From positions 1 through 64,000 of IMG/VR virus record IMGVR_UViG_3300028392_000041: a stretch of DNA of 64,000 bases; one strand, given 5' to 3'. The notes beneath the pieces were generated by a model that saw nothing but the letters and a program-made list of their open reading frames with translations, was not told the origin of the DNA and did not search any database. The position numbers and the translations under genes were made by a program. Positions 1 to 64,000 of this stretch are shown here, piece by piece. This DNA comes from a virus. How positions within the stretch are numbered: position 1 is the stretch's first letter; each line of letters opens with the position of its first letter.

Positions 1-22
1 CTGGACTAAGTTGAAAAGGCAT
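1..22 (-). CDS. gp18: Tail sheath protein gp18, 5' end only (MPFQLSP...), runs off the window
   Basis: ATG at 22 reads MPFQLSP, matching the typical gp18 start M-x-F-Q-x-S-P-G; AAGGAG SD upstream; lies directly after gp17 as in T4-like synteny. Confidence 0.75.
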
Positions 23-90
23 TGTAATTCTCCTTGTTACATGTACATGTTATTTGTTTGTGCCATTGAAAGTTTAAGCATTCACTAGAT

Positions 91-98
91 TATTTAGT
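91..98 (-). promoter_or_regulatory. T4-type late promoter variant ACTAAATA
   Basis: NNTAAATA motif in the gp17-gp18 intergenic region; the same motif precedes many late genes here. Confidence 0.6.
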
Positions 99-101
99 AT
101 T

Positions 102-1736
102 TTAGAAGTTTAGAAGAGGTTTTTCCTCTGAACCCTGTCCGTCTGCTATAAACCCAAATGGGGTTAATTCATTTTCAATCGCTTTTATTCGAGACCTGTA
201 GATCAGATCCCTTAGATTGATATCATTTAAATCTTTAAAGTATGGTTGGGTAGTTAGCCAACCAAATAAAACCAAAGTCATTACTAGATCGTCACAGTAC
301 CCATCATCTGCAGCATAAGAACCCTTTGATTCAATAAAAGTTGTAATCTCTGAAATAGTATCGGCATCTGGAATCAATAACTTTTGTTCCTCGACCATAG
401 TTTTCAGGTTCATACAACCAATTCGTTTTACCTTTCTATCAGTAATCACACCCAACTGGGCACGACCACCACCGAAACCACCAGAAATTGTTTGTCCTTG
501 GGTGTTTCTATTCACGAACAAAAGGTTATCATATTCTAATTCGTTATGTAATATGTTAGCGACCTGCTCACTTATATTTATCTCTACTAAAATGTAGGCA
601 TTATTATATTCTTTAGCTACCTTGTATATAAAGTTCGGGTAGAGCAGCGCAGATACATCGTTTTTTCTAAATTTGGCAACCTGTCTGTATGGTGCCGATG
701 TAATATCAATAACTGAGAAAGCCGAATAGTCGCCTTCAACACCTGCCGATACATCGGCAATTAACACATAAGTGTGTGGTGGTTTCATAACTGGCTTACC
801 AAAGTTATCAAAGTTACCAGATTCCATTTCATAGACTGGTTCTTCAAATACATCTAGTCCATCTTTTGAAAACATAGGATAAGTCGGCGACATCATACCA
901 ATAACATCAGCATTGATCAAAGTCATTGCCGAGCCAAGGAACTTACATAGTACCTCTTGGTTAAACTTTAGATCGCCAAGAATGCCCTTCTGCTCATCAG
1001 CCCATTCTCTAGTTCTTCCTGGAATTTCCCAGTAAGGAATAAAACAATTTACAAAACCATTGCGACCATGTTCGGCATCGTTCCAAAATTTCCAGAAATG
1101 ATTATACCCAAGTGGGGTACTAGATAACAAGATTTTTGTCGTTTCGCCAGCTGAAATTGTAGGATAAACAGAAGTAAAAAACTGCTCAGCAACAGTGTTA
1201 GGAATGATCGCTGCCTCATCGACATATAAAAGATTAACAGATTTACCACGAATACCAGAAGCAGAAGTAGCAGCAGTGAAAACTTTAGATCCATTTTCTA
1301 ACTCAATATCCCCTTTATTCCAACCACGGATACCTTGTTGCATCCAGATAGGAAGTCCCTCATACATAGTTTGATAACGAGTAAGAACCTCACGAGCAGC
1401 AGTTGCTTTATTGGCAAGGATCGCAACAGTCTTGGCTTCTTGAAATAATGTATACCAAAGAATATAAGCAGCAGAAGTAGTTGTCTTACCTTGCTGACGA
1501 CCTTCCATCAAAATAACTTTTCTGTTAGTATGAATAATATCTAACTTTTTCTTTTGACAATCATATAGTTTAAACAACTGAAGACCATGGTCAAGCGTAA
1601 CAATCTGGCAGTAGTTTTCAATAAAGTAAATATAGTCAGTTTTACACTTAATAATTTCCTGCACCTGTTCTGGAGTATAGTTGACCTGTACTCCAATCGA
1701 TTTCAGATTGGGATTTGCATTATAAAAATCAGCCAT
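102..1736 (-). CDS. gp17: Terminase large subunit
   Basis: Walker A-like RQQGKTT, Walker B LLYVDEAA, SSTPLG coupling motif, RNase H-like ADVSAGVEGDYS and DDLVM. Confidence 0.97.
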   Translation of the reverse strand: MADFYNANPNLKSIGVQVNYTPEQVQEIIKCKTDYIYFIENYCQIVTLDHGLQLFKLYDCQKKKLDIIHTNRKVILMEGRQQGKTTTSAAYILWYTLFQEAKTVAILANKATAAREVLTRYQTMYEGLPIWMQQGIRGWNKGDIELENGSKVFTAATSASGIRGKSVNLLYVDEAAIIPNTVAEQFFTSVYPTISAGETTKILLSSTPLGYNHFWKFWNDAEHGRNGFVNCFIPYWEIPGRTREWADEQKGILGDLKFNQEVLCKFLGSAMTLINADVIGMMSPTYPMFSKDGLDVFEEPVYEMESGNFDNFGKPVMKPPHTYVLIADVSAGVEGDYSAFSVIDITSAPYRQVAKFRKNDVSALLYPNFIYKVAKEYNNAYILVEINISEQVANILHNELEYDNLLFVNRNTQGQTISGGFGGGRAQLGVITDRKVKRIGCMNLKTMVEEQKLLIPDADTISEITTFIESKGSYAADDGYCDDLVMTLVLFGWLTTQPYFKDLNDINLRDLIYRSRIKAIENELTPFGFIADGQGSEEKPLLNF

Positions 1737-1739
1737 TAT

Positions 1740-2465
1740 TTAAAAGGTATCGTTCCAAGTTTCAGTAATTGTTTTAGTAGTAAAGTCGCCGTGAGCAGTA
1801 TATTTTCTGTTTGGCTGTGTATCATTAATAAAGACAGTAGTAATTGGACCAGCATTTGTAACTGGACCATAGAAATTAGATTTAACAGTAAAGTTAAGTG
1901 TATAAGTTACAAATCTTCTCTCTTGAAAAGTTCCGTCATAATTATCTTCAATGTTTACACTGTTTAAAATAATAGGAATATCCATAGTTAAATCTAACTC
2001 TGGAACAGCATTAATACTTAGAGTAAACTCAGGAGTAAAGAATGGAAGAATCTGTTCAACAATCTGAAGACAATCTTCTTGAGTTTTTGAAATAATATAA
2101 AGCGAAATGTCAAAGTTATATGGAACAGGACTATACGCTTGGTTTACTGTTGTTGGCGATGTATCGCTGTTATTGGCAGTAATTTTATTCATACGATTTG
2201 TTTTTCTTGACGCATCGTATGCCATACTTGTAATTTCAAAAGACATTCTTGGAAGAGTAATATAAGTATTTTTTTCCAATCCTGGATCTTGTTCAATACG
2301 AACTAACCATTTTTCTTTTGGCGCATATGTTAATGGAACAACAAGAGTTTGACCAATTGTCCCATCGTTTTTCTCACGCTGAATTTTAATATTGCTGAAC
2401 AGACTGCCGAATGATACGATAACTTTACGAGTCAATCCGTGATAGAATGGTGGGATATTAAGCAT
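1740..2465 (-). CDS. gp15: Tail sheath stabilizer / tail terminator
   Basis: FGSLFSNI, VPLTYAPKEK, LPRMSFE, QIVEQILPFF motifs; synteny 13-14-15. Confidence 0.93.
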   Translation of the reverse strand: MLNIPPFYHGLTRKVIVSFGSLFSNIKIQREKNDGTIGQTLVVPLTYAPKEKWLVRIEQDPGLEKNTYITLPRMSFEITSMAYDASRKTNRMNKITANNSDTSPTTVNQAYSPVPYNFDISLYIISKTQEDCLQIVEQILPFFTPEFTLSINAVPELDLTMDIPIILNSVNIEDNYDGTFQERRFVTYTLNFTVKSNFYGPVTNAGPITTVFINDTQPNRKYTAHGDFTTKTITETWNDTF

Positions 2466-3523
2466 TATTGAATATCTCCGAACGGATTATTAACATTGAA
2501 AACAACATCAGTTGCTTCAGCTTTAAATTTAATATTGTCACCATAAGAGTTTGGTAAATCTGGATTTGATTCGATAGTTGCTACTGCAGTAGCTGGAGTT
2601 CCAACATACAATAATATTGCTGAACCATTGGCAGCAGAGCCAGTTGTATGTGTTGGTGGAGTAGAACCAAGAGTTCCTGCAGTTGTTACTTTATAATTTT
2701 TGTTGCTATATGAAACATTAGTATTAGTATTTACTGAAGCAGATGCAGTCCACCAATAACCAATTTTAATAGTTGGCGCAGTATCATATCCAGTACCAAC
2801 ATCTAAAATATTAATTGCTGAAACTGACCCAGATGTTAATTCTAGCGAAAGACTTGCTGGCTGGAATGCAGCAGTTCCACCACCACCTGTTAATGTAATA
2901 GTTGGCGTAATAGTGTATCCTGCGCCTGCACTGGTAATATTAACATGAGTAACTGAACCAATCGCATTTCTAGCATAGTCAGTGTCATATGTTTTAAGTG
3001 TTTCAAATACATCAATATCTTTAAGACCAGTGTCAATGTGCTCAGAAGCATACTGGAACAATTCAACATTAAGACGATAAACATAAAGTTTACCAAGTTG
3101 ATAAAATGGATCTTGATGTTGAACAAACTTAATTTCAAATAGACCTTTAGTCAAAGGAAAATAAAGTAGATCTCCTTCGTTTGGTCTATTTGGTAATTGA
3201 GTCTGACCAAATCTGCCTACCAACTGATCCCAACGGCGACGAGCAACAGTAAGAGTTGCTGACTGTTCCATCATTAAACCAAACTTCTCAATGAAAGCAC
3301 CTTGACCTTCAAATCCTTGATTAGTTTCAAGATACATCTCTATACCATATGCTTCTTTAAACTCAGACAGTCTGTCTTCACCAAGAATATTATCTTTGGC
3401 TACGAGTGTTCTTGGGATATAGTAGAAATCTTGCCCATAAATCTGCATTGATTCGATAATAATATCTTCAAGAAGATACTGTTCGTTTGCAGTTCCTTGG
3501 GAAAAGTAGACATTGCGTGGCAT
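2465..3523 (-). CDS. gp14: Neck protein gp14 with inserted C-terminal modules
   Basis: ESMQIYGQDFYYIPR, RPNEGDLLYFP, PFYQLGK, terminal NPFG. Confidence 0.92.
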   Translation of the reverse strand: MPRNVYFSQGTANEQYLLEDIIIESMQIYGQDFYYIPRTLVAKDNILGEDRLSEFKEAYGIEMYLETNQGFEGQGAFIEKFGLMMEQSATLTVARRRWDQLVGRFGQTQLPNRPNEGDLLYFPLTKGLFEIKFVQHQDPFYQLGKLYVYRLNVELFQYASEHIDTGLKDIDVFETLKTYDTDYARNAIGSVTHVNITSAGAGYTITPTITLTGGGGTAAFQPASLSLELTSGSVSAINILDVGTGYDTAPTIKIGYWWTASASVNTNTNVSYSNKNYKVTTAGTLGSTPPTHTTGSAANGSAILLYVGTPATAVATIESNPDLPNSYGDNIKFKAEATDVVFNVNNPFGDIQ

Positions 3524-3526
3524 TAA

Positions 3527-4564
3527 TTACCCCATCATGAAGTCAAGTGGAGCAGATTTATTTTGTAGTTCGTCTTCTAGTGCTTTAATTTCAGCATTCG
3601 CTTCGTTATACAGCAAATTGCCATCCAATGTTACACCACCTGGAAGTTGTAAACCACTAAACTTTTTCAGGTTGGTTCCCCACTGACGCTTGAACAACGC
3701 AGTAGTATAACGCTTGAGCCATGGTTCATTCCATACTTTAGTAAACTCAACAGGATCTAAACCACGATATGCTTCAATAATAACATAGTTACCAACATCA
3801 ATCTTTTGACCATTGAGCCAGTCAATGTCAATCTGTAATCTGTTTTCTAAACGATTGAAACGATAGATAGGTTTACCATTAAGCAACAAATCTAATGTTG
3901 CTAAGTGTTGCATAACAGTTGTGTAGTAAATCAATGAAGTACTAGACAAATCGTAAAGATCGTTTAATCTTAATTGATATTGTAAGTCAAAAATTGATTT
4001 AGAAGAAGATGTTCCTTGAAATAATGGCATAACTCTTGTTACACCATAAACTGAATCGGCGATAGGAATATATTTGTTCTCGATATCGCCAGGAGTAAAC
4101 CAATCAGTGGCAGTGCTAATTGTTCCAGTTACTGTGTTGCCATTAACATCTTTTCCAACAATAGTTTCTCCAGGAGTAAACATAATTGTCGGTCCAACTG
4201 GACGACCAGTAACAACAGGAATTAGACGAGCAACATAAAGTAAAGATTGATCAGTGTTATATGGAAGCACACCATTTTGTGAACCATACACAGTTGCAGC
4301 AACACCTGAAGTTTGACCAACAATTTTAGAATTGCCAGCAAAAGACAATCCATTATTAGATGTAATCTTCATTGTTGAAGCAGTAATCTGATGCTTTAAA
4401 TATAACTTCTCAATACCATCATAGTGATATAAACGAAAAATATCTAACGACTCGTCAATACGATCTTCTAATTGATCATCGTCTACATTTATCTCAAGCA
4501 CAGGTGCGCCAAGATTGCGTAGGCAATAATTTTTAAAGTCGGCTCTAGTTGCTGGAATCGCCAT
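3527..4564 (-). CDS. gp13: Neck protein gp13
   Basis: LRNLGAPVLEINVDDDQ, KRQWGTNLKKF, LPGGVTLDG motifs. Confidence 0.93.
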   Translation of the reverse strand: MAIPATRADFKNYCLRNLGAPVLEINVDDDQLEDRIDESLDIFRLYHYDGIEKLYLKHQITASTMKITSNNGLSFAGNSKIVGQTSGVAATVYGSQNGVLPYNTDQSLLYVARLIPVVTGRPVGPTIMFTPGETIVGKDVNGNTVTGTISTATDWFTPGDIENKYIPIADSVYGVTRVMPLFQGTSSSKSIFDLQYQLRLNDLYDLSSTSLIYYTTVMQHLATLDLLLNGKPIYRFNRLENRLQIDIDWLNGQKIDVGNYVIIEAYRGLDPVEFTKVWNEPWLKRYTTALFKRQWGTNLKKFSGLQLPGGVTLDGNLLYNEANAEIKALEDELQNKSAPLDFMMG

Positions 4565-4565
4565 A

Positions 4566-6731
4566 TTAGTTTCCTAGTTTTGCTTTTAATTCTTCGATTT
4601 GTTTTTGCTGCTCTTTAATTGCTTCGACTAACAATGGGATAACTCTTTCGTATTGAATAGTTAAATATTTGTCATCAATTGGTGCAGGAACAACAACCTC
4701 TGGGAGAACTGCTTGAACTTGCTGAGCAGATAAACCAACTTCTTCCTTTGAAGAATCATATCCCAAAGCTGCAGCTGTTTGATTTGCTGTATAATGAAAA
4801 CCATCGAGAGATAAAACTTTCTCAAGAGCATTTTTAATATTGCCCTTACGATCTTTTAAACGATCATCAGAGTAGTAAGAAGTAATTGCAGCAGTTGCGC
4901 GAATCTCGCCATCAGTAGTATTTGTTGTACTACCAACTGCCAAACCACCACGGATTAATGTTTGACCAGTTACCGAAGAACCAATATTAATAGTAGTAGT
5001 AGAACCAGTGGTACCACCAGTACCGATGTTTATTGTTTTAGTAAATGCTCCAGACAATGCAGCAGAACTAATATTCCAAGTAGAAGAAGCACCTGTTCCA
5101 CTATACCCAATAGTTCCTGAAGTGACAGAACCAAACGCAGAAAGAGTAGTTAAATTAGTATTGAATAATGTTAGTGTACCAGTAGAAGAAGAAGCGATCG
5201 TTGGTGATGCTCCATTTATATTCAATGTAGTAGCATTACCGAGAGTTACGGTAGCATTATTAATTGAAGCAGTACCAGTAGATGCACCGATAGAAAGAGT
5301 AGTAGCTGCGCCACCAATGTTTAGTGTTGTAACTGTTGAATTAAACACAGAAGCAGTAGTGCTAGTTGTAGCAATTACTGGTGAAGAACCATTAAGGTTT
5401 AATGCAGTAGCATTTGATAATGTTACTGTTGGGTTGGCGATAGTCGCTGTACCACTAGAAGCACCTAGTGCTAAAGTAGTGGCTGCGCCAAAGGCATTAA
5501 CAGTAGTGGCAGTTGCGTTGAACACATTCTGTGTTGTTTGAGTACCAACTAGAGTACCAGTATAATCTTTTAAGTTAGTTCTGTTCCATTGACCAACCTG
5601 AGTTGCACCATTACCACCAGAGTTTTCTGCGTAAAAATCTAAGTCACCATTTGATGCACCAGCAGAAGTTTCTGCTTGGATATATGTGTAACCATCAACA
5701 GACTTAACACCACCAAGCGATGACCAAGCACCTGAAGAATATCCTTCAAATGTAGATTGAGTAGAATTATAACGAACCATACCAACTGCTGGTGTATATG
5801 GTCGTTGTGCAGTTGTACCTGATGGAACTTGTAGGTAACCAAGAGTGGTAAGAGAAGTAACAGTACCAGCAGTTGGAATTGTTCCGCCAGTAACTGTATA
5901 GGTAATGCTTGTTCCAGAAACAATGCTTGCTACAACTACGCTGGTTGGAGAACCACCAAAGAGAGTTCCAGTACCAGCAGTGGCAGAAATATTTTGTCCA
6001 ACATTAATACCAGTGGTAGATGTTATACCAGTGAGTGTTGCTGTCCATGGACCAGTACCAGTAATAGTTCCAACAGTTGCACCACCATAACTTCCATTGC
6101 TCATTGTTATAGAAGTGACACCAGCAAACGATGTTGTAGTATCGCCAACCTGCGCAGCAGTAGAGCCAATTGTTAAAGCAGAAGTAACCCAAGAAGGAGC
6201 ACTAGATGCACCAGTAGAGCGAAGAACATATCCTGAAGCACCTGGAGCAATAAATGCAGTTGTATTAGTATCTGATTGATAAACTAGATAACCTGCAGAA
6301 CCACCTTGAATGTTTGCAGCATTGGTAGCGTTAGTAGCAGTACCAGTAGTAAGAGAAGAAGCGTTTACCCAAATTGGTGTACCACTACCAGCAGATTGTA
6401 GCAACTGGCCAGAAGTACCAGCAGAATTAAGAGCCAAACCACCAGAAGTAGAATAAGCAACTGCGCCAGCTGTAGCAGTTAATGAAGAACCAGTACCACC
6501 ATATGTTAAACCAATGGCATTACCAGCCCATACAGAATTGGTAGACAATGTTTTATTTGTTAGTGATTGAGTTGCAGAAAGAGTAACAACTGTCGCTCCA
6601 CCACCAGCTGTGGAACCATCATGCAAACGCAATGTTTTTATATCGGTATCATAGGTGATCTCACCCTGTGCTCCAGTAAAAGCATTGTTTTGTGTAGTTG
6701 TACCTCTTCTAAATTGTACTTGGGATGACAT
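4566..6731 (-). CDS. Tail fibre-like protein with Mtd-N-type N-terminus and C-terminal peptidase S74 intramolecular chaperone
   Basis: QVQFRRGTT...GEITYDTD..LRLHDGSTAGG N-terminus; Thr/Gly/Ser-rich shaft; YYSDDRLK...GLSAQQV...LLVEAIKEQ chaperone and coiled coil. Confidence 0.8.
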   Translation of the reverse strand: MSSQVQFRRGTTTQNNAFTGAQGEITYDTDIKTLRLHDGSTAGGGATVVTLSATQSLTNKTLSTNSVWAGNAIGLTYGGTGSSLTATAGAVAYSTSGGLALNSAGTSGQLLQSAGSGTPIWVNASSLTTGTATNATNAANIQGGSAGYLVYQSDTNTTAFIAPGASGYVLRSTGASSAPSWVTSALTIGSTAAQVGDTTTSFAGVTSITMSNGSYGGATVGTITGTGPWTATLTGITSTTGINVGQNISATAGTGTLFGGSPTSVVVASIVSGTSITYTVTGGTIPTAGTVTSLTTLGYLQVPSGTTAQRPYTPAVGMVRYNSTQSTFEGYSSGAWSSLGGVKSVDGYTYIQAETSAGASNGDLDFYAENSGGNGATQVGQWNRTNLKDYTGTLVGTQTTQNVFNATATTVNAFGAATTLALGASSGTATIANPTVTLSNATALNLNGSSPVIATTSTTASVFNSTVTTLNIGGAATTLSIGASTGTASINNATVTLGNATTLNINGASPTIASSSTGTLTLFNTNLTTLSAFGSVTSGTIGYSGTGASSTWNISSAALSGAFTKTINIGTGGTTGSTTTINIGSSVTGQTLIRGGLAVGSTTNTTDGEIRATAAITSYYSDDRLKDRKGNIKNALEKVLSLDGFHYTANQTAAALGYDSSKEEVGLSAQQVQAVLPEVVVPAPIDDKYLTIQYERVIPLLVEAIKEQQKQIEELKAKLGN

Positions 6732-6751
6732 TTATAATTCCTCTTTCGATA

Positions 6752-6759
6752 TATTTATG
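6752..6759 (-). promoter_or_regulatory. Late promoter variant CATAAATA
   Basis: NNTAAATA 20 nt upstream of the fibre gene start at 6731, with a GAGG SD. Confidence 0.55.
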
Positions 6760-9619
6760 CTTGCGCTTCAGACCAAAATAAGTTAATATTTGCAACAGCT
6801 GCAGCACTGTCTAAGTTTTTAACAACAATTGCCAACATGTCTGGTCCGTCTGGATAGTTAGCATAGCCACCAATTGATGAGTTTGATAATTCTTTCAACT
6901 GACCCAAGTCAATTTCAGCGAAACCATTTGGTTGACCAAGAGTTGAAAAGTTTTGTTCACCTGGAGTTGCAGCAGTTGAACTGCTTGTAGAAATCTGAGC
7001 AAAAGATGGCTGTGAACCAAGACCAACAGTATTAACAGATGTCCATGTTAGTGATGTTGCATCAATATTTCCTGGATTCAAAATACCAGTTACCTGAACA
7101 GATTTATCAGACTGGACCTGTAATTTTTGTAGTAGCAGTAAAGATCTATTAACTAAATCTCGATCGCCAAGAGTTCCTGAAATTGAGTTAGATACCGATG
7201 GAGCCAAACGAAGGAAGAATGCAGTTTTAGATTGATTACCAGTTAATGATATACTAGTGGCAGTATAGTTAAAGTAGTAACCACGATCATTATCAAATCC
7301 ACCATCAATAATATAAGAAGAACCCCAGTGGCAGATTGTTGGTGAAGCAGTAACAGAAGACAACCACACGGCAGTTTGTCCATTGCCAACTGCATGAGAT
7401 GCAGCAGTAGTTCCAGTAAATGTTTGTGATTTACCACCAACATACTGGGTGATAGATGCGCCACGGGTACAACCAGTTAAATTATTTCCAGAAACACCTG
7501 AGAAGTTAATTAGTTCGCCTTCAATATTAACTGTTCCACCGATAGTCGGAAATCTAGAAGCATCAACTAAAGGTATAGTTGTTACTGAACTATTAATTGA
7601 TGAAGAAAGAACTGAAACTGCTGATTCATTTTTAACTTGATAACGAACTGATTGGTTACCAGTTCTCATATATGCTTCATCGTTTAAATTATTTTGTTTC
7701 ATACGATGAGCAACAACAAAGTTACCATCTGACCCACGCATCATAAAATCAATAAAGCCAGCACCGTACCATGAGAATGAAATTCCCATCATTTGCATTT
7801 TGTTTAAATTCACATTAAACCCAGAGAATCCAGTTCCGTCCATCTTATCAATATTAAATTGAGATTGTGGAACTCGTGTATCTGAAACCAAAGCGTATTT
7901 AATTGAAGCCGATGAATTAACACCACGATACTCTGGGTTAATAGACATAGTATTGTCATCGGTAATAGAACCAACTTTATATGTCATACCACGAATAACA
8001 ATATTATCGCCAATTTTTAATTGTTGAGTAAATCGACAAGAGCCATTACCAGTCACAGTTTGCGATCCTGGAGTTACAGAAATATATGCTGAGAGTTGAT
8101 AAGTTGCTGATCGTTTAACGCATGCTAATTCTTTACCATCAAATTCCCAGAACACACCATTTTGTTCATCGAATGGACCACAACGAACAGTTGCGCCAGT
8201 CCAGTTTGTACAAGTTACACGAGGGAAAGAAGTAATAACAGCAGAAGCAGATCCTAACGCTGATGCAGCAACTACAGTAAACACTGTTTCTGAAACAATA
8301 CTATTTACACCATATGTCCCATTATATCCCGATGTTAGAACACCTGCGATTTGAACAGTGGAGTTGACTTGAAGACCATGATCAATTTCAGTGGTAACTG
8401 TAATTAACGAACCAGATGTAGTTCCTGATGCAGAAATTTGATCAAGGTTAATAACAGGATTAAACAAAACACCTGAAGACCAAAATAAACCTTTACCTGA
8501 TTGGTAACGCATGTATTTTTTAGTCTGACGAGAAACAGAAGCACCATGAGTTGGAACAAAGTTACCCAACTGAACACCACCATCAAATGGGCGATGAAGA
8601 ACGAATGCATCTGAACGAGTATAAACAGACATGTTAATTGATGAGTTGGCAACAGCGCCACCAACACGAGCAGTAAAAGTAAATACTGTTGGAGATGTAA
8701 CTGTTTCTGCGTAAAAATTACCAGTGAGTAAAGAGTGGTTAGTACCGCTAGAAATAGCAACACCAACAATAGGAGTTCCTGGAACAAGACCATGATTGGA
8801 TGAACAAGTTACAGTAATTTTAGAAGGAGAGTTAGCATCCGATGTAAACGATGCAGTATTTAATGATGATCCTGCATAGAAACCACCACGACGAGCATAT
8901 GTTGATGCATTATAAAGCGACAATCCGTTTGTTCCAACAATACCCTTTGCGTAGTATGTTAATGTAGTTGAAGTTGGAACTGTGTTAATAACAAACGAAC
9001 CTTCAGCACGAGAAGATGATGCTGTATTTGCTAATCCATAAACAATAACTGGAGTAGCAACTGTTAAACCATGATCAGCAGAACAAGTAACAGTAATTAA
9101 AGAAGGAGAAGAACCATCAGTTGTTACATTAGTAACGAATAAATCTAGTCCTGGCTTTTCAAAAATACCTGGAATGTTTTTTTGGTCAAAATAGTTTTGC
9201 CATTTAGTTGGTTGTAGACCATACTCAAAGTCAGCGTCAATCAATGCCTGCGGGTTAGCAACACGCATGCGTTCAATAGCATCAACACCGAAAGCATAGG
9301 GGCGAACAATATTACCTAAGTTCTTTGGAGCATCAGTATAGATGGAAATTTTATCTGTCGACAAATACATTGAAGTATCGGCAGAAAATGTTAATGTTGA
9401 AATACCTTGTTGTTCAGAATAAAAAGTAGTATTATCTGCAGGATCATACGCAATAGTACCACTACGAGTTGGATCACCAATCGCATATAAGTTTGTCTGA
9501 TTTGTTTTGTTTGCGATAATTAACAGTTGAGTTAAATCACACTTGCCTGGAAACTTTAGCGTACCTGCGCCAGCAATTCCTGGAGTAAAAATATATTTTT
9601 CAATTAACTGGCGTGCCAT
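6755..9619 (-). CDS. Large virion structural protein (beta-rich repeats)
   Basis: 954 aa; repeated HGL..G..V.I modules; LIDADFEYGLQPTKW and RYQSGKG motifs typical of T4-like aquatic phage structural proteins; late-gene context. Confidence 0.65.
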   Translation of the reverse strand: MARQLIEKYIFTPGIAGAGTLKFPGKCDLTQLLIIANKTNQTNLYAIGDPTRSGTIAYDPADNTTFYSEQQGISTLTFSADTSMYLSTDKISIYTDAPKNLGNIVRPYAFGVDAIERMRVANPQALIDADFEYGLQPTKWQNYFDQKNIPGIFEKPGLDLFVTNVTTDGSSPSLITVTCSADHGLTVATPVIVYGLANTASSSRAEGSFVINTVPTSTTLTYYAKGIVGTNGLSLYNASTYARRGGFYAGSSLNTASFTSDANSPSKITVTCSSNHGLVPGTPIVGVAISSGTNHSLLTGNFYAETVTSPTVFTFTARVGGAVANSSINMSVYTRSDAFVLHRPFDGGVQLGNFVPTHGASVSRQTKKYMRYQSGKGLFWSSGVLFNPVINLDQISASGTTSGSLITVTTEIDHGLQVNSTVQIAGVLTSGYNGTYGVNSIVSETVFTVVAASALGSASAVITSFPRVTCTNWTGATVRCGPFDEQNGVFWEFDGKELACVKRSATYQLSAYISVTPGSQTVTGNGSCRFTQQLKIGDNIVIRGMTYKVGSITDDNTMSINPEYRGVNSSASIKYALVSDTRVPQSQFNIDKMDGTGFSGFNVNLNKMQMMGISFSWYGAGFIDFMMRGSDGNFVVAHRMKQNNLNDEAYMRTGNQSVRYQVKNESAVSVLSSSINSSVTTIPLVDASRFPTIGGTVNIEGELINFSGVSGNNLTGCTRGASITQYVGGKSQTFTGTTAASHAVGNGQTAVWLSSVTASPTICHWGSSYIIDGGFDNDRGYYFNYTATSISLTGNQSKTAFFLRLAPSVSNSISGTLGDRDLVNRSLLLLQKLQVQSDKSVQVTGILNPGNIDATSLTWTSVNTVGLGSQPSFAQISTSSSTAATPGEQNFSTLGQPNGFAEIDLGQLKELSNSSIGGYANYPDGPDMLAIVVKNLDSAAAVANINLFWSEAQA

Positions 9620-9628
9620 GTTATTCCT

Positions 9629-10249
9629 TTAGAATCCAAAAATAATAGAGTAACCAAGATAATCAGATTTTACTGATTGGTCAAGGTTGTTCAATGAGAT
9701 AATACCTGTGAAACTTAAAATACCTAGATCGTATACATAACTATTTGATCCAGTAACTAATCCTTCATCTTCACTAATAGAAGCTACATCATAAACAAAC
9801 CCAAGGTCTGATAGAGTAGATCCAAAAATAGCAGAAGCAACAGTTGCGTTGGAGTCAGCATTGATCCAGTTAGCACCATTATAAGTAAGAACTTGTCCAG
9901 AAGTGGAACCTGATAGTGCCACATCAGAAAGCGACGCTAATGAACTACCACCTGGAGTTGCCCAAACAACACCTGAACCAGTAGACTTTAAAAACTGTCC
10001 ATTAGAACCTGTGTTTCCACCTGCTGTTAAAGAACCAGTCAATACAGCAGCAGAAAGAGTTTTGTTTGTTAGGGTTTGTGTGCCAGTGAGAGTAGCAACT
10101 GTGACGATGGCATCGACACCACCTGGGGATTTTAAAAAGAATAGATTGCCATCATAAGTGTTTAATGCAAGTTCGCCCAACGCTAAATCTGTCGTTTCGG
10201 GATTTTTGCTCGCTACTGAAGAGCGTTTGATTAAAACTTTATTGGCCAT
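9629..10249 (-). CDS. Putative fibre-associated virion protein
   Basis: IKRSSVASKNP..LALGELALN N-terminus shared with the neighbouring fibre; QTLTNKT and LSDV...GQVLTYNG..W motifs. Confidence 0.6.
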   Translation of the reverse strand: MANKVLIKRSSVASKNPETTDLALGELALNTYDGNLFFLKSPGGVDAIVTVATLTGTQTLTNKTLSAAVLTGSLTAGGNTGSNGQFLKSTGSGVVWATPGGSSLASLSDVALSGSTSGQVLTYNGANWINADSNATVASAIFGSTLSDLGFVYDVASISEDEGLVTGSNSYVYDLGILSFTGIISLNNLDQSVKSDYLGYSIIFGF

Positions 10250-10330
10250 AATAACCTATTCTATTTAGAAAACAATACTCAGTATATACTGAGATGGTGG
10301 GACTTACACCCACCATGTATTTATGCTACT

Positions 10331-13300
10331 TTAATAAGTACCACCATCAATTTGGAAGCCATCCAGTGTAGAAGTTGCAGCGCCAGCACCAGTAATATTA
10401 GTACCAATATACATTGATTTAGCAACAGACAAACCACCAGATAATACAACTGGAGCAGTTCCAAGAGCGGAAGCATCAGTAGTAGAAGTGAAAGTCACAT
10501 TACCAGTAGCAGCAACAGTAGTACCACTGAATGAAGAAGAAGTAATTGTTTTATTACTTAATGCTTCAGAACCTGCCAAAGTGGCAAGAGTACCAGTTGT
10601 TGGTAGAGTAACAGAAGTGTTAGCAGTTTGTGTTAATGTTAAAGAATATGCGCCACTAGTAGTAAATGCGCCTGCTGTAGAAATATTACCACCAAGAGTG
10701 ATAGTATTTGATCCATTGTTAACACCAGTACCACCATATGTTCCACCAATTACTGAACCATTCCAAGTACCAGTAGCAATAGTACCTAATGTAGTAATTG
10801 AAGTCTGACCAACATAACTTGCAGAAATATCAATAGAATCAGCATTAGCAATAATTCTATTTGTAGTACCAACTACATTTAAAGTATTACCAGATTTAGT
10901 TAAACCATCACCAGCGATAACAGAACCAGCACCAGAGAACTGAACAAATGTTAAAACAGTTGTATCAATTGTTATGCTACCGTCTGTTGTAAGAACATAA
11001 CCATTGTCTGCACCAACAGTACCTTCTTCAACGAAAGTAAACATGCCTGGAGTAACTTCACCGCTTGGAGAGTTATCAGCATCAGTGGCACGAGTCAATA
11101 CCCAGTTAGTAGAAGCAGAACCAACAGTAGTAACAGTATAGATACCGTTATTTTGACCAAGTGTTTGATCTTTAACTAAAACACGATCACCAGAAACTAG
11201 AACAATACTATCAATAGTGATTGCAGCTTGAGTGCCAGAGTTAGTAAGTGTTTTACCAGCACCTGTACCAGAAGCAGTTGCAGTTAAGTTTGCAGTAGTA
11301 GCAACACGAACTGAATCTTTAATATCCAGTGCTTGTTTAACTGAATCAACATAACCTTTATTTGCAGCATCAGTTGCTTGAGTTGGAGTAGCAACTGAAG
11401 TAATACGGAAACTACCAACATCAACAGTACCTGTACCAGTTGGTGTAAGATTAACACTTTGGTTAGAACCACCAGCTGCGAATGTTAGTGAACCAGTACC
11501 AGTAATAGAACCAGTTGTAGAACCAGTACCACCATAAGCAACACCAATAGTATTACCATTCCAAGTAGAACCAGTTGATACTGTCTTATTAGTTAATGTT
11601 TCTGAACCAGCAAGAGTTGCTAAAGTACCAGTAGTTGGTAGAGTAAGAGCAGTAGTTCCTGTCGCAGTTAATGTTACACCGAATGCACCAGAAGTAGTAA
11701 ATGCACCTGCTGTAGTTAATGCACCAGCAAGAGAAATATTACCACCAAGAGCAATAGTTCTAGCAGCGTTCTGTACATCGATTGTTAATGCGCGACCAGC
11801 AGTTAAAGTAACTGAAGAAGTAGCACCAATAGTAACATCAAACGCAGCAGAAGTATCACGGATACCAAGAGTAGTAATTGCGCTGTGTGTACCACCAGTA
11901 ATAGTTGGTGTTCCGATTGTTGGGCTAGTACCAAATACTAATGCGCCAGAACCAGTCTCGTCAGAAATAACACCAGCCAATTGACTAGAAGTAGTAGAAG
12001 CAAACTGAGCAAGAGTACCACCTTGATAAGCAACAGTACCACCAGTACCAAAGGCAACTGAAGAAGAATCAGTACCAGTGAATGTTAATGTATTAGAAGC
12101 AGTAAGTGTTTTACCATCAGCAATAGTTAATGTAGAACCAGTTGCTGGCGCAGTAAGAGTAACTTTGTTGATTGTAGTAGCAGAAGCAACACCAAGAGTT
12201 GGAGTTACTAGCGTTGGACTAGTTGCGAATACAAATGCGCCAGTACCAGTTGCGCCAGTAGAAGTAACACCTTCAATAGTTGGGTGACCAGTAATAGTTG
12301 GCGCAGCAGAAAGAACAACAGTTGCACCAGTACCAGTATAACCAGTAATAGAATTACTATTAATACTGAATGAGTTACCAGTACCAGCAGTATTGAATGT
12401 TTTATTAGTAAAAGTATCAGTAGTTGCTCTACCAACTAAAGTATCAGTGGCAGCTGGCAGTGTTAATGTTCCAGATGCTGCAGAAGAAGCAGCAAGAACT
12501 GTAGAACCAGATCCTGATCCAGTAAATGTTACACCAGCAGAACCGATAGTAGCAGTAACAAGAGAAGCTGAAGTAATTGTTGGGCTAGTTGATAAAACAG
12601 CACTACCTGAACCTGTTAATGCTTGAAAACCAGTATACTCATATACCCAAGTTTGAGCACCAGTAGAAGCAACAGTATAAGTTATCTGTGTTCCACCGAT
12701 TTGAGTAGTAATTGCGCCAGAAGCAGAAGTTTGAACAGTTAATGTACCAGTACTGTTATTGGTAATTATGAATTCTTGACCAATAGTTAATGTTGAAGTG
12801 TCAGGTAACTTAACAGTTTGAGTAGTTGAACCAGTGAAGAACTGATTAGCAGTGCTAGATGCTGTTAAAGTTGTTGTTCCAGCACCAGTAGCAGTGGAAG
12901 TATAGCCACCTGCGCCGATAGAAGAGATTGTAACTGTTTGACCAGATACAGAAGTGGTAATACCATTACCACCAGTAAAGGTTAATGTTTGGGATAGTAG
13001 AGCAACAGAACCAGTAGTAGCACCACCAGCTGCTAGACTTAGAGTAGCAGCAGAAGCAGCCCAAGTAGATGTACCACTACCATCAGTAGTTAATACATAT
13101 CCATTAGTACCAGCTGATCTTGGTAATGTCCAAGTACCAGCAATCTGCACCATACCAGTGCCGTTTGGATTAAGTACTAAGTTACCATTTGTATTAGTTG
13201 TGCTTAATGTATTACCAAGTAATTGAGTATTACCAACTAACCATTTATCAATAGTACCAGTTGCTGAAAGAATTGGGATTGATGATGCACTAGTAGTAAG

Positions 13301-13513
13301 AGTACCAGCAGTTGATGCATCAACCAAACCAGTGTAGTAAGTACCACCGATTACATAGTGGTTTGCTGCATTACCTGAGGTCTCTGATCCAATACCAATG
13401 TATAGTCGATTACCACCTGATCCGCTAAAAGCTGAATATGCTAATTCACCTGCTCCGAGCGTACCTGGATTTCCTGATGTCGATGAACGCTTTATTCTAA
13501 TTATTGATGCCAT
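10331..13513 (-). CDS. Long tail fibre-like protein
   Basis: 1060 aa T/G/S/A-rich; IRIKRSS..GELAYS N-terminus; DAANKGYVD; GDRVLVKDQT..QNNGIY..WVLTRATDAD module; ends IDGGTY. Confidence 0.75.
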   Translation of the reverse strand: MASIIRIKRSSTSGNPGTLGAGELAYSAFSGSGGNRLYIGIGSETSGNAANHYVIGGTYYTGLVDASTAGTLTTSASSIPILSATGTIDKWLVGNTQLLGNTLSTTNTNGNLVLNPNGTGMVQIAGTWTLPRSAGTNGYVLTTDGSGTSTWAASAATLSLAAGGATTGSVALLSQTLTFTGGNGITTSVSGQTVTISSIGAGGYTSTATGAGTTTLTASSTANQFFTGSTTQTVKLPDTSTLTIGQEFIITNNSTGTLTVQTSASGAITTQIGGTQITYTVASTGAQTWVYEYTGFQALTGSGSAVLSTSPTITSASLVTATIGSAGVTFTGSGSGSTVLAASSAASGTLTLPAATDTLVGRATTDTFTNKTFNTAGTGNSFSINSNSITGYTGTGATVVLSAAPTITGHPTIEGVTSTGATGTGAFVFATSPTLVTPTLGVASATTINKVTLTAPATGSTLTIADGKTLTASNTLTFTGTDSSSVAFGTGGTVAYQGGTLAQFASTTSSQLAGVISDETGSGALVFGTSPTIGTPTITGGTHSAITTLGIRDTSAAFDVTIGATSSVTLTAGRALTIDVQNAARTIALGGNISLAGALTTAGAFTTSGAFGVTLTATGTTALTLPTTGTLATLAGSETLTNKTVSTGSTWNGNTIGVAYGGTGSTTGSITGTGSLTFAAGGSNQSVNLTPTGTGTVDVGSFRITSVATPTQATDAANKGYVDSVKQALDIKDSVRVATTANLTATASGTGAGKTLTNSGTQAAITIDSIVLVSGDRVLVKDQTLGQNNGIYTVTTVGSASTNWVLTRATDADNSPSGEVTPGMFTFVEEGTVGADNGYVLTTDGSITIDTTVLTFVQFSGAGSVIAGDGLTKSGNTLNVVGTTNRIIANADSIDISASYVGQTSITTLGTIATGTWNGSVIGGTYGGTGVNNGSNTITLGGNISTAGAFTTSGAYSLTLTQTANTSVTLPTTGTLATLAGSEALSNKTITSSSFSGTTVAATGNVTFTSTTDASALGTAPVVLSGGLSVAKSMYIGTNITGAGAATSTLDGFQIDGGTY

Positions 13514-13527
13514 CTTTTATTCTCCGA

Positions 13528-13779
13528 TTAAAATTCTCCACCTTCCATGTTCTGCGCATCAAGCACAGTGGAAGCTGTCCATTTATTTGTTGTTGTTTTA
13601 TATATCAATAATGAACCATTGCTAGGATTGACTGCATCAACATCGGCGATTCCCGATATGCCAGTTTGTGTTGCAGATAGTCCTTGAATTCCAACTGCCG
13701 AAACTGTTGGAATTGACTGTACATCAATAGATGCATTGATATTTGTATTTGTTAATACTGTTGCTGTTATATCACTCAT
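13528..13779 (-). CDS. Small hypothetical virion protein
   Basis: 83 aa, ends MEGGEF, similar to the C-terminus of the neighbouring fibre; tight operon packing. Confidence 0.55.
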   Translation of the reverse strand: MSDITATVLTNTNINASIDVQSIPTVSAVGIQGLSATQTGISGIADVDAVNPSNGSLLIYKTTTNKWTASTVLDAQNMEGGEF

Positions 13780-13782
13780 AAT

Positions 13783-14118
13783 TTAAGTCTTTGTGATTTC
13801 TGGCGTGATTATAACCAACCCCTCCAACGCACGAGATTTCTCTCCTGTTGGTGAAGTCAACTCAATATCGTACAAGTATCTACCTGCTTGAATATTTGAA
13901 GTATCTGTAGGACTAAGTTGTAACCTAATCTTTCCAGCTGTTGCATCGTATATAGATGCTGTAAAATTCGTTGCCGAAGATGATTGATAGGACTTACGGA
14001 ACTGCGCTTTGACAGTATAACTTGTCAAATCCATTGCTGTTCCATCTTGATTTGTGAGTGAAATGATACTACTGAAAGTAGTACCTTGATCAATCACTAG
14101 ATTGCTTATTGTCGCCAT
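13783..14118 (-). CDS. Small structural protein (BppU-N/Ig-like fold family)
   Basis: NLVIDQGTTFS...DLTSYTVKAQFRKSY...GRYLYDIEL...LEG motif common in T4-like phage structural regions. Confidence 0.65.
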   Translation of the reverse strand: MATISNLVIDQGTTFSSIISLTNQDGTAMDLTSYTVKAQFRKSYQSSSATNFTASIYDATAGKIRLQLSPTDTSNIQAGRYLYDIELTSPTGEKSRALEGLVIITPEITKT

Positions 14119-14142
14119 TAATATCTCCAGACTTTACTCTTA

Positions 14143-14150
14143 TATTTATA
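14143..14150 (-). promoter_or_regulatory. Perfect T4 late promoter TATAAATA
   Basis: Exact T4 gp55 consensus, 25 nt upstream of the ATG at 14118. Confidence 0.8.
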
Positions 14151-14171
14151 ATACTGGAGAGTGCAAGAAAC

Positions 14172-14195
14172 AAAAAACCACCCGAAGGTGGTTTT
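14172..14195 (-). terminator. Rho-independent terminator with UUCG loop
   Basis: Minus strand AAAACCACC-TTCG-GGTGGTTTTTT just after the stop at 14201. Confidence 0.85.
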
Positions 14196-14200
14196 GTTTA

Positions 14201-14605
14201 TTATAGATCAGGATGCGTATAATCTGGATTTGTATCTTTAAATGATTGATCAATTACCCATTTTTGTTGTTGTTCATCCCAGTTCCACATACCTGTTTCT
14301 GGTCTTGGGACAGGAGCAACCCACCAACATGTTTCTTCGTCTAAAGTCCAACTAGGATGAGTTTTGCCTGGATAAAAAGCATCACGATCTTTATCGTAAA
14401 TCATACCAACACCAGCAAAGTTTTTACGCAATGCGGGTTTGCCATCTGGTTCTCCATCTTCTCCGTAGTGAACGCCACCTCTAGTATTATATGATGTTTG
14501 GATCCATTCTCCTGGTGAAGAATCGATGAATGTTTCGAAGAAGGTTTCGTCAGCAACAATGACAGATAAAACTTTACCGTCTAATACTTTTGCATAGTGA
14601 GCCAT
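14201..14605 (-). CDS. Conserved small phage protein accompanying Gly-rich fibre proteins
   Basis: MAHYAKV...V.SVIVA, WIQTSYN, LRKNFAGVGMIYD..RDAF, SWTLDEETC.W.APVP motifs. Confidence 0.7.
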   Translation of the reverse strand: MAHYAKVLDGKVLSVIVADETFFETFIDSSPGEWIQTSYNTRGGVHYGEDGEPDGKPALRKNFAGVGMIYDKDRDAFYPGKTHPSWTLDEETCWWVAPVPRPETGMWNWDEQQQKWVIDQSFKDTNPDYTHPDL

Positions 14606-14645
14606 TTGTTATTCCTATAATTCTAAAATTATTTTTATATTTATC

Positions 14646-15698
14646 TTAACTGGTATATCTAATGATAACGACACCGCCACCACCATTACCACCGACACCT
14701 GATGTTGGAGAAATTGGAGTTGTTGGACCACCACCATATCCACCACCGCCACCACCAGTTCCTGGTGTTCCGTTTTTATCTGTTCCTGGATTATATGTTG
14801 GACTAGTGCCATGACCACCACCACCAGAACCTCCTGGTCCACCAACAATAGAAGGAGAATTTGGTTGATTATAGTGACCACCGCCACCACCACCTGCGTA
14901 GGTAGTTCCATTCAACCATGATGAACCATTACCACCTGCTCCTGTGTTGCTTGAGGTTTCTAGTCCTGCTTGACCAGCTTGAGAAGCACCGCCACCGCCA
15001 CCTGCTTGATAGTAAACACCTGCTGGACCAGCAGAACCACCTGCGTTTCCTTGACCAGGAGTTCCTGATCCACCCGATCCGTTGTCATTTCCACCGCCAC
15101 CGCCAGAACCTCCTGGACCTGCGTTACCGCTACCTGAAACACTACCACCAGTACGAGAAGCACCTGCACCACCACCAATCGCAGTGGTCGGAACAACACT
15201 TATTCCACTATTTCCACCTTGAAATCCATAATTAGAGTAACCATTCCAGCCTGCTGCTCCTGGAGAAGTACCACCACCTGAGCCACCACTACCAACAGTA
15301 ACAGTAACTGTTCCAACAGTTAAAGTTGTTGATCCGTTTACATATCCACCTGCGCCACCACCACCTTGGCCACCTCGACCATCGGTACCAGCACCACCGC
15401 CACCACCAGCAACAATAAGATAATCAACACTCTTAGTTCCTTGTGTAACTGTCAGAGATCCAGACTGAGTCCATGTTTGATAAGTGTAGTTTCCTGATGT
15501 TGTGGTTGTTGCGTTCACATTTGCTGTGGCGAATGCTCCGATACCAATCCATGATGAACTTACTGAATCGTAATATTCAAGATATGAGGTTGTCTCATTT
15601 TGGCGAAGCATTCCGAAACTTCCTGTTGGTCTTTGTGCAGTTGTTCCGACAGGAAGCGTAATCGCTTGTTGACCTAGTATTACTCCATCTCTTGCCAT
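14646..15698 (-). CDS. Glycine-rich putative adhesin/fibre-tip protein, paralogue 1
   Basis: LPVGTTAQRP..GMLRQN N-terminal module; YLIVAGGGGG...GGGGAGG...GGGGVVIIRY polyglycine domain. Confidence 0.7.
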   Translation of the reverse strand: MARDGVILGQQAITLPVGTTAQRPTGSFGMLRQNETTSYLEYYDSVSSSWIGIGAFATANVNATTTTSGNYTYQTWTQSGSLTVTQGTKSVDYLIVAGGGGGAGTDGRGGQGGGGAGGYVNGSTTLTVGTVTVTVGSGGSGGGTSPGAAGWNGYSNYGFQGGNSGISVVPTTAIGGGAGASRTGGSVSGSGNAGPGGSGGGGGNDNGSGGSGTPGQGNAGGSAGPAGVYYQAGGGGGASQAGQAGLETSSNTGAGGNGSSWLNGTTYAGGGGGGHYNQPNSPSIVGGPGGSGGGGHGTSPTYNPGTDKNGTPGTGGGGGGYGGGPTTPISPTSGVGGNGGGGVVIIRYTS

Positions 15699-15710
15699 TT
15701 TAATTCCTAA

Positions 15711-16727
15711 TTATGTTGTATATCTAACAATGACTACACCACCGCCACCAGCAGCACCTGTCAAACTATTTCCACTTGTAGGTTGATTACCACCTGCACC
15801 GCCACCGCCACCACCAGTTCCTGGTGAACCAGCAACAGCTGCAATATTTTTATCAGCGCCACATGCGCCATTTCCGCCACCACCTGCTCCACCATAAGAA
15901 GTTTGTGTTATAGAATATCCGTTTGAGTGATGAGCACCACCGCCACCACCACCTGCGTAGGTAGTTCCATTCAACCAAGTTTTTCCACCACCACCATACG
16001 AAGCAGCTCCTGGCGACGCTTGAGCAGAATTACCACCAGCTTGGTTAGCACCACCACCACCACCACCCCAATAGTAAACATCTGGACCTGAGCCAGAACC
16101 ACCTGCGTTTCCTTGGCCAGAAGTTCCTGATCCACCTGGACCATTGTCTGTTCCGCCACCACCGCCAGAACCTCCTGGGGTTCCATTGTATGGACCAGCT
16201 GGTGCACGACATCCACCGCCACCGCCACCGAGTGCTGTTGTTGGAACACCTGTGAGCGAACTATTGTTACCAGAGTAACCAACGATAATATTTGCTCCTG
16301 GTGCTGATCCACCGCTACCAACAGTAACTGAGTATACACCACCGACAAGTGTCATTGAACCAGAAACATATCCACCTGCTCCACCGCCACCTTGTCCTCC
16401 TGGACCAGTTGTTCCACCACCTGCGCCACCACCAGCGACAACAAGGTAGTCTGCAGATTTAACACCTGATGTAACTGTTAGCGAACCAGACTGTGTCCAA
16501 GTCAAATATGTATATCCACCAGAAGCCGATGTTGTTGCTCCAACACTTTGTTGTTGGAATGCTCCGACACCAATCCAAGATGTTGTTGTTACATCATAGT
16601 ACTCAATATACCCAGTTGTTTCATTTGCTCTAAGCATACCAGAAACACCTGTCGGTCTTTGTGCAGAACTTCCTCTTGGTAGAGCAACATACTGCGCTCC
16701 TAGTATTGATCCATCATTCGCAGCCAT
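15711..16727 (-). CDS. Glycine-rich putative adhesin/fibre-tip protein, paralogue 2
   Basis: Same architecture as 14646..15698. Confidence 0.7.
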   Translation of the reverse strand: MAANDGSILGAQYVALPRGSSAQRPTGVSGMLRANETTGYIEYYDVTTTSWIGVGAFQQQSVGATTSASGGYTYLTWTQSGSLTVTSGVKSADYLVVAGGGAGGGTTGPGGQGGGGAGGYVSGSMTLVGGVYSVTVGSGGSAPGANIIVGYSGNNSSLTGVPTTALGGGGGGCRAPAGPYNGTPGGSGGGGGTDNGPGGSGTSGQGNAGGSGSGPDVYYWGGGGGGANQAGGNSAQASPGAASYGGGGKTWLNGTTYAGGGGGGAHHSNGYSITQTSYGGAGGGGNGACGADKNIAAVAGSPGTGGGGGGAGGNQPTSGNSLTGAAGGGGVVIVRYTT

Positions 16728-16736
16728 TGATATTCC

Positions 16737-17783
16737 TTAAGTTGTATATCTAATAATGATTGTTCCGCCACCACCATTACCACCGACACCTGATGCTGGA
16801 GAAATTGGAGTTGCTGGACCACCACCGTATCCGCCACCACCTCCACCAGTTCCTGGCGAACCATTAATTAATGCATTAGATTGTTGTGGCGATGTTCCGC
16901 GACCACCACCACCAGAACCAGCAGTACCTCCGAGTAAAGTAGAAGTATTTGGACCATTATAGTGGCCAGCACCACCGCCACCTGCGTAGGTAGTTCCATT
17001 CAACCAAGTGGATCCGTTTCCACCAGCACCAGTTGGAGGAGCTTGCTCAACACCTGCTTGACCAGCTTGAGAAGCACCGCCACCGCCACCTGCTTGATAG
17101 TAAGTTCCTGCTGGACCGCCTGATCCACCTGGATTTCCTTGACCAGGAGTTCCTGATCCACCTGAACCATTGTCGTTACCGCCACCACCGCCTGATCCAC
17201 CTGGACCTGCGTTACCAGGAGCGCCACCAGTAATTCTTGATGCTCCTGCGCCACCACCAATTGCTGTAGTTGGGACGGATGTCATAGAACTATTATTACC
17301 TTGGAATCCGTAGTTAGCATAACCACCATATCCAGTAGATGATGGAGAAATAGCACCACCATTACCACCGCCACCAACAGTCATTGTATATATGCCATTG
17401 TTAACTGTTACAGAGCCACTAACATATCCACCAGCACCACCGCCACCTTGTCCACCACGACCATCAGTGCCAGCACCGCCACCGCCACCTGCTACGATTA
17501 GATAGTCAATTGTTTTAGTGCCAGCAGTAACAGACATTGTTCCTGACTGAGTCCAAGTTTGATAAGTGTAGTTTCCTGATTGTGTTGCTGTGTTATTTGT
17601 AAAAGTGGCATTAAATGCTCCGATACCCAACCAAACTGCATTGGTTGCATCATAGTATTCAATATACTTGGTGTCGGAGTTCGCTCTTATCCAACCAAAC
17701 TGTGGTGAACCTGGACGATCTGCAGTTCCACCAACTGGTAATGTTAAAGCCTGTTGCCCTAATATTGCTGTATTAGTTGCCAT
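16737..17783 (-). CDS. Glycine-rich putative adhesin/fibre-tip protein, paralogue 3
   Basis: Same architecture; shares identical DNA blocks with paralogues 1 and 2. Confidence 0.7.
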   Translation of the reverse strand: MATNTAILGQQALTLPVGGTADRPGSPQFGWIRANSDTKYIEYYDATNAVWLGIGAFNATFTNNTATQSGNYTYQTWTQSGTMSVTAGTKTIDYLIVAGGGGGAGTDGRGGQGGGGAGGYVSGSVTVNNGIYTMTVGGGGNGGAISPSSTGYGGYANYGFQGNNSSMTSVPTTAIGGGAGASRITGGAPGNAGPGGSGGGGGNDNGSGGSGTPGQGNPGGSGGPAGTYYQAGGGGGASQAGQAGVEQAPPTGAGGNGSTWLNGTTYAGGGGAGHYNGPNTSTLLGGTAGSGGGGRGTSPQQSNALINGSPGTGGGGGGYGGGPATPISPASGVGGNGGGGTIIIRYTT

Positions 17784-18634
17784 TATTTAATTCCCTGTAA
17801 TTCTTTTACTTGATTATTTAACTCTTTAATTGCCTCAATGAGTAAAGGAACAATTTTTTCATACTGAACAGTTTTATAATTTTCTCCAGAGCGAGAGATC
17901 TCAGTTTCTTCAAATCGAATAATATCGAAGGGAGCTGGTTTAACTGCTTCTGGTAAAACTTTCTCAACATCAGCAGCAAGAACACCGACCTGAGATTCTT
18001 TATTGGTAAAACCAAACGATTCTGCTAATTGGTTGGCATTATAAGTTACACCATTCAGAGCCATAACTTTATTTAATGCATCTGTAATTGGTGTAATATT
18101 TTCTTTTAATCTGGCATCAGAGTAATAAGAAGTAATTTGGTTTGTAGCACGAATTTCGCCTGTAGTTCCTGTTCCAGCAACACCAACACCGATTGATCCA
18201 AATTGCACATTTGACGCAGAAGCCAAATCTTGTGGGGTTGACAGAGTAATTGAACCAGCACCATTAGTAACTGTAATCTGGTTAGTAGTACCAGTTAATG
18301 TTGTTTTTGTGAGAGTATTACCAGTTGTATTACCAATTAAAATTTGACCATTAGTAAATGTAGTTTGACCAGTACCACCAGAAGCCACTGGTAGTGCGCC
18401 ACCTGAGATCGTTAGTCCTGTAGCTGTAATATTTCCAACAGCAATATCGCCAGCACTGTTTCTAAGAACCAATGTGCTTCCAGTATTTGCATAAGACATA
18501 ACACTGGTTTCAATTTTATTCGTGGCAAGACTGATAAAATTATTATCGATTTCTGCGCTGGAAAGTGGCGATCCCTTTACTGTGGGAGCGTATGTTGCGT
18601 CGGTGGAAACTCTGGTTGTCAGGGCTGTGGTCAT
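17783..18634 (-). CDS. Short tail fibre protein with peptidase S74 chaperone
   Basis: KGSPLSSAEIDNNF N-terminal motif; YYSDARLKENI...LLIEAIKEL C-terminus. Confidence 0.78.
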   Translation of the reverse strand: MTTALTTRVSTDATYAPTVKGSPLSSAEIDNNFISLATNKIETSVMSYANTGSTLVLRNSAGDIAVGNITATGLTISGGALPVASGGTGQTTFTNGQILIGNTTGNTLTKTTLTGTTNQITVTNGAGSITLSTPQDLASASNVQFGSIGVGVAGTGTTGEIRATNQITSYYSDARLKENITPITDALNKVMALNGVTYNANQLAESFGFTNKESQVGVLAADVEKVLPEAVKPAPFDIIRFEETEISRSGENYKTVQYEKIVPLLIEAIKELNNQVKELQGIK

Positions 18635-18659
18635 TTACTGTTCCTATGCTTATCAGCTA

Positions 18660-18667
18660 TATTTATT
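18660..18667 (-). promoter_or_regulatory. Late promoter variant AATAAATA
   Basis: NNTAAATA overlapping the halogenase stop, upstream of the fibre gene. Confidence 0.5.
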
Positions 18668-19787
18668 ATTTAGTGTATCCAATGCCAGCTGCAATGGCAT
18701 TCCAGCTTTTATCTGGAAATAGGTTAAAACTGTACTGTACATCATTTTCGTTTATTCTATTTAATAATTTTTCTGGCATATAATTATTAAGTTGAAAATC
18801 CTTCCAGAACCCTGTGTCAGCTCTTTGACTGAGGTAGTGAAAGTACAAAAATGATAAAATATCTTCATTCAACTCTTTTACATCATTGTTTACTTTTTCT
18901 GGATTATCTCTATTCTGCACAAATAATTTAAGTGCCATAATCTGAATCCAGATTGATGTTGCTTCCAATGGTTCAATAAATCCTGAAGATAATCCAACTG
19001 CCATACAGTTGTTCACCCAAACCTGTTTATATGCGCCAGCACTAAAATTAAAAGTTCTTGGTGAAACAAAATCGTGTCCAAGATAATCTCTAATTTCTTC
19101 TGCAGCTTCCTCATCTGTTGTCATTGTTGAATCGAAAACATATCCACACCCATAACGACCTTGAACTGGAATCTTCCAGATCCAGCCATATTTCATTGCA
19201 ACAGATTCTGTATAGTCAGGAGAATTATCATTTGGTAGAAAGAAAGGTATGGCACGATTACATGGCATAGGATATTCTTCCCAATCAGACTTATATATTT
19301 CTCCAATTAACAGTCGTTTAAATCCCGAACAATCAAAAAAGAAATCGCCTGATACTGGACCAGCTGGTGTTACAAGACTGGTTATATCTTTATTATCTAG
19401 TAGTACCTTTATTACTTCATTATTAATTATTGTAACACCACGAGATACTGCTACATCTTGTAAATATTTTGCCAATAAAGAAGCATCAAAGTGTAAAGCA
19501 TATTTGTTATCCCAGAAATTATGAAAGTAATGTTCACCATCACCATTCCAGTTTGTAAACTTAATTCCTGTTTTTAATGTTGCTTTACAGTTTGAAACTA
19601 ATTCTAATTCGGTAATACCAACCTCTTCAAGATACTCCATAAAAGCAGGAGTAGTTCCTTCACCAGCACCAAGAATACCAATTTCTGAACTTGCGACTAT
19701 CGTAACTTCATCATCTGGAAAGTTTTTGTTTAAATACAATGCTGTCAACCAACCAGCAGTTCCGCCACCGAGAATGACATATTTCAT
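18666..19787 (-). CDS. Flavin-dependent (tryptophan halogenase-like) halogenase
   Basis: GGGTAG FAD motif, GAGEGT, catalytic-Lys region ATLKTGIKF, WIWKIP (WxWxIP), FIEPLEATSI. Confidence 0.88.
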   Translation of the reverse strand: MKYVILGGGTAGWLTALYLNKNFPDDEVTIVASSEIGILGAGEGTTPAFMEYLEEVGITELELVSNCKATLKTGIKFTNWNGDGEHYFHNFWDNKYALHFDASLLAKYLQDVAVSRGVTIINNEVIKVLLDNKDITSLVTPAGPVSGDFFFDCSGFKRLLIGEIYKSDWEEYPMPCNRAIPFFLPNDNSPDYTESVAMKYGWIWKIPVQGRYGCGYVFDSTMTTDEEAAEEIRDYLGHDFVSPRTFNFSAGAYKQVWVNNCMAVGLSSGFIEPLEATSIWIQIMALKLFVQNRDNPEKVNNDVKELNEDILSFLYFHYLSQRADTGFWKDFQLNNYMPEKLLNRINENDVQYSFNLFPDKSWNAIAAGIGYTK

Positions 19788-20311
19788 TTAAAGTGTGTAG
19801 AAATTGCTATCGACAATCTCATCTCTTGACTTAAATTTGATTCAACAGAATGAACAATATATCCTGGAAAAATTAATAGCATTCCTGGAACTGGAGTAAT
19901 TTTATGGTAAGGTCTATAAGACTGCCATGTTACATCTGTTCTTGCTTGTGGGTCTTGCCATAATATAGATCCTCTTGGATCATGTAGTAAAATATCACCA
20001 GAGTTTTCTGGAACTTTAACATAGTAAACAACAGCCAACATACACTCAGGGTGATGATGTGGAGAATTATTTCCTCCTGGCATCGTAGGATTTTGTCTAG
20101 CAGATAGCGTAAAATATTTTGAAAGTTTACATTCTTCTGCAACTGATTCAATGTATGGTAAAACAATATCTTTTAACTTTGGCGCAATATGAAAATAATC
20201 AGAACCCTGTGTATAGTGTGGTGCCAGCGCAAGCAATTCCTGATTCAACATACCAGAATCAGATATCACTGTTTGCCAAACAGGAGTTGTAAATAAAGTT
20301 TCTTTATTCAT
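19784..20311 (-). CDS. 2OG-Fe(II) oxygenase (TIGR02466-like); start re-assigned to MNKETLF
   Basis: LFTTPVW, HHH...AVVYYV, DPR, GMLLIFPGYIVHSV, RLSIA; ATG at 20311 overlaps the upstream stop. Confidence 0.82.
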   Translation of the reverse strand: MNKETLFTTPVWQTVISDSGMLNQELLALAPHYTQGSDYFHIAPKLKDIVLPYIESVAEECKLSKYFTLSARQNPTMPGGNNSPHHHPECMLAVVYYVKVPENSGDILLHDPRGSILWQDPQARTDVTWQSYRPYHKITPVPGMLLIFPGYIVHSVESNLSQEMRLSIAISTHFK

Positions 20312-20840
20312 AAATCGACATGGCAATTGATAATCTAAGAGTTCCGCTAAAATTTGGCTCAACTGAGTGTATCAAATAACTTGGAAATAAAATAAGCATC
20401 CCAGGTTTGGGTGTTATTCTATGATATATTCTTTGAGTTTTTCCAGTATCTTCTGTTCTGGCGTTTAAATCTGGCCAATCAGTTCCACCTCTTGGATCAT
20501 GCAGCAAAATATCTCCACAATTTGATTCTGCTTTAACATAATAAATACCAACCAATTTATGCCCATGATGGTAGTGTGGTGTATCTAATTCGTTTGGAAA
20601 TAATGGTCTTTGTGTTCCATGTATTCCTTTAGGTTTATTTCTCCAATTATACTGAACAGAAATTTCGTCACATATTTCTTTCATTTTGTATTTTAATTTT
20701 TTAATATTATCACCAGCAAGATCGAAATAATTTCCGCTGGTAAATAACATACCTTCTCGTTCAAGAGCAGTATTATCGAGTAAACCTTTTAAATCAAGAA
20801 CCCATAAAGGAGTTCCAAACATTATATTATTCTGCAGCAT
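20304..20840 (-). CDS. 2OG-Fe(II) oxygenase (TIGR02466-like)
   Basis: HYH..GIYYV, GDILLHDPRG, GMLILFPSYLIHSV, RLSIA; paralogue of the adjacent gene. Confidence 0.82.
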   Translation of the reverse strand: MLQNNIMFGTPLWVLDLKGLLDNTALEREGMLFTSGNYFDLAGDNIKKLKYKMKEICDEISVQYNWRNKPKGIHGTQRPLFPNELDTPHYHHGHKLVGIYYVKAESNCGDILLHDPRGGTDWPDLNARTEDTGKTQRIYHRITPKPGMLILFPSYLIHSVEPNFSGTLRLSIAMSIYE

Positions 20841-21519
20841 TACTTTTTTTAATCAGTTCCTGTAAATTATCAATCGCCCAATAATGATTTTCTTCAATTT
20901 CATAAATTAATTCTGAGATTGCAAAACAAACATTATATGTTTTTACTTTAGGATTAATCTTATCTATAATGTCAATGTTAGCCACTACCATTAATGGTCT
21001 TTCGCAATCCATAGAAGAAATAACTTTGGGATCTTTTATGTATTCAATTGCTAAGTTATTTACTTTATCAAGAGCTAATAATTTTTGCTCTAATACCTGT
21101 AATGGTTCGCTCTTTATAATTACCAATTCGGGTGGCATTTCATGTAGGATTACAAAATCCATATTTGGTGGACGAACAAAATAAATAAGTTTTCCACGAT
21201 TATATAGAGGACTATGTCCAGCAATTAATGATCCAGAATTTTCCATGTCTGGACATGGACAATTAAATAAATGCTCAAAGGGTAATTGTTTATATGAGTC
21301 TCCATCAATAATTCTGTTTGGAACTAAAAATGCTATCTCTACAGGTTCTTCTTCTGTTCCACGATCACCTTTTACAATGTAATCCAAAAATACACAATCT
21401 TTGTCTTCAACTTGACTTAACACATACTCTGGTGGATCGAGCACCTCAAGAGAAATGACGCATTCTAATTCTTTGGCTGCATCAATAAATTTTTGTAAAT
21501 TTGGGGTAATTGTTGCCAT
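20827..21519 (-). CDS. Hypothetical protein in the modification cluster
   Basis: 230 aa ORF tightly packed between the SPASM gene and the oxygenase; no motif recognised. Confidence 0.6.
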   Translation of the reverse strand: MATITPNLQKFIDAAKELECVISLEVLDPPEYVLSQVEDKDCVFLDYIVKGDRGTEEEPVEIAFLVPNRIIDGDSYKQLPFEHLFNCPCPDMENSGSLIAGHSPLYNRGKLIYFVRPPNMDFVILHEMPPELVIIKSEPLQVLEQKLLALDKVNNLAIEYIKDPKVISSMDCERPLMVVANIDIIDKINPKVKTYNVCFAISELIYEIEENHYWAIDNLQELIKKSNAAE

Positions 21520-21520
21520 C

Positions 21521-22969
21521 TTATGCCTCTACTTTTGATTGTCCGTATACCTGAACATCATCAATTTGAGTAACAATCTCGCTCACCACTTTAATAGGTA
21601 TAACTTTCTTTTTTGTTTTTTCTTTATGCTCGAACTGTGTTCCCCAAATATCTTGTCGTTCCAATGGAAGAACATCATTTTTAATTAGAACAGGAACATA
21701 ACCTCTAGTCATCTTTTCAAACCCTAATGCAAATAAAGCAATATTATCTGAGTATGCATTGTCGCAAGAAACTTCCCATAGTTCTCCATCAAGGAACATA
21801 CAAGAACCTTTACAAATATGTAGGACTGGACATGCTGAACATTCTTTACGATTTCTCCAATGTGTTGCAGTTTTAACAGCTACATTATCATAATCTTCTA
21901 AAGTTCCAGATAAATGACTTTCTCCATTCATACCAGTTTCAACTGGAGAAACATTTTGACAAGTCATAACATTACCACGAAGATCAATGGCTAATGTGTT
22001 TTCTTCATCCATTCCACACTTCTGACCAACAAATTTTGCGTTTCTGTGAGTAAGAACTGATGTAACAAACTGATCAACTTTTGTCGTAATCATTGTAAAA
22101 CCAATATTACCATTATTAGAGTAAATATCATTAAATGATAATTTTCTAAAATCAAAATGTTCTTGTTTTGTGTTTAATGAACTTTGGGCACCATCTGCGT
22201 CATACGCATCAACAATAGTGCCTTCGCCAAGAACAATATTTTCGTCGCCAGTAAAATTAATAAACCAATTATGTATATCTTTACGACTTTGATTTTTTGC
22301 ATTAAGCATAGAGTTAAAACTCATGCGTCCCTGTTTTTTCATAATACGATAAAAATCAAGAACTATTTTTTTCTGTTCTGGATCTTCAAATGGATCTGGA
22401 CCACGAACTGATTGTCCTGGACCATCATGACTTATGGCTACCGAAAATCCCATGTAGTACAGCCATTGACAAATTTCTTTGGTTAAAATAGAACCATTAG
22501 TTATAACACTGAATTTTGGTTCAACTTTCCAATCAGAAAATCTTTCGCGAAGTGCTTCAGCCAATGGTTTTAATGTTTTCCAATAAACAAAAGGTTCGCC
22601 ACCCCAAAATTCAATTTTAAGACCAGCTTGTTCAGAGAAATTTAAAACATCAAGTTTTTCTAAAAAAGCGTCAATATCTTTTTTAGATGTTTCTGGTGCT
22701 CTTTCCACAAATTTTTGCGAACAATAATCGCAAGAATAATTACAAGATAAACCAAGTTGAATCTTCAATAGAGTTATATCTTTAGATTTTTTTATTGGAT
22801 TAGTTTTATCAAATGGCAAAGACTCTTTTCGAGTTTCTGGTTGGCGTTGATCTTCTGGGTATTCTATAACGACACCCTCGTGATTGGTTAAAGTATTAAT
22901 CTCATTGTCGTAGAAGAAAACCTTCTTATCATTATCACCAAGTCGTTCAGCATGAATTTCAAAAATCAT
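21521..22969 (-). CDS. Radical SAM/SPASM-domain maturase
   Basis: CNYSCDYC, FWGGEP, ITNG, ISHDGP; SPASM cysteines KCG...MTC...CSACPVLHICKGSC...SC. Confidence 0.9.
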   Translation of the reverse strand: MIFEIHAERLGDNDKKVFFYDNEINTLTNHEGVVIEYPEDQRQPETRKESLPFDKTNPIKKSKDITLLKIQLGLSCNYSCDYCSQKFVERAPETSKKDIDAFLEKLDVLNFSEQAGLKIEFWGGEPFVYWKTLKPLAEALRERFSDWKVEPKFSVITNGSILTKEICQWLYYMGFSVAISHDGPGQSVRGPDPFEDPEQKKIVLDFYRIMKKQGRMSFNSMLNAKNQSRKDIHNWFINFTGDENIVLGEGTIVDAYDADGAQSSLNTKQEHFDFRKLSFNDIYSNNGNIGFTMITTKVDQFVTSVLTHRNAKFVGQKCGMDEENTLAIDLRGNVMTCQNVSPVETGMNGESHLSGTLEDYDNVAVKTATHWRNRKECSACPVLHICKGSCMFLDGELWEVSCDNAYSDNIALFALGFEKMTRGYVPVLIKNDVLPLERQDIWGTQFEHKEKTKKKVIPIKVVSEIVTQIDDVQVYGQSKVEA

Positions 22970-22993
22970 AGTATTCCCAATTTTATAGTTTAA

Positions 22994-23413
22994 TTACCAG
23001 CAAGCACAATCACAAACAAAACAATTACATTGACATTGACACGCACAATTTACCCATTGATCTTGGTTCTGCGTGCAGTTATATGTAGTGGCACAATTTG
23101 TTCCAGGCTGTAAATATGATTGTGTATCACAGTTTGCGCAATTAATCGTATTACAATTTGAACAGTTATTACATTGAGCAGTACCACCTGTTCCTGGAGC
23201 TATTCCAGTTAAACTTTCTGTACAGTTACCATTGTTACAATTACCATCAGCATTGCGTTGGTAATAATTTAACCCATGAAGACTATTATAGTCTGTTGGA
23301 TTACCCTTAGTGTTATCTTTAATCCAGTCGATGCCAGTCTGCGTGGTTGTTCCGCGACCTGTTTCGTTATTAACATCGCTAGTTGCTATTGCTCCAGATG
23401 CTGGTGTTGTCAT
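22994..23413 (-). CDS. Cys/Asn-rich protein, candidate substrate (precursor) of the adjacent radical SAM enzymes
   Basis: 139 aa with 17 Cys in the C-terminal ~80 aa, 10 of them as NC dipeptides; ends NCACQCQCNCFVCDCACW; N-terminus MTTPASGAIATSDVNNETGR resembles small phage virion-protein N-termini. Confidence 0.7.
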   Translation of the reverse strand: MTTPASGAIATSDVNNETGRGTTTQTGIDWIKDNTKGNPTDYNSLHGLNYYQRNADGNCNNGNCTESLTGIAPGTGGTAQCNNCSNCNTINCANCDTQSYLQPGTNCATTYNCTQNQDQWVNCACQCQCNCFVCDCACW

Positions 23414-23444
23414 GACTTTACCTTGATTGCCTTGTATACAGTAC

Positions 23445-23452
23445 TATTTATA
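23445..23452 (-). promoter_or_regulatory. Perfect T4 late promoter TATAAATA driving the Cys-rich gene and downstream enzymes
   Basis: Exact consensus 32 nt upstream of the ATG at 23413. Confidence 0.8.
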
Positions 23453-24974
23453 ATGCTCCAACCATAGATTTATATTCTAAAAACTTGTTAGAATTTAAGG
23501 ATGGTATATCATATTTTTTTATAGTTTCTTCTTCTGAGAGAGAGTAAATATCTTCCAAAGATATCCCAGTAGATAGGGCTGCAGGAACATAAAAGCCAGA
23601 TATCTTATTCATTGGGTTTCTGAGATCGTTAAACTTATTGGCTATATCTAAACACATACGATAGTTTAATTTTTGAGTTTTTAAATCCCAACAGTATTTT
23701 AAATCTTCTTGGAAGGTATATCCATAAACCTCTGGATTGATACTAAATTCTGAACCATATTTAGAAAGTGGATCTTCTTTTCCATAATTAAACATCATTA
23801 ATGGATAATATAAAATAGATTGTAATGGGTTATCTTCTTCTAAACTCCAAGACAAGAGTTCATTAAAATATGCAAGATTATCGTATGGGAGACCAAGGAT
23901 AAAGCCAGCTTCCATATTAACTTTATTTTCCCATTTTTCGCGAAGCCAATATAATCTATCTTTTACTTTATTTGGATTTAGTCCTTTACCAATTGCTTTA
24001 GCCGATTCTGGTTGCATTGTTTCTAAACCAAAAAAATTACCAACCAATCCCATATCCGTAAGCAAATCAGCTTGATGTGGATATTTGTTAATTAAATCAA
24101 TCCTAAGATAAGTAGAAAATTTTGGTTTAAATGGTAAGGAAGTAAATAGTTTGTGGAGTATTTCTAATTTATCATTATCATCATTAAATGTATCATCAGT
24201 AAAAAAGTAAGTGTCTGTCCCGTGAATTTCCCAAGTCTTAATTAGTTCATCTCGCACTTGTTCTAAATCGCGAACATATGTGCCTTTCTTTTTACCAGTT
24301 AGAGCATATGAACAAAATTTACATTTAAAAATACAGCCACGACCAAGTTCAATTGGTAATGCTTCACCTTTTAAAATTGGATAGTTCCACCAGCGAGTTG
24401 GAATATTTTTTACATCTGGTTCTGGAAATTTGGTAGAGTCAATAATTCTACCAAAAGAATTTAAAGATTTACCTGCCAAGTAATCGGTCAATGCAACTGT
24501 AGATGTATCAGCGTAACCAAGAACATAATGATCAATGTTACGATCTTTCATAAACCATGGGGTTCTTGCACCACCAAAAATTATTTTTGCTTGACTGTTG
24601 GAACGAACGAATTCAAATAATTGTTCTATTTCAGAATAATTTTCTGTATAATACATATCTTCAACATCATTATTACCTCTTGAATCTGCAACTCGTTCTT
24701 TAAATGTTTGATTTGGTCTCTGTCTTTGCCAAAAGAAAGTAGAAGAAAATCCAATCCAAAGAGTTTCTTTGCCAATATGTTTTTTTAAAACATTTAAAAT
24801 TTCTTCAATCGTAAATTTGTTTATGTAATCTAAAACAAATGTAGAATATCCAGCATCTTCTAAAGCTGATGCGAGTCTATATGGACCAAGAGATCTATAA
24901 ACAGAACAACGATCTTCAGAATTCCATGTTCCGCCAGATAATATAATACAGTTAGACAATATATGTCCCTTCAA
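23448..24974 (-). CDS. Radical SAM protein with a B12-binding-like N-terminal domain (class B methyltransferase-like architecture)
   Basis: LGPYRLASAL..AGY, IGFSSTF, IIFGG N-domain; ELGRGCIFKCKFC; FTDDTFND; FGLET; FILGLP. The true start may be a TTG at about 24959. Confidence 0.8.
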   Translation of the reverse strand: MKGHILSNCIILSGGTWNSEDRCSVYRSLGPYRLASALEDAGYSTFVLDYINKFTIEEILNVLKKHIGKETLWIGFSSTFFWQRQRPNQTFKERVADSRGNNDVEDMYYTENYSEIEQLFEFVRSNSQAKIIFGGARTPWFMKDRNIDHYVLGYADTSTVALTDYLAGKSLNSFGRIIDSTKFPEPDVKNIPTRWWNYPILKGEALPIELGRGCIFKCKFCSYALTGKKKGTYVRDLEQVRDELIKTWEIHGTDTYFFTDDTFNDDNDKLEILHKLFTSLPFKPKFSTYLRIDLINKYPHQADLLTDMGLVGNFFGLETMQPESAKAIGKGLNPNKVKDRLYWLREKWENKVNMEAGFILGLPYDNLAYFNELLSWSLEEDNPLQSILYYPLMMFNYGKEDPLSKYGSEFSINPEVYGYTFQEDLKYCWDLKTQKLNYRMCLDIANKFNDLRNPMNKISGFYVPAALSTGISLEDIYSLSEEETIKKYDIPSLNSNKFLEYKSMVGAL

Positions 24975-25533
24975 ATACTAAACAAATTCTTGGTATATCG
25001 CTATTGTGAATACTTACTGCATGTGGAATATCTGGAGAGTGTATAACAAGTCTACCTGTTCTTGATTTGATAGTTGTTATTTTAGATTCATCATACTCAT
25101 AATAGTGTGTATTAAATTTACCACCATTAATGAATAGTAGGTTTGCTCCATCTTCTGGCACTTGGTAATAAAAAATTGCAACGAAGTCTGGTTTCTTTGC
25201 TAAATTTTCATTTATATGAGCGTGAACCAAACCCTCACTATTCTTCATCATTTTATTACACCAAGATTTGGTGTAATTTATTCCAGACGCTTTTGGGTTT
25301 GCTATTAAAACTTTTTCAGTTATCCAGTCTACTAATTTACCTGCTCCTGGCATATTAACAATATCAGACCAGTCGTTTCCAACTGAAGTCAAAACATTTC
25401 CCTGTGCTGAGTCGTATTTAGAACCTTGTTCTCTGTTTATAACTTGTGGGAGTTCTAGTAATAGATTTATACTAGCAGATAATAATGAATTTTGATACAA
25501 CGATGTATCATCACATTGAATAATGTGTAACAT
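24952..25533 (-). CDS. 2OG-Fe(II) oxygenase-like protein
   Basis: SWCN, HAH, AIFYYQVP, GRLVIHSPDIPHAV, RICLVF. Confidence 0.72.
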   Translation of the reverse strand: MLHIIQCDDTSLYQNSLLSASINLLLELPQVINREQGSKYDSAQGNVLTSVGNDWSDIVNMPGAGKLVDWITEKVLIANPKASGINYTKSWCNKMMKNSEGLVHAHINENLAKKPDFVAIFYYQVPEDGANLLFINGGKFNTHYYEYDESKITTIKSRTGRLVIHSPDIPHAVSIHNSDIPRICLVFEGTYIV

Positions 25534-25551
25534 AATATAAACCTCAAAAGA

Positions 25552-26796
25552 TTATTTTAATGCTTGAATCTCTGCTCTCAGTTCTTTAATTGCTTCAATA
25601 ACCAATGGCATCATACGAGCATAATCAACTGTTAAATACTGCGCATCAATCGGAGCTGGACCAACAATTTCTGGTAGTACTGATTCAACTGACTGAGCAG
25701 AAACACCAACTTCTTTCTTAACAGTATATCCTAAATCTTGAGCAGTTTGATTGGCTTCAAAATAGAACCCTTCCAATGAACAGAGTTTGTCCAAAGCATT
25801 TTCAATTTTACCAAGTTTATTTTTTAAGCGATCGTCAGAATAATAACCAGTAATGTTGCCAGTTGCAGTTATATTTCCAGTAACAGCAATTCCATTTGCT
25901 GTAATAGAACCACTTGCAGACAATGATGTTGTATTAATACTACCATTAGCATATAATCCGCCAGTAATAGAAGCTGTTCCAGCTACAGTAGCATTGCCAG
26001 ATAAAACTAATGATGTAATAGAAATTCCTGATGATGCTGGAAGATCAACAGAAATATTTCCACCAACACCACTACCATTAGTAATAACAATACCATTACC
26101 ATTGGTAACAATTGATCGTTGAATAACAGAACCAGCACCAAGACGAACATAGATTCCAGTTGCTGAGTTTGCTGCAGCAATACCTGTTAATTCGTTTGAG
26201 AATGGTTGAACATCAGAACCAAGCTGAAGCCCAAGGTTAGAACGAGCAGCAGAAGCAGTCGCTGAGCCAGTTCCACCATCGGCAATTGCCAAAGCAGTTG
26301 TAAGACCAGAAATTGTTCCGCCAGTAATAGCAACAGCACTTGCTGCCTGTGTTGCGATAGTCCCTAATCCAAGGTTAGAACGAGCAGAAGAAGCAGAAGA
26401 TCCGCCTGTTCCACCATTATTAATAGCAACTGTGCCCGAAACATTGGTTGCGTTTCCACTTAAAGTTCCAGTTACATTACCTGTAACATTACCAGTTAAA
26501 TTCGCAATTACTGTAGTAGCACGAACTGTTCCAGCAAAAAGATCTCCATTAGAATCGCGAAGAGCAATAGTATTTGCCGTTGCTGCAGAGTCAGAACTAT
26601 ATCCATCCAACAAGTCAGCATCTAAACCAGAACCAGTTCCATCAACAGTTTTCAATTTGGTAAGAACATCAGCTGCAGTGTAGGAAGCTGATGGCAAAGC
26701 AAGATTTAACTGTGTATTGATATTATTAAAGTTATCGTCGACCTCTTGGTTTGAGAGAGGACTTCCTTTAATAGTGCGTAGCGTAATTGATGCCAT
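25552..26796 (-). CDS. Tail fibre protein with peptidase S74 chaperone
   Basis: KGSPLSNQEVDDNF, DGTGSGLDADLLDG, repeated GGTG..A..ARSNLGL, YYSDDRLKN...VIEAIKEL. Confidence 0.82.
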   Translation of the reverse strand: MASITLRTIKGSPLSNQEVDDNFNNINTQLNLALPSASYTAADVLTKLKTVDGTGSGLDADLLDGYSSDSAATANTIALRDSNGDLFAGTVRATTVIANLTGNVTGNVTGTLSGNATNVSGTVAINNGGTGGSSASSARSNLGLGTIATQAASAVAITGGTISGLTTALAIADGGTGSATASAARSNLGLQLGSDVQPFSNELTGIAAANSATGIYVRLGAGSVIQRSIVTNGNGIVITNGSGVGGNISVDLPASSGISITSLVLSGNATVAGTASITGGLYANGSINTTSLSASGSITANGIAVTGNITATGNITGYYSDDRLKNKLGKIENALDKLCSLEGFYFEANQTAQDLGYTVKKEVGVSAQSVESVLPEIVGPAPIDAQYLTVDYARMMPLVIEAIKELRAEIQALK

Positions 26797-27035
26797 TAAT
26801 TTTCCTTATTAATCAACTGTTGCAACATAGTTTTTATGTCGTTGATATCATGTTCAAGTCTATTTATCTTTTCGTTCTGGACCTGGATTTGATTAACTCT
26901 ACCAAGCATAATATCCTTATTTCTAAGGTATGTTTCATACTCTGATCTATTTGTATTAACAATCGCATTGGAACCCAAATCCCTTACGAGAGATGGGTTT
27001 CCTTCAACATGTAACATATTTTCCATTATGTGCAA
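26796..27035 (-). CDS. Conserved small T4-like phage protein
   Basis: VEGNPSLVRD..SNAIVN plus a C-terminal coiled coil; typically follows VrlC-type genes. Confidence 0.65.
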   Translation of the reverse strand: MHIMENMLHVEGNPSLVRDLGSNAIVNTNRSEYETYLRNKDIMLGRVNQIQVQNEKINRLEHDINDIKTMLQQLINKEN

Positions 27036-30000
27036 GCAATAACTCTTAGATCTCTAACTCTTGTTACTTCAGAACTGTTAGTTGAAGTAAATACCAATTT
27101 AACAGTAAATGCGTCAAATGCAGTTAAACCAGTTATTGTATAATCAACATCGGTGAACGGAGTATCTCCATACTGAACTTTAGGGAACAATGTATCAGGT
27201 GTTACCAAAACATAGTTAATAGTTGAGTAAGAGTTTTTAGTTCCAACTGGACTTGTTTTATAGTAAACTAACAAATTAGAATATGTTGGAGAATTAACTG
27301 ACATACGAATCTTCAATGTATTAGCAGGACTTGCTAAACTTACTTTCTTAGTAACATATTTACTATGAGTAGAACTACCTCTTGGAGAGATCTCATCAAT
27401 AAAGGTATTTCTAAATACCAAAGTAATATTGTCACCAGCAGCAACGGCAGAAAGAGCATTAGGCATTGTTATAGAAACAGAAGAACCATCAGCAGCAACG
27501 GCAGTTATTAATCCAGTTTGATTATTTCCTGAAGTTCCAGAACCACTAATTGTTACATATTTTCCAACCTGTAAAGTAGCCAATAATCCTTTGGCAGTTG
27601 AGTCGGTCGAAGAAATACCAGTAGTAGTTATAGCAATCTTGTTTTGACTTCCACTATTGATACTTGAAGAAATTAAAGCAATTTGATCTAAATCTCCATA
27701 GTTAACAACAGACTCAGATGGAGAGTTTATAGTATTACTAATCGCGATCAATCCCATTCTGTTACTGTCAATTACTGGAGAAACAGCATCATTTGTAGTG
27801 CTAATTTGTGCCTGAAGTGTAAGAGTTTTTCCAGGAGTTGCCATCAAACTTTGATTGGATGTTGATGCGATAAGTCTTGGGGTTGACCAATAATTGTTAC
27901 TATTAATTGCCACTGCGTTAGCAAGACCATTTGTAAGCGAGTCTAGTGTATATGGAGATTGTGTATTAGGAGTATCATTAATAGATTCACCGCTTGTGGT
28001 TTGCATATAGAATACTGTACTAGTATCAGCAAAATCTTGATACTGCGCTTGTGGTTGAGCAGCATTATATTGAATATTACCAATAGCAGTAACTGTATCA
28101 CCACCAGAGTATCCAGTTTTCTTTCCAGTAGTTGTTGTTATGATAACATAAGAGTCGTTATCAATAACTCTATCTACTGTTTTCTGACCATAAATTTCTG
28201 TAACTGGAATACCATTAACGGAAGGAGCGATAGTAAATGCGCCAGTATAAGTAACTGCTGAGTTAACAACTAGAGTTGCTGCAGTATCTCCTGGGGTTCC
28301 ACTTGTTACAGAAGCAATAACACCAATTAATCTTGGAGTTGTTTCAGCTGTATAAAGAACAGCACCTTGACCGCTTGTTAATGTTCCGATATCTGTTCTA
28401 AACACAGTACCAGTACCAGTAACTGCAGTTGTTCCAGTATTTACGGAAATTGTTCCAGATGTTGGAGTATATCCGTAAATATTTCTTGAATCATTATCGG
28501 ATAAGACAGCATATGAAGAAGCAATTAATCCATGATTAGGATGGAATACTTTTAATTTCGCTGAACCAATATTTGTTTCAAACGGATTATTATCTAAAAC
28601 AGTTTTATTAATAACATCATTACTAAACTGAACAGCTCCGATTGTATTTGTTTGGAATACTGCTCTGTTTAAAGTAAACTTCAAATCTTGGTCTTGATTA
28701 GCAGTCCAAGTAGATCCATTCTGAGATTTAAACAGAACACCAGCATATGGTTGTTCGGAAATCATTCGACTAGATCCTGGGATTTGATCTCCCATATTTG
28801 AAATCCACGCTTTGTAGCTATTAGAATCAGAAGCAACAACTAAAGCATACTCTCCCAAATCCTGAACATAAACAGGCGATGGGAATGTAAATCTAGTTGG
28901 AGTATCATAACTTGGAACAATCGTTCCATCTGGCAATGTTACAGTATTTGTGGAAATATTAACTTGTTCAGGATTTAATGTTACTTGTGAAAATGGTAGG
29001 ATTGTTTTTCCTGGAGCACCATTAATAACTTCACGAATCTCAATATGAACAGGAATCCTTTTATCTCTAGTGGCAAAAAATAAATCAACTGAAGTTAAGA
29101 ATGCGCCACCTCTAGATTGAATCTGGAAAGTTTGGGCAAGTGGGTCGTAATAAACGCTACCGCTACCAACTAAACGAGATGTTGTTTGGGTAATAGTTTG
29201 TGTATCAGAAACTTGATTCTGAACTAGAATACCATTTCTAGTAGACATATATGTCGCTTGTTTTGTTTCAAGAACACCTTGCGCATAATATTGACCATTA
29301 CCCTTACTTGTGTAAGTAACATCGTTTGTTGAGACATCAGTTAAAGTAAATTGACGCTGACCAGTACGGAAACGAACTAAGTCTGTAGATGGAATAGTAA
29401 ATAACATCTGAACTTTACCATTCACATCAGTATAAATTGAACTACCAGCTGATTTAATAGTACCAACTGTAATAGCAGTTCCAGTTACTAAACTTACACT
29501 TCCTCTGATAGATTCGCCTGTAGCAAATGTTCCTTTAATATTAACAACATAGATATTTCTTGCTGTAACATTTCCAGAATCGTCCAAGATTTTTTCTGTT
29601 CCAACAACAACAGCAGTTGCTCCAGAAGCAGTAATTCCACTAGCTCCAATTCCAGTAACAACATCTCCAGTATTTAAACAAATATTTGTATCGCCATTAA
29701 TTAAACGAGCTGTATCTGTTGTATTTGCTCCGACATTTGATGTAGAATCAAAATCTACAGCACCACTATAAGTGATCTTAGTGGCAGGAGTGCAATAAGC
29801 ATCAACGGCAACATTATCAAAGAATGGATAAAATTTAGTATATGGTTTTAATCCACTAGTTTGAATTAAAATATTTCTTGAACGAATATATGGAATAACT
29901 GCAGTAGAAAGAACACGATCGTTTACTAACTGTGTATCAATCTTAGCAACAACTTTTGTATTAACACCTGTTCTAGATTGACCAACTACAGTGGCAGTTG

Positions 30001-33000
30001 TATCTGTTACAGTATAACTACCAGCATATCTACCCCAGCCACCATTTAAACTGTAATCTCCTCCAGTAGCACCATATGGATTATAACCAGCATAGTCGCG
30101 AGTAGTGACGGAAGTTCCTGTCCATTGAGTTTCCCAAGCATTCCAAACAGTTCCAAGAACTCCTGCCTTTTCAGCAAGAGTTGCGATAGTATTAAAATCG
30201 CCTTCTTGATTTTGTACAATATCTGGACGACGATTTACTTCAAACCAAGTGTCGCTTGGTGGATTCAACTCAACATTGCCCAAGAAAGTAAAGATTGAAA
30301 ATGGGTTAATATTTTCTATACGAGAAGCATATGGTTGGGTAATAATCGGTGTAGTAGTATATGGTAATGTGATTAGATTACCAGTAATTTTATAATTTGC
30401 TGCAGAACGAGCTGTATCAGTTGAAACTTTTTCAATTAAATTTACATTCTGCATAGAAAAGAATGGACGGAGTTCGTTCTTTTCCATATCAATAGCGCAG
30501 TAGTAATCAACATTGGCTGCATCACCAACACTATGGCCACTGAAATTATCAACCATAAAACCATTTTTAAAACGATTTAGTCCTGTAGCTGGATCTGTGA
30601 TAGTCAATGATTCTGTTTGTTGTTCAAGCAATGACAATGATGTATAATACTCAATGTTATTAATTCTTGCTTCTAACTTACCAATATCACGCATTGTATA
30701 GCGTTTGTTTTCAATTTTTGTTACTCCAACACTTTCTGGAGCTGTTGAGAATGTGTATGGTTCAAGTCTAAGAGTATAAAGAACCATAGAATCTTTTGGA
30801 TCTGGTGGTTCTGCAGGATTAAGATCAGGTGTTCCTGATCTACTGAAAAACTTACCAGTTTTATCAATCGCAATTTTATCAATTCTTGCCAAGTAATATG
30901 AAAAATCTGTTTGTATTTCTTGTCCACGCTTAGGAACTAAATTTGATCCTGCATCAAAAGTAGAACCATCAGTAGAAATTCTTGGGCGGAAATCGATAGA
31001 ATCTCTTAATGAAATATTTCCATAGTAAGGAATTCTCTTATAGTCAATATCTTTGTAAGAATTTACTGAACAATAATCCCCACCACTATGTGTGAAATAT
31101 TCAAATGTAACTTGCACTGGACCACTTGGAACAGTGAACGATGGTTTTAAAACCAGTTTTGATATACCATAGTAAGTAGATGTTTGACCATTATCGAATG
31201 TGTAGTGATCGCTAATATCAATAGTATAAGTTCCATTCGGACTAGCAAATGTTCCAGCATCCATAAGAACACTAGTAACACGATATCCGTCAGCCTGTCC
31301 AAGACTTAACAGAGTTACTTGTGCAGCTGCTTGAGTTGTAAAAGTAACTGTTCCTGGATTTAATGTCTTAACTTTTTCTGTACTTGATGCGCCAGTTTTA
31401 GCAATAGTGGCAATAACACTGAAACGACTTGTTCCAACATATCCTGTTCCTGAAAGAACTAGGTAACCAGTTGTGGTTCCGATATTACTATCAATCGGTT
31501 CAACAATTAAACCAGTAGTATTATCAATAACAATGTAATTTACTTTAGTGTAAGGCGCAAGAACACCAGAAGTAGTGCTAAGACTTACTTTTGTATTTCC
31601 ACTAAAAGTAGTTCCAGCAAGAGAATCAAACTTTTGATATGCGTAATAAGTTGTTTTATTTGTAGTTCCATCTAAAGCACGCAATGATTTAATTCCAAAA
31701 TATGGAAGTTCAAAAATCATTTTTTCATTTTGTGGTTCAACAAGTGTAGTAGAAACACGATCAATAGTAACGCCAGTTACTGTGGTTGCTTGATCAACGA
31801 CAATAGAATTCTGTGAAGAAATAGTAACAACACGACGATATGTTCCACCTAAAGAAACATAATCACCAACGACTAAATCTGTCTGAAAAGAGGTACCAGC
31901 ACCAGTAATTGTTGTGCTAGAAGAAGCAGTTGCAGAACCAACTAAACGAGTAGCCACTGGGACAATATCAGCAGAAAAATCAACAACTGATCCACCACCT
32001 GAATTATCGTAGTAAATTCCTTTAACATTACGCTTAAAGTCATAACCACTGGTCATTTTTATATCAAATAAACCAAGTTTATATTGAGCAGAGGTTGAAC
32101 CGATTGTTCCAGTATCCCACTCAATAAAACGAATACGAGCAGTACCGATAAGTCTTGAAGAAATATAAGAGATACCAGTGTTAGCTGATGCAGCATTGGC
32201 AGTCAATGTTAAAGAAGTATCAGAAGCAATGCTTAGTACAGTTCCAATCGCAGTACCATCAGTTTTACGGATAATACTACCAACAACATGCTGCGTTGAG
32301 AACTTCGTAGAAGTTCCAGTAATTGTTGCTGAACTTGTAGTTGTTGTAATAGTTCCTGGCTGAACTCCTGAAGGTGGAATACCTGGAAGGGCAGTTGCTA
32401 ATCCTGTAGTTGTAAAATTTGAATATAATCCAACAGTTGGAAATGTATCAACAAAAGGAACTGAGTTTACAGAATTTACTAAAACATAGTTACCAACTGT
32501 TGCTGGTTGGAATGCCCCAGCCACTTGAACTGTATGGGCATCATTTCGACATTTATTAATGTATACATATTCAGTTGCAACTTTTTCTAACTCGTAACCA
32601 CTGACATATGCTTTTCCTGGATCGAGCGCAATTGCTAACTGACCATCAGATCCAGTTTTACTAATTCCACGATTAAACGAAGGAACAAGAGTATATTCCC
32701 AATTGATACCACCAGCGCCATCATAAGCCGAACCAGTAGTATGTGACGGAGCAGTACCAGCAGATGTTCCAGTATTTTTGGCAGTATAGTAATTTCCATT
32801 TACTAAAATTACATCACCAATTATATAAGAAACACCAGTGGTCGTCCATGTTCCACGATTATTATCTCTTGCTTCGCGAACATCAACATTAAAAGGACGA
32901 ACAGTGTAGTTACCAGACTCATCATAGGTACGACGAGCCATTGTTTTTTCTAACTCTGAGTATTGTGTTGTATTAACAATGCGAATAATCGTTCCATTAG

Positions 33001-33817
33001 AAACTTGCAGTAATTCAATAAATGTATCGTCTGCAGCACTGTTTAATGGTAGTTTTGATAAAATTAAATCTATGTGATAACGATGTGCGCCAGGAGCAGC
33101 ATAGTTATAAGAAGTCTGAGCATTATCTAATAATGTAGAATCTTGTTCTGGTGTAATTTCTGCTTCAATAACACTTAAACCAACACGATATGAAGGTGTG
33201 TTAGTATATTTGTCAAGAACAATAACCTGTTCTTTAGTTGTATGTGGATCAGCGCAAAGAACAAAGAAACCATTAACATAGTAAACACCACGCTCGACAG
33301 TTGCTAAAGAACCAGTACCAGTTGCTGAACTCGATGCTGCCTGAACAGTTCCCGAAGCATCATCTAAAGTAATTACTTCACCATCAGCAAAAACTTTTTG
33401 AGTTCCAGTTGCACTAGTTCCTGATGGAGTTCCAGATGTATTATAACGAACATAAATCGTTGTTGGATCTGTAGAAGTTGCAGACACAACTTTAATAATT
33501 TGTGCTTTTAATCCACTTGATCCAGTAATATACTTACCAGCAGTTCCTTGAATGAATGATTCTGTTGTAACAGTACCATAATCTTTTGTTAATTTTACAT
33601 ATTGAGCATTACAATCAATAGAAATTTGACCAGGAATAACCATTGCGCCCTGTTTGTAAATTGCGCTGCCATGTCTCTGAATCTGATTCTGTAGAATGGT
33701 TTGTAATTGGGTTAATTCTCTGGCTTGAACAGCAAACGATGGACGAAACAAAATACGATAGAATTTACTATCTTCGCTGTAGTCATCATTATACGGTTCG
33801 GTATTGAAATCTAGCAT
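27026..33817 (-). CDS. Very large virion structural protein (VrlC/DUF4815 family)
   Basis: PYNDDY...FYRILFRP..AVQARELTQLQ, APGAHR, ARRTYDESGNY, RYTMRDIGKLE, FKNGFMVDNF, DPLAQTF, C-terminal VRDLRVIA. Confidence 0.88.
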   Translation of the reverse strand: MLDFNTEPYNDDYSEDSKFYRILFRPSFAVQARELTQLQTILQNQIQRHGSAIYKQGAMVIPGQISIDCNAQYVKLTKDYGTVTTESFIQGTAGKYITGSSGLKAQIIKVVSATSTDPTTIYVRYNTSGTPSGTSATGTQKVFADGEVITLDDASGTVQAASSSATGTGSLATVERGVYYVNGFFVLCADPHTTKEQVIVLDKYTNTPSYRVGLSVIEAEITPEQDSTLLDNAQTSYNYAAPGAHRYHIDLILSKLPLNSAADDTFIELLQVSNGTIIRIVNTTQYSELEKTMARRTYDESGNYTVRPFNVDVREARDNNRGTWTTTGVSYIIGDVILVNGNYYTAKNTGTSAGTAPSHTTGSAYDGAGGINWEYTLVPSFNRGISKTGSDGQLAIALDPGKAYVSGYELEKVATEYVYINKCRNDAHTVQVAGAFQPATVGNYVLVNSVNSVPFVDTFPTVGLYSNFTTTGLATALPGIPPSGVQPGTITTTTSSATITGTSTKFSTQHVVGSIIRKTDGTAIGTVLSIASDTSLTLTANAASANTGISYISSRLIGTARIRFIEWDTGTIGSTSAQYKLGLFDIKMTSGYDFKRNVKGIYYDNSGGGSVVDFSADIVPVATRLVGSATASSSTTITGAGTSFQTDLVVGDYVSLGGTYRRVVTISSQNSIVVDQATTVTGVTIDRVSTTLVEPQNEKMIFELPYFGIKSLRALDGTTNKTTYYAYQKFDSLAGTTFSGNTKVSLSTTSGVLAPYTKVNYIVIDNTTGLIVEPIDSNIGTTTGYLVLSGTGYVGTSRFSVIATIAKTGASSTEKVKTLNPGTVTFTTQAAAQVTLLSLGQADGYRVTSVLMDAGTFASPNGTYTIDISDHYTFDNGQTSTYYGISKLVLKPSFTVPSGPVQVTFEYFTHSGGDYCSVNSYKDIDYKRIPYYGNISLRDSIDFRPRISTDGSTFDAGSNLVPKRGQEIQTDFSYYLARIDKIAIDKTGKFFSRSGTPDLNPAEPPDPKDSMVLYTLRLEPYTFSTAPESVGVTKIENKRYTMRDIGKLEARINNIEYYTSLSLLEQQTESLTITDPATGLNRFKNGFMVDNFSGHSVGDAANVDYYCAIDMEKNELRPFFSMQNVNLIEKVSTDTARSAANYKITGNLITLPYTTTPIITQPYASRIENINPFSIFTFLGNVELNPPSDTWFEVNRRPDIVQNQEGDFNTIATLAEKAGVLGTVWNAWETQWTGTSVTTRDYAGYNPYGATGGDYSLNGGWGRYAGSYTVTDTTATVVGQSRTGVNTKVVAKIDTQLVNDRVLSTAVIPYIRSRNILIQTSGLKPYTKFYPFFDNVAVDAYCTPATKITYSGAVDFDSTSNVGANTTDTARLINGDTNICLNTGDVVTGIGASGITASGATAVVVGTEKILDDSGNVTARNIYVVNIKGTFATGESIRGSVSLVTGTAITVGTIKSAGSSIYTDVNGKVQMLFTIPSTDLVRFRTGQRQFTLTDVSTNDVTYTSKGNGQYYAQGVLETKQATYMSTRNGILVQNQVSDTQTITQTTSRLVGSGSVYYDPLAQTFQIQSRGGAFLTSVDLFFATRDKRIPVHIEIREVINGAPGKTILPFSQVTLNPEQVNISTNTVTLPDGTIVPSYDTPTRFTFPSPVYVQDLGEYALVVASDSNSYKAWISNMGDQIPGSSRMISEQPYAGVLFKSQNGSTWTANQDQDLKFTLNRAVFQTNTIGAVQFSNDVINKTVLDNNPFETNIGSAKLKVFHPNHGLIASSYAVLSDNDSRNIYGYTPTSGTISVNTGTTAVTGTGTVFRTDIGTLTSGQGAVLYTAETTPRLIGVIASVTSGTPGDTAATLVVNSAVTYTGAFTIAPSVNGIPVTEIYGQKTVDRVIDNDSYVIITTTTGKKTGYSGGDTVTAIGNIQYNAAQPQAQYQDFADTSTVFYMQTTSGESINDTPNTQSPYTLDSLTNGLANAVAINSNNYWSTPRLIASTSNQSLMATPGKTLTLQAQISTTNDAVSPVIDSNRMGLIAISNTINSPSESVVNYGDLDQIALISSSINSGSQNKIAITTTGISSTDSTAKGLLATLQVGKYVTISGSGTSGNNQTGLITAVAADGSSVSITMPNALSAVAAGDNITLVFRNTFIDEISPRGSSTHSKYVTKKVSLASPANTLKIRMSVNSPTYSNLLVYYKTSPVGTKNSYSTINYVLVTPDTLFPKVQYGDTPFTDVDYTITGLTAFDAFTVKLVFTSTNSSEVTRVRDLRVIACT

Positions 33818-33850
33818 GTTTTACTCTTCTTTTATGATTCAACTATTTAG

Positions 33851-36800
33851 TTAGAATGTTATGATAGTTCTAAGGGTAACTGTTTCGTCGGCTGATGGCG
33901 TAAATCCAGCTTTGTTATCAATAAACAACATATCACCTGAATATTTATCAAGCGTTGGATTACCAACTGCAGCAACACTAACAAATTGATTGTTTATATT
34001 GGTCATTTGATCTCCAACTTGTGGAGTATCTCCATCTAAAGACGACACCAACAAACTTGTTCCTGTATCATTTGTTGCTATAATAATATATCTTTTTTGT
34101 TCTGAATTACCATCAACTGTTCTTGGAATGGTTAAAACCATATCCCTTTTAAAGTTTGTTGTTAAGTAAGTTCCAGAAATAGTAAAACAACCAGAACCAA
34201 GTGGATCGGCAAATCTATTAGTTGTGTTATAATATCTTGGGTTCTTTATGATACCAACTTGACGATAATCGTTCGCTACATCAAATCCTTGGTTTTTATC
34301 TCTAGAAACATTACTGTAGAACATTAATGTCTTTGAATACAATTCATCAAACGCATCTTTTCCATGGCCAGCTGCTGGAGAAATAATTGCTCTTGCTGTT
34401 GCCCCCTGAGCTCCAGTATTAGCAGTAATTACAACATCAGCATAAGTGTAATTTGATCCTTGATTTGTAATTGTAATTTTACTTATTACACCACCAACAG
34501 TTGTAGCAGTTGCTGTTGCTCCAGTACCATCTCCAACAATATTAACAGTTGCGACTCCATAATTATAACCACCGCTAATTATTTGAATATTATTAATTGT
34601 TCCAGGAACAGTAAGCAATTCATTATTTGCTTGTAATGTATTAATATTACCAATAGAAATGTCAGGAGAAAGTTTACATCCAGTTCCATCACCTGTTGCA
34701 GTAATGGTAGCAGAACTGTAACCAACTCCTGGATCATCAACTTGCACTCCAACTAATTGTCCATTCTCAAGAAGTGGAATTAGTTTCGCATTAGTTTGAG
34801 ATGATTGAAAAGATGCCGAAAATCCTGTTCCAGTTGTCGTATTGATAACAACTGATGGGTTTCCTGAATAACCAAACCCATATCGCAACACTGCTGTTCC
34901 ACTTGCAGAATAACCAACCCACTGTAGAGAAGCTGTTCCATCAGTAACAATTTGACCAAGTGTTGTAGATGTTGGAGAAGAAGAACCAGTTGTTCCTGCA
35001 GTTGTTACTGTGTATAATTTTGTTCCTACAGCAAACTGTTGACCCAATGTTACGACAGTAGATGATGTCCAAACAGTTCCGATTGTTACTGTTGGTACAG
35101 ATGTATAGTTGGCGCCAGCATCAAGAATTTTAATTCTTTGAACAACCCCAGCTGGAGAAAGAACAGTAGTTGCTGATGGTAAATTGAGCGAATTGGCCAG
35201 AGTATGAGAAGAACCAACTCCTGTTCCTGTTAAATTAATTGCTGTTCCTGCGATTGCGTTCGCATAAGTTGAAGCCAATTTAACAGCAGTCGAAGAAGAT
35301 TTAATAACATAATAAACTGTGTTATTAACTAATCCAGGAATTGTTGTTCCGCCACCATTTGAGTAAATTACTTTATCTCCAGAAGAAAACCAATGAGATC
35401 CAATGGTAATAACTTCAGATGTTGTATTAACGATACTACCATCAAATGTTTTTGTAGGAGCAGTAAAAGTAATGGTTGGGTTTGATGTATACCCAGAACC
35501 ATATGAAGTTAAGTTTACTTCTCTGATACCACCCAATGTATTTACTGATGTAATTGCACCTGCAGTAAATGTTAATCCTGTTAATGTTCCAGCAGTTGTC
35601 GCAAGAGCAGTCCCAGTTGTAGTTGTTAGTGTGAACCCAGTAACACTAGGAGATGTTCCAGTTACAGCAGAAACTTTATATAAGTTTCCTGTTGTATATC
35701 CAGTAAAGGTTGCAGTTCCACCCTTTGTTCCAGTAATTTTAATCACATCTCCAACAGCAAGAGAAGAAGCTCCACAAGTAAATTGCCCAGCAGTTCCTGA
35801 AATTGCGATAGTAGAAGCAACAGTAAATGAGTTAAATGTTGGATATGCTTTAGCAGTTTCGCCAATAAAAGTTAAGGCGCAAGTCCCATCAGAAACTGTT
35901 CCATCTCTAAATGCTGGTTCAGAAACTCCTGTAGTTCCAGCCTGAGCAACTTTATAAATTTTACCTGTTGAGGTACCAATAAGATTTCCAAGATAAACAG
36001 CAGTACTTGCTGCCCATGTGCTTGTAACTGTATATGGAGGAGCAATAGAAATAGTATCTCCATCAACATATCCATAACCACCTGTTGTAATTGAATTGCT
36101 TCCAAGATAAACAGGATCATTGGCTAAGTAACCATCGCCATTAACTGTTAATGTCATAGAAGTATATCCACTACCACGAGAATCAATTTTTACTGCTTCA
36201 ACACCACCATTGGAATAAAATTGTTGACTTAACGCAGTAACAACAGGGAAATATTGGTCATTTAAAAATTTAGTTCTTAATGCCAACGGCACATTAAACA
36301 TATATTTCCAAACATACCCATCTGATAGAGAGATAGGAAGAACTTGTGTTCCAATTGGTTTTGCTGTGGATTTTGCTCCATTATTATTGTCAAGACATTT
36401 ATATACATTATACTCATCTGTCATAACATAAAATTTTGCATCTTCTATGGTAAACGCACCAGTTGAAGAAACACCAATAACACCATTAGCAACTGCTCCA
36501 AGACCAACTCCAGTTGAATCAGTAATCGTAACCTTTGGAGGATTTGTGTAACCAGAACCAAAGTTGGTCATGGTAATAGCAACCACCTCGTTATTATATG
36601 TTGAAGCATACGCTGTCGCCTGTGTACCACCAGCAAGATCAGGCGGATCAATAGTTACTGTAGGAACAGTAAGATAATTTGAACCACCTGCTGTAATGTT
36701 TACACCAAGAACTTGTGTTGAATATTGATCATCGTAAATATCATAAACAGTATTAAATACCCAATCAATTCTTGGAACAATAAATGCAACATCATTTGAT

Positions 36801-37012
36801 TGGATTTGTTTTAATGTTATAATATTATTACGAGTATCTCTTTCATATCTTAAATCGTCGATTGGATATGGTGGCGAAGTTTCATCTGTCCACGCTAATG
36901 TCTTACCCAAGAAGTAATAATATCTTGATGAGTTTGACAGAATCTCTTTGTACACACCCTCCGCAATGGTTTTATGTAAAAGAGACTTAATGAGAGAAGA
37001 TGTTGTCGCCAT
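33851..37012 (-). CDS. gp8: Baseplate wedge subunit gp8, expanded by inserted domains
   Basis: YYYFLGKTLAW, FYVMTDEYNVYKCLDNN, DGYVWKYMF, DYRQVGIIKNP, YSGDMLFIDN. Confidence 0.85.
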   Translation of the reverse strand: MATTSSLIKSLLHKTIAEGVYKEILSNSSRYYYFLGKTLAWTDETSPPYPIDDLRYERDTRNNIITLKQIQSNDVAFIVPRIDWVFNTVYDIYDDQYSTQVLGVNITAGGSNYLTVPTVTIDPPDLAGGTQATAYASTYNNEVVAITMTNFGSGYTNPPKVTITDSTGVGLGAVANGVIGVSSTGAFTIEDAKFYVMTDEYNVYKCLDNNNGAKSTAKPIGTQVLPISLSDGYVWKYMFNVPLALRTKFLNDQYFPVVTALSQQFYSNGGVEAVKIDSRGSGYTSMTLTVNGDGYLANDPVYLGSNSITTGGYGYVDGDTISIAPPYTVTSTWAASTAVYLGNLIGTSTGKIYKVAQAGTTGVSEPAFRDGTVSDGTCALTFIGETAKAYPTFNSFTVASTIAISGTAGQFTCGASSLAVGDVIKITGTKGGTATFTGYTTGNLYKVSAVTGTSPSVTGFTLTTTTGTALATTAGTLTGLTFTAGAITSVNTLGGIREVNLTSYGSGYTSNPTITFTAPTKTFDGSIVNTTSEVITIGSHWFSSGDKVIYSNGGGTTIPGLVNNTVYYVIKSSSTAVKLASTYANAIAGTAINLTGTGVGSSHTLANSLNLPSATTVLSPAGVVQRIKILDAGANYTSVPTVTIGTVWTSSTVVTLGQQFAVGTKLYTVTTAGTTGSSSPTSTTLGQIVTDGTASLQWVGYSASGTAVLRYGFGYSGNPSVVINTTTGTGFSASFQSSQTNAKLIPLLENGQLVGVQVDDPGVGYSSATITATGDGTGCKLSPDISIGNINTLQANNELLTVPGTINNIQIISGGYNYGVATVNIVGDGTGATATATTVGGVISKITITNQGSNYTYADVVITANTGAQGATARAIISPAAGHGKDAFDELYSKTLMFYSNVSRDKNQGFDVANDYRQVGIIKNPRYYNTTNRFADPLGSGCFTISGTYLTTNFKRDMVLTIPRTVDGNSEQKRYIIIATNDTGTSLLVSSLDGDTPQVGDQMTNINNQFVSVAAVGNPTLDKYSGDMLFIDNKAGFTPSADETVTLRTIITF

Positions 37013-37026
37013 TTTTTATCCGAAAA

Positions 37027-37479
37027 TTAAGATACTGTTACAACCCAAGTAATTGCGATTGAATCACCAGCTGCTTTAGCAACTGATGGGAATACTGTAC
37101 GGCAAAGTAAAGTACCACCAGAAGATGCATTTAAAATACCAGCTTCTTGCACACCTGGAGATGTTGAAGTTCCAGTACCTGCAGGGAAAGTGGCAGTGTA
37201 AGTAACTGTATTAGTAGAAACAGTTGTTGCTGAGAGAGTTACGCGACCACCCTCTGCAACTAAAGTTGAATCGCTTGCTGAAGCAGCAGTTGAAGATGTT
37301 CCAATTGCCATATGAGTCATAGCAGTATAAGTTGTGTCTTTCATTCTTGATGCGATATATGCTTTACCAGAAGTAACAACTAAATTTGGAACTTCAAATT
37401 TATTGAGTAGTTCGCCTTCAGAATTAAAGTGGGATACACTAACCATCCCAGTTGGTTTTAAATTTTCTTGAATATTCAT
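37027..37479 (-). CDS. Small virion structural protein
   Basis: NLVVTSG...HMAIGT...EAGILNASSGGTLLCRTVF...K..GDSIAITW motif. Confidence 0.65.
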   Translation of the reverse strand: MNIQENLKPTGMVSVSHFNSEGELLNKFEVPNLVVTSGKAYIASRMKDTTYTAMTHMAIGTSSTAASASDSTLVAEGGRVTLSATTVSTNTVTYTATFPAGTGTSTSPGVQEAGILNASSGGTLLCRTVFPSVAKAAGDSIAITWVVTVS

Positions 37480-37513
37480 TTGAATAAGATCTCCTATTGA
37501 GGTTTAATTAATA

Positions 37514-39634
37514 CTATGTCTGAGGATTGGTGTCAACAGTTGAACCAAATTTTGAGTCCACAGTATTGTCGTAAATAATCGGATGGATACTAAAATAGCC
37601 ACCCTGACTATATGGATTCTTTGCTACATAACCATCATCTGCCGATGACATTGTTTCTGTATCTGTAAGATATTTAGTGACATCTCTGACGATAGAATCG
37701 CTTGGGGTACTGATTGAATCAGATAAAGATGTTCCAATATCAAAAGTTATTGTTGAGTCGCTTTGGGTACTGATTGAATCGGTTAGCGATTTTCCAGTCA
37801 ATAAAACCGCACTATCGCTTGGGGTGCTGATTGAATCGGATAATGATTTTCCAGTCAATAACGACGCACTATCGCTTGGGGTACTGATTGAATCGGTTAG
37901 CGATTTTTCAACGCTGAATGCTTGCGTTTCTGTTATTAACGCTGATTCTGTTAATGCTTTTGCTATATTAAATATTAAGCCACCTGCAGTATCTCCTGCA
38001 TCTATCGTTCCAACAGAGTCTTTTAAACTCAATGCTAAAATTCTTACAAGAGATTGTAAAGCAGCACCGATATTAAAATTATTTGATATCTGATATTCAC
38101 CAAACAATGCTGTTCCTGCAGGATGAACCATAGTTCTTACAGCAGTTTTATATGAAGATAATCTTTCATCAATTTGTAAAACATAAGAGAATGCTTGGTA
38201 GTATTTACTATCTTGAATGAAGATAGAGTCGCTTAAGAACCCTGCGTTTGATGTATAATACCCTGGATAATTAGCAAGAGAACCCAATTCAATTTTTAAA
38301 ATTGCTTGATTTTTACTTACTGAAGAAACAACTTGACTAATTGCTTGTGTAGTAAATGTTCCAAGAACTGAACCAGAATATGTACCATCTACCCAAAACT
38401 GTTGATCAACAGCAGTAATTGTAACAGTAGGAGGAGATGTATATCCTGATCCAGCATTAGTTACAGTTATAGCAGTAATAACACCATTTACAACTGTGGC
38501 AGATCCAAGTGCCGTTACACCAGAAGTTGGTGGTGAAAATGTAACAGTAACAACATTACCATAGTTAGATCCACCAGAACTAACATCAACAGTATTTACA
38601 GTACCAGAAGAAAGTGTAGCAGTTGCTACCGCACCACTACCAAAGGTATAAGCATAATCGAATTTGTTGATATATCCCTGCTCTGCGCTACCATTTGTTG
38701 TTTCTGTAATATTTACAATGTTACCATTAACAAGAACAGTAGAAAGTAAGGGTTGAATTGCAGTTGTAAAATAATCTTGAGAAGAATTAATTGATATTGT
38801 AAAATCTGTAGAATACCCAATACCGAATTTAATAAATTCGCAAGAAAGAATACTTCCAGCAGTAGCATCTCCAACATATTGCGCTGTTGTTACACGAGTT
38901 ACTTTTAAAATTGATCGTACACCATTTCCGTTTTTAAGTTCAAAAAGTTGACCAGCTTTAAACCCAGAACCACCTTCAAGAATTGAAACTTTAGATGTAG
39001 TTGCTACAATCGTACCAGCAAAAATTGTTTGATAACGAATAACATCTCCAACTTCAATGTTACCGAAAAACCTTCTATCAATAAAAATTTCATAAGTGTT
39101 GTTACTTAATTGAACAACACGATCAACTTCAACTTCAACATATTGGCGACGATCAACTAGAACTTTGAATGTTGTATTCGGTTTAATAACATCAACCAGT
39201 TTACCTTCAATTAAATCAGGTGTTCCAGTGGAAACTTTAATAAAAAGTGAAACATCTTTCTGCCACCTACCATCAGATGCGCGAAGCATCTGTGTTCCAG
39301 GGTATTTTACTTGAACATCTTTATTATAGAGAAGTTTAAACAATAATTTAAAAGATTGTTCGCTTCCTTTTGCCAAATAATGATTTTTAATATTTTCAAG
39401 TAAAAATGAATCACTAACTTGTAAATCTGCTGGCATATTAATTGCCAACTCATTTTTAAAATATTTAATAAAATCGTCTAGTGTTGTGTCTAGATCTCTT
39501 AGCGATGTAAGATCAACGCCACTGTTGTCCAAATACTCATAATATGCCTCAATAAAGGCAACGAATGTTGGATAGTCTTCCCTAACAAACTCAGGAACTT
39601 GTGTTGGGATTAAAGATGGTGAAGATATACGCAT
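37514..39634 (-). CDS. gp7: Baseplate wedge initiator gp7-like
   Basis: QVPEFVREDYPTFVAFIEAYYE, YLAKGSEQSFKLLFKLLY, IQDSKYYQAFSYV, VHPAG; lies between gp6 and gp8. Confidence 0.78.
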   Translation of the reverse strand: MRISSPSLIPTQVPEFVREDYPTFVAFIEAYYEYLDNSGVDLTSLRDLDTTLDDFIKYFKNELAINMPADLQVSDSFLLENIKNHYLAKGSEQSFKLLFKLLYNKDVQVKYPGTQMLRASDGRWQKDVSLFIKVSTGTPDLIEGKLVDVIKPNTTFKVLVDRRQYVEVEVDRVVQLSNNTYEIFIDRRFFGNIEVGDVIRYQTIFAGTIVATTSKVSILEGGSGFKAGQLFELKNGNGVRSILKVTRVTTAQYVGDATAGSILSCEFIKFGIGYSTDFTISINSSQDYFTTAIQPLLSTVLVNGNIVNITETTNGSAEQGYINKFDYAYTFGSGAVATATLSSGTVNTVDVSSGGSNYGNVVTVTFSPPTSGVTALGSATVVNGVITAITVTNAGSGYTSPPTVTITAVDQQFWVDGTYSGSVLGTFTTQAISQVVSSVSKNQAILKIELGSLANYPGYYTSNAGFLSDSIFIQDSKYYQAFSYVLQIDERLSSYKTAVRTMVHPAGTALFGEYQISNNFNIGAALQSLVRILALSLKDSVGTIDAGDTAGGLIFNIAKALTESALITETQAFSVEKSLTDSISTPSDSASLLTGKSLSDSISTPSDSAVLLTGKSLTDSISTQSDSTITFDIGTSLSDSISTPSDSIVRDVTKYLTDTETMSSADDGYVAKNPYSQGGYFSIHPIIYDNTVDSKFGSTVDTNPQT
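37697..37908. repeat. Four coding tandem repeats (57-60 bp; unit KSLxDSISTPSDSxxLLTG) in the gp7-like C-terminus
   Basis: Core TCGCTTGGGGTACTGATTGAATC recurs four times, in frame, with 1-nt variants. Confidence 0.85.
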
Positions 39635-39635
39635 A

Positions 39636-41474
39636 TTATGCTGGTCTTAAGTCAGTAAATTCATAGTTGAAGCCTGCGCTTAAATCGCCAGATGCAGTTT
39701 GGTCAGCAATCATATTAACAGTTAAGTGATCTAAACCAAGTTCAGCAACTTGATGTAATGCTGAAACGACATCGTTAGATCTTGGTTTCATTGAAATTTC
39801 AAAGTCAACATCTGCTAAAGCAGTAATATAAAGATTACTAATTTGTAAATATCCAGCGTCGTAATCAACTGAACCAATTGCTGGGTCAACGATAATTTTC
39901 TGGAAATTATTATCCAATGTGTAAAGACGAATTGATCCCAAACCATCATCGTCAATATAGTGAACATCAGTACTGCCTTTGATAAAGAATCCAGTAGAAT
40001 AGATACTACCATCTGGTTGACCAGAAGCATATAATGGATTAATAATGTTTAAAACATATTGAGCAGAGATATTATATTTTACTATAAGTTTTCTTCTCAA
40101 TAAAACTGTGATATTACTATTTACAATAGATGTGTCTGCTGTATCTATTAAACGAGAAAGTTTAGAGTGTCTAAATACACCATCGAATCTTCTTAAATCA
40201 GAATTGTTATAATTAACGATAGTATCAGTTACAATTTGTTGCAACTGATTAACTGTTTTTTTAGTCCTAGTTTGATCGTAATATGCAGTAACATCTATTG
40301 CGATATTAATATATTCTGGATCAATAATTTCTGGTGTTACAGAAACCATATTTCGTTTAGAAAGAATTTGATTGAGAATATATGTTTTTTGTAAATTTGT
40401 TAATTTATCAGCATCAGTAGGAAGAACACAAATATAAACTTTACCGTATACTGCTGGATAATTTACTTCCCCACCCCAAACAGATACGGATCTTGCTTGC
40501 GGAAACCCTGATAAAATTAGTGTTTTATAATCATCAGGTGTTACCGCACGATTTTGTGCAGCATAAGATCTTGGAGCATTATAACGAATGCTTTCAATAT
40601 CTTCTGGACTACCACCACCAGTAGCAATTACTTTAGTTGAAATATTTGATGACCCACCAAGTAAACTAATACCACTATAATTGAATAATCTTGCGCCATT
40701 CGGAGCATCTAAACTTGAAACAAAATAATCAATAGTAACCACATTACCATTTACGAGTTGTGTTCCAAGAACTCCATCTCCGAAATATATTTCAAATAAA
40801 TTCCCCTCTATTTCTTTTACAAAAAATACTTTACTTGCTGAAGTTAAAGCAGATAAAATATTATTAGCAAAGGTATATGTTGTAAAATTACCAACGCTTG
40901 CTGAATCTTGAACAGTAACACGAACAGTCGTTAAATCTACATTACTATTTGGTATAATATATCTTGATCCATCGGTAACAGTATAACTATAAGAAAGTGG
41001 TGTTCCTTCCACTAATGTGACACCAGAAAAAACATATCCGTTGGCGCCATTAATAGTTGTATAATCTCCAAGATTATAAAAGGTATATGTTTGTCCATCT
41101 ACTGATGTAGTAAATGGTTGATATGTTGGTAGAGTTGTAACAGTTGGTGTTGATGTTGGATTTACAATTCTAAGATCAACAGTTGCTTTTGCGCAACTTG
41201 CTGAACGAGGAAGGTAACCAAGCATCTTAGCAAGAGAAACTACACTAGAACGCTTTGCTGCTGAATCTAAAAACATCTCATTGACAGCAAGGTTCGTATA
41301 AAGATTATTATAGTGAGTATTATAGGCAAGAACATCGATCAAAATATTAAGACCAGCGCCATCGAAGTCATAGTCTTTAAATTGGTCTTGACCACGAAGA
41401 AAGTTTTTTAAATTTTCTTTGATATTATCGAAATCTAATTCCGCTACATTAATTCGGTTGCTGGTTAGTGCCAT
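39636..41474 (-). CDS. gp6: Baseplate wedge subunit gp6
   Basis: ELDFDNIKENL..FKDYDFDG, LAYNTHYN, NEMFLDSA, AQNRAVTPDDY, WGGE. Confidence 0.95.
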   Translation of the reverse strand: MALTSNRINVAELDFDNIKENLKNFLRGQDQFKDYDFDGAGLNILIDVLAYNTHYNNLYTNLAVNEMFLDSAAKRSSVVSLAKMLGYLPRSASCAKATVDLRIVNPTSTPTVTTLPTYQPFTTSVDGQTYTFYNLGDYTTINGANGYVFSGVTLVEGTPLSYSYTVTDGSRYIIPNSNVDLTTVRVTVQDSASVGNFTTYTFANNILSALTSASKVFFVKEIEGNLFEIYFGDGVLGTQLVNGNVVTIDYFVSSLDAPNGARLFNYSGISLLGGSSNISTKVIATGGGSPEDIESIRYNAPRSYAAQNRAVTPDDYKTLILSGFPQARSVSVWGGEVNYPAVYGKVYICVLPTDADKLTNLQKTYILNQILSKRNMVSVTPEIIDPEYINIAIDVTAYYDQTRTKKTVNQLQQIVTDTIVNYNNSDLRRFDGVFRHSKLSRLIDTADTSIVNSNITVLLRRKLIVKYNISAQYVLNIINPLYASGQPDGSIYSTGFFIKGSTDVHYIDDDGLGSIRLYTLDNNFQKIIVDPAIGSVDYDAGYLQISNLYITALADVDFEISMKPRSNDVVSALHQVAELGLDHLTVNMIADQTASGDLSAGFNYEFTDLRPA

Positions 41475-42271
41475 TATCGTGTTCTCTCTAATACAAGATT
41501 AAGAAATTGAGGTGTTTGAGTGTTTAATATAGTAAAGTAAATTGAAACATCAACGCTATTATTATCAGGATTTACCTTACAATCAACTTGATCTAGCGAC
41601 ACTCTTGGCTCAAAATTATCTATTGTTTGCCTAATTGATCGTTCAAGCACAGCGCCGAGCATTGGTGTTGCTGGCTCAAATAATAATCCTCTTATCTGAG
41701 ATCCAATCTCAGGATGAAATTTTCGTTCATAATTTGTTGTTAAAATTAAATTTTTAACGGATGCTTTAATCGCATTTTCATCATAACGCTTTACAATATC
41801 TGCTGGGTTTGAATAAGTAAATCCCTGTAAAGTAACATTTTGCCTAGCAGGAGTATATAATTCTAGAGTATATGTGTCAATAGTAGATTTAACTTTACCA
41901 AGAAAAACACCATTCGAAAATATATTGCGATAGAGCATATCATATCGTTCAAAATTTGTTACAGCAGCGTCAGTTGGTCTGGCAGCACTAAATGCTAATC
42001 TTGCTGTTCCGTTCAATGCTGAACCACTTGTATGAGATGGACCAGAAGATCCAGTTATCCCAGTTAAAGTACAGGTGTATAAGTTATAATTCCAGAAAAA
42101 TGTTTGGCCAATATAGATAGGAACTCCAGCAGCCCAAAGTCTAGTTCCACGAATTAAGTTGCTGGATGTTGAAGATGAAACGACCCCTATCCCTGTATTA
42201 ATTACCAATGACATTGGTGATGGGATAAAATTTAAATCTATATCAGAGAATATTCTTGTATTTCTTGCCAT
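41474..42271 (-). CDS. gp25: Baseplate wedge subunit gp25 with a large internal insertion
   Basis: FSDIDLNF at the N-terminus; AIKASVKNLILT..YER.FHPEIGS..LLFE, FEPRV in the C-terminal half. Confidence 0.88.
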   Translation of the reverse strand: MARNTRIFSDIDLNFIPSPMSLVINTGIGVVSSSTSSNLIRGTRLWAAGVPIYIGQTFFWNYNLYTCTLTGITGSSGPSHTSGSALNGTARLAFSAARPTDAAVTNFERYDMLYRNIFSNGVFLGKVKSTIDTYTLELYTPARQNVTLQGFTYSNPADIVKRYDENAIKASVKNLILTTNYERKFHPEIGSQIRGLLFEPATPMLGAVLERSIRQTIDNFEPRVSLDQVDCKVNPDNNSVDVSIYFTILNTQTPQFLNLVLERTR

Positions 42272-42277
42272 ATGTAT

Positions 42278-42285
42278 TATTTATA
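42278..42285 (-). promoter_or_regulatory. Perfect late promoter TATAAATA
   Basis: Exact consensus, 6 nt upstream of the gp25 ATG. Confidence 0.75.
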
Positions 42286-42289
42286 AGGG

Positions 42290-42592
42290 TTATCCAAAAG
42301 AAGTATTACCAGCCAAAACAGCGATTGTATCATTATCATCTAACAGATCTCCCTCAAATGCCACAGGATGTCCTTCCATAAAGAAAGTGGAAGGAGTGCT
42401 TTGAGTTGCTTTTACTGTTCTAGACCCATGGTGGGTAACTAAATCAGGATGATCGTTATAAACTGTTGTTCCACGCCATTGTATTTTTCTACCAGCAAAA
42501 GTAACTGTTGAGGTAAATGGACCAATTGGCAGGGTAGGTGTTTTACCACAAGCCCCAGTCGATTTATTATTTTCAGTTGCTATTGCTGGCAT
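42290..42592 (-). CDS. PAAR-like spike tip protein (gp5.4-like)
   Basis: MPAIA start, His-containing loop, STFFMEGHPVAFEGD; directly after gp5. Confidence 0.65.
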   Translation of the reverse strand: MPAIATENNKSTGACGKTPTLPIGPFTSTVTFAGRKIQWRGTTVYNDHPDLVTHHGSRTVKATQSTPSTFFMEGHPVAFEGDLLDDNDTIAVLAGNTSFG

Positions 42593-45513
42593 TATGCTTT
42601 ACTCGGTCTATAAATTGCTACCAAAGATCCATTTCCTGGAACATTATATCCAGATGGCCAAGAGTTATTAACTGTACCACCTGATGGATTATTTGCTGCT
42701 TTGTCTGCTTGGTTTCCACCAACGAATGTTAGTTTACCTCCGACATTACTGTATACAAAATTAACATGTCGATATTTCCAGAAAGCAATATCTCCTGGCT
42801 GAGCATCGGCAAGGTTTTCAATTTTTGTCGCATTCCAACGAGCAGTGTTAGTTGTAATTTCAGCAGCAGAAGCTGTCTGAACATAACGATAACCACACTG
42901 CTTCAGTGTCCAGTTTACGAATCCCATACACCAAGCAGTTTGGTCAGTTACCCACAATCCTGACTTAGGATATCCAAGGTCTGCCCAAATACGAGTAATA
43001 TTAGCATTTGATACTGCGCCACCCATGCCTGTTTCTGACCAATATCCAGATTGAGCCAACTGAAGTTGTTTCTGTAAGAAAAGATAAATGTCTCCAGTTG
43101 TGTTTGTGGCAATTAAACTCTTACCTTGTCCATCGTCTTTTGGAGTTCCTGCGTAATTTTCTTTTACGCCACCTTCTGCTGCTTCAGGATTTTTATATTT
43201 TGCAGGATTGGCAATATAATCTGCAACTAATGCGTTATTCTCTTCATCGATAGCATATTTTAATTGAATAGGAGGAGAAGGTCTAACAGGAGTTGTTAGA
43301 TAGTTGAACTGATTGCTTCTTCCTTCAGAAAAATCAAGATATGTAAGAGCAACTGTATTTGCTTCTACTGCTGGTGCGCCAGTAGCAGTTCCCGCAGCAC
43401 CTTCTTGTCCATGGAACTGTGTTCCATCAACATTAATATTTCCACCAGCACGGATATGATTATCTCCACCAGCAGTATTATAAACTGCGCCAGATGCATT
43501 AATATGCGTATCGCCAGCAGAGTCGGCATAAAATTTACCAGATGCTTTCATACTAACATCAACACCAGAAGTTACGCCAAAAGATTTTCCAGTATTTTGT
43601 GTAATATTATCTGCAGCAGTTACGCCAAATTTTGCTTCAGTTTTAAAATCAATACTACCACCTGCTTGAACTTTAAAGTTTCCACCGACAGCAAGATTTA
43701 AGTCGCCACCGACACCAATGTCAGCATTATTCTGCAAATTAACAGTGGCATAACCATCTACCTGAATATCGGCTGTTCCTTGAACAAGAATATTAACACC
43801 ATTACCAACAGTTAGGTTTGCTTTACCAGCAATAAAGATTGAACCATTACGATCTATAATCGTATATCCATCGCCGACAATCTTATTAACTTGTGTTCCA
43901 TTAGCATCTATATCAAGGAATGTTCCTTGTTTATGATATAAACTTAGTGTTTCATTTTCAGGTGTATCGTCAAGAACAAATAAATGTCCTGATTCTGTTT
44001 CTAAAACTTTTGCATATGGATACATACCACCGAACGGAGCAAGAGGTTGATCCCATGAGTCATCGCCATTCGCAGCAGGAATGGCAATAGTTCTTACTGA
44101 GTCTTTAAACTCAATCGCTGTTTCTTTAATAACACCACGAGCCAAACGATTAGTATCTGGTTCATCTAATAAATTACGAAGTGGATATTTACCCTTCGGA
44201 TCTCTGAACCCAAGGATATTTGAATCTGATCGATCTTCAAGCAATGCTGCTTGTTTAGCAGGTGGAAGATCTGCCACTTCTGCTGCTGTATAAACTCTTT
44301 GGTCATCGGCAGAAGGTTTATTTGTTGAATCAACTGCGACAACAGCACCAAGGAAATACTCATAGAACTTTTGTTTCTTTGCGTAACCAGTTCCATTAGC
44401 ATCTGCACCTGTTCGTTTTAAAGCAGCAACGAAATACCCTGGATCATTTTGATCATGTTTAACATTAATAGCATAAAATGCAGCTGTAGCCAAAGCGGAA
44501 GTAGCAGGATCGTCAACTAAAGATCCTGGATTATTTGTAAAATCAACAACAACACCCTTTGTTGCTAGATATTTTTGTAACTGTATATAAAGCGATTTAC
44601 CTGTAATCTGATTAAATCCACGACCATAATATTTACCACCATCATCTGGATCTTTGTGTCCAAGTAATTTACCATTACCTTCTGGTGAATATATTTTCTT
44701 AAAGAAGTCAAATTTTGTACCAGCCCATTTAGTATATTCCTGCGCATCAGCTTCTGTTGGAAATGTTCTTTTAAAAATTGCGGAAAGGGAACTTGCTTTT
44801 GAGTAATAAGAACCTTCTTCAACACACAACCATGATGATTCACCACCACAAATTCCAAGAATTGCACATTTAGCATACTTACTTGTTAATCCAACTTTGT
44901 CGCAAGCATCTAGCAGATACTGAATATTTTGTTTAGCAACAGTTGGGTTAGCAGTTGATCCTTTTGGTGGATCTGTTGTAATATCTTGTTTAAGAACAGT
45001 ATCCGATGGTTTATTTGGTGTCTTCTGTTCTGTTAGATTTGGAACATCGGCAGCTGTTGTTGGCTTAGAAGTTGAGGGTGGATTTGCTCGAGAATCAGAA
45101 GTTCCAACAGTAACAGGAATACCAGAAGCATTAGTGACTTCAGTTCCTGATGAGTCAACTAAAATTCCACCATCGGTAACAATCATATCGCTGTCTGATT
45201 CTTCAATCGCAATTTCCGCTGATTTACTTTGCGGAATACCACCAATCGTACCAAGCATAATAGGTTTCTGCTGGTCTTGATCTGTGAAAGTAACAAGAAC
45301 CCATGTTCCATTTACTGGACCAACAGGTGACCAACCAATACCATTCATTGAAGCAGAATTGATTGGAGACACAGGAACTGCCCAAGGCAAATCGGCAGTT
45401 GGTAGTAGTGATTTATTTTCTGTATGTAAACCAACAATACGAACTTGGCAGCGACCAATCTTTAATGGGTCATCTCTGTTCTCAACTACACCTGTATAAA
45501 ATGGCTGGTTCAT
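42592..45513 (-). CDS. gp5: Baseplate hub/spike gp5 with GH19-like and C-terminal CHAP/NlpC-like domains
   Basis: GVVENRDDPLKIGRCQVRIVG..LPWA OB-fold; YYGRGFNQITG GH19-like; YPYAKVLETESGH...DDTP beta-helix; TAWCMGFVNW...PGDI...HVNFV...GGNQ. Confidence 0.9.
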   Translation of the reverse strand: MNQPFYTGVVENRDDPLKIGRCQVRIVGLHTENKSLLPTADLPWAVPVSPINSASMNGIGWSPVGPVNGTWVLVTFTDQDQQKPIMLGTIGGIPQSKSAEIAIEESDSDMIVTDGGILVDSSGTEVTNASGIPVTVGTSDSRANPPSTSKPTTAADVPNLTEQKTPNKPSDTVLKQDITTDPPKGSTANPTVAKQNIQYLLDACDKVGLTSKYAKCAILGICGGESSWLCVEEGSYYSKASSLSAIFKRTFPTEADAQEYTKWAGTKFDFFKKIYSPEGNGKLLGHKDPDDGGKYYGRGFNQITGKSLYIQLQKYLATKGVVVDFTNNPGSLVDDPATSALATAAFYAINVKHDQNDPGYFVAALKRTGADANGTGYAKKQKFYEYFLGAVVAVDSTNKPSADDQRVYTAAEVADLPPAKQAALLEDRSDSNILGFRDPKGKYPLRNLLDEPDTNRLARGVIKETAIEFKDSVRTIAIPAANGDDSWDQPLAPFGGMYPYAKVLETESGHLFVLDDTPENETLSLYHKQGTFLDIDANGTQVNKIVGDGYTIIDRNGSIFIAGKANLTVGNGVNILVQGTADIQVDGYATVNLQNNADIGVGGDLNLAVGGNFKVQAGGSIDFKTEAKFGVTAADNITQNTGKSFGVTSGVDVSMKASGKFYADSAGDTHINASGAVYNTAGGDNHIRAGGNINVDGTQFHGQEGAAGTATGAPAVEANTVALTYLDFSEGRSNQFNYLTTPVRPSPPIQLKYAIDEENNALVADYIANPAKYKNPEAAEGGVKENYAGTPKDDGQGKSLIATNTTGDIYLFLQKQLQLAQSGYWSETGMGGAVSNANITRIWADLGYPKSGLWVTDQTAWCMGFVNWTLKQCGYRYVQTASAAEITTNTARWNATKIENLADAQPGDIAFWKYRHVNFVYSNVGGKLTFVGGNQADKAANNPSGGTVNNSWPSGYNVPGNGSLVAIYRPSKA

Positions 45514-46844
45514 GATGTTTTACCTGTCTTCAAATCAAATATTAAACTGTCTTTAATTGCTTCTATGTAAGAATGATGCGCTTCTCTATCAATGTAGTGA
45601 TTAATTGCCGAGATTAAATAATTTCCACTGTACATTTTATCTTTTGTATCTTCTGGTGTATCTTCGCTAGATGTTGGTTCTGCTTTATTAATATCTAGAT
45701 AAATTTTCTGCCCAACAGTATAATCTGTTCTACCCTTTACCTTCAATGATACTTTAAATGCTTCTGCCTGTTTCATTCTGGAGATACGATCTTGAATGGC
45801 ACGGGACTGAGAAATATCACCAAATCCAGTAAACAATTGATTTTCGGTTTCTGTTACAATAATTTTCGCACCAATTCTTGCTGAAACCTCATCAGTAGTG
45901 ATTGGAAATTTATTCAATCGAGTTTCTTTACCTTCATTAAATTTGGCAAGGTAATCATAGTTGATAGTTTTGTATCTTTTAGTTGTTGAATCATGAACAA
46001 TTTGTCTTGATGCGTATGTCGCATTTCTAACTCTATCAATATAATCAAATCCAGAAGAAATATGAATTTCTAAAATCTTTTGAAATTCCTTATCTATAAC
46101 GCGAGTAGATCCACCCGATGGACTTACGATTGTTGTTGGAACACCATACTTAAACATTTGATGGGGTTCTTTGTCGTTTAAGTAATCTAAACTTACAAAA
46201 TTAAAACCTTGTCTATTTTCAAAAAACAAATAAGTTGTACTACCATTAGGATTAGTTGCTTGTTGAAGAATATAATTTATACACTTAGTTGGTGCCCAAT
46301 AATTTGAAACAAATTTTGTTTCATTTTTTGTATTTTCAAGAACTAATTGTTTATCAGATGCCAAAAAGTTTTTATCTTTTATGATTGAAGCTGCGATATC
46401 TGAAATTTTACCTTTAAATGGTCTACTCAAAGATAAATTTAAATCGGCAACTGCTTCGGCAGAAATAAAGTGAAGCTGATAAACAACACTCTTATCTGCA
46501 ACATATTCTCTATCTGTTATTTTGTAAATATAAAATCTATCTTCAATAATACCAGCACCACCCAATGATTGATCAAGGGTAGGTGTAAAGATTTTTAAAT
46601 CCACAAACTCTTGTCCAACATATGGTAAGTTGTTTACCAAATCTAAAGAATCTTTGATGATAATTGACCCAGTTGTAAAAGGACTGAATAAGTCTTCAAA
46701 TATTTGAATAGTAAGAACTTGGTTTTTAATGTCAAATGATGCCCCACTGGCAAGAGAAACGATCTCTACCTTTTCAATATTTACATCACCAGCTTGTCTT
46801 AACTCTGCAGATGATATGTCAATAATTTCTTTTTGTTCAGTCAT
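45510..46844 (-). CDS. Baseplate hub protein (gp27-like)
   Basis: IFEDLFSPFTTGSI, FFENRQGFNFVSL, SGNYLISAINH; lies between gp53 and gp5. Confidence 0.65.
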   Translation of the reverse strand: MTEQKEIIDISSAELRQAGDVNIEKVEIVSLASGASFDIKNQVLTIQIFEDLFSPFTTGSIIIKDSLDLVNNLPYVGQEFVDLKIFTPTLDQSLGGAGIIEDRFYIYKITDREYVADKSVVYQLHFISAEAVADLNLSLSRPFKGKISDIAASIIKDKNFLASDKQLVLENTKNETKFVSNYWAPTKCINYILQQATNPNGSTTYLFFENRQGFNFVSLDYLNDKEPHQMFKYGVPTTIVSPSGGSTRVIDKEFQKILEIHISSGFDYIDRVRNATYASRQIVHDSTTKRYKTINYDYLAKFNEGKETRLNKFPITTDEVSARIGAKIIVTETENQLFTGFGDISQSRAIQDRISRMKQAEAFKVSLKVKGRTDYTVGQKIYLDINKAEPTSSEDTPEDTKDKMYSGNYLISAINHYIDREAHHSYIEAIKDSLIFDLKTGKTS

Positions 46845-47374
46845 TATGAGAACGATGTAGAATATTGTTTAACGATAGAATCTATAACATCTTTAGACAG
46901 TAATTTAATTCTTCGTTTTGATTCGTTTATCCTATTTTCGTAGTCGAAATTATCGACAGGACTGGCTCCTGGAAATGATGGCATTACAACATGTGTTGTG
47001 GCAATTCCTGAGTTTGTCGTAGCATCAACTGTAGCTTCATAGTGATGAGTATGGTATTCATTACCTGCGCCATATTTGTCTGTTACATATTTTCCAAGTG
47101 TATTATAATTTAATGGGAAATCGCTTCTATAATCATAGAGTCCATTAAAAATCATAATAATCCAATGGTATTTTGGTGTACCATAAACTTTTGTGGAAAT
47201 TATTTCAGGAGTTTCGTCATCTAGAATATCATAATAATCATACATGGTATAATTTTCAAGATCTTTTGTAAGAAACCTGACATTTGTTGTAATGTCTTTG
47301 ACAATTTTTAACGATGGGTTTCCTTCTTTATCTAGAAAGTCGTAGTAAATATTTGGCATTAAAGCGAAGTACAT
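46844..47374 (-). CDS. gp53: Baseplate wedge protein gp53
   Basis: MYF..P.I.Y, ETPEIIS.KVYG...HWIIM..N, YENRINESKRRIKLL. Confidence 0.9.
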   Translation of the reverse strand: MYFALMPNIYYDFLDKEGNPSLKIVKDITTNVRFLTKDLENYTMYDYYDILDDETPEIISTKVYGTPKYHWIIMIFNGLYDYRSDFPLNYNTLGKYVTDKYGAGNEYHTHHYEATVDATTNSGIATTHVVMPSFPGASPVDNFDYENRINESKRRIKLLSKDVIDSIVKQYSTSFS

Positions 47375-47375
47375 T

Positions 47376-48587
47376 TTAGTAGTTTTCCTCGATTTGTTTC
47401 TTAGTAAGAATAGCCAGTTCTTTAAAGGATAATGTTATATCGATTTGAGTAGGCATACCATCTTCGAACGCATTAAACATACCATTTGGCGTATAATTCA
47501 CATTCATATCTGTAAGCACACAGGATGTATGACGATGTAGATTCAAATTTTCTTTACCATTATTATAGTAGAAAATATCAAATTCAGATGGATAGATAAA
47601 CACAAAGTTATTTGAATCTTTGTATTCAGGATGCATATGAATTTTAAATTCTTTAATGATGTTTAACACATTTTTTGCTTCATTGGAATTTCTTGGAAAA
47701 AACTTATAATCTAAACTAAATGTTCTAAACTCAACTGATTTGAATAAATTTTCTTTCTTTGGGTTTGCTGCTAAACCAGACTGAGCAGAAAGAGCTGCTG
47801 CTTGTGGACCTTTAGATAATGCTAAAGATGCGACAATAGCATTGACAGTTCCAGTAGCATTTGTTAAATTGCCAGTTGTCATTGCTTTAACTAATTCAGT
47901 ACCACCTGTTGCTGCCATTTGATACGCAGCAGTATCTTCAGCAGACCAGTCCATTTGATAACGAATACTTAACTGATTTGGAACATGAAGCGCAATTGCT
48001 TTCTTTAGTCGTTTCTGTTGTTTAGTTAATTTTCCACCTGATAGTGCGCCAACAGCAGTTGCGCCAATACCACCAGCAATTAATGGACCAGCTGCACCAG
48101 CCATCGCTCCACCAACAACACTTTTAGTTGCTACACTGGCAGCTGTAAATATACGAGAACTTCTTGATACATTTTTGATTCCACCAGCCATCTTTGCTTT
48201 TTCTGCTAACGATGATGCAATTTTTCCAGGAGCAGCTACTGCTCCAGCAGCAGCACCTGCAGCGCCAAGGGCAATGGCTGATGGACCAGCTGTTCCAGCA
48301 ATCGTTTGAGCGAGGTTATAATTATTTGACGCAAGATCACCCTGCATTCTGGCAGGAACTAAAGAAGCATCAACAGTTGGTTCTTTATTGACTTTTAAAA
48401 CTCTTGAATCTTCAGCTACATTAATGTAGAAAATAACATAATTTCCACCATAAACTTGGTTATTAGAATATAAATCGCTTGGATATGAATATTGTTTAAT
48501 ATCATACTGCGATGGAGTAAATTCTGTTGGTACTCCAGCTGCTCTTGGTGGGGCACTCTTAGTTGGTGTTGCTTGGGTATCTGCCAT
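47376..48587 (-). CDS. gp48: Baseplate tail-tube cap gp48
   Basis: YSYPSDL, ANPKKENLFKSVEFRTFSLDYKFFPRN, VNYTPNG, LSFKELAIL. Confidence 0.85.
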   Translation of the reverse strand: MADTQATPTKSAPPRAAGVPTEFTPSQYDIKQYSYPSDLYSNNQVYGGNYVIFYINVAEDSRVLKVNKEPTVDASLVPARMQGDLASNNYNLAQTIAGTAGPSAIALGAAGAAAGAVAAPGKIASSLAEKAKMAGGIKNVSRSSRIFTAASVATKSVVGGAMAGAAGPLIAGGIGATAVGALSGGKLTKQQKRLKKAIALHVPNQLSIRYQMDWSAEDTAAYQMAATGGTELVKAMTTGNLTNATGTVNAIVASLALSKGPQAAALSAQSGLAANPKKENLFKSVEFRTFSLDYKFFPRNSNEAKNVLNIIKEFKIHMHPEYKDSNNFVFIYPSEFDIFYYNNGKENLNLHRHTSCVLTDMNVNYTPNGMFNAFEDGMPTQIDITLSFKELAILTKKQIEENY

Positions 48588-48594
48588 GTTTTTC

Positions 48595-48631
48595 TCTAAA
48601 TAGTAGATTAGATCGTTATAGTATATTTATG
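48595..48631. promoter_or_regulatory. Overlapping divergent late promoters (TCTAAATA on + for gp4; CATAAATA on - for gp48)
   Basis: Two NNTAAATA motifs in opposite orientations within the short divergent intergenic region. Confidence 0.6.
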
Positions 48632-49063
48632 TTCCACAAAAGAAAGTTTACACCAACAAACCCACAAAAATACTCTGGGGATCCAACAAACATAATTATG
48701 AGATCCAGCTGGGAAACCAAGTTTGCTAACTGGTGTGATGTAAATCCAAGTATAGTTAAGTGGGTTTCAGAGGAAACTATTATCCCTTATCGTTGTGGCA
48801 CAGATAACAAAATACATCGTTATTTCGTTGACTTTAAGATCGTTGTAAAAGAGTCAACTGGTAATCTTAAAACATATCTGGTTGAAATTAAACCATACAA
48901 ACAGACAATTCCTCCTGTGTTTCCTGGACGCCAAACTCAGCGTTATCTTCAAGAATCATTCGCTTATATCAAGAACCAGTCTAAATGGTCTGCAGCGACA
49001 CAGTATGCAAAAGAGCGAGGTTGGGAGTTTATTAAACTGACGGAACATGAACTGGGACTATAA
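48629..49063 (+). CDS. gp4: Head completion nuclease gp4 (start re-assigned to MFHKRK)
   Basis: PTNPQKYSGDP..I..RSSWE, HRYFVDF, LVEIKP, NQSKW.AA. Confidence 0.92.
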   Translation: MFHKRKFTPTNPQKYSGDPTNIIMRSSWETKFANWCDVNPSIVKWVSEETIIPYRCGTDNKIHRYFVDFKIVVKESTGNLKTYLVEIKPYKQTIPPVFPGRQTQRYLQESFAYIKNQSKWSAATQYAKERGWEFIKLTEHELGL

Positions 49064-49066
49064 ATA
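49059..49066 (+). promoter_or_regulatory. Perfect late promoter TATAAATA
   Basis: Exact consensus, 5 nt upstream of the gp2 ATG. Confidence 0.75.
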
Positions 49067-49071
49067 TACTT

Positions 49072-49668
49072 ATGGCTACTAAATCTCAAATGCAGGATAT
49101 CTTTGATAAGTATCGCTACGATCCTTCGATAGTGAAAAAGTCTAAGACTTGGTTCGAACAACAAGCACTGTTGTTGAGTAAGAAACGCATCACACCACAA
49201 ATGGTGATTAATAATGACCCAGCAAATGTAAAAAGCCCAAATGCTATTATGCCTGGAAAAATGTATATGTTTTTCTATGATCCAAAGCTGAAGGCAGAAT
49301 TACCATACTACGATAAGTTTCCACTAGTGTTCCCATTTAGAAGAATGGAAGATGGGTTTATCGGTTTAAACATGCACTACCTTCCACATAGATTAAGAAT
49401 TATGCTTATGGACAGGTTGATGATATTTGCAAACAATGACAAAATGGACGCTACAACAAAATTGCGTTACTCTTGGGCATTGATTGATGGTGTGGCTAAG
49501 TTTAATTTGGCCAAGCCATGTGTTAAAAGATATTTAACAAACCACTTAAAATCTCAGTTGGTAAATGTGCCAGCAGATGATTGGACAACAGCATTGATGC
49601 TTCCTGTAGAGAGATTTACTAAAGCATCTAAAGAATATGTCTGGTCAGAATCTAGGAAAAAGATATGA
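49072..49668 (+). CDS. gp2: DNA end protector protein
   Basis: GKMYMFFYDPK..LPYYDKFPL, GLNMHYLP, CVKRYL. Confidence 0.92.
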   Translation: MATKSQMQDIFDKYRYDPSIVKKSKTWFEQQALLLSKKRITPQMVINNDPANVKSPNAIMPGKMYMFFYDPKLKAELPYYDKFPLVFPFRRMEDGFIGLNMHYLPHRLRIMLMDRLMIFANNDKMDATTKLRYSWALIDGVAKFNLAKPCVKRYLTNHLKSQLVNVPADDWTTALMLPVERFTKASKEYVWSESRKKI

Positions 49669-50411
49669 AGATTAGCGATTTCGTTTCGTCTATGGGTAAA
49701 GGAATGGCAAGAACAAACAGATTTTCTGTTATTTTATCTATGCCAACTGTAGTTACTGGAGACGCAACTCCTGGAAGAACAGAATTAAAAAATTTACTAC
49801 TGTTCTGCGACCAAGCCCAATTACCTGGACTTACAGTAAATGCAACACCAATTAGAATATTTGGCGAAGTAAGAGAAACACCTACAGAATATAATTACGA
49901 ACCAATTACTCTTTCTTTTTATGTTGACAGAAAAATGCACCTTAAAGCATGGTTCGATGATTGGATTAAAATGATTCAAAATGGAAGTCAAAGAACATTC
50001 AGATACTATGATGAATATATTTGCCCACAAATGCAGATTCTAGTTCAAGATACAAAAGACAGATCAACATATCAAGTAAATCTGTATGAAGTTTGGCCAA
50101 AAAGTATTGGAGCAATTCAATTAGATTATGCTTCTAAAGATATTATGAAGCTGTCTGTAACTCTACAGTATAAGTATTGGAGATATATTACAGTTGATGA
50201 CACAAGAGAAAATATTAAAGAACAGTCTGAATTAAGTAAACTTACAGGAATTCCTGAAGAATATTTCTCTAAGTTTAATTCATTCCAAAATGATTTGTCT
50301 GGAGCAATTTCTTCTAGACTTAATAGTACCGCACTGTTGGGTTGGATGAAAGGAACAGGTGGTGGTGTTAGTGCTGATCAATCATTAAGTGCTGGCGAAG
50401 AAATAGTTTAA
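49665..50411 (+). CDS. Tail tube family protein (gp54/gp19-like tube initiator)
   Basis: ARTNRFSV, CDQAQLPG, ITLSFYVD, LYEVWPKSIG..L tube-fold motifs. Confidence 0.75.
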   Translation: MKISDFVSSMGKGMARTNRFSVILSMPTVVTGDATPGRTELKNLLLFCDQAQLPGLTVNATPIRIFGEVRETPTEYNYEPITLSFYVDRKMHLKAWFDDWIKMIQNGSQRTFRYYDEYICPQMQILVQDTKDRSTYQVNLYEVWPKSIGAIQLDYASKDIMKLSVTLQYKYWRYITVDDTRENIKEQSELSKLTGIPEEYFSKFNSFQNDLSGAISSRLNSTALLGWMKGTGGGVSADQSLSAGEEIV

Positions 50412-50426
50412 TTAAGGAGTATTAAA

Positions 50427-50945
50427 ATGGCAGAAGAAAAGAAAAAAGACGAAGATTGGATGCAAAAGAAATGGCGTCCAGCCATGGGGTGGATGTACAT
50501 GGTTGTTTGTTTCTTTGATATGGTTATCTTCCCAATTCTTTGGGCATTAGTACAAACAATTCAACACCAACAATTGGTTCAGTGGAATCCTTTAACACTT
50601 CAAGGTGCTGGTTTATTCCATGTCGCCATGGGTGCTGTTTTAGGTATTGCTGCTTTTGGTCGTACTCAAGAGAAAATTGCAGGGAGCGCAACAAATGCCA
50701 CACCAAGTACTACCCCAACACCAACGCCATCCTTTGGAGCAGGCATGCCTTCAGCACCTAGCCCAACGCAATCAGCAGGATTCGGTTCAGGTTTTAATTC
50801 CCCAACTCCAACAACAGCAGGTGGTTTCGGTGGAGCAGGAGTATCAACAACAACAGTAGCAAATGGTGGTGCTGGAACAGGATTTAATTTCGGAGCAGGA
50901 TTACATCCTGATGATCCACCAACTCGTAATACTAGAAACGACTAA
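50427..50945 (+). CDS. Putative holin (GTA/3TM-holin-like) with low-complexity tail
   Basis: WRPAMGWMY transmembrane segment, W.PLTL, AMGAVLGIAAFGRTQEK. Confidence 0.65.
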   Translation: MAEEKKKDEDWMQKKWRPAMGWMYMVVCFFDMVIFPILWALVQTIQHQQLVQWNPLTLQGAGLFHVAMGAVLGIAAFGRTQEKIAGSATNATPSTTPTPTPSFGAGMPSAPSPTQSAGFGSGFNSPTPTTAGGFGGAGVSTTTVANGGAGTGFNFGAGLHPDDPPTRNTRND

Positions 50946-50947
50946 TA

Positions 50948-51364
50948 ATGAAAATTGATGATAATTTGAGCGAAATCTTTAATATGACTCCGATTGAAAA
51001 GGTAACAGGTGAATTAATCGTTGCTGAAACTGGAGAAATTATAGAATCACAAGACCAAAAGATTGAATCTGATTATGATAAAACCAGAGCAAATCTTTTG
51101 GACTTATTGACCAAAGGTCAAGACGCATTAACAACTGCTCTTGCTGTTGCAAAACAGTCTGAACATCCAAGAGCATTTGAAGTCGTTGGGAATTTAATGA
51201 AACAGGTTGCAGATATTAATAGTCAGCTTATGGAATTACATCAACAGAAACAGAAAATTGATGAACCAAAAGGTGGCGCAAAAACTGTAAATAATAATGC
51301 TATCTTTGTAGGTAGCACAAGCGAATTGAACAAATTGATTGATAAGATGAATAAGGGGAATTGA
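50948..51364 (+). CDS. gp16: Terminase small subunit
   Basis: DYDKTRANL, SEHPRAFEV, NNAIFVGSTSEL motifs of T4-like TerS. Confidence 0.88.
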   Translation: MKIDDNLSEIFNMTPIEKVTGELIVAETGEIIESQDQKIESDYDKTRANLLDLLTKGQDALTTALAVAKQSEHPRAFEVVGNLMKQVADINSQLMELHQQKQKIDEPKGGAKTVNNNAIFVGSTSELNKLIDKMNKGN

Positions 51365-51367
51365 GTT

Positions 51368-52078
51368 ATGTCATTACCGATGATGAAGACACCATTATAT
51401 TCTGTGAAGATTCCTTCTACAGAACAAAAAGTAACATTTAGACCATTTTTGGTCAGAGAAGAAAAAGCATTGTTGCTGGCACAGCAAAGCGAGAGTGTTG
51501 AGGTTATGACCAATACACTGAAAGAAATTATTACAAACTGCGTTAGAGAAAAAATTAATATTGATTCTTTGGCAGTTTTTGATGTTGAATATTTGTTTAC
51601 ACAAATAAGAGCAAAGTCTGTGGGTGAAACTGTTGACTTAGTGTTTAATTGTCAGCACTGCGAACAAGAAAAAAATAAAGTTAAATTGTCTATTGATTTA
51701 ACAACTATTGAAATAGTTAAAGATCCTAACCATACAAATAGAATACATCTATTTGATGAGTGTGGTGTAATGATGAGATATCCAAATCTAGAAACATTCA
51801 GAAAAGCGGATGGTAAAGAAGAAGATATTAATGCTGTTATGGAGTTGGTTATTGACTGTATTGAGTCAATCTATAATGGCGATGAAGTATTTTATGCCAA
51901 AGAACAAACTAAAAAAGAATTAGAAGATTTTGTAATGAATCTTACCAAAGAACAATTCGATAAAATTGAAGAATTTTTTGTTAGTATTCCAAAGTTTAAA
52001 AAAGTAATAGAATTTGACTGCCCAGCGTGTGGCGCACATAACGAAACAGCTCTGGAGGGAACAGCCAGTTTTTTTTAA
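51368..52078 (+). CDS. gp26: Baseplate hub assembly protein gp26
   Basis: LP....P.Y...IPS, FRPFLVREEK.LL, FDVEYLFTQIRAKSVGE, CxxC pairs, ends GTASFF. Confidence 0.88.
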   Translation: MSLPMMKTPLYSVKIPSTEQKVTFRPFLVREEKALLLAQQSESVEVMTNTLKEIITNCVREKINIDSLAVFDVEYLFTQIRAKSVGETVDLVFNCQHCEQEKNKVKLSIDLTTIEIVKDPNHTNRIHLFDECGVMMRYPNLETFRKADGKEEDINAVMELVIDCIESIYNGDEVFYAKEQTKKELEDFVMNLTKEQFDKIEEFFVSIPKFKKVIEFDCPACGAHNETALEGTASFF

Positions 52079-52257
52079 TAAATCTCAGTCATGAGTCGTT
52101 GGCCAATTACTATAAAACCAACTTCGCTCTGATGCAATATCACAAATATTCTCTGACTGAGATTGAAGATATGATTCCTTTCGAAAGAGAGATCTATGTT
52201 GCTATGCTGGTTGAATTCTTACAAGAAGAAAAACAAAGATTAGAGAGAAACAAGTAA
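52069..52257 (+). CDS. gp51: gp51-like baseplate hub assembly catalyst, not in the ORF track; probably reached by a -1 frameshift from gp26
   Basis: The -1 frame reads LINLSHESLANYYKTNFALMQYHKYSLTEIEDMIPFEREIYVAMLVEFLQEEKQRLERNK*; no ATG precedes the conserved part. Confidence 0.8.
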   Translation, partial: FFLINLSHESLANYYKTNFALMQYHKYSLTEIEDMIPFEREIYVAMLVEFLQEEKQRLERNK

Positions 52258-52258
52258 A

Positions 52259-53839
52259 ATGACAATGCAAGAACTTCTTAAGTTGCAAGCTGCGATGACA
52301 GAGAAAAACACTCTGTCCATCAATTTAAACACGCATGCAGCAAACGATCTAAAGGTTGATGTTAAGAAGTTATCTGAAGCGCAGGTCAAAGCAGCAAATG
52401 ATGAAGAATACAAAAAGAAACGCGAAGAGCAAGTAACTGATAGTCTAAAGCAATTAAATGCGACAATTAAAGAAGCAATCAAAAATGGTCTTGGCGCAGC
52501 AACTGCATCAAGAATTGGTGAAAATGATGAATCTAGACAAAATGTCGCTGGAGCAAATAGTAAATTAAGAGAATTAATGCTTGGTGGTAAAAAAGGCGAC
52601 GAACAAGTACAAAGTATAACTGGTATTCGTGGTGCAATTGATAAGTGGCTTGGTAAAAGAGAAGAAAAAGCAGCACTTAAACAAGAGAAAAAAGAATTCG
52701 TTCAAGGTGCTCTTGGTAATGATAAGCGAGCAATTGCGTTAAAGAATCTAAAAGGCGAAGATTATGCTAAGGCTGACGCTGAGAAGAGATTCGAAGAAAT
52801 TAAAGCAAAAGAAAAAGAAATAGCAGAAGCACAAAGAAGAGTTGATGCTTCTAAAGCAGCTGGATATGCTCCAAAGAAAAAAGATCTAGAAGCAGTGGAC
52901 AAGGGAACAAAAGAACTTGCCACTATGGATCCAAGAATGAAGTCAACTCTAACTAGAACTGCTCAAGAAGAAGCGCAAGAGTTTGATAAGAAAGCGAAAT
53001 TAGATACAGTAAAAGCACAAGGTGACGAAGTAACAATCGAGCGTGGTATTGGCAAGTCATTAATAGACTCGCTTGATGTTCAGAAACAACAGCTCGCAGC
53101 ATTACAACAACTTGTTGAACTTGGTGGTTCTGGTGGAGGAAGTGGTAGTGCTTCTTCTGTTGCTGCAGATTTAGCAGAAGCTGCTGTAGACAGTGCTGGT
53201 AATGGTAAAGGTGGCAAAGGTAAAATGCTTGGTAAGGCAGGTAAATTTTTGGCCAGAAATGCTGGTAAGATAGGTGCTATCGGAGCAGTTGGTATGGGTG
53301 CTTATGAAGCATATAGTGGGTATAATGATGCTGAGGAAGCAGTTCAGCGTGGTGAAATAACCAAAGAAGAAGGACAGGTTAAAAAAGGTGAGGCAGTTGG
53401 AGGTGGTGTTGGTGGCGCAGGTGGTGCACTTGCTGGTGCTGCTGCAGGTGCTGCAATTGGTTCTGTCGTTCCTGTGGTTGGAACTGCCATCGGTGGTTTA
53501 ATCGGTGGTGCTCTAGGATATTATGGTGGTTCAAAAGTTGGTACTGCTGTTGGTGGCGCAGGTGTTAAAGCAGCACAAGGATTCCAAGCTGGAGATACAG
53601 TTGCTTATGATGAGATGGGTAATCCTATTGGATCTGCTCCTACATCCTCGGAGAAAATAGAAACTGGTTCTAAAACAAATGAATCATTAAAAGTTAAAAC
53701 AAGCTCTGCTCCAACTGTTGTTAATGCTCCAACAACAATTAATAATAACGGTAGTAAGGGTGGTTCAGTTGACATTAGATCACCACTCCGTAATCAAGAA
53801 TCAAGCGTAAATAGTTACATTTCCAATCGCTACGCATAA
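52259..53839 (+). CDS. Tape-measure/baseplate hub gp29-like protein
   Basis: 526 aa: long coiled coil, Gly-zipper hydrophobic segment, VVNAPTTINN C-terminus; follows gp26/gp51. Confidence 0.6.
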   Translation: MTMQELLKLQAAMTEKNTLSINLNTHAANDLKVDVKKLSEAQVKAANDEEYKKKREEQVTDSLKQLNATIKEAIKNGLGAATASRIGENDESRQNVAGANSKLRELMLGGKKGDEQVQSITGIRGAIDKWLGKREEKAALKQEKKEFVQGALGNDKRAIALKNLKGEDYAKADAEKRFEEIKAKEKEIAEAQRRVDASKAAGYAPKKKDLEAVDKGTKELATMDPRMKSTLTRTAQEEAQEFDKKAKLDTVKAQGDEVTIERGIGKSLIDSLDVQKQQLAALQQLVELGGSGGGSGSASSVAADLAEAAVDSAGNGKGGKGKMLGKAGKFLARNAGKIGAIGAVGMGAYEAYSGYNDAEEAVQRGEITKEEGQVKKGEAVGGGVGGAGGALAGAAAGAAIGSVVPVVGTAIGGLIGGALGYYGGSKVGTAVGGAGVKAAQGFQAGDTVAYDEMGNPIGSAPTSSEKIETGSKTNESLKVKTSSAPTVVNAPTTINNNGSKGGSVDIRSPLRNQESSVNSYISNRYA

Positions 53840-53865
53840 AAAAAGGGATCCGAAGATCCCTTTTT
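53838..53865. terminator. Bidirectional rho-independent terminator
   Basis: A-run, GGGATC-CGAA-GATCCC, T-run (cUUCGg loop on the minus strand) between convergent genes. Confidence 0.9.
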
Positions 53866-53868
53866 CAT

Positions 53869-53940
53869 TTACTTGTTCATTACATACATTGTAACTTCGA
53901 ACCCAAATCTCATTTCTGTAGCAGCTGGTTTAGTCCACAT
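53869..53940 (-). CDS. pqqA: Pyrroloquinoline quinone precursor peptide PqqA (23 aa, MWTKPAATEMRFGFEVTMYVMNK)
   Basis: Translated by hand; W.KP...R.GFEVTMY with the invariant E-x-x-x-Y; GGAG SD 6 nt upstream; terminator immediately downstream. Confidence 0.93.
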   Translation of the reverse strand: MWTKPAATEMRFGFEVTMYVMNK

Positions 53941-54039
53941 AACAATCTCCAAAAGATTGACAGCAAATCCTGTCACATTTACTTATAATATAAGAGCAGG
54001 ATTTGCCTAAGTGAATCTATTAAACTCTACTAATGAAAA

Positions 54040-54969
54040 TTATGCTTCGTCAGCGATTTTCTGGAAGTAAGACATGACATCTTCGTCATCGTCATTAATC
54101 TCAGGTGCTTTAGAAACTGTTACTGGCTTAGATGCTACAGTAGTGGCAGTTGACTTTGGAGCAACATAATCATCATCTTCAGACAAGGCTGCAGCTGACT
54201 TAATAGGTGTTCCTTCACCATCTAACACATCTGACAGTTTCTTAGTCAGTTCTTCAAAAGATTTGAAGTTTTTACGATCTAAGAACTCAGACAACTTGTA
54301 AGATTTGTTTAGAATCTCAACCATCTTTTCTTCATCACCAGATGCCAACTCAGTTGGATCCATAAAAGTGGATTGGTCATAATTAGCATAACCATCTACC
54401 TTACGCATACGCAACTTAAAGTCTGCGCCTTCGAATGGATCGAAGACATTAACTGGCTTCTCATCTTCAAAAGTCGGACGAGCTTTATCCATGATTTTAT
54501 CAAAGATTTTCTTACCAAACTTAAACAAGCGAACTTGTCCTTCATTCTCTGGATGCTTTGGATCAGAAACGATCAAAACATTACAGATGTAAGATAACTT
54601 ACGCTTTTGTTTACGAGCAATTTCCTTGTTGGCATCAGAACCAGAATTCCACAATTTAGAATTCAATTCACCGACAGGATCTTTCTCACCAAGAGTGGTA
54701 AGAGAGTTCTCGATATACCACTTACCAGTTGGACCCTGGAAGGAGTGGTTAAAGATACGAACCCATGGGAGTTCGTCACCTTCTACGCGAGGTAGAAAAC
54801 GCAGTGTGGCTGTACCATTACCAGCCTTATCGGCTTCTAGTTTCCACATTCTGTCGTCTTGGTAGGATTTTTTGCCACCGCCAGATTCGGGGTTAGCAAT
54901 TTTTTCGAATTCGGAAGTGATTTTACCGAAATCTGTGTTACGCATTTTGCGAAGTGCTTGAATGTCCAT
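54040..54969 (-). CDS. gp32: Single-stranded DNA-binding protein
   Basis: DDRMWK, GNG.A.LRFLP, WYIENS, FKFGKKIFDKI, NYDQS, acidic C-terminus. Confidence 0.96.
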   Translation of the reverse strand: MDIQALRKMRNTDFGKITSEFEKIANPESGGGKKSYQDDRMWKLEADKAGNGTATLRFLPRVEGDELPWVRIFNHSFQGPTGKWYIENSLTTLGEKDPVGELNSKLWNSGSDANKEIARKQKRKLSYICNVLIVSDPKHPENEGQVRLFKFGKKIFDKIMDKARPTFEDEKPVNVFDPFEGADFKLRMRKVDGYANYDQSTFMDPTELASGDEEKMVEILNKSYKLSEFLDRKNFKSFEELTKKLSDVLDGEGTPIKSAAALSEDDDYVAPKSTATTVASKPVTVSKAPEINDDDEDVMSYFQKIADEA

Positions 54970-54992
54970 CGTATTTCCTTTGTATAAATGTA

Positions 54993-55196
54993 TTAATATG
55001 TTTTTGTATTAGTATTATCGTCTTCATCGTATGTTTCAAAATCATAATCTAAGTCTTGCTCATCATAATATTCTTCAACATAACTATTTAGTACTTTCAT
55101 ACCTTTACCTTTTTGGTTCTTGGAATGTTTAGTTTTTTTAAACTTACCAGTAACCTCTACTTCATCTTCGAAGTGAAGATCTATCTTGCGATTCAT
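54993..55196 (-). CDS. Hypothetical protein (basic N-half, acidic C-half)
   Basis: 67 aa ORF packed between gp59 and gp32. Confidence 0.55.
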   Translation of the reverse strand: MNRKIDLHFEDEVEVTGKFKKTKHSKNQKGKGMKVLNSYVEEYYDEQDLDYDFETYDEDDNTNTKTY

Positions 55197-55197
55197 A

Positions 55198-55809
55198 TCA
55201 GTGCAACTCTAAAATTTCCTGTTTAAAATTCTCATAGACACGCAAGAGTCGTTCGGTATTAAACTTCACGAAACCCTTACATTTATCTATTCTACGGCAT
55301 TCTTCTCCCAAAAGCAAATTTAATTGCGAAGGTATTCTTGCAATGTAATTCGTATAAGAATCTAAAATTACCATAGTTTCTATTGTGATATAACCACCGA
55401 GATATAATTTAAATAACTCAGGGAAATCACTACCACTCTTTTCATATAGATGATTCTCAGATAAACCCTCTTTCTCTAGATGCAAGCAGATTGCATGTAA
55501 GTCGTTTTCAAAAACTTGTGACATACTTTCTTTTCGTTTATTCCAAGTACTTAAATTACGCTCACCCTCTCCTGGGTCATAGACAACTTCATTATTTCCG
55601 TAAGCAAAATTAGCAACAAAATATTGAATCACATCCCTTTCGGTTGGAAACTTTCTTGCCAATTTTTCAAAGATAAACCTATCATTACGATTATAAAAAG
55701 TGTCTCGAGCACCTTTTACATGACCACGATTGTTAAACACATTATACGCATTCGTAGTAAAGTGTAACTTCACAGCCATATAAAGTTTCCATACCTTATA
55801 TCCGTCCAC
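55198..55809 (-). CDS. gp59: Helicase loader gp59-like
   Basis: Y..YMAVKLHFT, F..RND..FEKLA, ITIETMVILD; synteny 33-59-32. Confidence 0.85.
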   Translation of the reverse strand: MDGYKVWKLYMAVKLHFTTNAYNVFNNRGHVKGARDTFYNRNDRFIFEKLARKFPTERDVIQYFVANFAYGNNEVVYDPGEGERNLSTWNKRKESMSQVFENDLHAICLHLEKEGLSENHLYEKSGSDFPELFKLYLGGYITIETMVILDSYTNYIARIPSQLNLLLGEECRRIDKCKGFVKFNTERLLRVYENFKQEILELH

Positions 55810-56008
55810 GATTTAATTTCCTACAATCAGTTCTCACTTCAATTGGGAAATCTGGAGAGATTTCCGCCAATCTACAATCATAAACTACTACGCCATGTTT
55901 AGGGATTGCTAAGAACATAGTTCCCCAAACCAGCGTAAAAGCAAAAATAACAGCAAGCGTCAATTTCAAATTAAACATCAAGTTGTGCCGTTTTCGGTAG
56001 GTGTCCAC
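55796..56008 (-). CDS. Small membrane protein
   Basis: One transmembrane helix, then YDCRLAEISPDFP..V..DCRK. Confidence 0.55.
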   Translation of the reverse strand: MDTYRKRHNLMFNLKLTLAVIFAFTLVWGTMFLAIPKHGVVVYDCRLAEISPDFPIEVRTDCRKLNRGRI

Positions 56009-56210
56009 TCTGTTGAAAATCCATCTTCATTTTTTCTTTGAGGGACTTGTTAATCAAAGATTTAATTTCTTCAGGGTCAATGAAGTTTTCCTTACAATAT
56101 TCCAAGATAGCATCGACATGGGTACACTTCTTGTCTCTTGCCAATTGTTCTATATAAAGAGAAAACGACTTTGAATCTTCAAATACTTTTAAGTTTGTTG
56201 ATGTAGGCAT
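55971..56210 (-). CDS. gp33: Late transcription co-activator gp33
   Basis: FSLYIEQ, HVDAILEYC.EN.ID, LINKSLKEK; synteny. Confidence 0.85.
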   Translation of the reverse strand: MPTSTNLKVFEDSKSFSLYIEQLARDKKCTHVDAILEYCKENFIDPEEIKSLINKSLKEKMKMDFQQSGHLPKTAQLDV

Positions 56211-56463
56211 TTGCTGTTGTGATTACCTCGTTTAGTTCGCTATACTCTCGCGATTTTGATTTATAGAGTTTCCAAACTGGGGTATCAGTTTCTTCAGGAT
56301 TCATTTTTCGGTCAAACATATCAAGATACTTGTCAAACCAACGATCCATTACTTTTCGTTGCTTAATCAAAGAAAGATGAATTTTCTCTAATGCTACGAT
56401 ATCTCTATCCATTGCGCAAAGGGAAAACTTCTCTTGATACTCATATTTACTCAACTCCATCAC
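56179..56463 (-). CDS. Hypothetical protein
   Basis: 94 aa ORF with GGAG SD, downstream of a sigma70 promoter. Confidence 0.6.
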   Translation of the reverse strand: MMELSKYEYQEKFSLCAMDRDIVALEKIHLSLIKQRKVMDRWFDKYLDMFDRKMNPEETDTPVWKLYKSKSREYSELNEVITTANAYINKLKSI

Positions 56464-56490
56464 AGGCTCCTTTTCTATAGTCCTAAGACT

Positions 56491-56519
56491 ATTATACCCT
56501 ATTTACGAATTAATGTCAA
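56491..56519 (-). promoter_or_regulatory. Early sigma70-type promoter TTGACA-17-TATAAT
   Basis: Perfect consensus: TTGACA ttaattcgtaaataggg TATAAT. Confidence 0.9.
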
Positions 56520-56522
56520 GCA

Positions 56523-56795
56523 TTATTTTCGACCTGTAGGAGAGTCTCCATGCTTGGTTGCAGCGTATAGCATACACATAGTGCCTTGAGAGTCGTAGGC
56601 GCATTTAATTGCAACTGGGTCAACACCCTTTACAATACCATTTTCAATATTTGCAGACATGAGTCGGTCTTTTTGCAAATTATAGTATGCAATAGAACTA
56701 ATCGCTGTCATCAAAACCACAGTCGTACAAATTACAAATAAGTTTCTTTCAGTCATAATAAAACATCCTTTTATTTTGTTAATAAGATCCATCAT
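56523..56795 (-). CDS. Small membrane-anchored hypothetical protein
   Basis: One transmembrane segment; GVDPVAIKCAY motif. Confidence 0.55.
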   Translation of the reverse strand: MMDLINKIKGCFIMTERNLFVICTTVVLMTAISSIAYYNLQKDRLMSANIENGIVKGVDPVAIKCAYDSQGTMCMLYAATKHGDSPTGRK

Positions 56796-56952
56796 CGATA
56801 ACTATCCTTACTGTTAGTGGACCAACAGTGGCACAAATTACATGCCTTGCTGGATCCATATCATCTGGACCACGCACATCAAAATCAATTCTCCAGTGAT
56901 ATGGGTTTACCGCAAGCGAAATCCAAACACCTGAATATTTTAACCAATTCAT
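56779..56952 (-). CDS. Hypothetical protein (start re-assigned to MNWLKY)
   Basis: ATG overlaps the clpP stop; NPYHWR and IDDGSY motifs. Confidence 0.55.
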   Translation of the reverse strand: MNWLKYSGVWISLAVNPYHWRIDFDVRGPDDMDPARHVICATVGPLTVRIVIDDGSY

Positions 56953-57527
56953 TTTAAATCCTTTACTAAGTCGCATAGTCCAAGTTTCTGTGCTTCCTGA
57001 GCAGATAACCAAATATCCTGCGGAGGAAGAAGTGTTTCTCTAATTTTTGGTTCAGTTAAACCTGTCACTTTTTTATAGTGAGCAATCATTCGTTTTGTTG
57101 TCAAATCGAATTCTTTAACTGTCGCAAATAACTCATGCTCTTTGCCAAACGCACCCCAAGAATATTGGTGCGATAAAATTGAAGTGTTCGGTGTAAGAAT
57201 TCGTTGTCCTTTAGTTCCTGAAGCAAAGATCAATAGACCTGCCGAAGAAACCTGCCCCAAACCGATTGTTCGAATTGGAATAGAAGAACCACGCATCGTG
57301 TCAATAACTGCGAACGCAGCATTCAAATCGCCACCTGGAGAGCAGATAATTAAATTTAACAACTCTGGTGTTTCAGCAGTGAAGTTTGATTCAAGTATCC
57401 ATTCTACCAATGGTTTTACCGAAGAAAGGGAAACTTCTTCCATAAGAAGAAAGAATCCGTGAGTAGATTTATCACCCTCTTTGAGAAAATCTAAATTCAA
57501 TTTTTGCATCATACTATTTGCCATCAA
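56949..57527 (-). CDS. clpP: ClpP-like protease proteolytic subunit
   Basis: ICSPGG, GQVSSAG (Ser), LSHQ (His), DIWLSAQEA..LGLCD (Asp). Confidence 0.88.
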   Translation of the reverse strand: MMANSMMQKLNLDFLKEGDKSTHGFFLLMEEVSLSSVKPLVEWILESNFTAETPELLNLIICSPGGDLNAAFAVIDTMRGSSIPIRTIGLGQVSSAGLLIFASGTKGQRILTPNTSILSHQYSWGAFGKEHELFATVKEFDLTTKRMIAHYKKVTGLTEPKIRETLLPPQDIWLSAQEAQKLGLCDLVKDLK

Positions 57528-57535
57528 TTACTCCA

Positions 57536-58075
57536 TTAGGGTTTATAAAAAATATGTCTACCAATCGTTACTGTTTTCTCTAATTTCCATCTAGGATTAA
57601 CATAATCCGCATGATAAAATAAAGCACCTTGAGTGTTATCTATCATATTACCATAGTTCATGTAAACATAAACTGCCACATCTTGCGCTTCTTTATAGAC
57701 TTCTTTTTGTCTATCATTAAAATAATTAGTTTTATATAGCGATGTCATTTGCAATTTAGCATTACACCACCAAGAGAACTGACAAGTGTTTTGAGTTTTT
57801 TGTTTCACAACACTGCAAACAGAATCTTCAAATCCTTTATTAACTCTGTTCATTGTAACCAGCCCTACCGCAATCTTTCCATCTTTTGGTTCATAGGCTG
57901 ATTCAAAATATATGTTGTCTGCCAAGCATTCGACTTCTTTTTTAGCCGATGGGGTCAGATCTGAATAATCAATTCCACTTAACGGAATTACATTTTTACC
58001 ATTTAAAGCAATCACTGGAGCAATAATAATCAAACTTAGTATAGTTAATGTCGTATATAATATTTTCTTATGCAT
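57536..58075 (-). CDS. Cell wall hydrolase, SleB/Hydrolase_2 family
   Basis: CLADNIYFESA, V..VTMNRV, CQFSW, GALFYHADYV.P.W, IGRHIFY; N-terminal hydrophobic anchor. Confidence 0.9.
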   Translation of the reverse strand: MHKKILYTTLTILSLIIIAPVIALNGKNVIPLSGIDYSDLTPSAKKEVECLADNIYFESAYEPKDGKIAVGLVTMNRVNKGFEDSVCSVVKQKTQNTCQFSWWCNAKLQMTSLYKTNYFNDRQKEVYKEAQDVAVYVYMNYGNMIDNTQGALFYHADYVNPRWKLEKTVTIGRHIFYKP

Positions 58076-58094
58076 TACATCTCCTTAATGTGCA

Positions 58095-58120
58095 GAAGAA
58101 AGGTGTGCGAACACACCTTC
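58095..58120 (-). terminator. Putative terminator hairpin AAGGTGTG-TTCG-CACACCTT
   Basis: 8-bp stem with UUCG loop followed by an imperfect U-tract (UUUCUUCU). Confidence 0.6.
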
Positions 58121-58132
58121 CAATCCCATTTA

Positions 58133-58405
58133 TCAGGTGGACTTTTTCGTAGTCTTAGTATCTAGGGGAATATTTGAAACAAAACCATTTAGGGTTTGAG
58201 CCTTTGCAATGATTTCAGTTTCTGATGGATAAGCTGGAAATCCTGGATGAACAGGCAACTCCCCACCATTGATTTTAGCAACTTCTAGTTGAGCATGCCA
58301 ACTATTGCTAATTACTTCACGCTTACCGTAGTATTCATCGTTAAGCATGTCTTTCGCCATTTTTAAAAGTTCAAGGCGAATCTCGAACGGAGTCATGTTA
58401 CTCAT
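58133..58405 (-). CDS. Conserved hypothetical T4-like phage protein
   Basis: MTPFEIRLELLKMA...YPSE.EIIAKA..LNGFVS. Confidence 0.7.
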   Translation of the reverse strand: MSNMTPFEIRLELLKMAKDMLNDEYYGKREVISNSWHAQLEVAKINGGELPVHPGFPAYPSETEIIAKAQTLNGFVSNIPLDTKTTKKST

Positions 58406-58493
58406 ATTAATTCCTTTGTGTGTTAATGAGTTGTGTGTAATGACAGTTTTTTATATGGTTACTGCCACCATATCCCATCCCTGGGACATAATA

Positions 58494-58667
58494 TTATTTA
58501 GGTGCTTCTGCTTTTTTCTTTGGAGTTGGTTTAGGACTCTTTGGAGCAGCAGGACAATTACCTTTCTTGTCCTTTGTTACACAGTTCGTTTCTTCTTTCT
58601 TTGCTGGTTCAGCAGCAAAAGTTGAGAAAGAAAATGCTAAAGCAGTAAGTAAGATAATTGTCTTCAT
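58494..58667 (-). CDS. Small secreted/periplasmic Lys/Pro-rich peptide (57 aa, not in the ORF track)
   Basis: MKTIILLTALAFSFSTFA|AEPAKKEETNCVTKDKKGNCPAAPKSPKPTPKKKAEAPK; Sec signal peptide; AAGGA SD. Confidence 0.7.
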   Translation of the reverse strand: MKTIILLTALAFSFSTFAAEPAKKEETNCVTKDKKGNCPAAPKSPKPTPKKKAEAPK

Positions 58668-58676
58668 AGTAATTCC

Positions 58677-59120
58677 TTAGAATGAATATTTCAAGCCAGC
58701 AATAACAGTACTACCATCTAAAGAACTAACTTTAGATTGTCCTGCTTGATAACGATAATCAGCAGTGAGAGCAACTTGTTTGCTTAATGGATAAGAAACA
58801 CCAGCACCAACTAATGCAGCATAGCCATCAGTTGTATTCTTTTGATCCAAGTAAGCAACTCCACCTTTAACTGCGATGGTCGCTGCACCAACTGTTGCAA
58901 CATCATACGAACCAACTAAAGTGTACTTGTTCATGTCAGTTCCAGTTTTGTATTGATCAAATCCAGCAGTGATGCCTACTTTATCAAACTTCTGTCCAAC
59001 AGTAATACCTACACCAGTACGATCTGTATTGGCAGTATCGCGACTTGCGTTGATACCTAGTTCAACTGCTTGAACACCCATAGATGCCAATAATGCTGCG
59101 ATTAAAATAACTTTTTTCAT
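58677..59120 (-). CDS. Outer-membrane beta-barrel protein (OmpA-TM/Ail-Lom-like)
   Basis: Signal peptide, alternating amphipathic strands, GAGVSY, C-terminal GLKYSF BAM signal. Confidence 0.82.
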   Translation of the reverse strand: MKKVILIAALLASMGVQAVELGINASRDTANTDRTGVGITVGQKFDKVGITAGFDQYKTGTDMNKYTLVGSYDVATVGAATIAVKGGVAYLDQKNTTDGYAALVGAGVSYPLSKQVALTADYRYQAGQSKVSSLDGSTVIAGLKYSF

Positions 59121-59142
59121 TTAATTCCCTTTTTAAAAAATA

Positions 59143-59432
59143 TGGTAACTTATTCTGTTACGAGGAAAGTTACCGAAACCCTAGTCAGCGATTAAGCTGC
59201 CAATGCGAACTGTGAGTCGTTTGCGTTTACTTTTGTTTAGTTTTAACATCTACTCTGATGGGTTGTCCACTTCTATACTTGTTACCCTGTCGAAACCTAG
59301 TCACCCCCATCAGAAGCACACCCATTAGAGCCCATAAAATGGTTTCTTTCATCTAACACATGCACTTCTGGTGGAGGTGGGGAGAATCGAACTCCCGTCC
59401 AGAATACTTTTCTAGTTGCTTCACACAACCAT
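59143..59432 (-). ncRNA. ssrA: Two-piece (circularly permuted) tmRNA
   Basis: T-arm GGGAG-TTCGATT-CTCCC plus CACCTCC-A-CCA (ends 59369) lies upstream of the 5' strand GGGGGTG (starts 59308); G3-U70 pair; tag GCA..TAA = ANDSQFALAA* at 59224-59192. Outer ends are approximate. Confidence 0.9.
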
Positions 59433-59438
59433 TCACCT

Positions 59439-59467
59439 ATTATACATTATATATTTATTATAGTCAA
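59439..59467 (-). promoter_or_regulatory. sigma70-type promoter TTGACT-17-TATAAT for the tmRNA, with an embedded late-like AATAAATA
   Basis: -35/-10 with 17-nt spacing immediately upstream of the acceptor piece. Confidence 0.75.
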
Positions 59468-59468
59468 A

Positions 59469-60119
59469 TTAAATACCTTTTAATTGCAAATATTCTTTGC
59501 GAAGATCTTTAAAATGTCCAATCCATTCATTCCTACGCTCTTCAAACACTTGTGGGGTATAATTATCAACCCCAACTATAATTACAAGTCTATTAACAGG
59601 AATTCCTGTCAACTCCTCAAACATAACTGCATATGCAGAAGTCTGCATAAAGTAACCATGAATCCAATCACGATTTTTAAGTTTAGATGATGTTTTAAAA
59701 TCAATGATAGATAACCTACCTTTATACTCAGCAATACAGTCAACAGTTCCTGCAACTTGTAGATGGTGAGAATAAAGCGGACTCTCTAACGCATGTATAT
59801 TATCTATATTATTTAATTCTGGGACGAGACTTTTAAATAGGTGCGAATCAAAGAAATCTGGTTGAGTAGGTTCTCCACGCAAATAGGATTCGCAGAGGGA
59901 GTGAATTTTGGTTCCTCTTGATGCTGCTCTGGTGGAGATTTTGTTTGCTTCTTCTTCTCCGACTCTTTTTCGCCAATCAAGGATTCCCTGTTTTGAGTGC
60001 AATCCAGTAACTGTGGTAACGGAGGGATAGGATTTACCCGAAGGTGTGCGGTATAACCTGCCTTCGGGACTATCGATACGCTCCAGTTTCGCAAATTCAT
60101 GATCAATAAATGTTTTCAT
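59469..60119 (-). CDS. PD-(D/E)XK exonuclease-like protein
   Basis: YPSVTTV, RGTKIH, AGTVDC, IIDFKTS, Q..AYA. Confidence 0.85.
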   Translation of the reverse strand: MKTFIDHEFAKLERIDSPEGRLYRTPSGKSYPSVTTVTGLHSKQGILDWRKRVGEEEANKISTRAASRGTKIHSLCESYLRGEPTQPDFFDSHLFKSLVPELNNIDNIHALESPLYSHHLQVAGTVDCIAEYKGRLSIIDFKTSSKLKNRDWIHGYFMQTSAYAVMFEELTGIPVNRLVIIVGVDNYTPQVFEERRNEWIGHFKDLRKEYLQLKGI

Positions 60120-60739
60120 TATGTAAGTAAATTAATGCATTCCTCATAGTGTTTAATACGATCTTCAAGACCAATGTATCCACCATTAATCTTTTTAGTC
60201 ATTAACTTAATATCACCATTGTCAGCTTGAACATTTAACTTGTTCGCATTCCAAAACCAAATTGCTGACATAAGAGCAAAGTCGCGATCAGCAGTTACCC
60301 AGTCAGGATTATCAACAACATTCTGCCAGTCATCAAACATCTCTTGAGCAAATTTAGTATAGTTCGCACGACCAGTCAACTGAATTGGTCCACGACCACG
60401 ATATCTATATCCATCACCAGATTCTGGACCACCATTACCCATGCGATTAGCATAGATCTTATTAGCAATCATTTCTGGATGACGAGCATAAGGTGTTGCA
60501 GATTCAATAGTAGGGAAATACTTCTTGAAAATACTGTTTAATCCTTGTGCGGAATAGTTTAGGTTTTCTTCAAACACAGTCCAACCACCAGACTCATGCC
60601 CACACTGAGCAAGAAATGCTGCGACACGATGTGGTGTATTAATATCGTAAGTTGGAAACACATTATTCATTGCCTCAGCCCAGCCATCTGGATCTTGCGC
60701 TCTTGGAAATAAGTGTTTAAATTGATCTCCTGTAATCAT
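60119..60739 (-). CDS. Endolysin, glycoside hydrolase family 19
   Basis: RVAAFLAQCGHESGG, EENLNYS, YRGRGPIQLTGR.NY, SAIWFW, TKKINGG..GLEDR. Confidence 0.92.
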   Translation of the reverse strand: MITGDQFKHLFPRAQDPDGWAEAMNNVFPTYDINTPHRVAAFLAQCGHESGGWTVFEENLNYSAQGLNSIFKKYFPTIESATPYARHPEMIANKIYANRMGNGGPESGDGYRYRGRGPIQLTGRANYTKFAQEMFDDWQNVVDNPDWVTADRDFALMSAIWFWNANKLNVQADNGDIKLMTKKINGGYIGLEDRIKHYEECINLLT

Positions 60740-61503
60740 TTTCTGTCCTCGTAATCTTCGTATTTTAATTTAGCCAAGATATAATCTTTGACTAACGATG
60801 AGCGAACAATATCATTTACAGTAAATTCAATTCGAGTAAATGCCGACATATGTTGGGCAATATCAAAGAATTTAAGAATACCAGTAACATCGTTCTTTCT
60901 TTTATTTAGATCAGTTTGGCGATAGTCTCCACACCAAATAATCTTAGACATATGACCAACACGAGTCATAACTGTGTCAATTTCTTCATATGTCAAATTC
61001 TGCATCTCGTCAACAATAATAATAGCATTGTCGAAAGACATACCACGGATGAAGGATGTAGAAATAAATTGAATATAACCTTGTTCTTCCAAACGATCCC
61101 AAGCATCCTTGCGGTCAAATAACTGATGACAAATCTGACGATAAGGTTGTTCGTAGATTTCCATTTTCTCACCAACATCTCCTGGAAGATGACCAATCTC
61201 TCTAGATTGAACTGCTGAACGAACAACAATAATCTTATTGAATGGATTTGATTTATCAAGCACTTCTTCTATTGCTTTATAAAGTGCGATAAAAGTTTTA
61301 CCTGTTCCTGCTACACCATGAAGTGCTACAAAATAATCACCACGCTTATACGCATCATAAAATAACTTTTGATTTTCAGTTAATGGTTGAAAAGTTTTTA
61401 AATTATCTAATCTTACTTTTAACTGATTGCTTGCTATTGGCTTTGACTCACGAATTTCATTATTATCTTTTTCTACTACTGAAAGTGGCGATTTACGAGC
61501 CAT
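60736..61503 (-). CDS. phoH: PhoH-family ATPase
   Basis: GVAGTGKT, IGHLPGD..EK, FIRGMSF, VDEMQN, TRVG, GDYRQTD, DIVRS. Confidence 0.95.
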   Translation of the reverse strand: MARKSPLSVVEKDNNEIRESKPIASNQLKVRLDNLKTFQPLTENQKLFYDAYKRGDYFVALHGVAGTGKTFIALYKAIEEVLDKSNPFNKIIVVRSAVQSREIGHLPGDVGEKMEIYEQPYRQICHQLFDRKDAWDRLEEQGYIQFISTSFIRGMSFDNAIIIVDEMQNLTYEEIDTVMTRVGHMSKIIWCGDYRQTDLNKRKNDVTGILKFFDIAQHMSAFTRIEFTVNDIVRSSLVKDYILAKLKYEDYEDRK

Positions 61504-61512
61504 TTAAATTCC

Positions 61513-61761
61513 TTAAATTTGTGAAGATGTTTTATCGAAATCTGCGTAGGTAGTTTTCTCTTTAATTTTTTGTAGCACCTCCTTGAATCCTGAATCTTTT
61601 TTACGGACACCTAGTCGGACAGGATCACCCATAGGAATAGGGGTGTCGTGGTATCTTTCGTGGGTTGGATTTGTTTCTTTGTACTGATCGTACTCTGAAA
61701 TTTTCATAATAACATCAAAAATCTCGTCAGTTTCCGTATTACGGAATCTATATGTTGGCAT
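61513..61761 (-). CDS. FmdB-like small protein (start re-assigned to MPTYRF)
   Basis: MPTY.F...T.E.F pattern, GFKEVLQKIK; AAGGAG SD; late promoter CATAAATA at 61782-61789. Confidence 0.65.
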   Translation of the reverse strand: MPTYRFRNTETDEIFDVIMKISEYDQYKETNPTHERYHDTPIPMGDPVRLGVRKKDSGFKEVLQKIKEKTTYADFDKTSSQI

Positions 61762-61784
61762 CGTAAAACTCCTTATAATTCTAT

Positions 61785-62327
61785 TTATGAAACCCAAGAT
61801 GGGGTTTCACGATTTTTCCAAGAGAACATGCGAGTTTTGTCGCCAAGGTAGTAGTTTTTGTAAGACTGGATAGAATCTCCAGCAACTTTGTAGTGGTCAG
61901 GCATGGCTGGAGTTGGTTCAGTCCAGTTTCCTTCAGGTAAATTCTTAGGAAAGTTATTTTTGAGGATCTGCATCAAACCAATCGATTCAACTTTATGAAT
62001 TTTCCCATAACGATAGGAATACTCTTTACAGAGTTCTTCAAGCATTTCTGCTAGCCACATATAATTAGCAGCAGATTGTCTTACCCAAATAGCAGAGGGA
62101 TGATTAATATGAGTAGCACTGTACAGTAAATGCTCACGATCGTCTTCGATAATGTATTGCTTCCGTTTGCGACCAGACTGAGATAAACCAGTAACAAGAA
62201 TGCCGTCAAGATAGCGGTGGGCAGTAGAAAGTAATTGTGCATATTCTAAAATCATCTTTACGCAATGTTTGTCGACATGCATTTTAGCGCATGCCGACGG
62301 ATCGTTATGTAAGTAAAAAATATTCAT
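61785..62327 (-). CDS. DenV/pyrimidine-dimer glycosylase-like family protein
   Basis: MNIFYL...HVDKHCVKMILEYAQLLSTAH, THINHPSAIW, EYSYRYGKIH, AMPD. Confidence 0.7.
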   Translation of the reverse strand: MNIFYLHNDPSACAKMHVDKHCVKMILEYAQLLSTAHRYLDGILVTGLSQSGRKRKQYIIEDDREHLLYSATHINHPSAIWVRQSAANYMWLAEMLEELCKEYSYRYGKIHKVESIGLMQILKNNFPKNLPEGNWTEPTPAMPDHYKVAGDSIQSYKNYYLGDKTRMFSWKNRETPSWVS

Positions 62328-62800
62328 GATAAAAGTTTTATCGTTGAATCCAGTAATCGAATCGTTTCAGAAGAAGTAGTGTGTAAAATACCATGACCAC
62401 CTGCTTCAACAAACGGACTAATACATCCAACAGAATCATCAATCAAAATTGAAGTAGGTGTTGCCCACTTCGCTTTTTCATCTTTACTTCTAGAAAAGTT
62501 TGCTCGGTAAGGAATGTTTTTCTCATTCAACCATTTAAGTTTCTGTGATTTCGCAGCCTCACCTTGTTCAGTTCGAAAAGTTCCCATTGATGTAAGAATC
62601 TCAATGTTGATTCCTTTCAGTTTTGCAACATGGTTCAGCAATTCTTGAGTGTCACACATAAAGTCTAACTTCTCAAAAATACGATGTTCCATAACAGCTG
62701 ATTGAAATTTCTTTCGATCTTCTTTCAATGGGTCATATTTGGTGTATTCCTTGTTGAAATCAGCAAGGACACCATCCATATCTAAGTATAATGTAATCAT
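62324..62800 (-). CDS. HAD-family 5'(3')-deoxyribonucleotidase-like protein (start re-assigned to MITLYLDMDG)
   Basis: DMDGVLADF, ILTS, K..W, ILIDD, GGHGILH. Confidence 0.82.
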   Translation of the reverse strand: MITLYLDMDGVLADFNKEYTKYDPLKEDRKKFQSAVMEHRIFEKLDFMCDTQELLNHVAKLKGINIEILTSMGTFRTEQGEAAKSQKLKWLNEKNIPYRANFSRSKDEKAKWATPTSILIDDSVGCISPFVEAGGHGILHTTSSETIRLLDSTIKLLS

Positions 62801-62806
62801 AATATA

Positions 62807-62835
62807 ATTATACCCTAACATTGAATTAATGTCAA
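62807..62835 (-). promoter_or_regulatory. Early sigma70-type promoter TTGACA-17-TATAAT
   Basis: Perfect consensus; shares TTGACATTAATTC and AGGGTATAAT with the promoter at 56491-56519. Confidence 0.9.
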
Positions 62836-63191
62836 GACTTTTTAATAAATTTGCTCAAATCAGGTTGAGTCCAGCCCTCTGGCTTCAAAATCTTACCATC
62901 TTCGCGACGAGTAACCTTACGAGTAGTAGGGTCAACTTTTGCCATATTGCTTCGAAGAACTTCATCCCACGCTTTTTGTACATCATAACCCTTCATGTGA
63001 CAGAATCCAAGCGTAACCCAAATTAAGTCCATACAACCATCAAGCATTTCTACTTCATCACGATTCCAATGAGCATCAATAAACTCTTTGAATTCTTCTT
63101 CCATCAAAGACTTATATAATGCAGCATTTTCAGGCGATGCTTTTTGATCGCATGCTTGTTGAAACATTAATACATCAAGTGGCATTCCCAT
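62832..63191 (-). CDS. MazG-like NTP pyrophosphohydrolase
   Basis: LMEEEFKE, D...DLIWV, EVLRSNMAK, REDGKILKP. Confidence 0.85.
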   Translation of the reverse strand: MGMPLDVLMFQQACDQKASPENAALYKSLMEEEFKEFIDAHWNRDEVEMLDGCMDLIWVTLGFCHMKGYDVQKAWDEVLRSNMAKVDPTTRKVTRREDGKILKPEGWTQPDLSKFIKKS

Positions 63192-63469
63192 TATTTGTTC
63201 CTTTCGGTGTCAAAGAAAAACTCTGAATGACTGATATCATCTTGTGGTGTTTCCCACTCTGGTACTCGCCACTCAGGTGCTTCACCATAATTTTCATCAG
63301 GAACATAATCTAGCGTTCCTTCTGGGAAATAACCTACTCCACGAATAAACAGATCAGTATTCTGAAGTACATCAGATATACCATCAGCTTCAAATTCATA
63401 GGTAACTTTAGATTCAACTTTACCAGTGTACCAATTTGTATGTTCAGCAATTAGTGTAAATTTTGGCAT
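63191..63469 (-). CDS. Hypothetical protein
   Basis: 92 aa; EF.AD.I.DV...DLFIRGVGY. Confidence 0.6.
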   Translation of the reverse strand: MPKFTLIAEHTNWYTGKVESKVTYEFEADGISDVLQNTDLFIRGVGYFPEGTLDYVPDENYGEAPEWRVPEWETPQDDISHSEFFFDTERNK

Positions 63470-63470
63470 A

Positions 63471-63908
63471 TTAAAAACCTCTTCCTTCGCCTTCTTTTGT
63501 GAAAAATGCTCTTACCTTTTGTTCTTCAGTCCAACCATTAGTATAGTCATTATCTTCGTCGCATAATTTTAATGCGTCATCATGAGAAATTACACGATGA
63601 GAAACAATTGTCTCACCAATATCTAACTGTGAAAACTCTTTAGCGTCTTGACAAGTTACATCATCAAGCGCATATTCAGGATGGTCAGCTGGTGCTTGAA
63701 CCATGTAACGCATACGATACTGTTGAACACACTCAACAAGAACCCAAACTTTATCTGATTTACTCAAAGTCCAACTCCCATCTCCATTATCTTTCCAATT
63801 AAGATCATCACCGATTTTCCAACCAGTGCCTTCAAGAATTTCGTCATTCAATTCAATAAAGAACTCTCCATCTTCATTTTCTTGAACTTCCAATGTATAC
63901 TTACTCAT
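63471..63908 (-). CDS. Hypothetical protein with an AbrB-like N-terminus (start re-assigned to MSKYTLEV)
   Basis: GEFFIELNDEILE..GWKIGDDLNW; GGAG SD before the ATG at 63908. Confidence 0.6.
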   Translation of the reverse strand: MSKYTLEVQENEDGEFFIELNDEILEGTGWKIGDDLNWKDNGDGSWTLSKSDKVWVLVECVQQYRMRYMVQAPADHPEYALDDVTCQDAKEFSQLDIGETIVSHRVISHDDALKLCDEDNDYTNGWTEEQKVRAFFTKEGEGRGF

Positions 63909-63999
63909 AATTAATCTCCAACCAATTTGTTTCTTCAGGTAGAATCTCAATTTTTCCACCTACTTTATAAAGTCTATCACTCATATTTTGAAGAATTCC
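63901..63999 (-). CDS. C-terminal fragment of an upstream hypothetical gene (...GILQNMSDRLYKVGGKIEILPEETNWLEINYE*)
   Basis: Open frame entering from the window edge; its stop overlaps the next ATG. Confidence 0.45.
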   Translation of the reverse strand, partial: GILQNMSDRLYKVGGKIEILPEETNWLEINYE

Positions 64000-64000
64000 A

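Follow-up and report, generated by a model that had tools for sequence, protein, structure and literature searches.

In PapB/PapA ranthipeptide maturation (NF047865), a SPASM enzyme forms beta-thioethers from Cys to Asn or Asp. The QhpD/QhpG/QhpC system of quinohemoprotein amine dehydrogenase combines Cys thioethers made by a SPASM enzyme with the action of a halogenase-like flavoenzyme on Trp, both in the same small Cys-rich protein. MibH is a peptide halogenase. Another is SrpI, which brominates the C-terminal Trp of the proteusin SrpE, as two papers report (PMC10286304, PMC10858898). NxxcB, a streptococcal RaS-RiPP enzyme, links Cys to Asn by a beta-thioether and also accepts Ala, Gln or Asp in place of the Asn (PMC9389541). 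In Methanococcus voltae, mass spectrometry revealed ranthionines that the SPASM enzyme CrpC installs on a protein, CrpA (Dieter et al. 2026, PMC13692751). The N-terminal domain of CrpA takes part in substrate engagement, and possible metal binding by CrpA was raised by the authors (PMC13692751).

The locus described here belongs to a T4-like freshwater phage in which an enzyme cassette and a small Cys-rich fibre-type protein are encoded among the tail-fibre genes. The DNA analysed, termed the window, comprises 64,000 nucleotides (positions 1 to 64,000 of the IMG/VR record IMGVR_UViG_3300028392_000041). As with CrpC and CrpA, the SPASM radical SAM gene adjoins the gene of a Cys-rich protein, not that of a short peptide. 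In both proteins an N-terminal domain comes before Cys repeats at the C-terminus, and the Cys-rich region is poorly predicted. The repeats differ, being C-X-X-Q/D in CrpA and an alternating N/C ladder at the extreme C-terminus in the window, and the window genes form a virus fibre module with a late promoter and an additional halogenase, oxygenases and a B12-type radical SAM enzyme. Nor is the window SPASM enzyme a member of the CrpC-type family TIGR04463, because it scores 47.8 bits, over its N-terminal part only, against a cut-off of 525. The acceptors of NxxcB (Asn, Ala, Gln, Asp) are the residues that precede Cys in the window protein, but NxxcA and PapA are short secreted peptides whereas the ladders discussed below occur in fibre proteins or in a protein of 139 aa.

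The likeness to SrpI, drawn by description only, consists in a flavin halogenase whose target would be the Trp that ends a ribosomally made protein, the N-terminal region of which is long and structured; the window enzyme differs as a shortened member of the Trp-halogenase family (373 aa), and its substrate is assigned by co-occurrence. Both window enzymes resemble those of the Qhp system weakly (TIGR03906, 6e-18; NF049967, 2e-8), with scores far below the cut-offs, and unlike in Qhp no dehydrogenase subunits were found in the cluster. With the Lys and Glu of halogenases retained and a score of 319 bits to Trp_halogenase, the window flavoenzyme is a halogenase and not a QhpG-type monooxygenase. 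A further parallel is the autoprocessing of S74 (endosialidase-type) and Hint domains. In homologues of the window protein, self-cleavage would expose the ladder as the mature C-terminus, and both fibre proteins encoded at the borders of the cassette use S74. The window Cys-rich protein itself needs no cleavage because its gene stops after the Trp.

Gene layout and late promoter

The cassette (positions 18666-25533) consists of eight co-oriented genes, all on the minus strand, with a gene for an S74-chaperone fibre on each side. The genes are tightly packed, with intergenic distances, overlaps and gaps included, of -59 to +34 nt. This arrangement, proposed in an initial annotation, was borne out by ORF calls and family searches. 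The domain calls made at that time were all reproduced, that of the B12 domain only weakly (PF02310, 16.6 bits against a cut-off of 32.1; E 0.007). Along the minus strand the features are:

25552..26796, minus strand: upstream flanking tail-fibre gene, 414 aa (Pfam PF13884, 1e-7; 23 PHROG tail-fibre families)
24952..25533, minus strand: 2OG-Fe(II) oxygenase 1, 193 aa (PF13759, 2OG-FeII_Oxy_5, 28.5 bits, cut-off 27; phrog_81, 1e-15)
23448..24974, minus strand: radical SAM enzyme with a weak B12-binding-like N-terminal region, 508 aa, TTG start (PF04055, 3e-15)
23445..23452, minus strand: T4-type late promoter octamer TATAAATA, 31 nt 5' of the ATG of the Cys-rich gene, overlapping the stop codon of the preceding gene
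23243..23413, minus strand: Cys-rich protein, N-terminal adaptor domain of about 55 residues, predicted to be folded (MTxPxSGxI...E.G... type; AF2 pLDDT 83-88 for residues 1-55)
22994..23242, minus strand: Cys-rich protein, Cys/Asn-rich region with the ladder NCACQCQCNCFVCDCACW and the terminal Trp (at least 77 homologues, invariant Cys)
21521..22969, minus strand: radical SAM/SPASM enzyme, 482 aa (PF04055, 2.6e-8; TIGR04085, 34.6, cut-off 27; phrog_1802, 1e-61)
20827..21519, minus strand: 230-aa protein without known family (homologues only in window-type loci)
20304..20840, minus strand: 2OG-Fe(II) oxygenase 2, 178 aa (PF13759, 2e-16, 60.6 bits; TIGR02466-like)
19784..20362, minus strand: 2OG-Fe(II) oxygenase 3, 192 aa from TTG (PF13759, 3e-19, 69.9 bits)
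18666..19787, minus strand: compact flavin-dependent halogenase, 373 aa (PF04820, 8e-95; 318.8 bits, cut-off 21)
17783..18634, minus strand: downstream flanking tail-fibre gene, 283 aa, S74 chaperone (PF13884, 3e-16; 32 PHROG tail-fibre families)

Both flanking genes encode a Peptidase_S74 domain at the C-terminus; in the upstream fibre this intramolecular chaperone starts at SDDRLK, residue 320. The late promoter that had been predicted ahead of the Cys-rich gene is present at 23452-23445. Four copies of the octamer in the window, against seven expected by chance, make the count alone uninformative; all four sit shortly 5' of gene starts. Among related viral loci the octamer occurs 26-33 nt 5' of the homologous Cys gene in 36 of 85, as opposed to 4.2% of other ORFs. 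In relatives, too, the Cys-rich gene has a late promoter of its own, and the distance between the two is constant.

The SPASM enzyme and the Cys ladder form a pair

The SPASM enzyme contains a CX3CX2C motif in the Radical_SAM domain (Cys 76, 80 and 83) and the full 7-Cys SPASM motif for two auxiliary clusters (CX9-15GX4C ... CX2CX5CX3C ... C; Cys 318, 337, 377, 380, 386, 390 and 402). The three radical SAM Cys and the seven SPASM Cys are invariant across 33 diverse homologues. When the surroundings of 171 distinct homologues from viral contigs and bacterial genomes were searched on the same strand within 4 kb, an ORF with an alternating Asn/Cys ladder was found in 155 (147 by script and 8 on inspection); the remaining 16 loci are truncated or garbled. 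In a control, CxCxC ORFs were recorded on the coding strand in 139 of the 171 loci and on the opposite strand in 24. Related phages were also searched for the enzymes without the Cys-rich ORF, and in no informative locus did the SPASM gene lack a Cys-ladder gene. In all relatives the Cys-rich gene adjoins the SPASM gene. The SPASM enzyme and the 17-Cys protein behave as an obligate pair, and the pattern of conservation suggests that they are very probably enzyme and substrate.

The reaction type is unreadable from homology, because the enzyme lies far below every cut-off of the curated maturase families (NCBIfam) and its best sequence relative in the PDB is cyclopropylglycine synthase, not a thioether synthase. 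The best full-length NCBIfam match is the PapB family NF047865 (residues 66-391; 75.2 bits against a cut-off of 340). By analogy with the systems cited above, a thioether is a tentative assignment for the cross-link on the ladder, one we hold to be not quite an even call.

The Cys-rich protein and the mature ends of fibres

The Cys-rich gene (23413-22994, minus strand) encodes 139 aa with 17 Cys, the first of which is residue 59. Ten NC dipeptides compare with 3.0 +/- 1.4 in shuffled sequences, whereas NxxC is not enriched (2 versus 3.0 expected in shuffles). Cys is preceded by Asn (64%), Ala (19%), Asp (8%) or Gln (4%), and the alternating ladder also places N, D, A or Q three residues ahead of a Cys, in register. 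For this region, on which the SPASM enzyme and the halogenase are presumed to act, AF2 yields no confident fold (pLDDT <50). A profile of the N-domain found 682 cluster representatives, with the domain N-terminal in every case. Among 127 carriers inspected, 47 are not Cys-rich and have lectin, glycine-rich or tail-fibre domains instead; the domain is common to Laminin_G, fibrinogen-C, Gly-rich and tail-fibre proteins. Judged from this distribution, it is a general fibre-type adaptor and not a dedicated leader.

The ladder also terminates genuine fibres, in prophages as well as in two cultured phages. In the cultured phage RSP15, gp048, a 'side tail fiber', ends with ...NCQCGN, and in gp028 of the cultured phage JWF the sequence ...NCNCDCNCNCS runs into the initial Cys of a Hint domain. 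An ORF with a terminal ladder (e.g. ...NCNCDCNCC) was present in 64 of 80 bacterial loci; five of eight such ORFs tested match PHROG tail-fibre families, two of them with collagen-like repeats. Ladder-bearing tail fibres served by the same enzyme family comprise 200-620 aa. In some homologues of the window protein an S74 or Hint domain directly follows the ladder; S74 is carried by those of loci L157, L173 and L142 but not by the window protein. The ladder is always the mature C-terminal tip, since it is either C-terminal in fibres or placed directly before a self-cleaving S74 or Hint domain.

The halogenase and the terminal tryptophan

The halogenase keeps the motifs GGGTAGW and GWIWKIP, the catalytic Lys (ATLK aligned to ATYK) and EPLEAT, aligned to EPLEST. 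Compared with PrnA and RebH, about 70 aa are absent after residue 93. The C-terminal substrate-binding module of the free-Trp halogenases (about 510-550 aa) is also absent, the alignments ending near chain residues 430-455. The enzyme is encoded in all 15 unique informative loci with a Trp at the mature end but is missing from all of the roughly 130 loci that lack a terminal Trp, a coupling that represents about two or three independent evolutionary events. In one of the 15 (L157) the Trp immediately precedes the Ser of S74. In the SPASM tree, Trp and halogenase were lost together in derived clades. A prophage fibre (L221) has a terminal Trp and no halogenase. Close halogenase homologues occur only inside the cassette; around other viral halogenases (at most 45% identity) no cassette was found. 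From this co-occurrence, the probable target of the halogenase is the Trp at the end of the Cys-rich protein.

Oxygenases, B12-type enzyme and 230-aa protein

The metal triad of all three oxygenases is HxH...H, not HxD...H. Oxygenase 1 is also found directly upstream in close relatives, and oxygenase 2 clusters with prophage oxygenases sited between fibre and SPASM genes, a position occupied by 2OG oxygenases in 45 of 64 distant loci. The true start of oxygenase 3 is more likely the ATG at 20311; its PDB relatives, 3bvc and 2rg4, are both uncharacterised. Oxygenases of the same family are common in phages outside the cassette.

The B12-type radical SAM enzyme (CX3CX2C at 214, 218 and 221) has partial matches to several B12/radical SAM NCBIfams, all far below the cut-offs, and a single PDB match, CysS, with E 0.005; its sequence makes it a candidate class B methyltransferase. 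The 230-aa protein matched no Pfam, NCBIfam or PHROG family, and hhalign gave a probability below 1% for any relation to accessory families of other loci. Obligatory roles for these two proteins were not supported, as both are missing from close relatives; loci of the L005, L006 and L145 type lack the B12-type enzyme.

Nature of the product

The initial annotation had envisaged a late, multi-enzyme maturation either of a virion or receptor-binding component or of a free phage RiPP. Comparative evidence favours the former, because the ladder ends real fibres, precedes S74 or Hint domains and is joined to an N-domain that appears to be a general adaptor; the thioether, methyl, hydroxyl and halogen chemistry is inferred. 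If the product were instead a free RiPP, the 139-aa protein would be a proteusin-like precursor with the N-domain as leader, and its modified core would be freed at lysis or work intracellularly, be it as a signal, a toxin or a factor in host takeover, and would not belong to the virion. The enzyme set (SPASM and B12-type radical SAM enzymes, 2OG oxygenases, flavin halogenase) does resemble proteusin and other RiPP clusters, the nearest NCBIfam matches are all peptide maturases, the protein's long structured N-terminal part and disordered Cys-rich C-terminus are reminiscent of leader and core, and halogenation of a C-terminal Trp of the SrpI type is a RiPP reaction. Yet Pfam and NCBIfam searches of the cluster found no RRE/PqqD, leader peptidase, exporter or transporter family, and the N-domain also heads large lectin- and fibre-type proteins that are not Cys-rich, which does not match a classical RiPP pathway. 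Moreover, the same enzyme family serves ladders at the ends of tail fibres, homologues carry S74 fibre chaperones, and in several loci the Cys gene lies directly 3' of a fibre gene. A free product is unlikely.

The ladder might also be a metal, Fe-S or disulfide knot at the tip of a trimeric fibre, with another role or substrate for the SPASM enzyme; the targets of the oxygenases and halogenase would be small molecules or components of the host surface. Where alternating C-x-C ends a trimeric fibre, in part collagen-like, many thiols would come together on the three-fold axis, and no fold of its own is predicted for the Cys-rich region. Comparable cases are the His-x-His iron sites of T4 gp37 and the cystine knot of collagen III, and metal binding is the possibility raised for CrpA (PMC13692751). 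A knot is quite unlikely, because the ladder is strictly inherited over long range together with an enzyme in which all ten cluster-binding Cys are kept, which is hard to explain unless the two are enzyme and substrate, and because the halogenase tracks one residue of the Cys-rich protein. That the genes are unrelated auxiliary (moron) genes that share no pathway and were gathered between fibre genes, in a hypervariable slot, is highly improbable. Fibre regions are hot spots of recombination, many T4-like phages have a 2OG oxygenase or a halogenase on its own, and close relatives vary in whether they have the B12-type enzyme and the 230-aa protein. But the SPASM-ladder pair, a nearby oxygenase and the coupling of halogenase and Trp persist in myoviruses, siphoviruses and prophages at SPASM identities as low as 36%, and for the core genes the co-occurrence counts largely refute accretion.

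Proposed maturation of a fibre tip

On balance, the cluster is likely a late-expressed maturation cassette for a small fibre-type protein, i.e., a fibre-tip or receptor-binding protein. Gene content, motif conservation, obligate co-occurrence, the coupling of Trp and halogenase and the modularity of the N-domain are shown by the sequences; the chemical steps and virion location given below are inferred. The SPASM enzyme, with three Fe-S clusters and SAM, would introduce covalent cross-links into the ladder, most likely thioethers from Cys to carbons of neighbouring Asn, Asp, Ala or Gln. They would confer rigidity in the reducing cytoplasm, as disulfides do in extracellular proteins. The compact halogenase would halogenate the C-terminal Trp, the three 2OG oxygenases would probably hydroxylate side chains, and the B12-type enzyme, an optional tailoring enzyme, would probably C-methylate. 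The matured product may then be mounted on the virion, capping a fibre or forming its tip; a virion-associated product is reasonably likely from the comparison of sequences.

Beyond this locus, the evidence is evenly poised as to whether enzyme-installed RiPP-type chemistry is a general way of finishing phage receptor-binding tips. One SPASM family would staple the ladder at the mature C-terminus of fibres, across hundreds of phages and prophages with every type of tail, and in this phage lineage the window protein would be a stand-alone cap that is also halogenated at Trp and probably hydroxylated and methylated. Our literature search turned up neither an account of such chemistry on virus particles nor one of this cassette; if true, RiPP-type covalent finishing of receptor-binding tips is undescribed in phages. 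The largest related clade (52 loci) has the Cys-rich domain joined to an uncharacterised 140-residue domain with a hydrophobic tail, which is atypical of fibres and for which a membrane role is conceivable.

Gene content of the cluster

The layout described in the initial annotation, eight co-oriented genes packed between two fibre genes at 18666-25533 (-), was borne out: the eight minus-strand genes are flanked by two fibre genes encoding the self-cleaving chaperone Peptidase_S74 (S74), and their spacing ranges from -59 to +34 nt.

Genes of the cluster in the order of transcription
1: 24952-25533 (-), 2OG oxygenase
2: (-), radical SAM enzyme with a weak B12-like region
3: 22994-23413 (-), Cys-rich protein, 139 aa
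4: 21521-22969 (-), radical SAM/SPASM enzyme, 482 aa, phrog_1802
5: (-), unknown protein, 230 aa
6 and 7: 19784-20840 (-), two further 2OG oxygenases
8: 18666-19787 (-), flavin-dependent halogenase, 373 aa

The second gene had been read as a radical SAM enzyme resembling those with a B12 domain; the radical SAM assignment held and the B12-like region proved weak. A megablast search of the cultured-phage collection with the entire cluster gave no match, and no description of a system combining a Cys ladder, a SPASM enzyme and a halogenase was found in the literature.

The Cys-rich protein and the SPASM enzyme

Residues 1-58 of the Cys-rich protein are free of Cys, all 17 of which lie in the remainder, and the protein closes with an alternating Asn/Cys run (the ladder), NCACQCQCNCFVCDCACW. 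NC dipeptides occur 10 times vs 3.0 +/- 1.4 expected. The family comprises at least 77 metagenome clusters with invariant Cys positions, and the residue preceding Cys is Asn in 64% of cases and mostly Ala, Asp or Gln in the others. In an AlphaFold2 model built with 59 sequences, residues 1-55 form a small domain with good confidence (pLDDT 83-88), and the Cys-rich part is left without a predicted fold (pLDDT <50). A tblastn search of cultured phages with the protein found no match, to which the low-complexity filter may have contributed, and the sole Foldseek match of the model among viral structures was its own long-form homologue.

The homologues take five forms. Two are free-ending, one as in the window and one without Trp; the other three carry a fusion partner, namely an S74 chaperone, a self-cleaving Hint domain or, in the long form, an unknown domain of 140 residues that has a hydrophobic tail. 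In several loci the gene adjoins the stop codon of a fibre gene. The long form was found in 52 distinct loci (L010-L077 type, e.g. L011:7468-8376); its extra domain of about 140 residues starts with CSKIIC.KL..G.M, carries a TM-like hydrophobic tail and matched neither Pfam nor a named atlas cluster. In these loci the substrate gene follows the SPASM gene, and the terminal Trp and the halogenase are both gone.

The SPASM enzyme contains CX3CX2C and a complete seven-Cys SPASM motif, and its ten cluster-binding Cys are invariant in homologues even though identity drops to 36-49%. It falls outside all curated maturase families; among sequence relatives in the PDB, cyclopropylglycine synthase ranked best and CteB next. 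Homologues of this phrog_1802 enzyme were fetched with their flanks from viral contigs (80 of 148 relatives kept), from viral contigs located via the Cys-rich family, and from bacterial genomes (80 of 243 relatives kept), the last mostly of freshwater Burkholderiales such as Limnohabitans and Polynucleobacter. Removal of duplicates left 171 distinct enzymes. The neighbourhood analysis suggested with the initial annotation, which had linked the enzyme to the Cys-rich ORF, upheld the pairing: a Cys-ladder ORF on the same strand within 4 kb was detected by script in 147/171 loci and by inspection in 8 more; the remaining 16/171 loci are either cut off within 2.4 kb on the relevant side or, in the case of L223, garbled. 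As a strand control, a CxCxC ORF was present on the coding strand in 139/171 loci vs 24/171 on the opposite strand. The SPASM enzyme and the Cys ladder are inherited together. On a 162-kb viral contig (L153:9385-13037), two tandem SPASM paralogues follow a Cys-rich gene ending in ...CNCACCDGG.

The ladder at the C-terminus of fibre proteins

Two cultured phages carry the ladder on a fibre. In fibre gp028 of the Achromobacter siphovirus JWF, the sequence ...NCNCDCNCNCS precedes the first Cys of a Hint domain, and the 'side tail fiber' gp048 of the Ralstonia myovirus RSP15 has the C-terminus ...NCQCGN; both phages encode the SPASM enzyme one or two genes downstream of the fibre. A ladder-ending ORF of 200-620 aa (e.g. 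...RYNCNCDCNCC) is present in 64/80 bacterial loci, and 5/8 tested ORFs of this kind matched PHROG tail-fibre families, two of them with collagen-like repeats. Where an S74 or Hint domain follows, the ladder stops exactly at the cleavage point: Peptidase_S74 starts at Ser129 of the L157 protein (...CACFW|SDDTLKD), before which we presume cleavage by analogy with endoNF and T5 pb1, and in L143 the Hint Cys directly follows ...CVCDC. In these fibre-type proteins the mature C-terminus is the ladder.

A profile of residues 1-57 retrieved 682 cluster representatives, in which the domain is always N-terminal. Of 127 inspected, 80 lead into Cys-rich regions and the other 47 into unrelated domains. 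The partners include Laminin_G and DUF7483, with virion and tail-fibre PHROGs, as well as fibrinogen-C, glycine-rich domains and a 'tail fiber; host specificity' family. A constant attachment end joined to a variable distal end is the pattern of modular receptor-binding proteins, and the N-domain is thus probably a general adaptor, not a private leader. The role of a dedicated RiPP leader was considered and rejected after the profile search, given the 47/127 proteins with unrelated domains. The 55-residue module reads MTLPxSGxISxxxVNxELG... and stands at the start of at least 682 protein clusters whose C-terminal domains differ widely (P0111-P0254); it belongs to PHROGs 26817 and 26746, both of 'unknown function', and seems to be an unnamed, widespread module for attachment in small fibre or receptor-binding proteins of phages.

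The octamer TATAAATA precedes the Cys-rich gene by 31 nt. It recurs 26-33 nt upstream of this gene in 36/85 viral loci, compared with a background of 4.2% of other ORFs, whether the gene precedes or follows the SPASM gene. This recurrence points to a late promoter of the substrate gene's own, as expected of a structural protein. In the window the motif occurs at 14143-14150, 23445-23452 and 42278-42285 (-) and at 49059-49066 (+), each time 5-31 nt upstream of a coding-strand gene start; the total of 4 is below the 7 expected by chance. A scan for sigma-70 promoters and terminators gave no excess.

The halogenase and the terminal Trp

In the halogenase, the motifs GxGxxG and WxWxIP are retained, as are the catalytic Lys and the Glu; missing are some 70 internal residues and the C-terminal module that free-Trp halogenases possess. 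The alternative that the flavoenzyme is a QhpG-type monooxygenase was rejected, since both halogenase residues (Lys and Glu) and the family score are intact. All 15 unique informative halogenase loci, including the S74-form L157, encode a mature C-terminal Trp, and a halogenase was found in none of about 130 loci without it. There are three apparent exceptions: L207 and L212, which are truncated contigs, and L221, a prophage fibre with a Trp end and no halogenase. In the SPASM tree, a clade of 78 tips has the loci with Trp and halogenase as its basal grade; the derived long-form clade and L173 lost both jointly. The coupling therefore rests on roughly 2-3 events, not 15. Other viral halogenases (up to 45% identity, about 500 aa) have no cassette nearby. 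The RiPP halogenase SrpI is described as brominating a C-terminal Trp (PMC10286304).

Accessory genes

A 2OG oxygenase, from either of two families, is a frequent third member of the module, since it lies between the fibre and SPASM genes in 45/64 distant loci. The metal site of all three oxygenases in the window (19784-20840 and 24952-25533, -) reads HxH...H instead of the usual HxD/E...H; a prophage homologue (L218) has HxD. The B12-type radical SAM enzyme occurs in many relatives but is lacking in close ones, L005 and L145 among them, and the 230-aa protein is limited to the window's clade; both are optional. The 230-aa protein matched no Pfam, NCBIfam or PHROG family, reached a TM of 0.37 or less in the protein atlas, and had an hhalign probability of <1% with the four accessory families found between the fibre and SPASM genes elsewhere.

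The prophage fibre is usually followed by a conserved protein of about 285 aa (L218:5483-6340 and 48 other distinct homologues), whose gene separates the ladder-ending fibre from the oxygenase and SPASM genes and has no counterpart in the window. Its AlphaFold2 model (pLDDT 91) displays tandem Ig-like beta-sandwiches, and it may serve the fibre as an accessory protein or chaperone.

Proposed maturation pathway

On the genetic evidence we propose a pathway of four steps. The Cys-rich protein would be produced in quantity late in infection, and its ladder would then be cross-linked by the SPASM enzyme, most likely through thioethers, a reading that rests on analogy with CrpC/CrpA (PMC13692751), NxxcB (PMC9389541), PapB and QhpD. 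Modification of the terminal Trp would fall to the halogenase and tailoring of side chains to the oxygenases and the B12-type enzyme, and the N-domain would finally dock the product onto a fibre.

Three other explanations, each less likely, were weighed against this pathway. The product might be a free RiPP, against which the ladder-ending fibres and the adaptor-like N-domain speak. The Cys might instead form a metal or disulfide knot, which is hard to square with the joint inheritance of ladder and SPASM enzyme. Finally, the genes might be unrelated morons, a reading in line with the optional members of the cluster and at odds with the joint inheritance of ladder and enzyme.

Tail-fibre tips set the host range, and to our knowledge they are finished solely by folding chaperones and self-cleavage. 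If the proposed pathway is correct, a dedicated radical-SAM cross-linking step, here with halogenation, would add a new layer to the maturation of virions, could explain a disulfide-like rigidity in fibres assembled in the cytoplasm and would extend RiPP-type chemistry from peptides to structural proteins of viruses. A large family of SPASM enzymes would also gain a defined protein substrate with a simple motif. The hypothesis is testable in the cultured Achromobacter phage JWF and Ralstonia phage RSP15.

The virus and its possible hosts

The parent IMG/VR record of 111.8 kb is 69% complete according to CheckV. The virus is a T4-like myovirus, as shown by its terminase, its baseplate hub and wedge, and its many fibre genes. 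Photosystem genes, including those of the psbA type, are absent from the 111.8-kb record, and a cyanophage origin is therefore not indicated. Three tandem paralogues of about 340 aa with Gly-rich ends, similar to phrog_2295, occupy 14646-17783 (-); this stretch has 45-47% GC compared with about 36% elsewhere in the window and a strongly negative GC skew.

The closest relatives in bacterial assemblies are L213, a 28.7-kb contig of a Polynucleobacter sp. isolate assembly with about 277x coverage in its title, and L214 from Paraburkholderia. Their SPASM enzymes are 57-59% identical to that of the window, and their genes follow the window-like order of fibre, stand-alone Cys protein and SPASM. This layout, together with the many Limnohabitans prophages, hints at freshwater Burkholderiales as the hosts of this phage group.

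Follow-up and report, generated by a model that had tools for sequence, protein, structure and literature searches.

An Asn/Cys-rich protein from the tail-fibre block of a T4-like aquatic phage is probably modified by an adjacent radical-SAM/SPASM enzyme

Background

Why does a T4-like phage keep, amid its tail-fibre genes, a small protein crowded with Cys and Asn and, directly beside it, a radical-SAM enzyme of the SPASM type? Cross-linking by SPASM enzymes has been established for secreted peptides and for a single enzyme subunit, QhpC, and is undescribed for virus particles. In the case of QhpC, the enzyme QhpD introduces three Cys-Asp/Glu thioethers into this small protein and a flavoprotein then modifies a Trp (PMC7876137), while NxxcB forms a Cys-Asn beta-thioether by joining Cys to the beta-carbon of Asn (PMC9389541). 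A sequence-only reading of the present locus had proposed that the Cys/Asn protein is a radical-SAM substrate of leader/core design, in which the leader doubles as a virion-docking domain and the core is displayed on the tail fibre. Searches of the literature on radical SAM with fibre or thioether, SPASM with Cys-rich phage proteins, phage RiPPs and phage JWF yielded no description of a system combining such a protein with a radical-SAM enzyme. Here we analyse the protein, its family, its partner enzyme and its surroundings, and weigh the explanations that they allow.

Results

Organization of the locus

The window (the whole stretch of DNA analysed, 64,000 nucleotides) corresponds to the first 64 kb of a contig of 112 kb from an uncultured T4-like aquatic myovirus, with homologues of baseplate wedge and hub proteins and of gp32. 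Among cultured phages, Methylophilales phage Melnitz (41%) and Pelagibacter phage HTVC008M (39%) come nearest to it in gp6. An unbroken run of fibre, virion and baseplate genes occupies the minus strand between about 4.5 and 37 kb, and within this run a cassette lies between two S74-tailed fibres, in the following order:

25552..26796, minus strand: upstream border of the cassette, a tail-fibre protein whose C-terminal part is a Peptidase_S74 chaperone
24952..25533, minus strand: 2OG-Fe(II) oxygenase, putatively accessory (Pfam PF13759, phrog_81)
23448..24974, minus strand: B12-binding-type radical-SAM enzyme of 508 aa, a putative accessory tailoring gene (NCBIfam matches all far below cut-off)
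22994..23413, minus strand: Cys/Asn protein gene, an ORF of 139 aa
21521..22969, minus strand: radical-SAM/SPASM enzyme of 482 aa (Pfam Radical_SAM and NCBIfam TIGR04085, both above cut-off)
20827..21519, minus strand: 230-aa protein directly after the SPASM gene, kept only in the closest loci
20304-20840 and 19784-20362, minus strand: two 2OG-Fe(II) oxygenase genes (Pfam PF13759)
18666..19787, minus strand: compact flavin-dependent Trp-halogenase homologue of 373 aa (Pfam PF04820, E 8e-95)
17783..18634, minus strand: downstream border of the cassette, another fibre protein with an S74 tail

Pfam, PHROGs, NCBIfam and Atlas gave neither a family nor a fold lead for the 230-aa neighbour, which also showed no similarity to the proteins that stand beside the enzyme in Ralstonia phage RSP15 or Achromobacter phage JWF.

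Within and just upstream of the Cys/Asn protein gene, four elements can be distinguished:

23445..23452, minus strand: TATAAATA box, T4-late-promoter-like, 31 nt upstream of the ATG of the Cys/Asn protein
23246..23413, minus strand: Cys-free N-terminal domain, residues 1-56 (MTTPASGAIATSDV...), predicted by AF2 to fold independently
22997..23245, minus strand: Cys/Asn core, residues 57-139, the presumed modification site, with 17 Cys and eight conserved Asn-Cys pairs
22997..23050, minus strand: C-terminal C-x-C ladder ending in Trp, residues 122-139, NCACQCQCNCFVCDCACW, as read from the sequence

The first Cys is residue 59, so that residues 1-58 are devoid of it, and the last 81 residues contain 17 Cys and 10 NC dipeptides, out of 22 Asn in the whole protein, with four CxxC and six CxC motifs and the C-terminus NCACQCQCNCFVCDCACW. 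The 83-residue core (57-139) has 15 Asn and 7 Gly beside its 17 Cys and is completely devoid of Lys, Arg and His; when it was shuffled, 10 or more NC dipeptides arose in only 4 of 100,000 cases. The SPASM radical-SAM gene begins 24 nt past the stop codon of the Cys/Asn protein. The sequence-only reading had recorded the Cys-free start, the 17 Cys, the 10 NC, the CxxC motifs, the terminal ladder, the separate promoter box and the adjoining SPASM gene, and all of these were derived again here, except that its end coordinate, 23452, corresponds to the far edge of the TATAAATA box and the ORF itself spans 22994-23413. The N-terminal motif that it had likened to the start of small fibre-associated proteins is likewise real and conserved, with the family consensus MTLPASGxIxxSDV.

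The B12-type radical-SAM gene upstream extends with its 3' end into the TATAAATA box. There are four copies of the motif in the window against about six expected per strand, which means no enrichment. A start codon follows each of the four copies at a distance of 6-31 nt, so that a role of the box as a T4-type late promoter is plausible.

A conserved and almost purely viral family

Metagenome searches with the Cys/Asn protein found 77 close and 85 representative homologues, and a profile of the N-domain retrieved 562 proteins. In an alignment of 114 family members, the pairs N58C59, N63C64, N83C84, N91C92, N94C95, N106C107, N112C113 and N122C123 were each kept in at least 89% of the homologues. 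Almost all the conserved core positions belonged to such Asn-Cys pairs, the others including C81, C125, C127, C134 and C136. A scan of 185,579 species genomes with another family alignment matched three bacterial contigs, two from MAGs and one, of high coverage, in an assembly of Polynucleobacter. The protein found no family in Pfam, PHROGs or NCBIfam, and its profiles matched PDB sequences at chance level only. A collection of 50,697 phage records contained no match to the locus at the DNA level or to the protein, a result to which low-complexity filtering may contribute. These data show that the Cys/Asn proteins form a real, conserved and almost purely viral family.

The idea that the N-domain might occur on fibre-tip proteins with exchanged C-termini was mostly rejected. 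Among the best 105 new matches of the N-domain profile, 104 had at least five Cys and nearly all had at least 14, so that the matches listed are members of the same family, and a single-sequence search with residues 1-56 found no match among longer proteins. What stands of the idea is limited to two locus proteins (L030, 6557-7642, and L020, 1802-2848) that share the first 30 or so residues and continue into a different body, one of the two having tail-fibre PHROG similarity.

Among 28 longer homologues, a Peptidase_S74 domain (eight cases) or a Hint/intein-like domain (about ten) was fused directly after the ladder. The S74-fused forms read ...CNCFW and then SDDxLK, and the Trp of this junction corresponds in the alignment to the final residue of the window protein, which itself has no S74 domain and no Pfam match. 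From what is generally known of this chaperone, we presume that S74 cleavage at the W/SDDxLK junction would leave a mature end resembling that of the window protein, and on this alignment the latter would correspond to the processed form of the S74-fused homologues. The commonest family form, of about 290-300 aa, carries instead an extra C-terminal domain of 170 residues (CSKIICxKLYExG...YRGYIRWARIVTAWMDGKGPDF...), in which an aromatic hydrophobic segment lies close to the end. This extension could not be named from Pfam, PHROG or Atlas, and its hydrophobic segment might mean a location outside the virion.

Linkage of the protein and the enzyme

The relationship between the Cys/Asn protein and the SPASM enzyme was examined in both directions. 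Among the IMG/VR loci retrieved through the protein, all 80 of 80 carried a homologue of the enzyme on the same strand, with 44-83% identity and usually adjacent to the Cys/Asn protein gene, both gene orders being represented. Conversely, when loci were retrieved through the enzyme alone, 72 of 80 had a family member. Two more had other ladder proteins, one of them a true fibre ending in NCNCDCNCNCCGGA (locus L157) and the other an 85-aa protein ending in CACDCVCDCACVCG (L158). In the remaining six, the enzyme gene was at the contig end or within about 270 nt of it, so that one flank was missing. In a tree of 94 enzymes, the C-terminal type of the substrate needed 9 changes, against 38 expected from shuffles, and since the type thus tracks the enzyme tree, enzyme and substrate are passed on as a unit. 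The link to the SPASM enzyme that had been proposed from the two neighbouring genes is therefore borne out as a near-obligate co-occurrence in both directions. We take this linkage as the strongest evidence for the inference that the Cys/Asn protein is the substrate of the enzyme.

The partner enzyme

The 482-aa enzyme scored 34.7 bits with PF04055 (cut-off 29.5) and 34.6 bits with the SPASM model TIGR04085 (cut-off 27). The CX3CX2C motif of the radical-SAM core (C76, C80 and C83) was invariant in 49 homologues, and so were the seven Cys of the SPASM motif (CX9-15GX4C ... CX2CX5CX3C ... C; two auxiliary clusters), located at C318-x13-G332-x4-C337, C377-x2-C380-x5-C386-x3-C390 and C402. In NCBIfam only the generic SPASM domain model passed its threshold, no curated family cut-off being reached. 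The best family-level matches were maturases that modify Cys or form thioethers, namely the geopeptide maturase, PapB (ranthipeptide), CcpM (Cys-rich peptide) and QhpD, all far below their cut-offs. Membership was rejected for the PapB family (NF047865, 75.2 bits against 340), for QhpD (TIGR03906, 64.6 bits against 453) and for anSME (TIGR03942, 53.4 bits against 349; of the C/S-x-P/A-x-R motif expected in its substrates, neither CxPxR nor CxAxR occurs in the Cys/Asn protein).

The AF2 model of the enzyme (pLDDT 91) places three strands, residues 3-29, and no helical bundle before the core. The strand-plus-helix or winged-helix recognition element of leader-dependent maturases was not found in it. 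The nearest solved folds were anSME, CteB, ChlB, TigE and SuiB, with anSME as the top match; anSME (PDB 4k39) and CteB (PDB 5why) gave Foldseek E values of about 5e-11 and TM scores of about 0.5-0.65 at 14-17% sequence identity. CteB has an N-terminal recognition domain and anSME is not known to have a recognition element. The phage enzyme resembles anSME also in that the latter acts on a protein substrate, but the low identity, the absence of the sulfatase motif from the Cys/Asn protein and a model without recognition domain set it apart from anSME and CteB. On these sequence and model comparisons, the enzyme is best described as a new branch of the peptide- and protein-modifying SPASM enzymes.

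As to the reaction, thioether formation is the most likely one by analogy, because the substrate is rich in Cys and NxxcB sets a precedent for a Cys-Asn link. Judging from the models, a possible alternative is oxidation of Cys to formylglycine of the anSME type, anSME being an equally close fold. This possibility forms part of a broader explanation, namely that the Cys are metal-bound, or form disulfides after lysis, and that the enzyme performs some other chemistry (formylglycine formation, or a modification of Asn, Trp or Tyr) on this or on a neighbouring protein. Besides anSME as top structural match, it can draw on the paired CxxC motifs, which resemble zinc-ribbon or rubredoxin knuckles, and on a weak profile match of the family to the SPT4 zinc finger among PDB sequences. 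Metals and disulfides also occur in phage fibres. In T4 gp37, a HxH ladder holds iron. Fibres linked by disulfides have been documented in the freshwater cyanophage Pam3 (PMC9942802). Metal or disulfides alone, however, leave unexplained both the near-obligate two-way linkage with the enzyme and the conserved Asn beside nearly every conserved Cys, and against chemistry of the anSME type, neither CxPxR nor CxAxR can be read anywhere in the 139 residues and the anSME model scores only 53 bits against its cut-off of 349. We consider this explanation unlikely as a whole, although the CxxC/CxC knuckles could bind metal, and disulfides formed after lysis are possible by analogy, in either case alongside thioethers or instead of them.

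The N-terminal domain and the leader/core reading

AF2 predicted the N-domain with confidence (pLDDT 87-91 over residues 1-50 and around 90 over residues 1-55) and the core, as an unmodified monomer, with a confidence below 50. This result bears on the leader/core design that had been inferred for the protein, and which found no support. The design would be that of a genuine RiPP precursor, with a 56-residue leader and a modified core that is cut off and released as a diffusible antimicrobial, signalling or host-manipulating peptide. Such a precursor would be expected beside a SPASM maturase and extra tailoring enzymes, as found here, it would suit a gene with its own strong promoter box, and RiPP maturases are indeed the best matches of the enzyme. 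But the supposed leader is a confidently folded domain rather than a disordered peptide, the enzyme model has no winged-helix recognition element, and no protease or exporter family was found among the ORFs scanned at 18.6-27 kb. Moreover, homologues are fused to fibre-maturation domains, true fibres share the ladder ending, and the surrounding block is wholly structural. Models and sequences thus indicate that the Cys/Asn protein is not a classical leader/core peptide, and we regard its release as a free peptide as quite improbable.

A fold search against 48,161 PDB chains suggested another role for the N-domain. The sole match with Z of at least 2 was the N-terminal docking domain of Salmonella phage S16 gp38 (6f45_D, gp38 residues 2-45), a weak one (Z 2.5, rmsd 2.2 A over 41 residues) to which sequence adds nothing, with no Pfam or PDB sequence match even at E 10. 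The search of BFVD returned one homologue, all other matches, including a gp38-domain protein at E 3.6, having E values above 1. The modelled fold is consistent with an N-domain that probably docks the Cys/Asn protein onto the fibre or baseplate. Like the gp38 of T-even-type phages, the Cys/Asn protein is small, belongs to the fibre module and consists of an N-terminal domain of some 50 residues and a body of extreme composition. The body of gp38 is, however, a polyglycine-II sandwich and that of the Cys/Asn protein is rich in Asn and Cys (7 Gly in 83 residues), and gp38 is not known to need a radical-SAM enzyme. The two hints at the oligomeric state point in opposite directions, since a gp38-like cap would mean a monomer and the S74 fusions suggest a trimer.

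Fibre context

Further evidence on the location of the protein comes from cultured phages. Achromobacter phage JWF gp028 is a gp36-like protein with NCNCDCNCNCSC followed by a Hint domain, and Ralstonia phage RSP15 ORF048, annotated as "side tail fiber", ends in NCQCGN; each lies two or three genes from an enzyme with 45% identity to that of the window. Together with the fibre of locus L157, there are thus three ladder-ending fibres beside enzymes of 45-47% identity. Of 81 loci that could be assessed, 12 have an S74-tailed fibre gene whose end lies at most 150 nt upstream of the family gene. With regard to the S74-tailed fibres and spikes (PF13884), the family shows two likenesses, in that the self-cleaving S74 domain follows the ladder immediately in 8 of the 28 longer homologues and that, in the alignment, the window protein stops just short of the S74 start. 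It differs from them in that the window protein has no S74 domain and, with its 139 aa, is far shorter than those known. The virion or fibre setting that had been proposed is in this way supported indirectly, by the tail-fibre block, the late-promoter box, the S74/Hint fusions, the ladder-ending fibres of JWF, RSP15 and L157 and the weak gp38 match.

The same context could accommodate a non-structural helper that stays outside the particle, either a chaperone in assembly or a donor of Fe-S or sulfur to an enzyme whose real substrate is a large fibre. T4 gp38 and gp57A are precedents of non-structural fibre chaperones, and the hydrophobic segment in the common 170-residue extension would be compatible with such a role. 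The large fibres of the window also have no ladder of their own; this would fit a separate helper, yet in other phages the ladder is found within the fibre polypeptide itself. Fusion to S74 or Hint domains is characteristic of structural proteins that undergo maturation, and the conserved Asn-Cys pattern resembles that of a substrate and not that of a cluster scaffold. A helper of this kind is in our opinion very improbable.

We therefore return to a structural protein. The reading that we favour, and to which we lend somewhat more credence than doubt, is that the gene is expressed late and encodes a virion protein of a T4-like aquatic phage, associated with the fibres and modified by the adjacent SPASM enzyme. 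Since the Cys/Asn protein always travels with a radical-SAM enzyme of peptide-modifying type, the gene neighbourhoods make it probable that the phage chemically modifies a virion protein associated with its fibres.

The C-terminal Trp and the halogenase

The window protein ends in Trp, and its cassette includes a Trp-halogenase homologue. When 97 non-redundant family members were scored by their mature C-terminus, a homologue of the halogenase was present in the locus of all 20 Trp-ending members (18 bare and 2 S74-fused, with ...CFW before SD) and of only 3 among the remaining 77. The one S74 form that ends in ...CLF had no halogenase in its locus. The distribution was similar for B12-type radical-SAM homologues with identities above 40% (11 of 20 Trp-ending loci, 1 of 77 others), and an oxygenase like that at 24952..25533 was present in 17 of the 18 loci with a free-Trp-ending protein, gene order varying among the Trp/halogenase loci. 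These observations suggest that the C-terminal Trp goes with the Trp halogenase, in about two independent events. On the enzyme tree, the Trp and halogenase traits change some two to three times, which leaves only one or two independent pairs and a sign test without power, so that the association is suggestive and not statistically established; the Fisher p-value does not represent independent evidence for it.

Discussion

The mechanism that would best account for these results starts with late transcription of a small structural protein made up of a folded N-domain of 55 residues and an Asn/Cys body of 80 residues, with its ladder and terminal Trp. Before or during assembly, the adjacent SPASM enzyme would modify the Asn/Cys body. 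Cleavage of SAM would generate a 5'-deoxyadenosyl radical, this would abstract a hydrogen from the acceptor residue, and the acceptor carbon would then form a bond with a Cys thiolate that is bound to an auxiliary Fe-S cluster. Asn is the obvious candidate acceptor, on account of the conserved Asn beside nearly every conserved Cys, and Cys-Asn thioether links are likely by analogy with NxxcB. The product would be a protein with several thioether staples, whose formation would be independent of an oxidising compartment. In the subfamily of the window, the same protein would probably be tailored by the Trp halogenase, the three 2OG oxygenases and the B12-type radical-SAM enzyme, and the halogenase may act on the C-terminal Trp. 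The complete scheme, a fibre-tip protein stapled by multiple Cys-Asn thioethers and then decorated by the halogenase at its C-terminal Trp, by the 2OG oxygenases and by the B12 radical-SAM enzyme, is a possibility that we put forward tentatively.

Two kinds of known systems deserve comparison. In the QhpC/QhpD/QhpG system, a small Cys-rich protein likewise receives several intramolecular thioethers from a SPASM-type enzyme, and the QhpD model matched the phage enzyme with E 6e-18. The resemblance extends to the order of events, since in QhpC maturation radical-SAM cross-linking precedes the modification of Trp by a flavoprotein and here a halogenase homologue accompanies the Trp-ending substrates. 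However, with 65 bits against a cut-off of 453 the phage enzyme is not a member of the QhpD family, the acceptors would be Asn and not Asp/Glu, QhpE protease, QhpF exporter and dehydrogenase subunits were not found in the phage cassette, and the product would be a phage structural protein instead of an enzyme cofactor subunit. The second comparison is with PapB/PapA (freyrasin, a ranthipeptide) and NxxcB/NxxcA, in which a SPASM enzyme also adjoins its Cys-rich substrate. The PapB model matched with E 5e-21, and in the case of NxxcB the Cys-Asn link involves the very residue pair that dominates the phage protein. In contrast to these systems, the phage substrate has 139 aa and a folded N-domain in place of a short leader peptide, the modelled enzyme has no recognition element, neither protease nor exporter accompanies it, and the setting is a fibre module. 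What would be new is thus the application of SPASM maturation of a Cys-rich polypeptide to a protein of the phage fibre module.

If the proposal is true, many aquatic phages, as well as cultured Achromobacter and Ralstonia phages, staple a protein at or near their host-binding fibres, which would represent a new principle of virion stabilisation or receptor recognition that works without disulfide formation. It would also give a function to the puzzling oxygenase/halogenase arrays of marine and freshwater T4-like phages, which in cyanophages were earlier read as pathways for small-molecule synthesis (PMC2938197), and it would provide a genetically compact pair of scaffold and enzyme for protein engineering. 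Should both stapling and decoration take place, the tip that contacts the host would be heavily modified and redox-proof. A virion protein both stapled and halogenated would be, as far as we could find, the first to be reported, and a viral parallel to QhpC/QhpD/QhpG.

C-terminal tryptophan and putative tailoring genes

In the window, the Cys/Asn-rich protein presumed to be the substrate of the radical-SAM/SPASM enzyme ends in a tryptophan, and a Trp-halogenase homologue is encoded nearby:
22997-22999, codon of Trp139, the C-terminal residue
18666-19787, Trp-halogenase homologue

Across the family (loci L001-L158), such a homologue was present in the locus of all 20 members with a mature C-terminal Trp and of 3 of the 77 others, and a B12-type radical-SAM gene in 11 of the 20 and 1 of the 77, only about two independent changes on the enzyme tree underlying these counts.

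Family forms, neighbouring genes and occurrence

The commonest form of the family has 290-300 aa (e.g. homologues P0163, P0205 and P0222; loci L020, L025, L034 and others), with an extra domain of about 170 residues C-terminal to the ladder. This domain (CSKIICxKLYExG...YRGYIRWARIVTAWMDGKGPDF...PWSxHMAYLMG) combines an aromatic hydrophobic segment with a basic tail. No name for it was found in Pfam, PHROG or Atlas, the closest Atlas cluster (score 0.92) consisting of viral hypothetical proteins of 133 aa.

The window also encodes:
14646-17783, minus strand, tandem array of three paralogues (each about 340-350 aa long) with many polyglycine runs (GGGGGAGG...)
20827-21519, minus strand, 230-aa protein directly 3' of the radical-SAM gene
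27026-33817, minus strand, 2263-aa structural protein, then a 79-aa phrog_473 virion protein

The paralogues, which resemble gp38-type adhesins in their polyglycine bodies, lie immediately downstream of the modification cassette and one S74-tailed fibre. Conservation of the 230-aa protein, for which family and fold searches gave no lead, is limited to the nearest loci (31-61% identity), and the proteins beside the enzyme in phages RSP15 and JWF showed no similarity to it. The last pair is directly upstream of an S74-tailed fibre, and this order (structural protein, phrog_473 protein, fibre) is common to L012-L014, L035 and L064.

The motif TATAAATA was not over-represented in the window, where its four copies are:
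14143-14150, minus strand
23445-23452, minus strand
42278-42285, minus strand
49059-49066, plus strand

All four have a start codon 6-31 nt downstream and are likely T4-type late promoters.

The family was found on only three bacterial-genome contigs. One of them (L159), a 28.7-kb contig with a high coverage (about 277) in the isolate assembly of Polynucleobacter sp. JS-Safj-400b-B2, may represent a co-cultured or induced phage and therefore offers a possible clue to the host.

Ladder-ending tail fibres

Genuine tail fibres, from cultured as well as uncultured phages, terminate in the same Asn/Cys ladder:
2703-4154, Achromobacter phage JWF (L082)
2431-3303, Ralstonia phage RSP15 (L081)
3069-4028, locus L157

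In JWF the ladder is followed by a Hint domain, and all three fibres are encoded close to a radical-SAM enzyme (45-47% identity). The cultured phages JWF and RSP15 are carriers that can be studied by experiment.

Follow-up and report, generated by a model that had tools for sequence, protein, structure and literature searches.

The question raised by this locus is whether a frame of only 23 codons, lying behind the gene of the single-stranded-DNA-binding protein gp32 in a T4-like phage, encodes a genuine PqqA and, if so, what such a phage would do with the precursor peptide of PQQ alone. The window, that is, the whole stretch of DNA that was analysed, comprises the first 64 kb of a 111,827-bp IMG/VR virus record with a G+C content of 37.6% and a completeness of 69% (CheckV), and this source stretch was found in freshwater metagenomes. 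In PQQ biosynthesis, PqqE together with PqqD cross-links a Glu and a Tyr of PqqA, after which trimming, PqqB and PqqC finish the cofactor, with one PqqA being used per PQQ. In a first-pass annotation made from the sequence alone, the frame had been proposed as an unannotated auxiliary metabolic gene that supplies this consumed precursor in a methylotrophic betaproteobacterial host.

The pqqA frame and its phage setting

The coding sequence occupies positions 53869..53940 of the minus strand, stop codon included, running from ATG TGG ACT AAA (53940 downwards) to AAC AAG TAA (53869), and its 23 codons plus TAA give the 23-aa peptide MWTKPAATEMRFGFEVTMYVMNK. When profile models were run against this 23-mer, both curated ones were passed at about twice their cut-offs, namely Pfam PF08042 (42.4 bits, cut-off 21.1, E 6e-11) and the NCBIfam equivalog TIGR02107 (40.4 bits, cut-off 20), so the frame is not due to chance and is a genuine member of the PqqA family; it also matches identical bacterial and viral copies. 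The 23-aa frame reported in the first-pass annotation was thus confirmed, while its span of 53869-53950 was right only in part, as the frame ends at 53940 and the positions up to 53950 take in the Shine-Dalgarno sequence. Moreover, Glu15 and Tyr19 are present as E15-V-T-M-Y19, the E-x-x-x-Y pair whose two residues are cross-linked when PQQ is made, the N-terminus (MWTKP) shows the W-x-x-P leader, which has a role in PqqD binding, and the length falls within the approximately 20-40 aa expected of PqqA. Linkage to pqqBCDE, another usual trait of PqqA, is absent here, and most of the bacterial copies fetched are likewise unlinked. In a six-frame profile search of the 111,827-bp record, PqqA matches appeared at this single place. 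A 35-aa version starting from GTG 53976 was dropped, since it has no Shine-Dalgarno sequence, its 12 additional residues are absent from the homologues, which are 23-25 aa long, and the HMM match starts at the ATG.

The upstream neighbour on the same strand is gp32 (54969..54040, minus strand), identified by the Pfam gp32 model (146 bits) and the PHROG SSB profile (356 bits), and the spacer between both genes is 99 nt long, which bears out the earlier placement right behind gp32. Further upstream, and likewise on the minus strand, the genes of a helicase loader (gp59-like, 55198-55809) and of a late-transcription factor (gp33-like, 55971-56210) complete a gp33-gp59-gp32 unit in the T4 order and on the same strand as pqqA. 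On the convergent side lie the gene of a baseplate-hub protein and a tape-measure-like gene whose end is at 53839. With these flanks, which are common to phage relatives, the locus is a bona fide phage locus, and a 326-nt contig, which may derive from the source sample, bridges gp32, pqqA and the terminator with zero mismatches.

Within the 112-kb record (69% complete), no match was found by the models of PqqB, PqqC, PqqD, PqqE, the PQQ_2 repeat and PQQ alcohol dehydrogenase, so the earlier statement that the window has no other pqq gene holds by profile searches beyond its 64 kb, for the whole record. Elsewhere in the window, a cluster among tail-fibre genes (18666-25533) encodes two radical SAM proteins, one a peptide maturase of the SPASM type and the other B12-binding, whose genes lie at 21521-24974, along with a tryptophan halogenase, three 2OG-Fe(II) oxygenases and a small protein. 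The maturase (21521-22969) resembles geopeptide, PapB and QhpD-type rSAM/SPASM enzymes, a class that includes PqqE, and might be imagined to turn PqqA into a product other than PQQ. However, it lies 31 kb from pqqA among tail-fibre genes, the PqqE model (TIGR02109) finds nothing in the record at an E-value of 0.01, and the annotation of the few kb around pqqA in the 35-44-kb methylophages lists no radical SAM gene, all of which makes this substrate role highly improbable. The lack of a TIGR02109 match in the record also excluded the phage rSAM/SPASM protein as a PqqE.

Regarding expression signals, the good Shine-Dalgarno sequence claimed earlier was recovered as GGAG at 53950..53947 (minus strand), 6 nt upstream of the ATG as read from the sequence, and other phage pqqA copies have GGAG- or AGGA-type sites at a like distance from the start. 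The spacer towards gp32 holds a sigma-70-like promoter candidate, TTCACT-17-TATATT (53987..54015, minus strand), with only 9 of 12 consensus matches, and a perfect 10-bp inverted repeat, GCAAATCCTG / CAGGATTTGC (53963..54006, minus strand), whose 24-nt loop contains the -10 candidate. It also holds a smaller hairpin of 6 bp followed by the U-run AUCUUUU (53958-53975, minus strand), which overlaps the inverted repeat just 5′ of the Shine-Dalgarno sequence. The two leader hairpins (53958-54006, minus strand) are mutually exclusive, and the 6-bp stem with its U-run abuts the Shine-Dalgarno sequence. The fold of 53835-54042 reached -59.3 kcal/mol (z -5.2), and the inverted repeat/hairpin structure is kept in the related contig L252. 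These hairpins resemble a possible attenuator, known from two sequences, too few for covariation, and Rfam searches of 53600-54300 gave sub-threshold chance matches only.

Host assignment and spread among viruses

The host link was examined with a back-translated pattern for the core EMRFGFEVTMY, searched over the GTDB species genomes. At least 120 stretches were obtained, nearly all titled Methylophilaceae, with Methylotenera, Methylophilus, Methylobacillus, Methylovorus, Ca. Methylopumilus and OM43 among the matches listed. Full identity to the phage peptide (23/23 residues) was found in at least 29 bacterial and at least 20 other viral copies, the bacterial ones coming, among the matches listed, from Methylotenera, Methylophilus, Methylobacillus, Ca. 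Methylopumilus and other Methylophilaceae MAGs. The likeness to Methylophilaceae PqqA put forward in the first-pass annotation is therefore stronger than had been stated, being identity over 23 residues, and these same copies give the proposed methylotrophic betaproteobacterial host a good foundation at the level of the family. Since at least four genera share the identical peptide, the host, predicted from the sequence to be a member of the Methylophilaceae, is called at the family level only; the low G+C content hints at a planktonic, Methylopumilus-like host. Two contigs of a MAG titled Acidovorax caeni (L202 and L222) also carry a Methylophilaceae-type pqqA peptide identical to that of the window, probably owing to a binning error.

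Two of the identical bacterial copies, one from Methylophilus and one from Methylotenera (L133 and L159), adjoin pqqB-E. Because of the identity to these operon-linked peptides, the phage product would be the very substrate of the host PqqD/E, and its conversion to PQQ by host enzymes is expected. The same identity, which includes the cross-linked Glu and Tyr, makes it very unlikely that the peptide or its mRNA acts as a decoy or regulator, titrating PqqD/PqqE or a regulator and so altering host PQQ synthesis instead of feeding it, since these are positions at which an inhibitor should deviate from the substrate; nothing direct speaks for such a role, the leader hairpins being a possible pointer at most.

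Most bacterial copies stand apart from the operon, as pqqB-E were nearby in 27 of the 120 loci listed and no pqqB was nearby in the other 93. Four host genomes that were checked had 1-7 pqqA matches each, with PqqE above the cut-off in three of them, the fourth being a 0.9-Mb single-cell assembly. In the Methylophilaceae, one pqqBCDEFG set has been described alongside 3-12 copies of pqqA (Beck et al. 2014, PMC4109929). Such a ratio points to precursor dosage as a lever, and in a methanol-grown PQQ producer two of five pqqA copies had their transcript maxima at the steepest rise of the PQQ synthesis rate (PMC9851590). The phage gene resembles the orphan pqqA genes of the Methylophilaceae (PMC4109929) in encoding an identical or near-identical 23-aa peptide away from pqqBCDEFG, while it differs from them in being located on a phage genome, behind gp32 and with signals of a phage context, and in having DNA closer to viral copies. 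In particular, the best DNA identity to a bacterial copy among the matches listed was 66/72, without extension beyond the frame, while the nearest viral copies reached 70, 68 and 67 of 72, above that bacterial maximum. These values also bear on the idea that pqqA serves as a recombination or attachment sequence, through which the phage could integrate into, or exchange DNA with, the many dispersed pqqA copies of its host. The attachment site was rejected, as the homology is confined to the frame and does not exceed 92%, and the recombination reading at large has a nearly negligible probability, given that the frame is complete with its own Shine-Dalgarno sequence in every phage and that T4-like phages are lytic as a rule.

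As for other phages, 12 matches were obtained when 50,697 phage records were searched with the peptide by tblastn. Nine came from phages isolated on OM43 or LD28 (Venkman, P19250A, MEP301, MEP401, MEP402 and four Melnitz variants), one was a freshwater-spring podovirus with a 100% identical peptide, and two were mislabelled Acinetobacter contigs with a full pqq operon, which act as a positive control. The latter (CAKLQF020000010.1 and CAKLQH020000055.1, 'Acinetobacter phage MD-2021a'; L010) carry ppk and the complete pqqABCDE operon and look like bacterial chromosome, not phage. In every phage with a match, pqqA was complete and had a Shine-Dalgarno sequence. The cultured methylophages share with the window an intact gene (77-96% peptide identity for Venkman, P19250A, MEP301, MEP401/402 and Melnitz) and the absence of other annotated pqq genes in the few-kb flanks; unlike it, they belong to different virus families and carry pqqA at different genomic positions, antisense to its neighbours in Venkman and MW202481 and beside tRNA-Leu in Melnitz. 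Nothing is annotated at the pqqA frame in the records of Venkman, P19250A, MEP301 and MEP402, and a hypothetical protein is called on the opposite strand in those of Melnitz (MZ577095-98) and in MW202481 (L004, approximately 3995-4069; L005, 2119-2190). Phage-borne pqqA goes unmentioned in the papers that describe the isolation of Venkman, MEP301, MEP401/402 and Melnitz. Thus, ORF-length cut-offs hide a widespread gene, which the GenBank records of the methylophage isolates examined leave unannotated, and these 23 codons are a cheap and specific marker for matching uncultured phages with their methylotroph hosts.

Among the IMG/VR contigs, at least 120 had the EMRFGFEVTMY core and at least another 120 a Leu-type core ([D/E]-L-R-F/L-G-F-E), while the Pseudomonas/Acinetobacter-type core DLRIGFEVTMY was found in none. 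All of the at least 240 loci listed show the W-x-x-P leader, a stop codon 4-5 codons past the Tyr and, where the contig allows, a start codon; the E-x-x-x-Y motif was fixed by the search patterns, and its presence in the retrieved copies is not independent evidence. No pqqB-E genes appeared in the flanks of the 240 loci listed, compared with 27 of the 120 bacterial loci listed. Clustering of the flanks gave at least 15 contexts, the Venkman/P19250A-like group being the largest, and the window paired only with contig L071.

A total of 115 distinct viral coding sequences encoded 45 peptides. The search patterns fixed 10-11 codons and partly bias the conservation statistics, and among the positions outside them W2, T3, P5, N22, K/R23 and the stop were invariant or nearly so, W2 and P5 being fully invariant across the 115 sequences. 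Moreover, the similarity to the cassette of the window stopped 10-14 nt outside the frame in all copies except L071. Because variable coding sequences keep few peptides and the homology ends near the edges of the frame, purifying selection appears to act on the PqqA peptide and not on hitch-hiking DNA.

The viral contigs with Leu in place of Met before Arg (L331-L450, at least 120, [D/E]LRFGFE[V/I]TMY...) have a core that was found in only 1 of 361 Methylophilaceae genomes. Some of their ends are of the Methylophilaceae type (MWTKPSATE...VMNK), while others (MKWETP...INNR, ...FKQV) resemble other host groups, so that these genes may be either phage-specific alleles or genes of phages infecting other PQQ producers.

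An accessory cassette at the gp32 terminator

The relatives of the window were fetched through gp32, giving 80 viral contigs with 52-98% identity in this protein, only two of which had a pqqA-like frame within 4 kb; no intron-split or partial pqqA was found among the 80. By alignment, pqqA belongs to a unit of approximately 165 bp (53867..54036, minus strand, boundaries approximate) which comprises the promoter candidate, the hairpins, the Shine-Dalgarno sequence and the gene. The window and L252 have this cassette, whereas L251 and L253 lack it. In L252 (91% gp32 identity), the whole unit is kept, and pqqA differs from that of the window by two synonymous and no replacement changes. In L251, the closest relative (98% gp32 identity), the gp32 stop is followed by about 15 unrelated bases and then by the same terminator hairpin, the cassette being cleanly missing, and pqqA was found neither at the gp32 site nor elsewhere within the 64.6 kb of its record that were covered. 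Furthermore, the records of five relatives, one of them complete by its terminal repeats at 174 kb, gave zero PqqA matches.

The terminator bears on another claim of the first-pass annotation, according to which pqqA has one of its own. An intrinsic terminator hairpin does exist at 53840..53865 (11-bp stem, A-run before and T-run after), but it is bidirectional, being common to the tape-measure-like gene that runs convergently (52259..53839) and to the gp32-pqqA unit, and it is not pqqA's own because the pqqA-less L251 has the same hairpin directly behind gp32. From these comparisons, the cassette was inserted between gp32 and a pre-existing terminator. Moreover, pqqA is dispensable in this phage lineage, since both the relative with 98% gp32 identity and the complete 174-kb relative lack it.

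Presence and absence of the cassette among very close relatives, at an intergenic gap before a terminator where insertions are harmless, is what would be seen if pqqA were a neutral passenger, that is, recent and selectively irrelevant host DNA at a permissive site, to be lost again. Nevertheless, this was considered quite unlikely, as an intact gene is carried by all methylophage isolates that were found and by at least 240 viral contigs, in at least 15 contexts, the viral copies differ by many synonymous and few replacement changes, and the end of the homology some 10-14 nt outside the frame suggests that each lineage keeps the gene alone with its own signals. A further reading is that the cassette, besides being a helper gene, could be a mobile unit shuttled by phages, which would have seeded Methylophilaceae chromosomes with their unusual number of dispersed orphan pqqA copies (3-12). 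The pointers to this unlikely reading, none of them decisive, are the clean 165-bp indel, the DNA being closer to viral copies, and the 93 of 120 listed bacterial copies that stand alone; if it were true, presence or absence of the cassette between near-identical T4-like phages (98% gp32 identity) would mark adaptation to hosts or conditions in which the PqqA supply limits the energy yield.

A second and consistent position of pqqA, different from that of the window, was observed in a distant T4-like clade (gp32 45-65% identical), where the gene lies 2-3.5 kb upstream of the gp59-gp32 pair and on the same strand (L357, L363, L369, L382, L394, L396, L402, L422, L429, L448 and L329).

Proposed role during infection

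The most plausible reading, to which a good deal of confidence was given, is that a T4-like phage captured a stand-alone pqqA from its Methylophilaceae host and uses it to supply the consumed substrate of PQQ, sustaining methanol oxidation. During infection, pqqA would be transcribed from its own promoter candidate or by read-through from gp33-gp59-gp32, the host PqqD/PqqE would take the phage peptide and cross-link Glu15 to Tyr19, and the host protease, PqqB and PqqC would complete PQQ. If the phage shuts down host transcription, the supply from the host pqqA genes would be lost, and carrying pqqA alone would restore it at minimal genomic cost, the phage providing only the consumable and relying on the longer-lived host enzymes. 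In this way, the PQQ-dependent methanol dehydrogenase (XoxF/MxaF), and hence the energy supply, may be kept running until lysis. The auxiliary-gene role first suggested for the frame gains support from four observations, in that the record contains no other pqq gene, intact pqqA recurs in methylophages that are unrelated, the peptide is under apparent purifying selection and hosts have 3-12 copies per pqqBCDEFG set; expression, processing and benefit to the phage are inferred. PQQ is, however, a stable and tightly bound cofactor, so that a need for new synthesis within the few hours of an infection is not evident.

Three lake metatranscriptome runs and one DNA run were compared with positions 52000-56000. 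The RNA-library contigs over 53869-53941 had 6-7 mismatches and unlike flanks, and therefore represent other pqqA genes; the exact-match RNA-library contigs of the three runs covered the neighbouring gene only, and none was specific to the phage cassette.

The arrangement is analogous, though not homologous, to that of cyanophage psbA (the D1 protein), in which the phage carries only the component that is consumed or has the fastest turnover and leaves the rest to the host. For psbA, expression and contribution to phage yield have been shown experimentally; unlike it, PqqA is a substrate and not a protein subunit, and its role here is a predicted one. The Methylophilaceae (OM43, LD28/Methylopumilus and Methylotenera) are major methanol consumers of lakes and coastal seas, so if the phage gene keeps the PQQ-dependent methanol dehydrogenase supplied, viral infection would be tied to the flux of C1 carbon.

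A phage-encoded pqqA as a helper gene has been known since 2020, when PqqA was described in T4-like Methylophilaceae phages of Lake Baikal (VP_266 with VP_139) and proposed as an auxiliary gene for methanol oxidation (Coutinho et al. 2020, Microbiome 8:163, PMC7678222), and the present locus is a further, confirmatory case. Like the Baikal phages, the phage of the window is of freshwater origin, T4-like, low in G+C (35% in Baikal, 37.6% here) and predicted to infect Methylophilaceae, with a stand-alone PqqA and radical SAM genes elsewhere in the genome. Unlike it, those phages encode a methanol dehydrogenase, none being found in the 112 kb analysed here, a comparison made by description only. 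What this locus adds is small, namely the anatomy of the cassette and its clean presence or absence at the gp32 terminator as a polymorphism among relatives.
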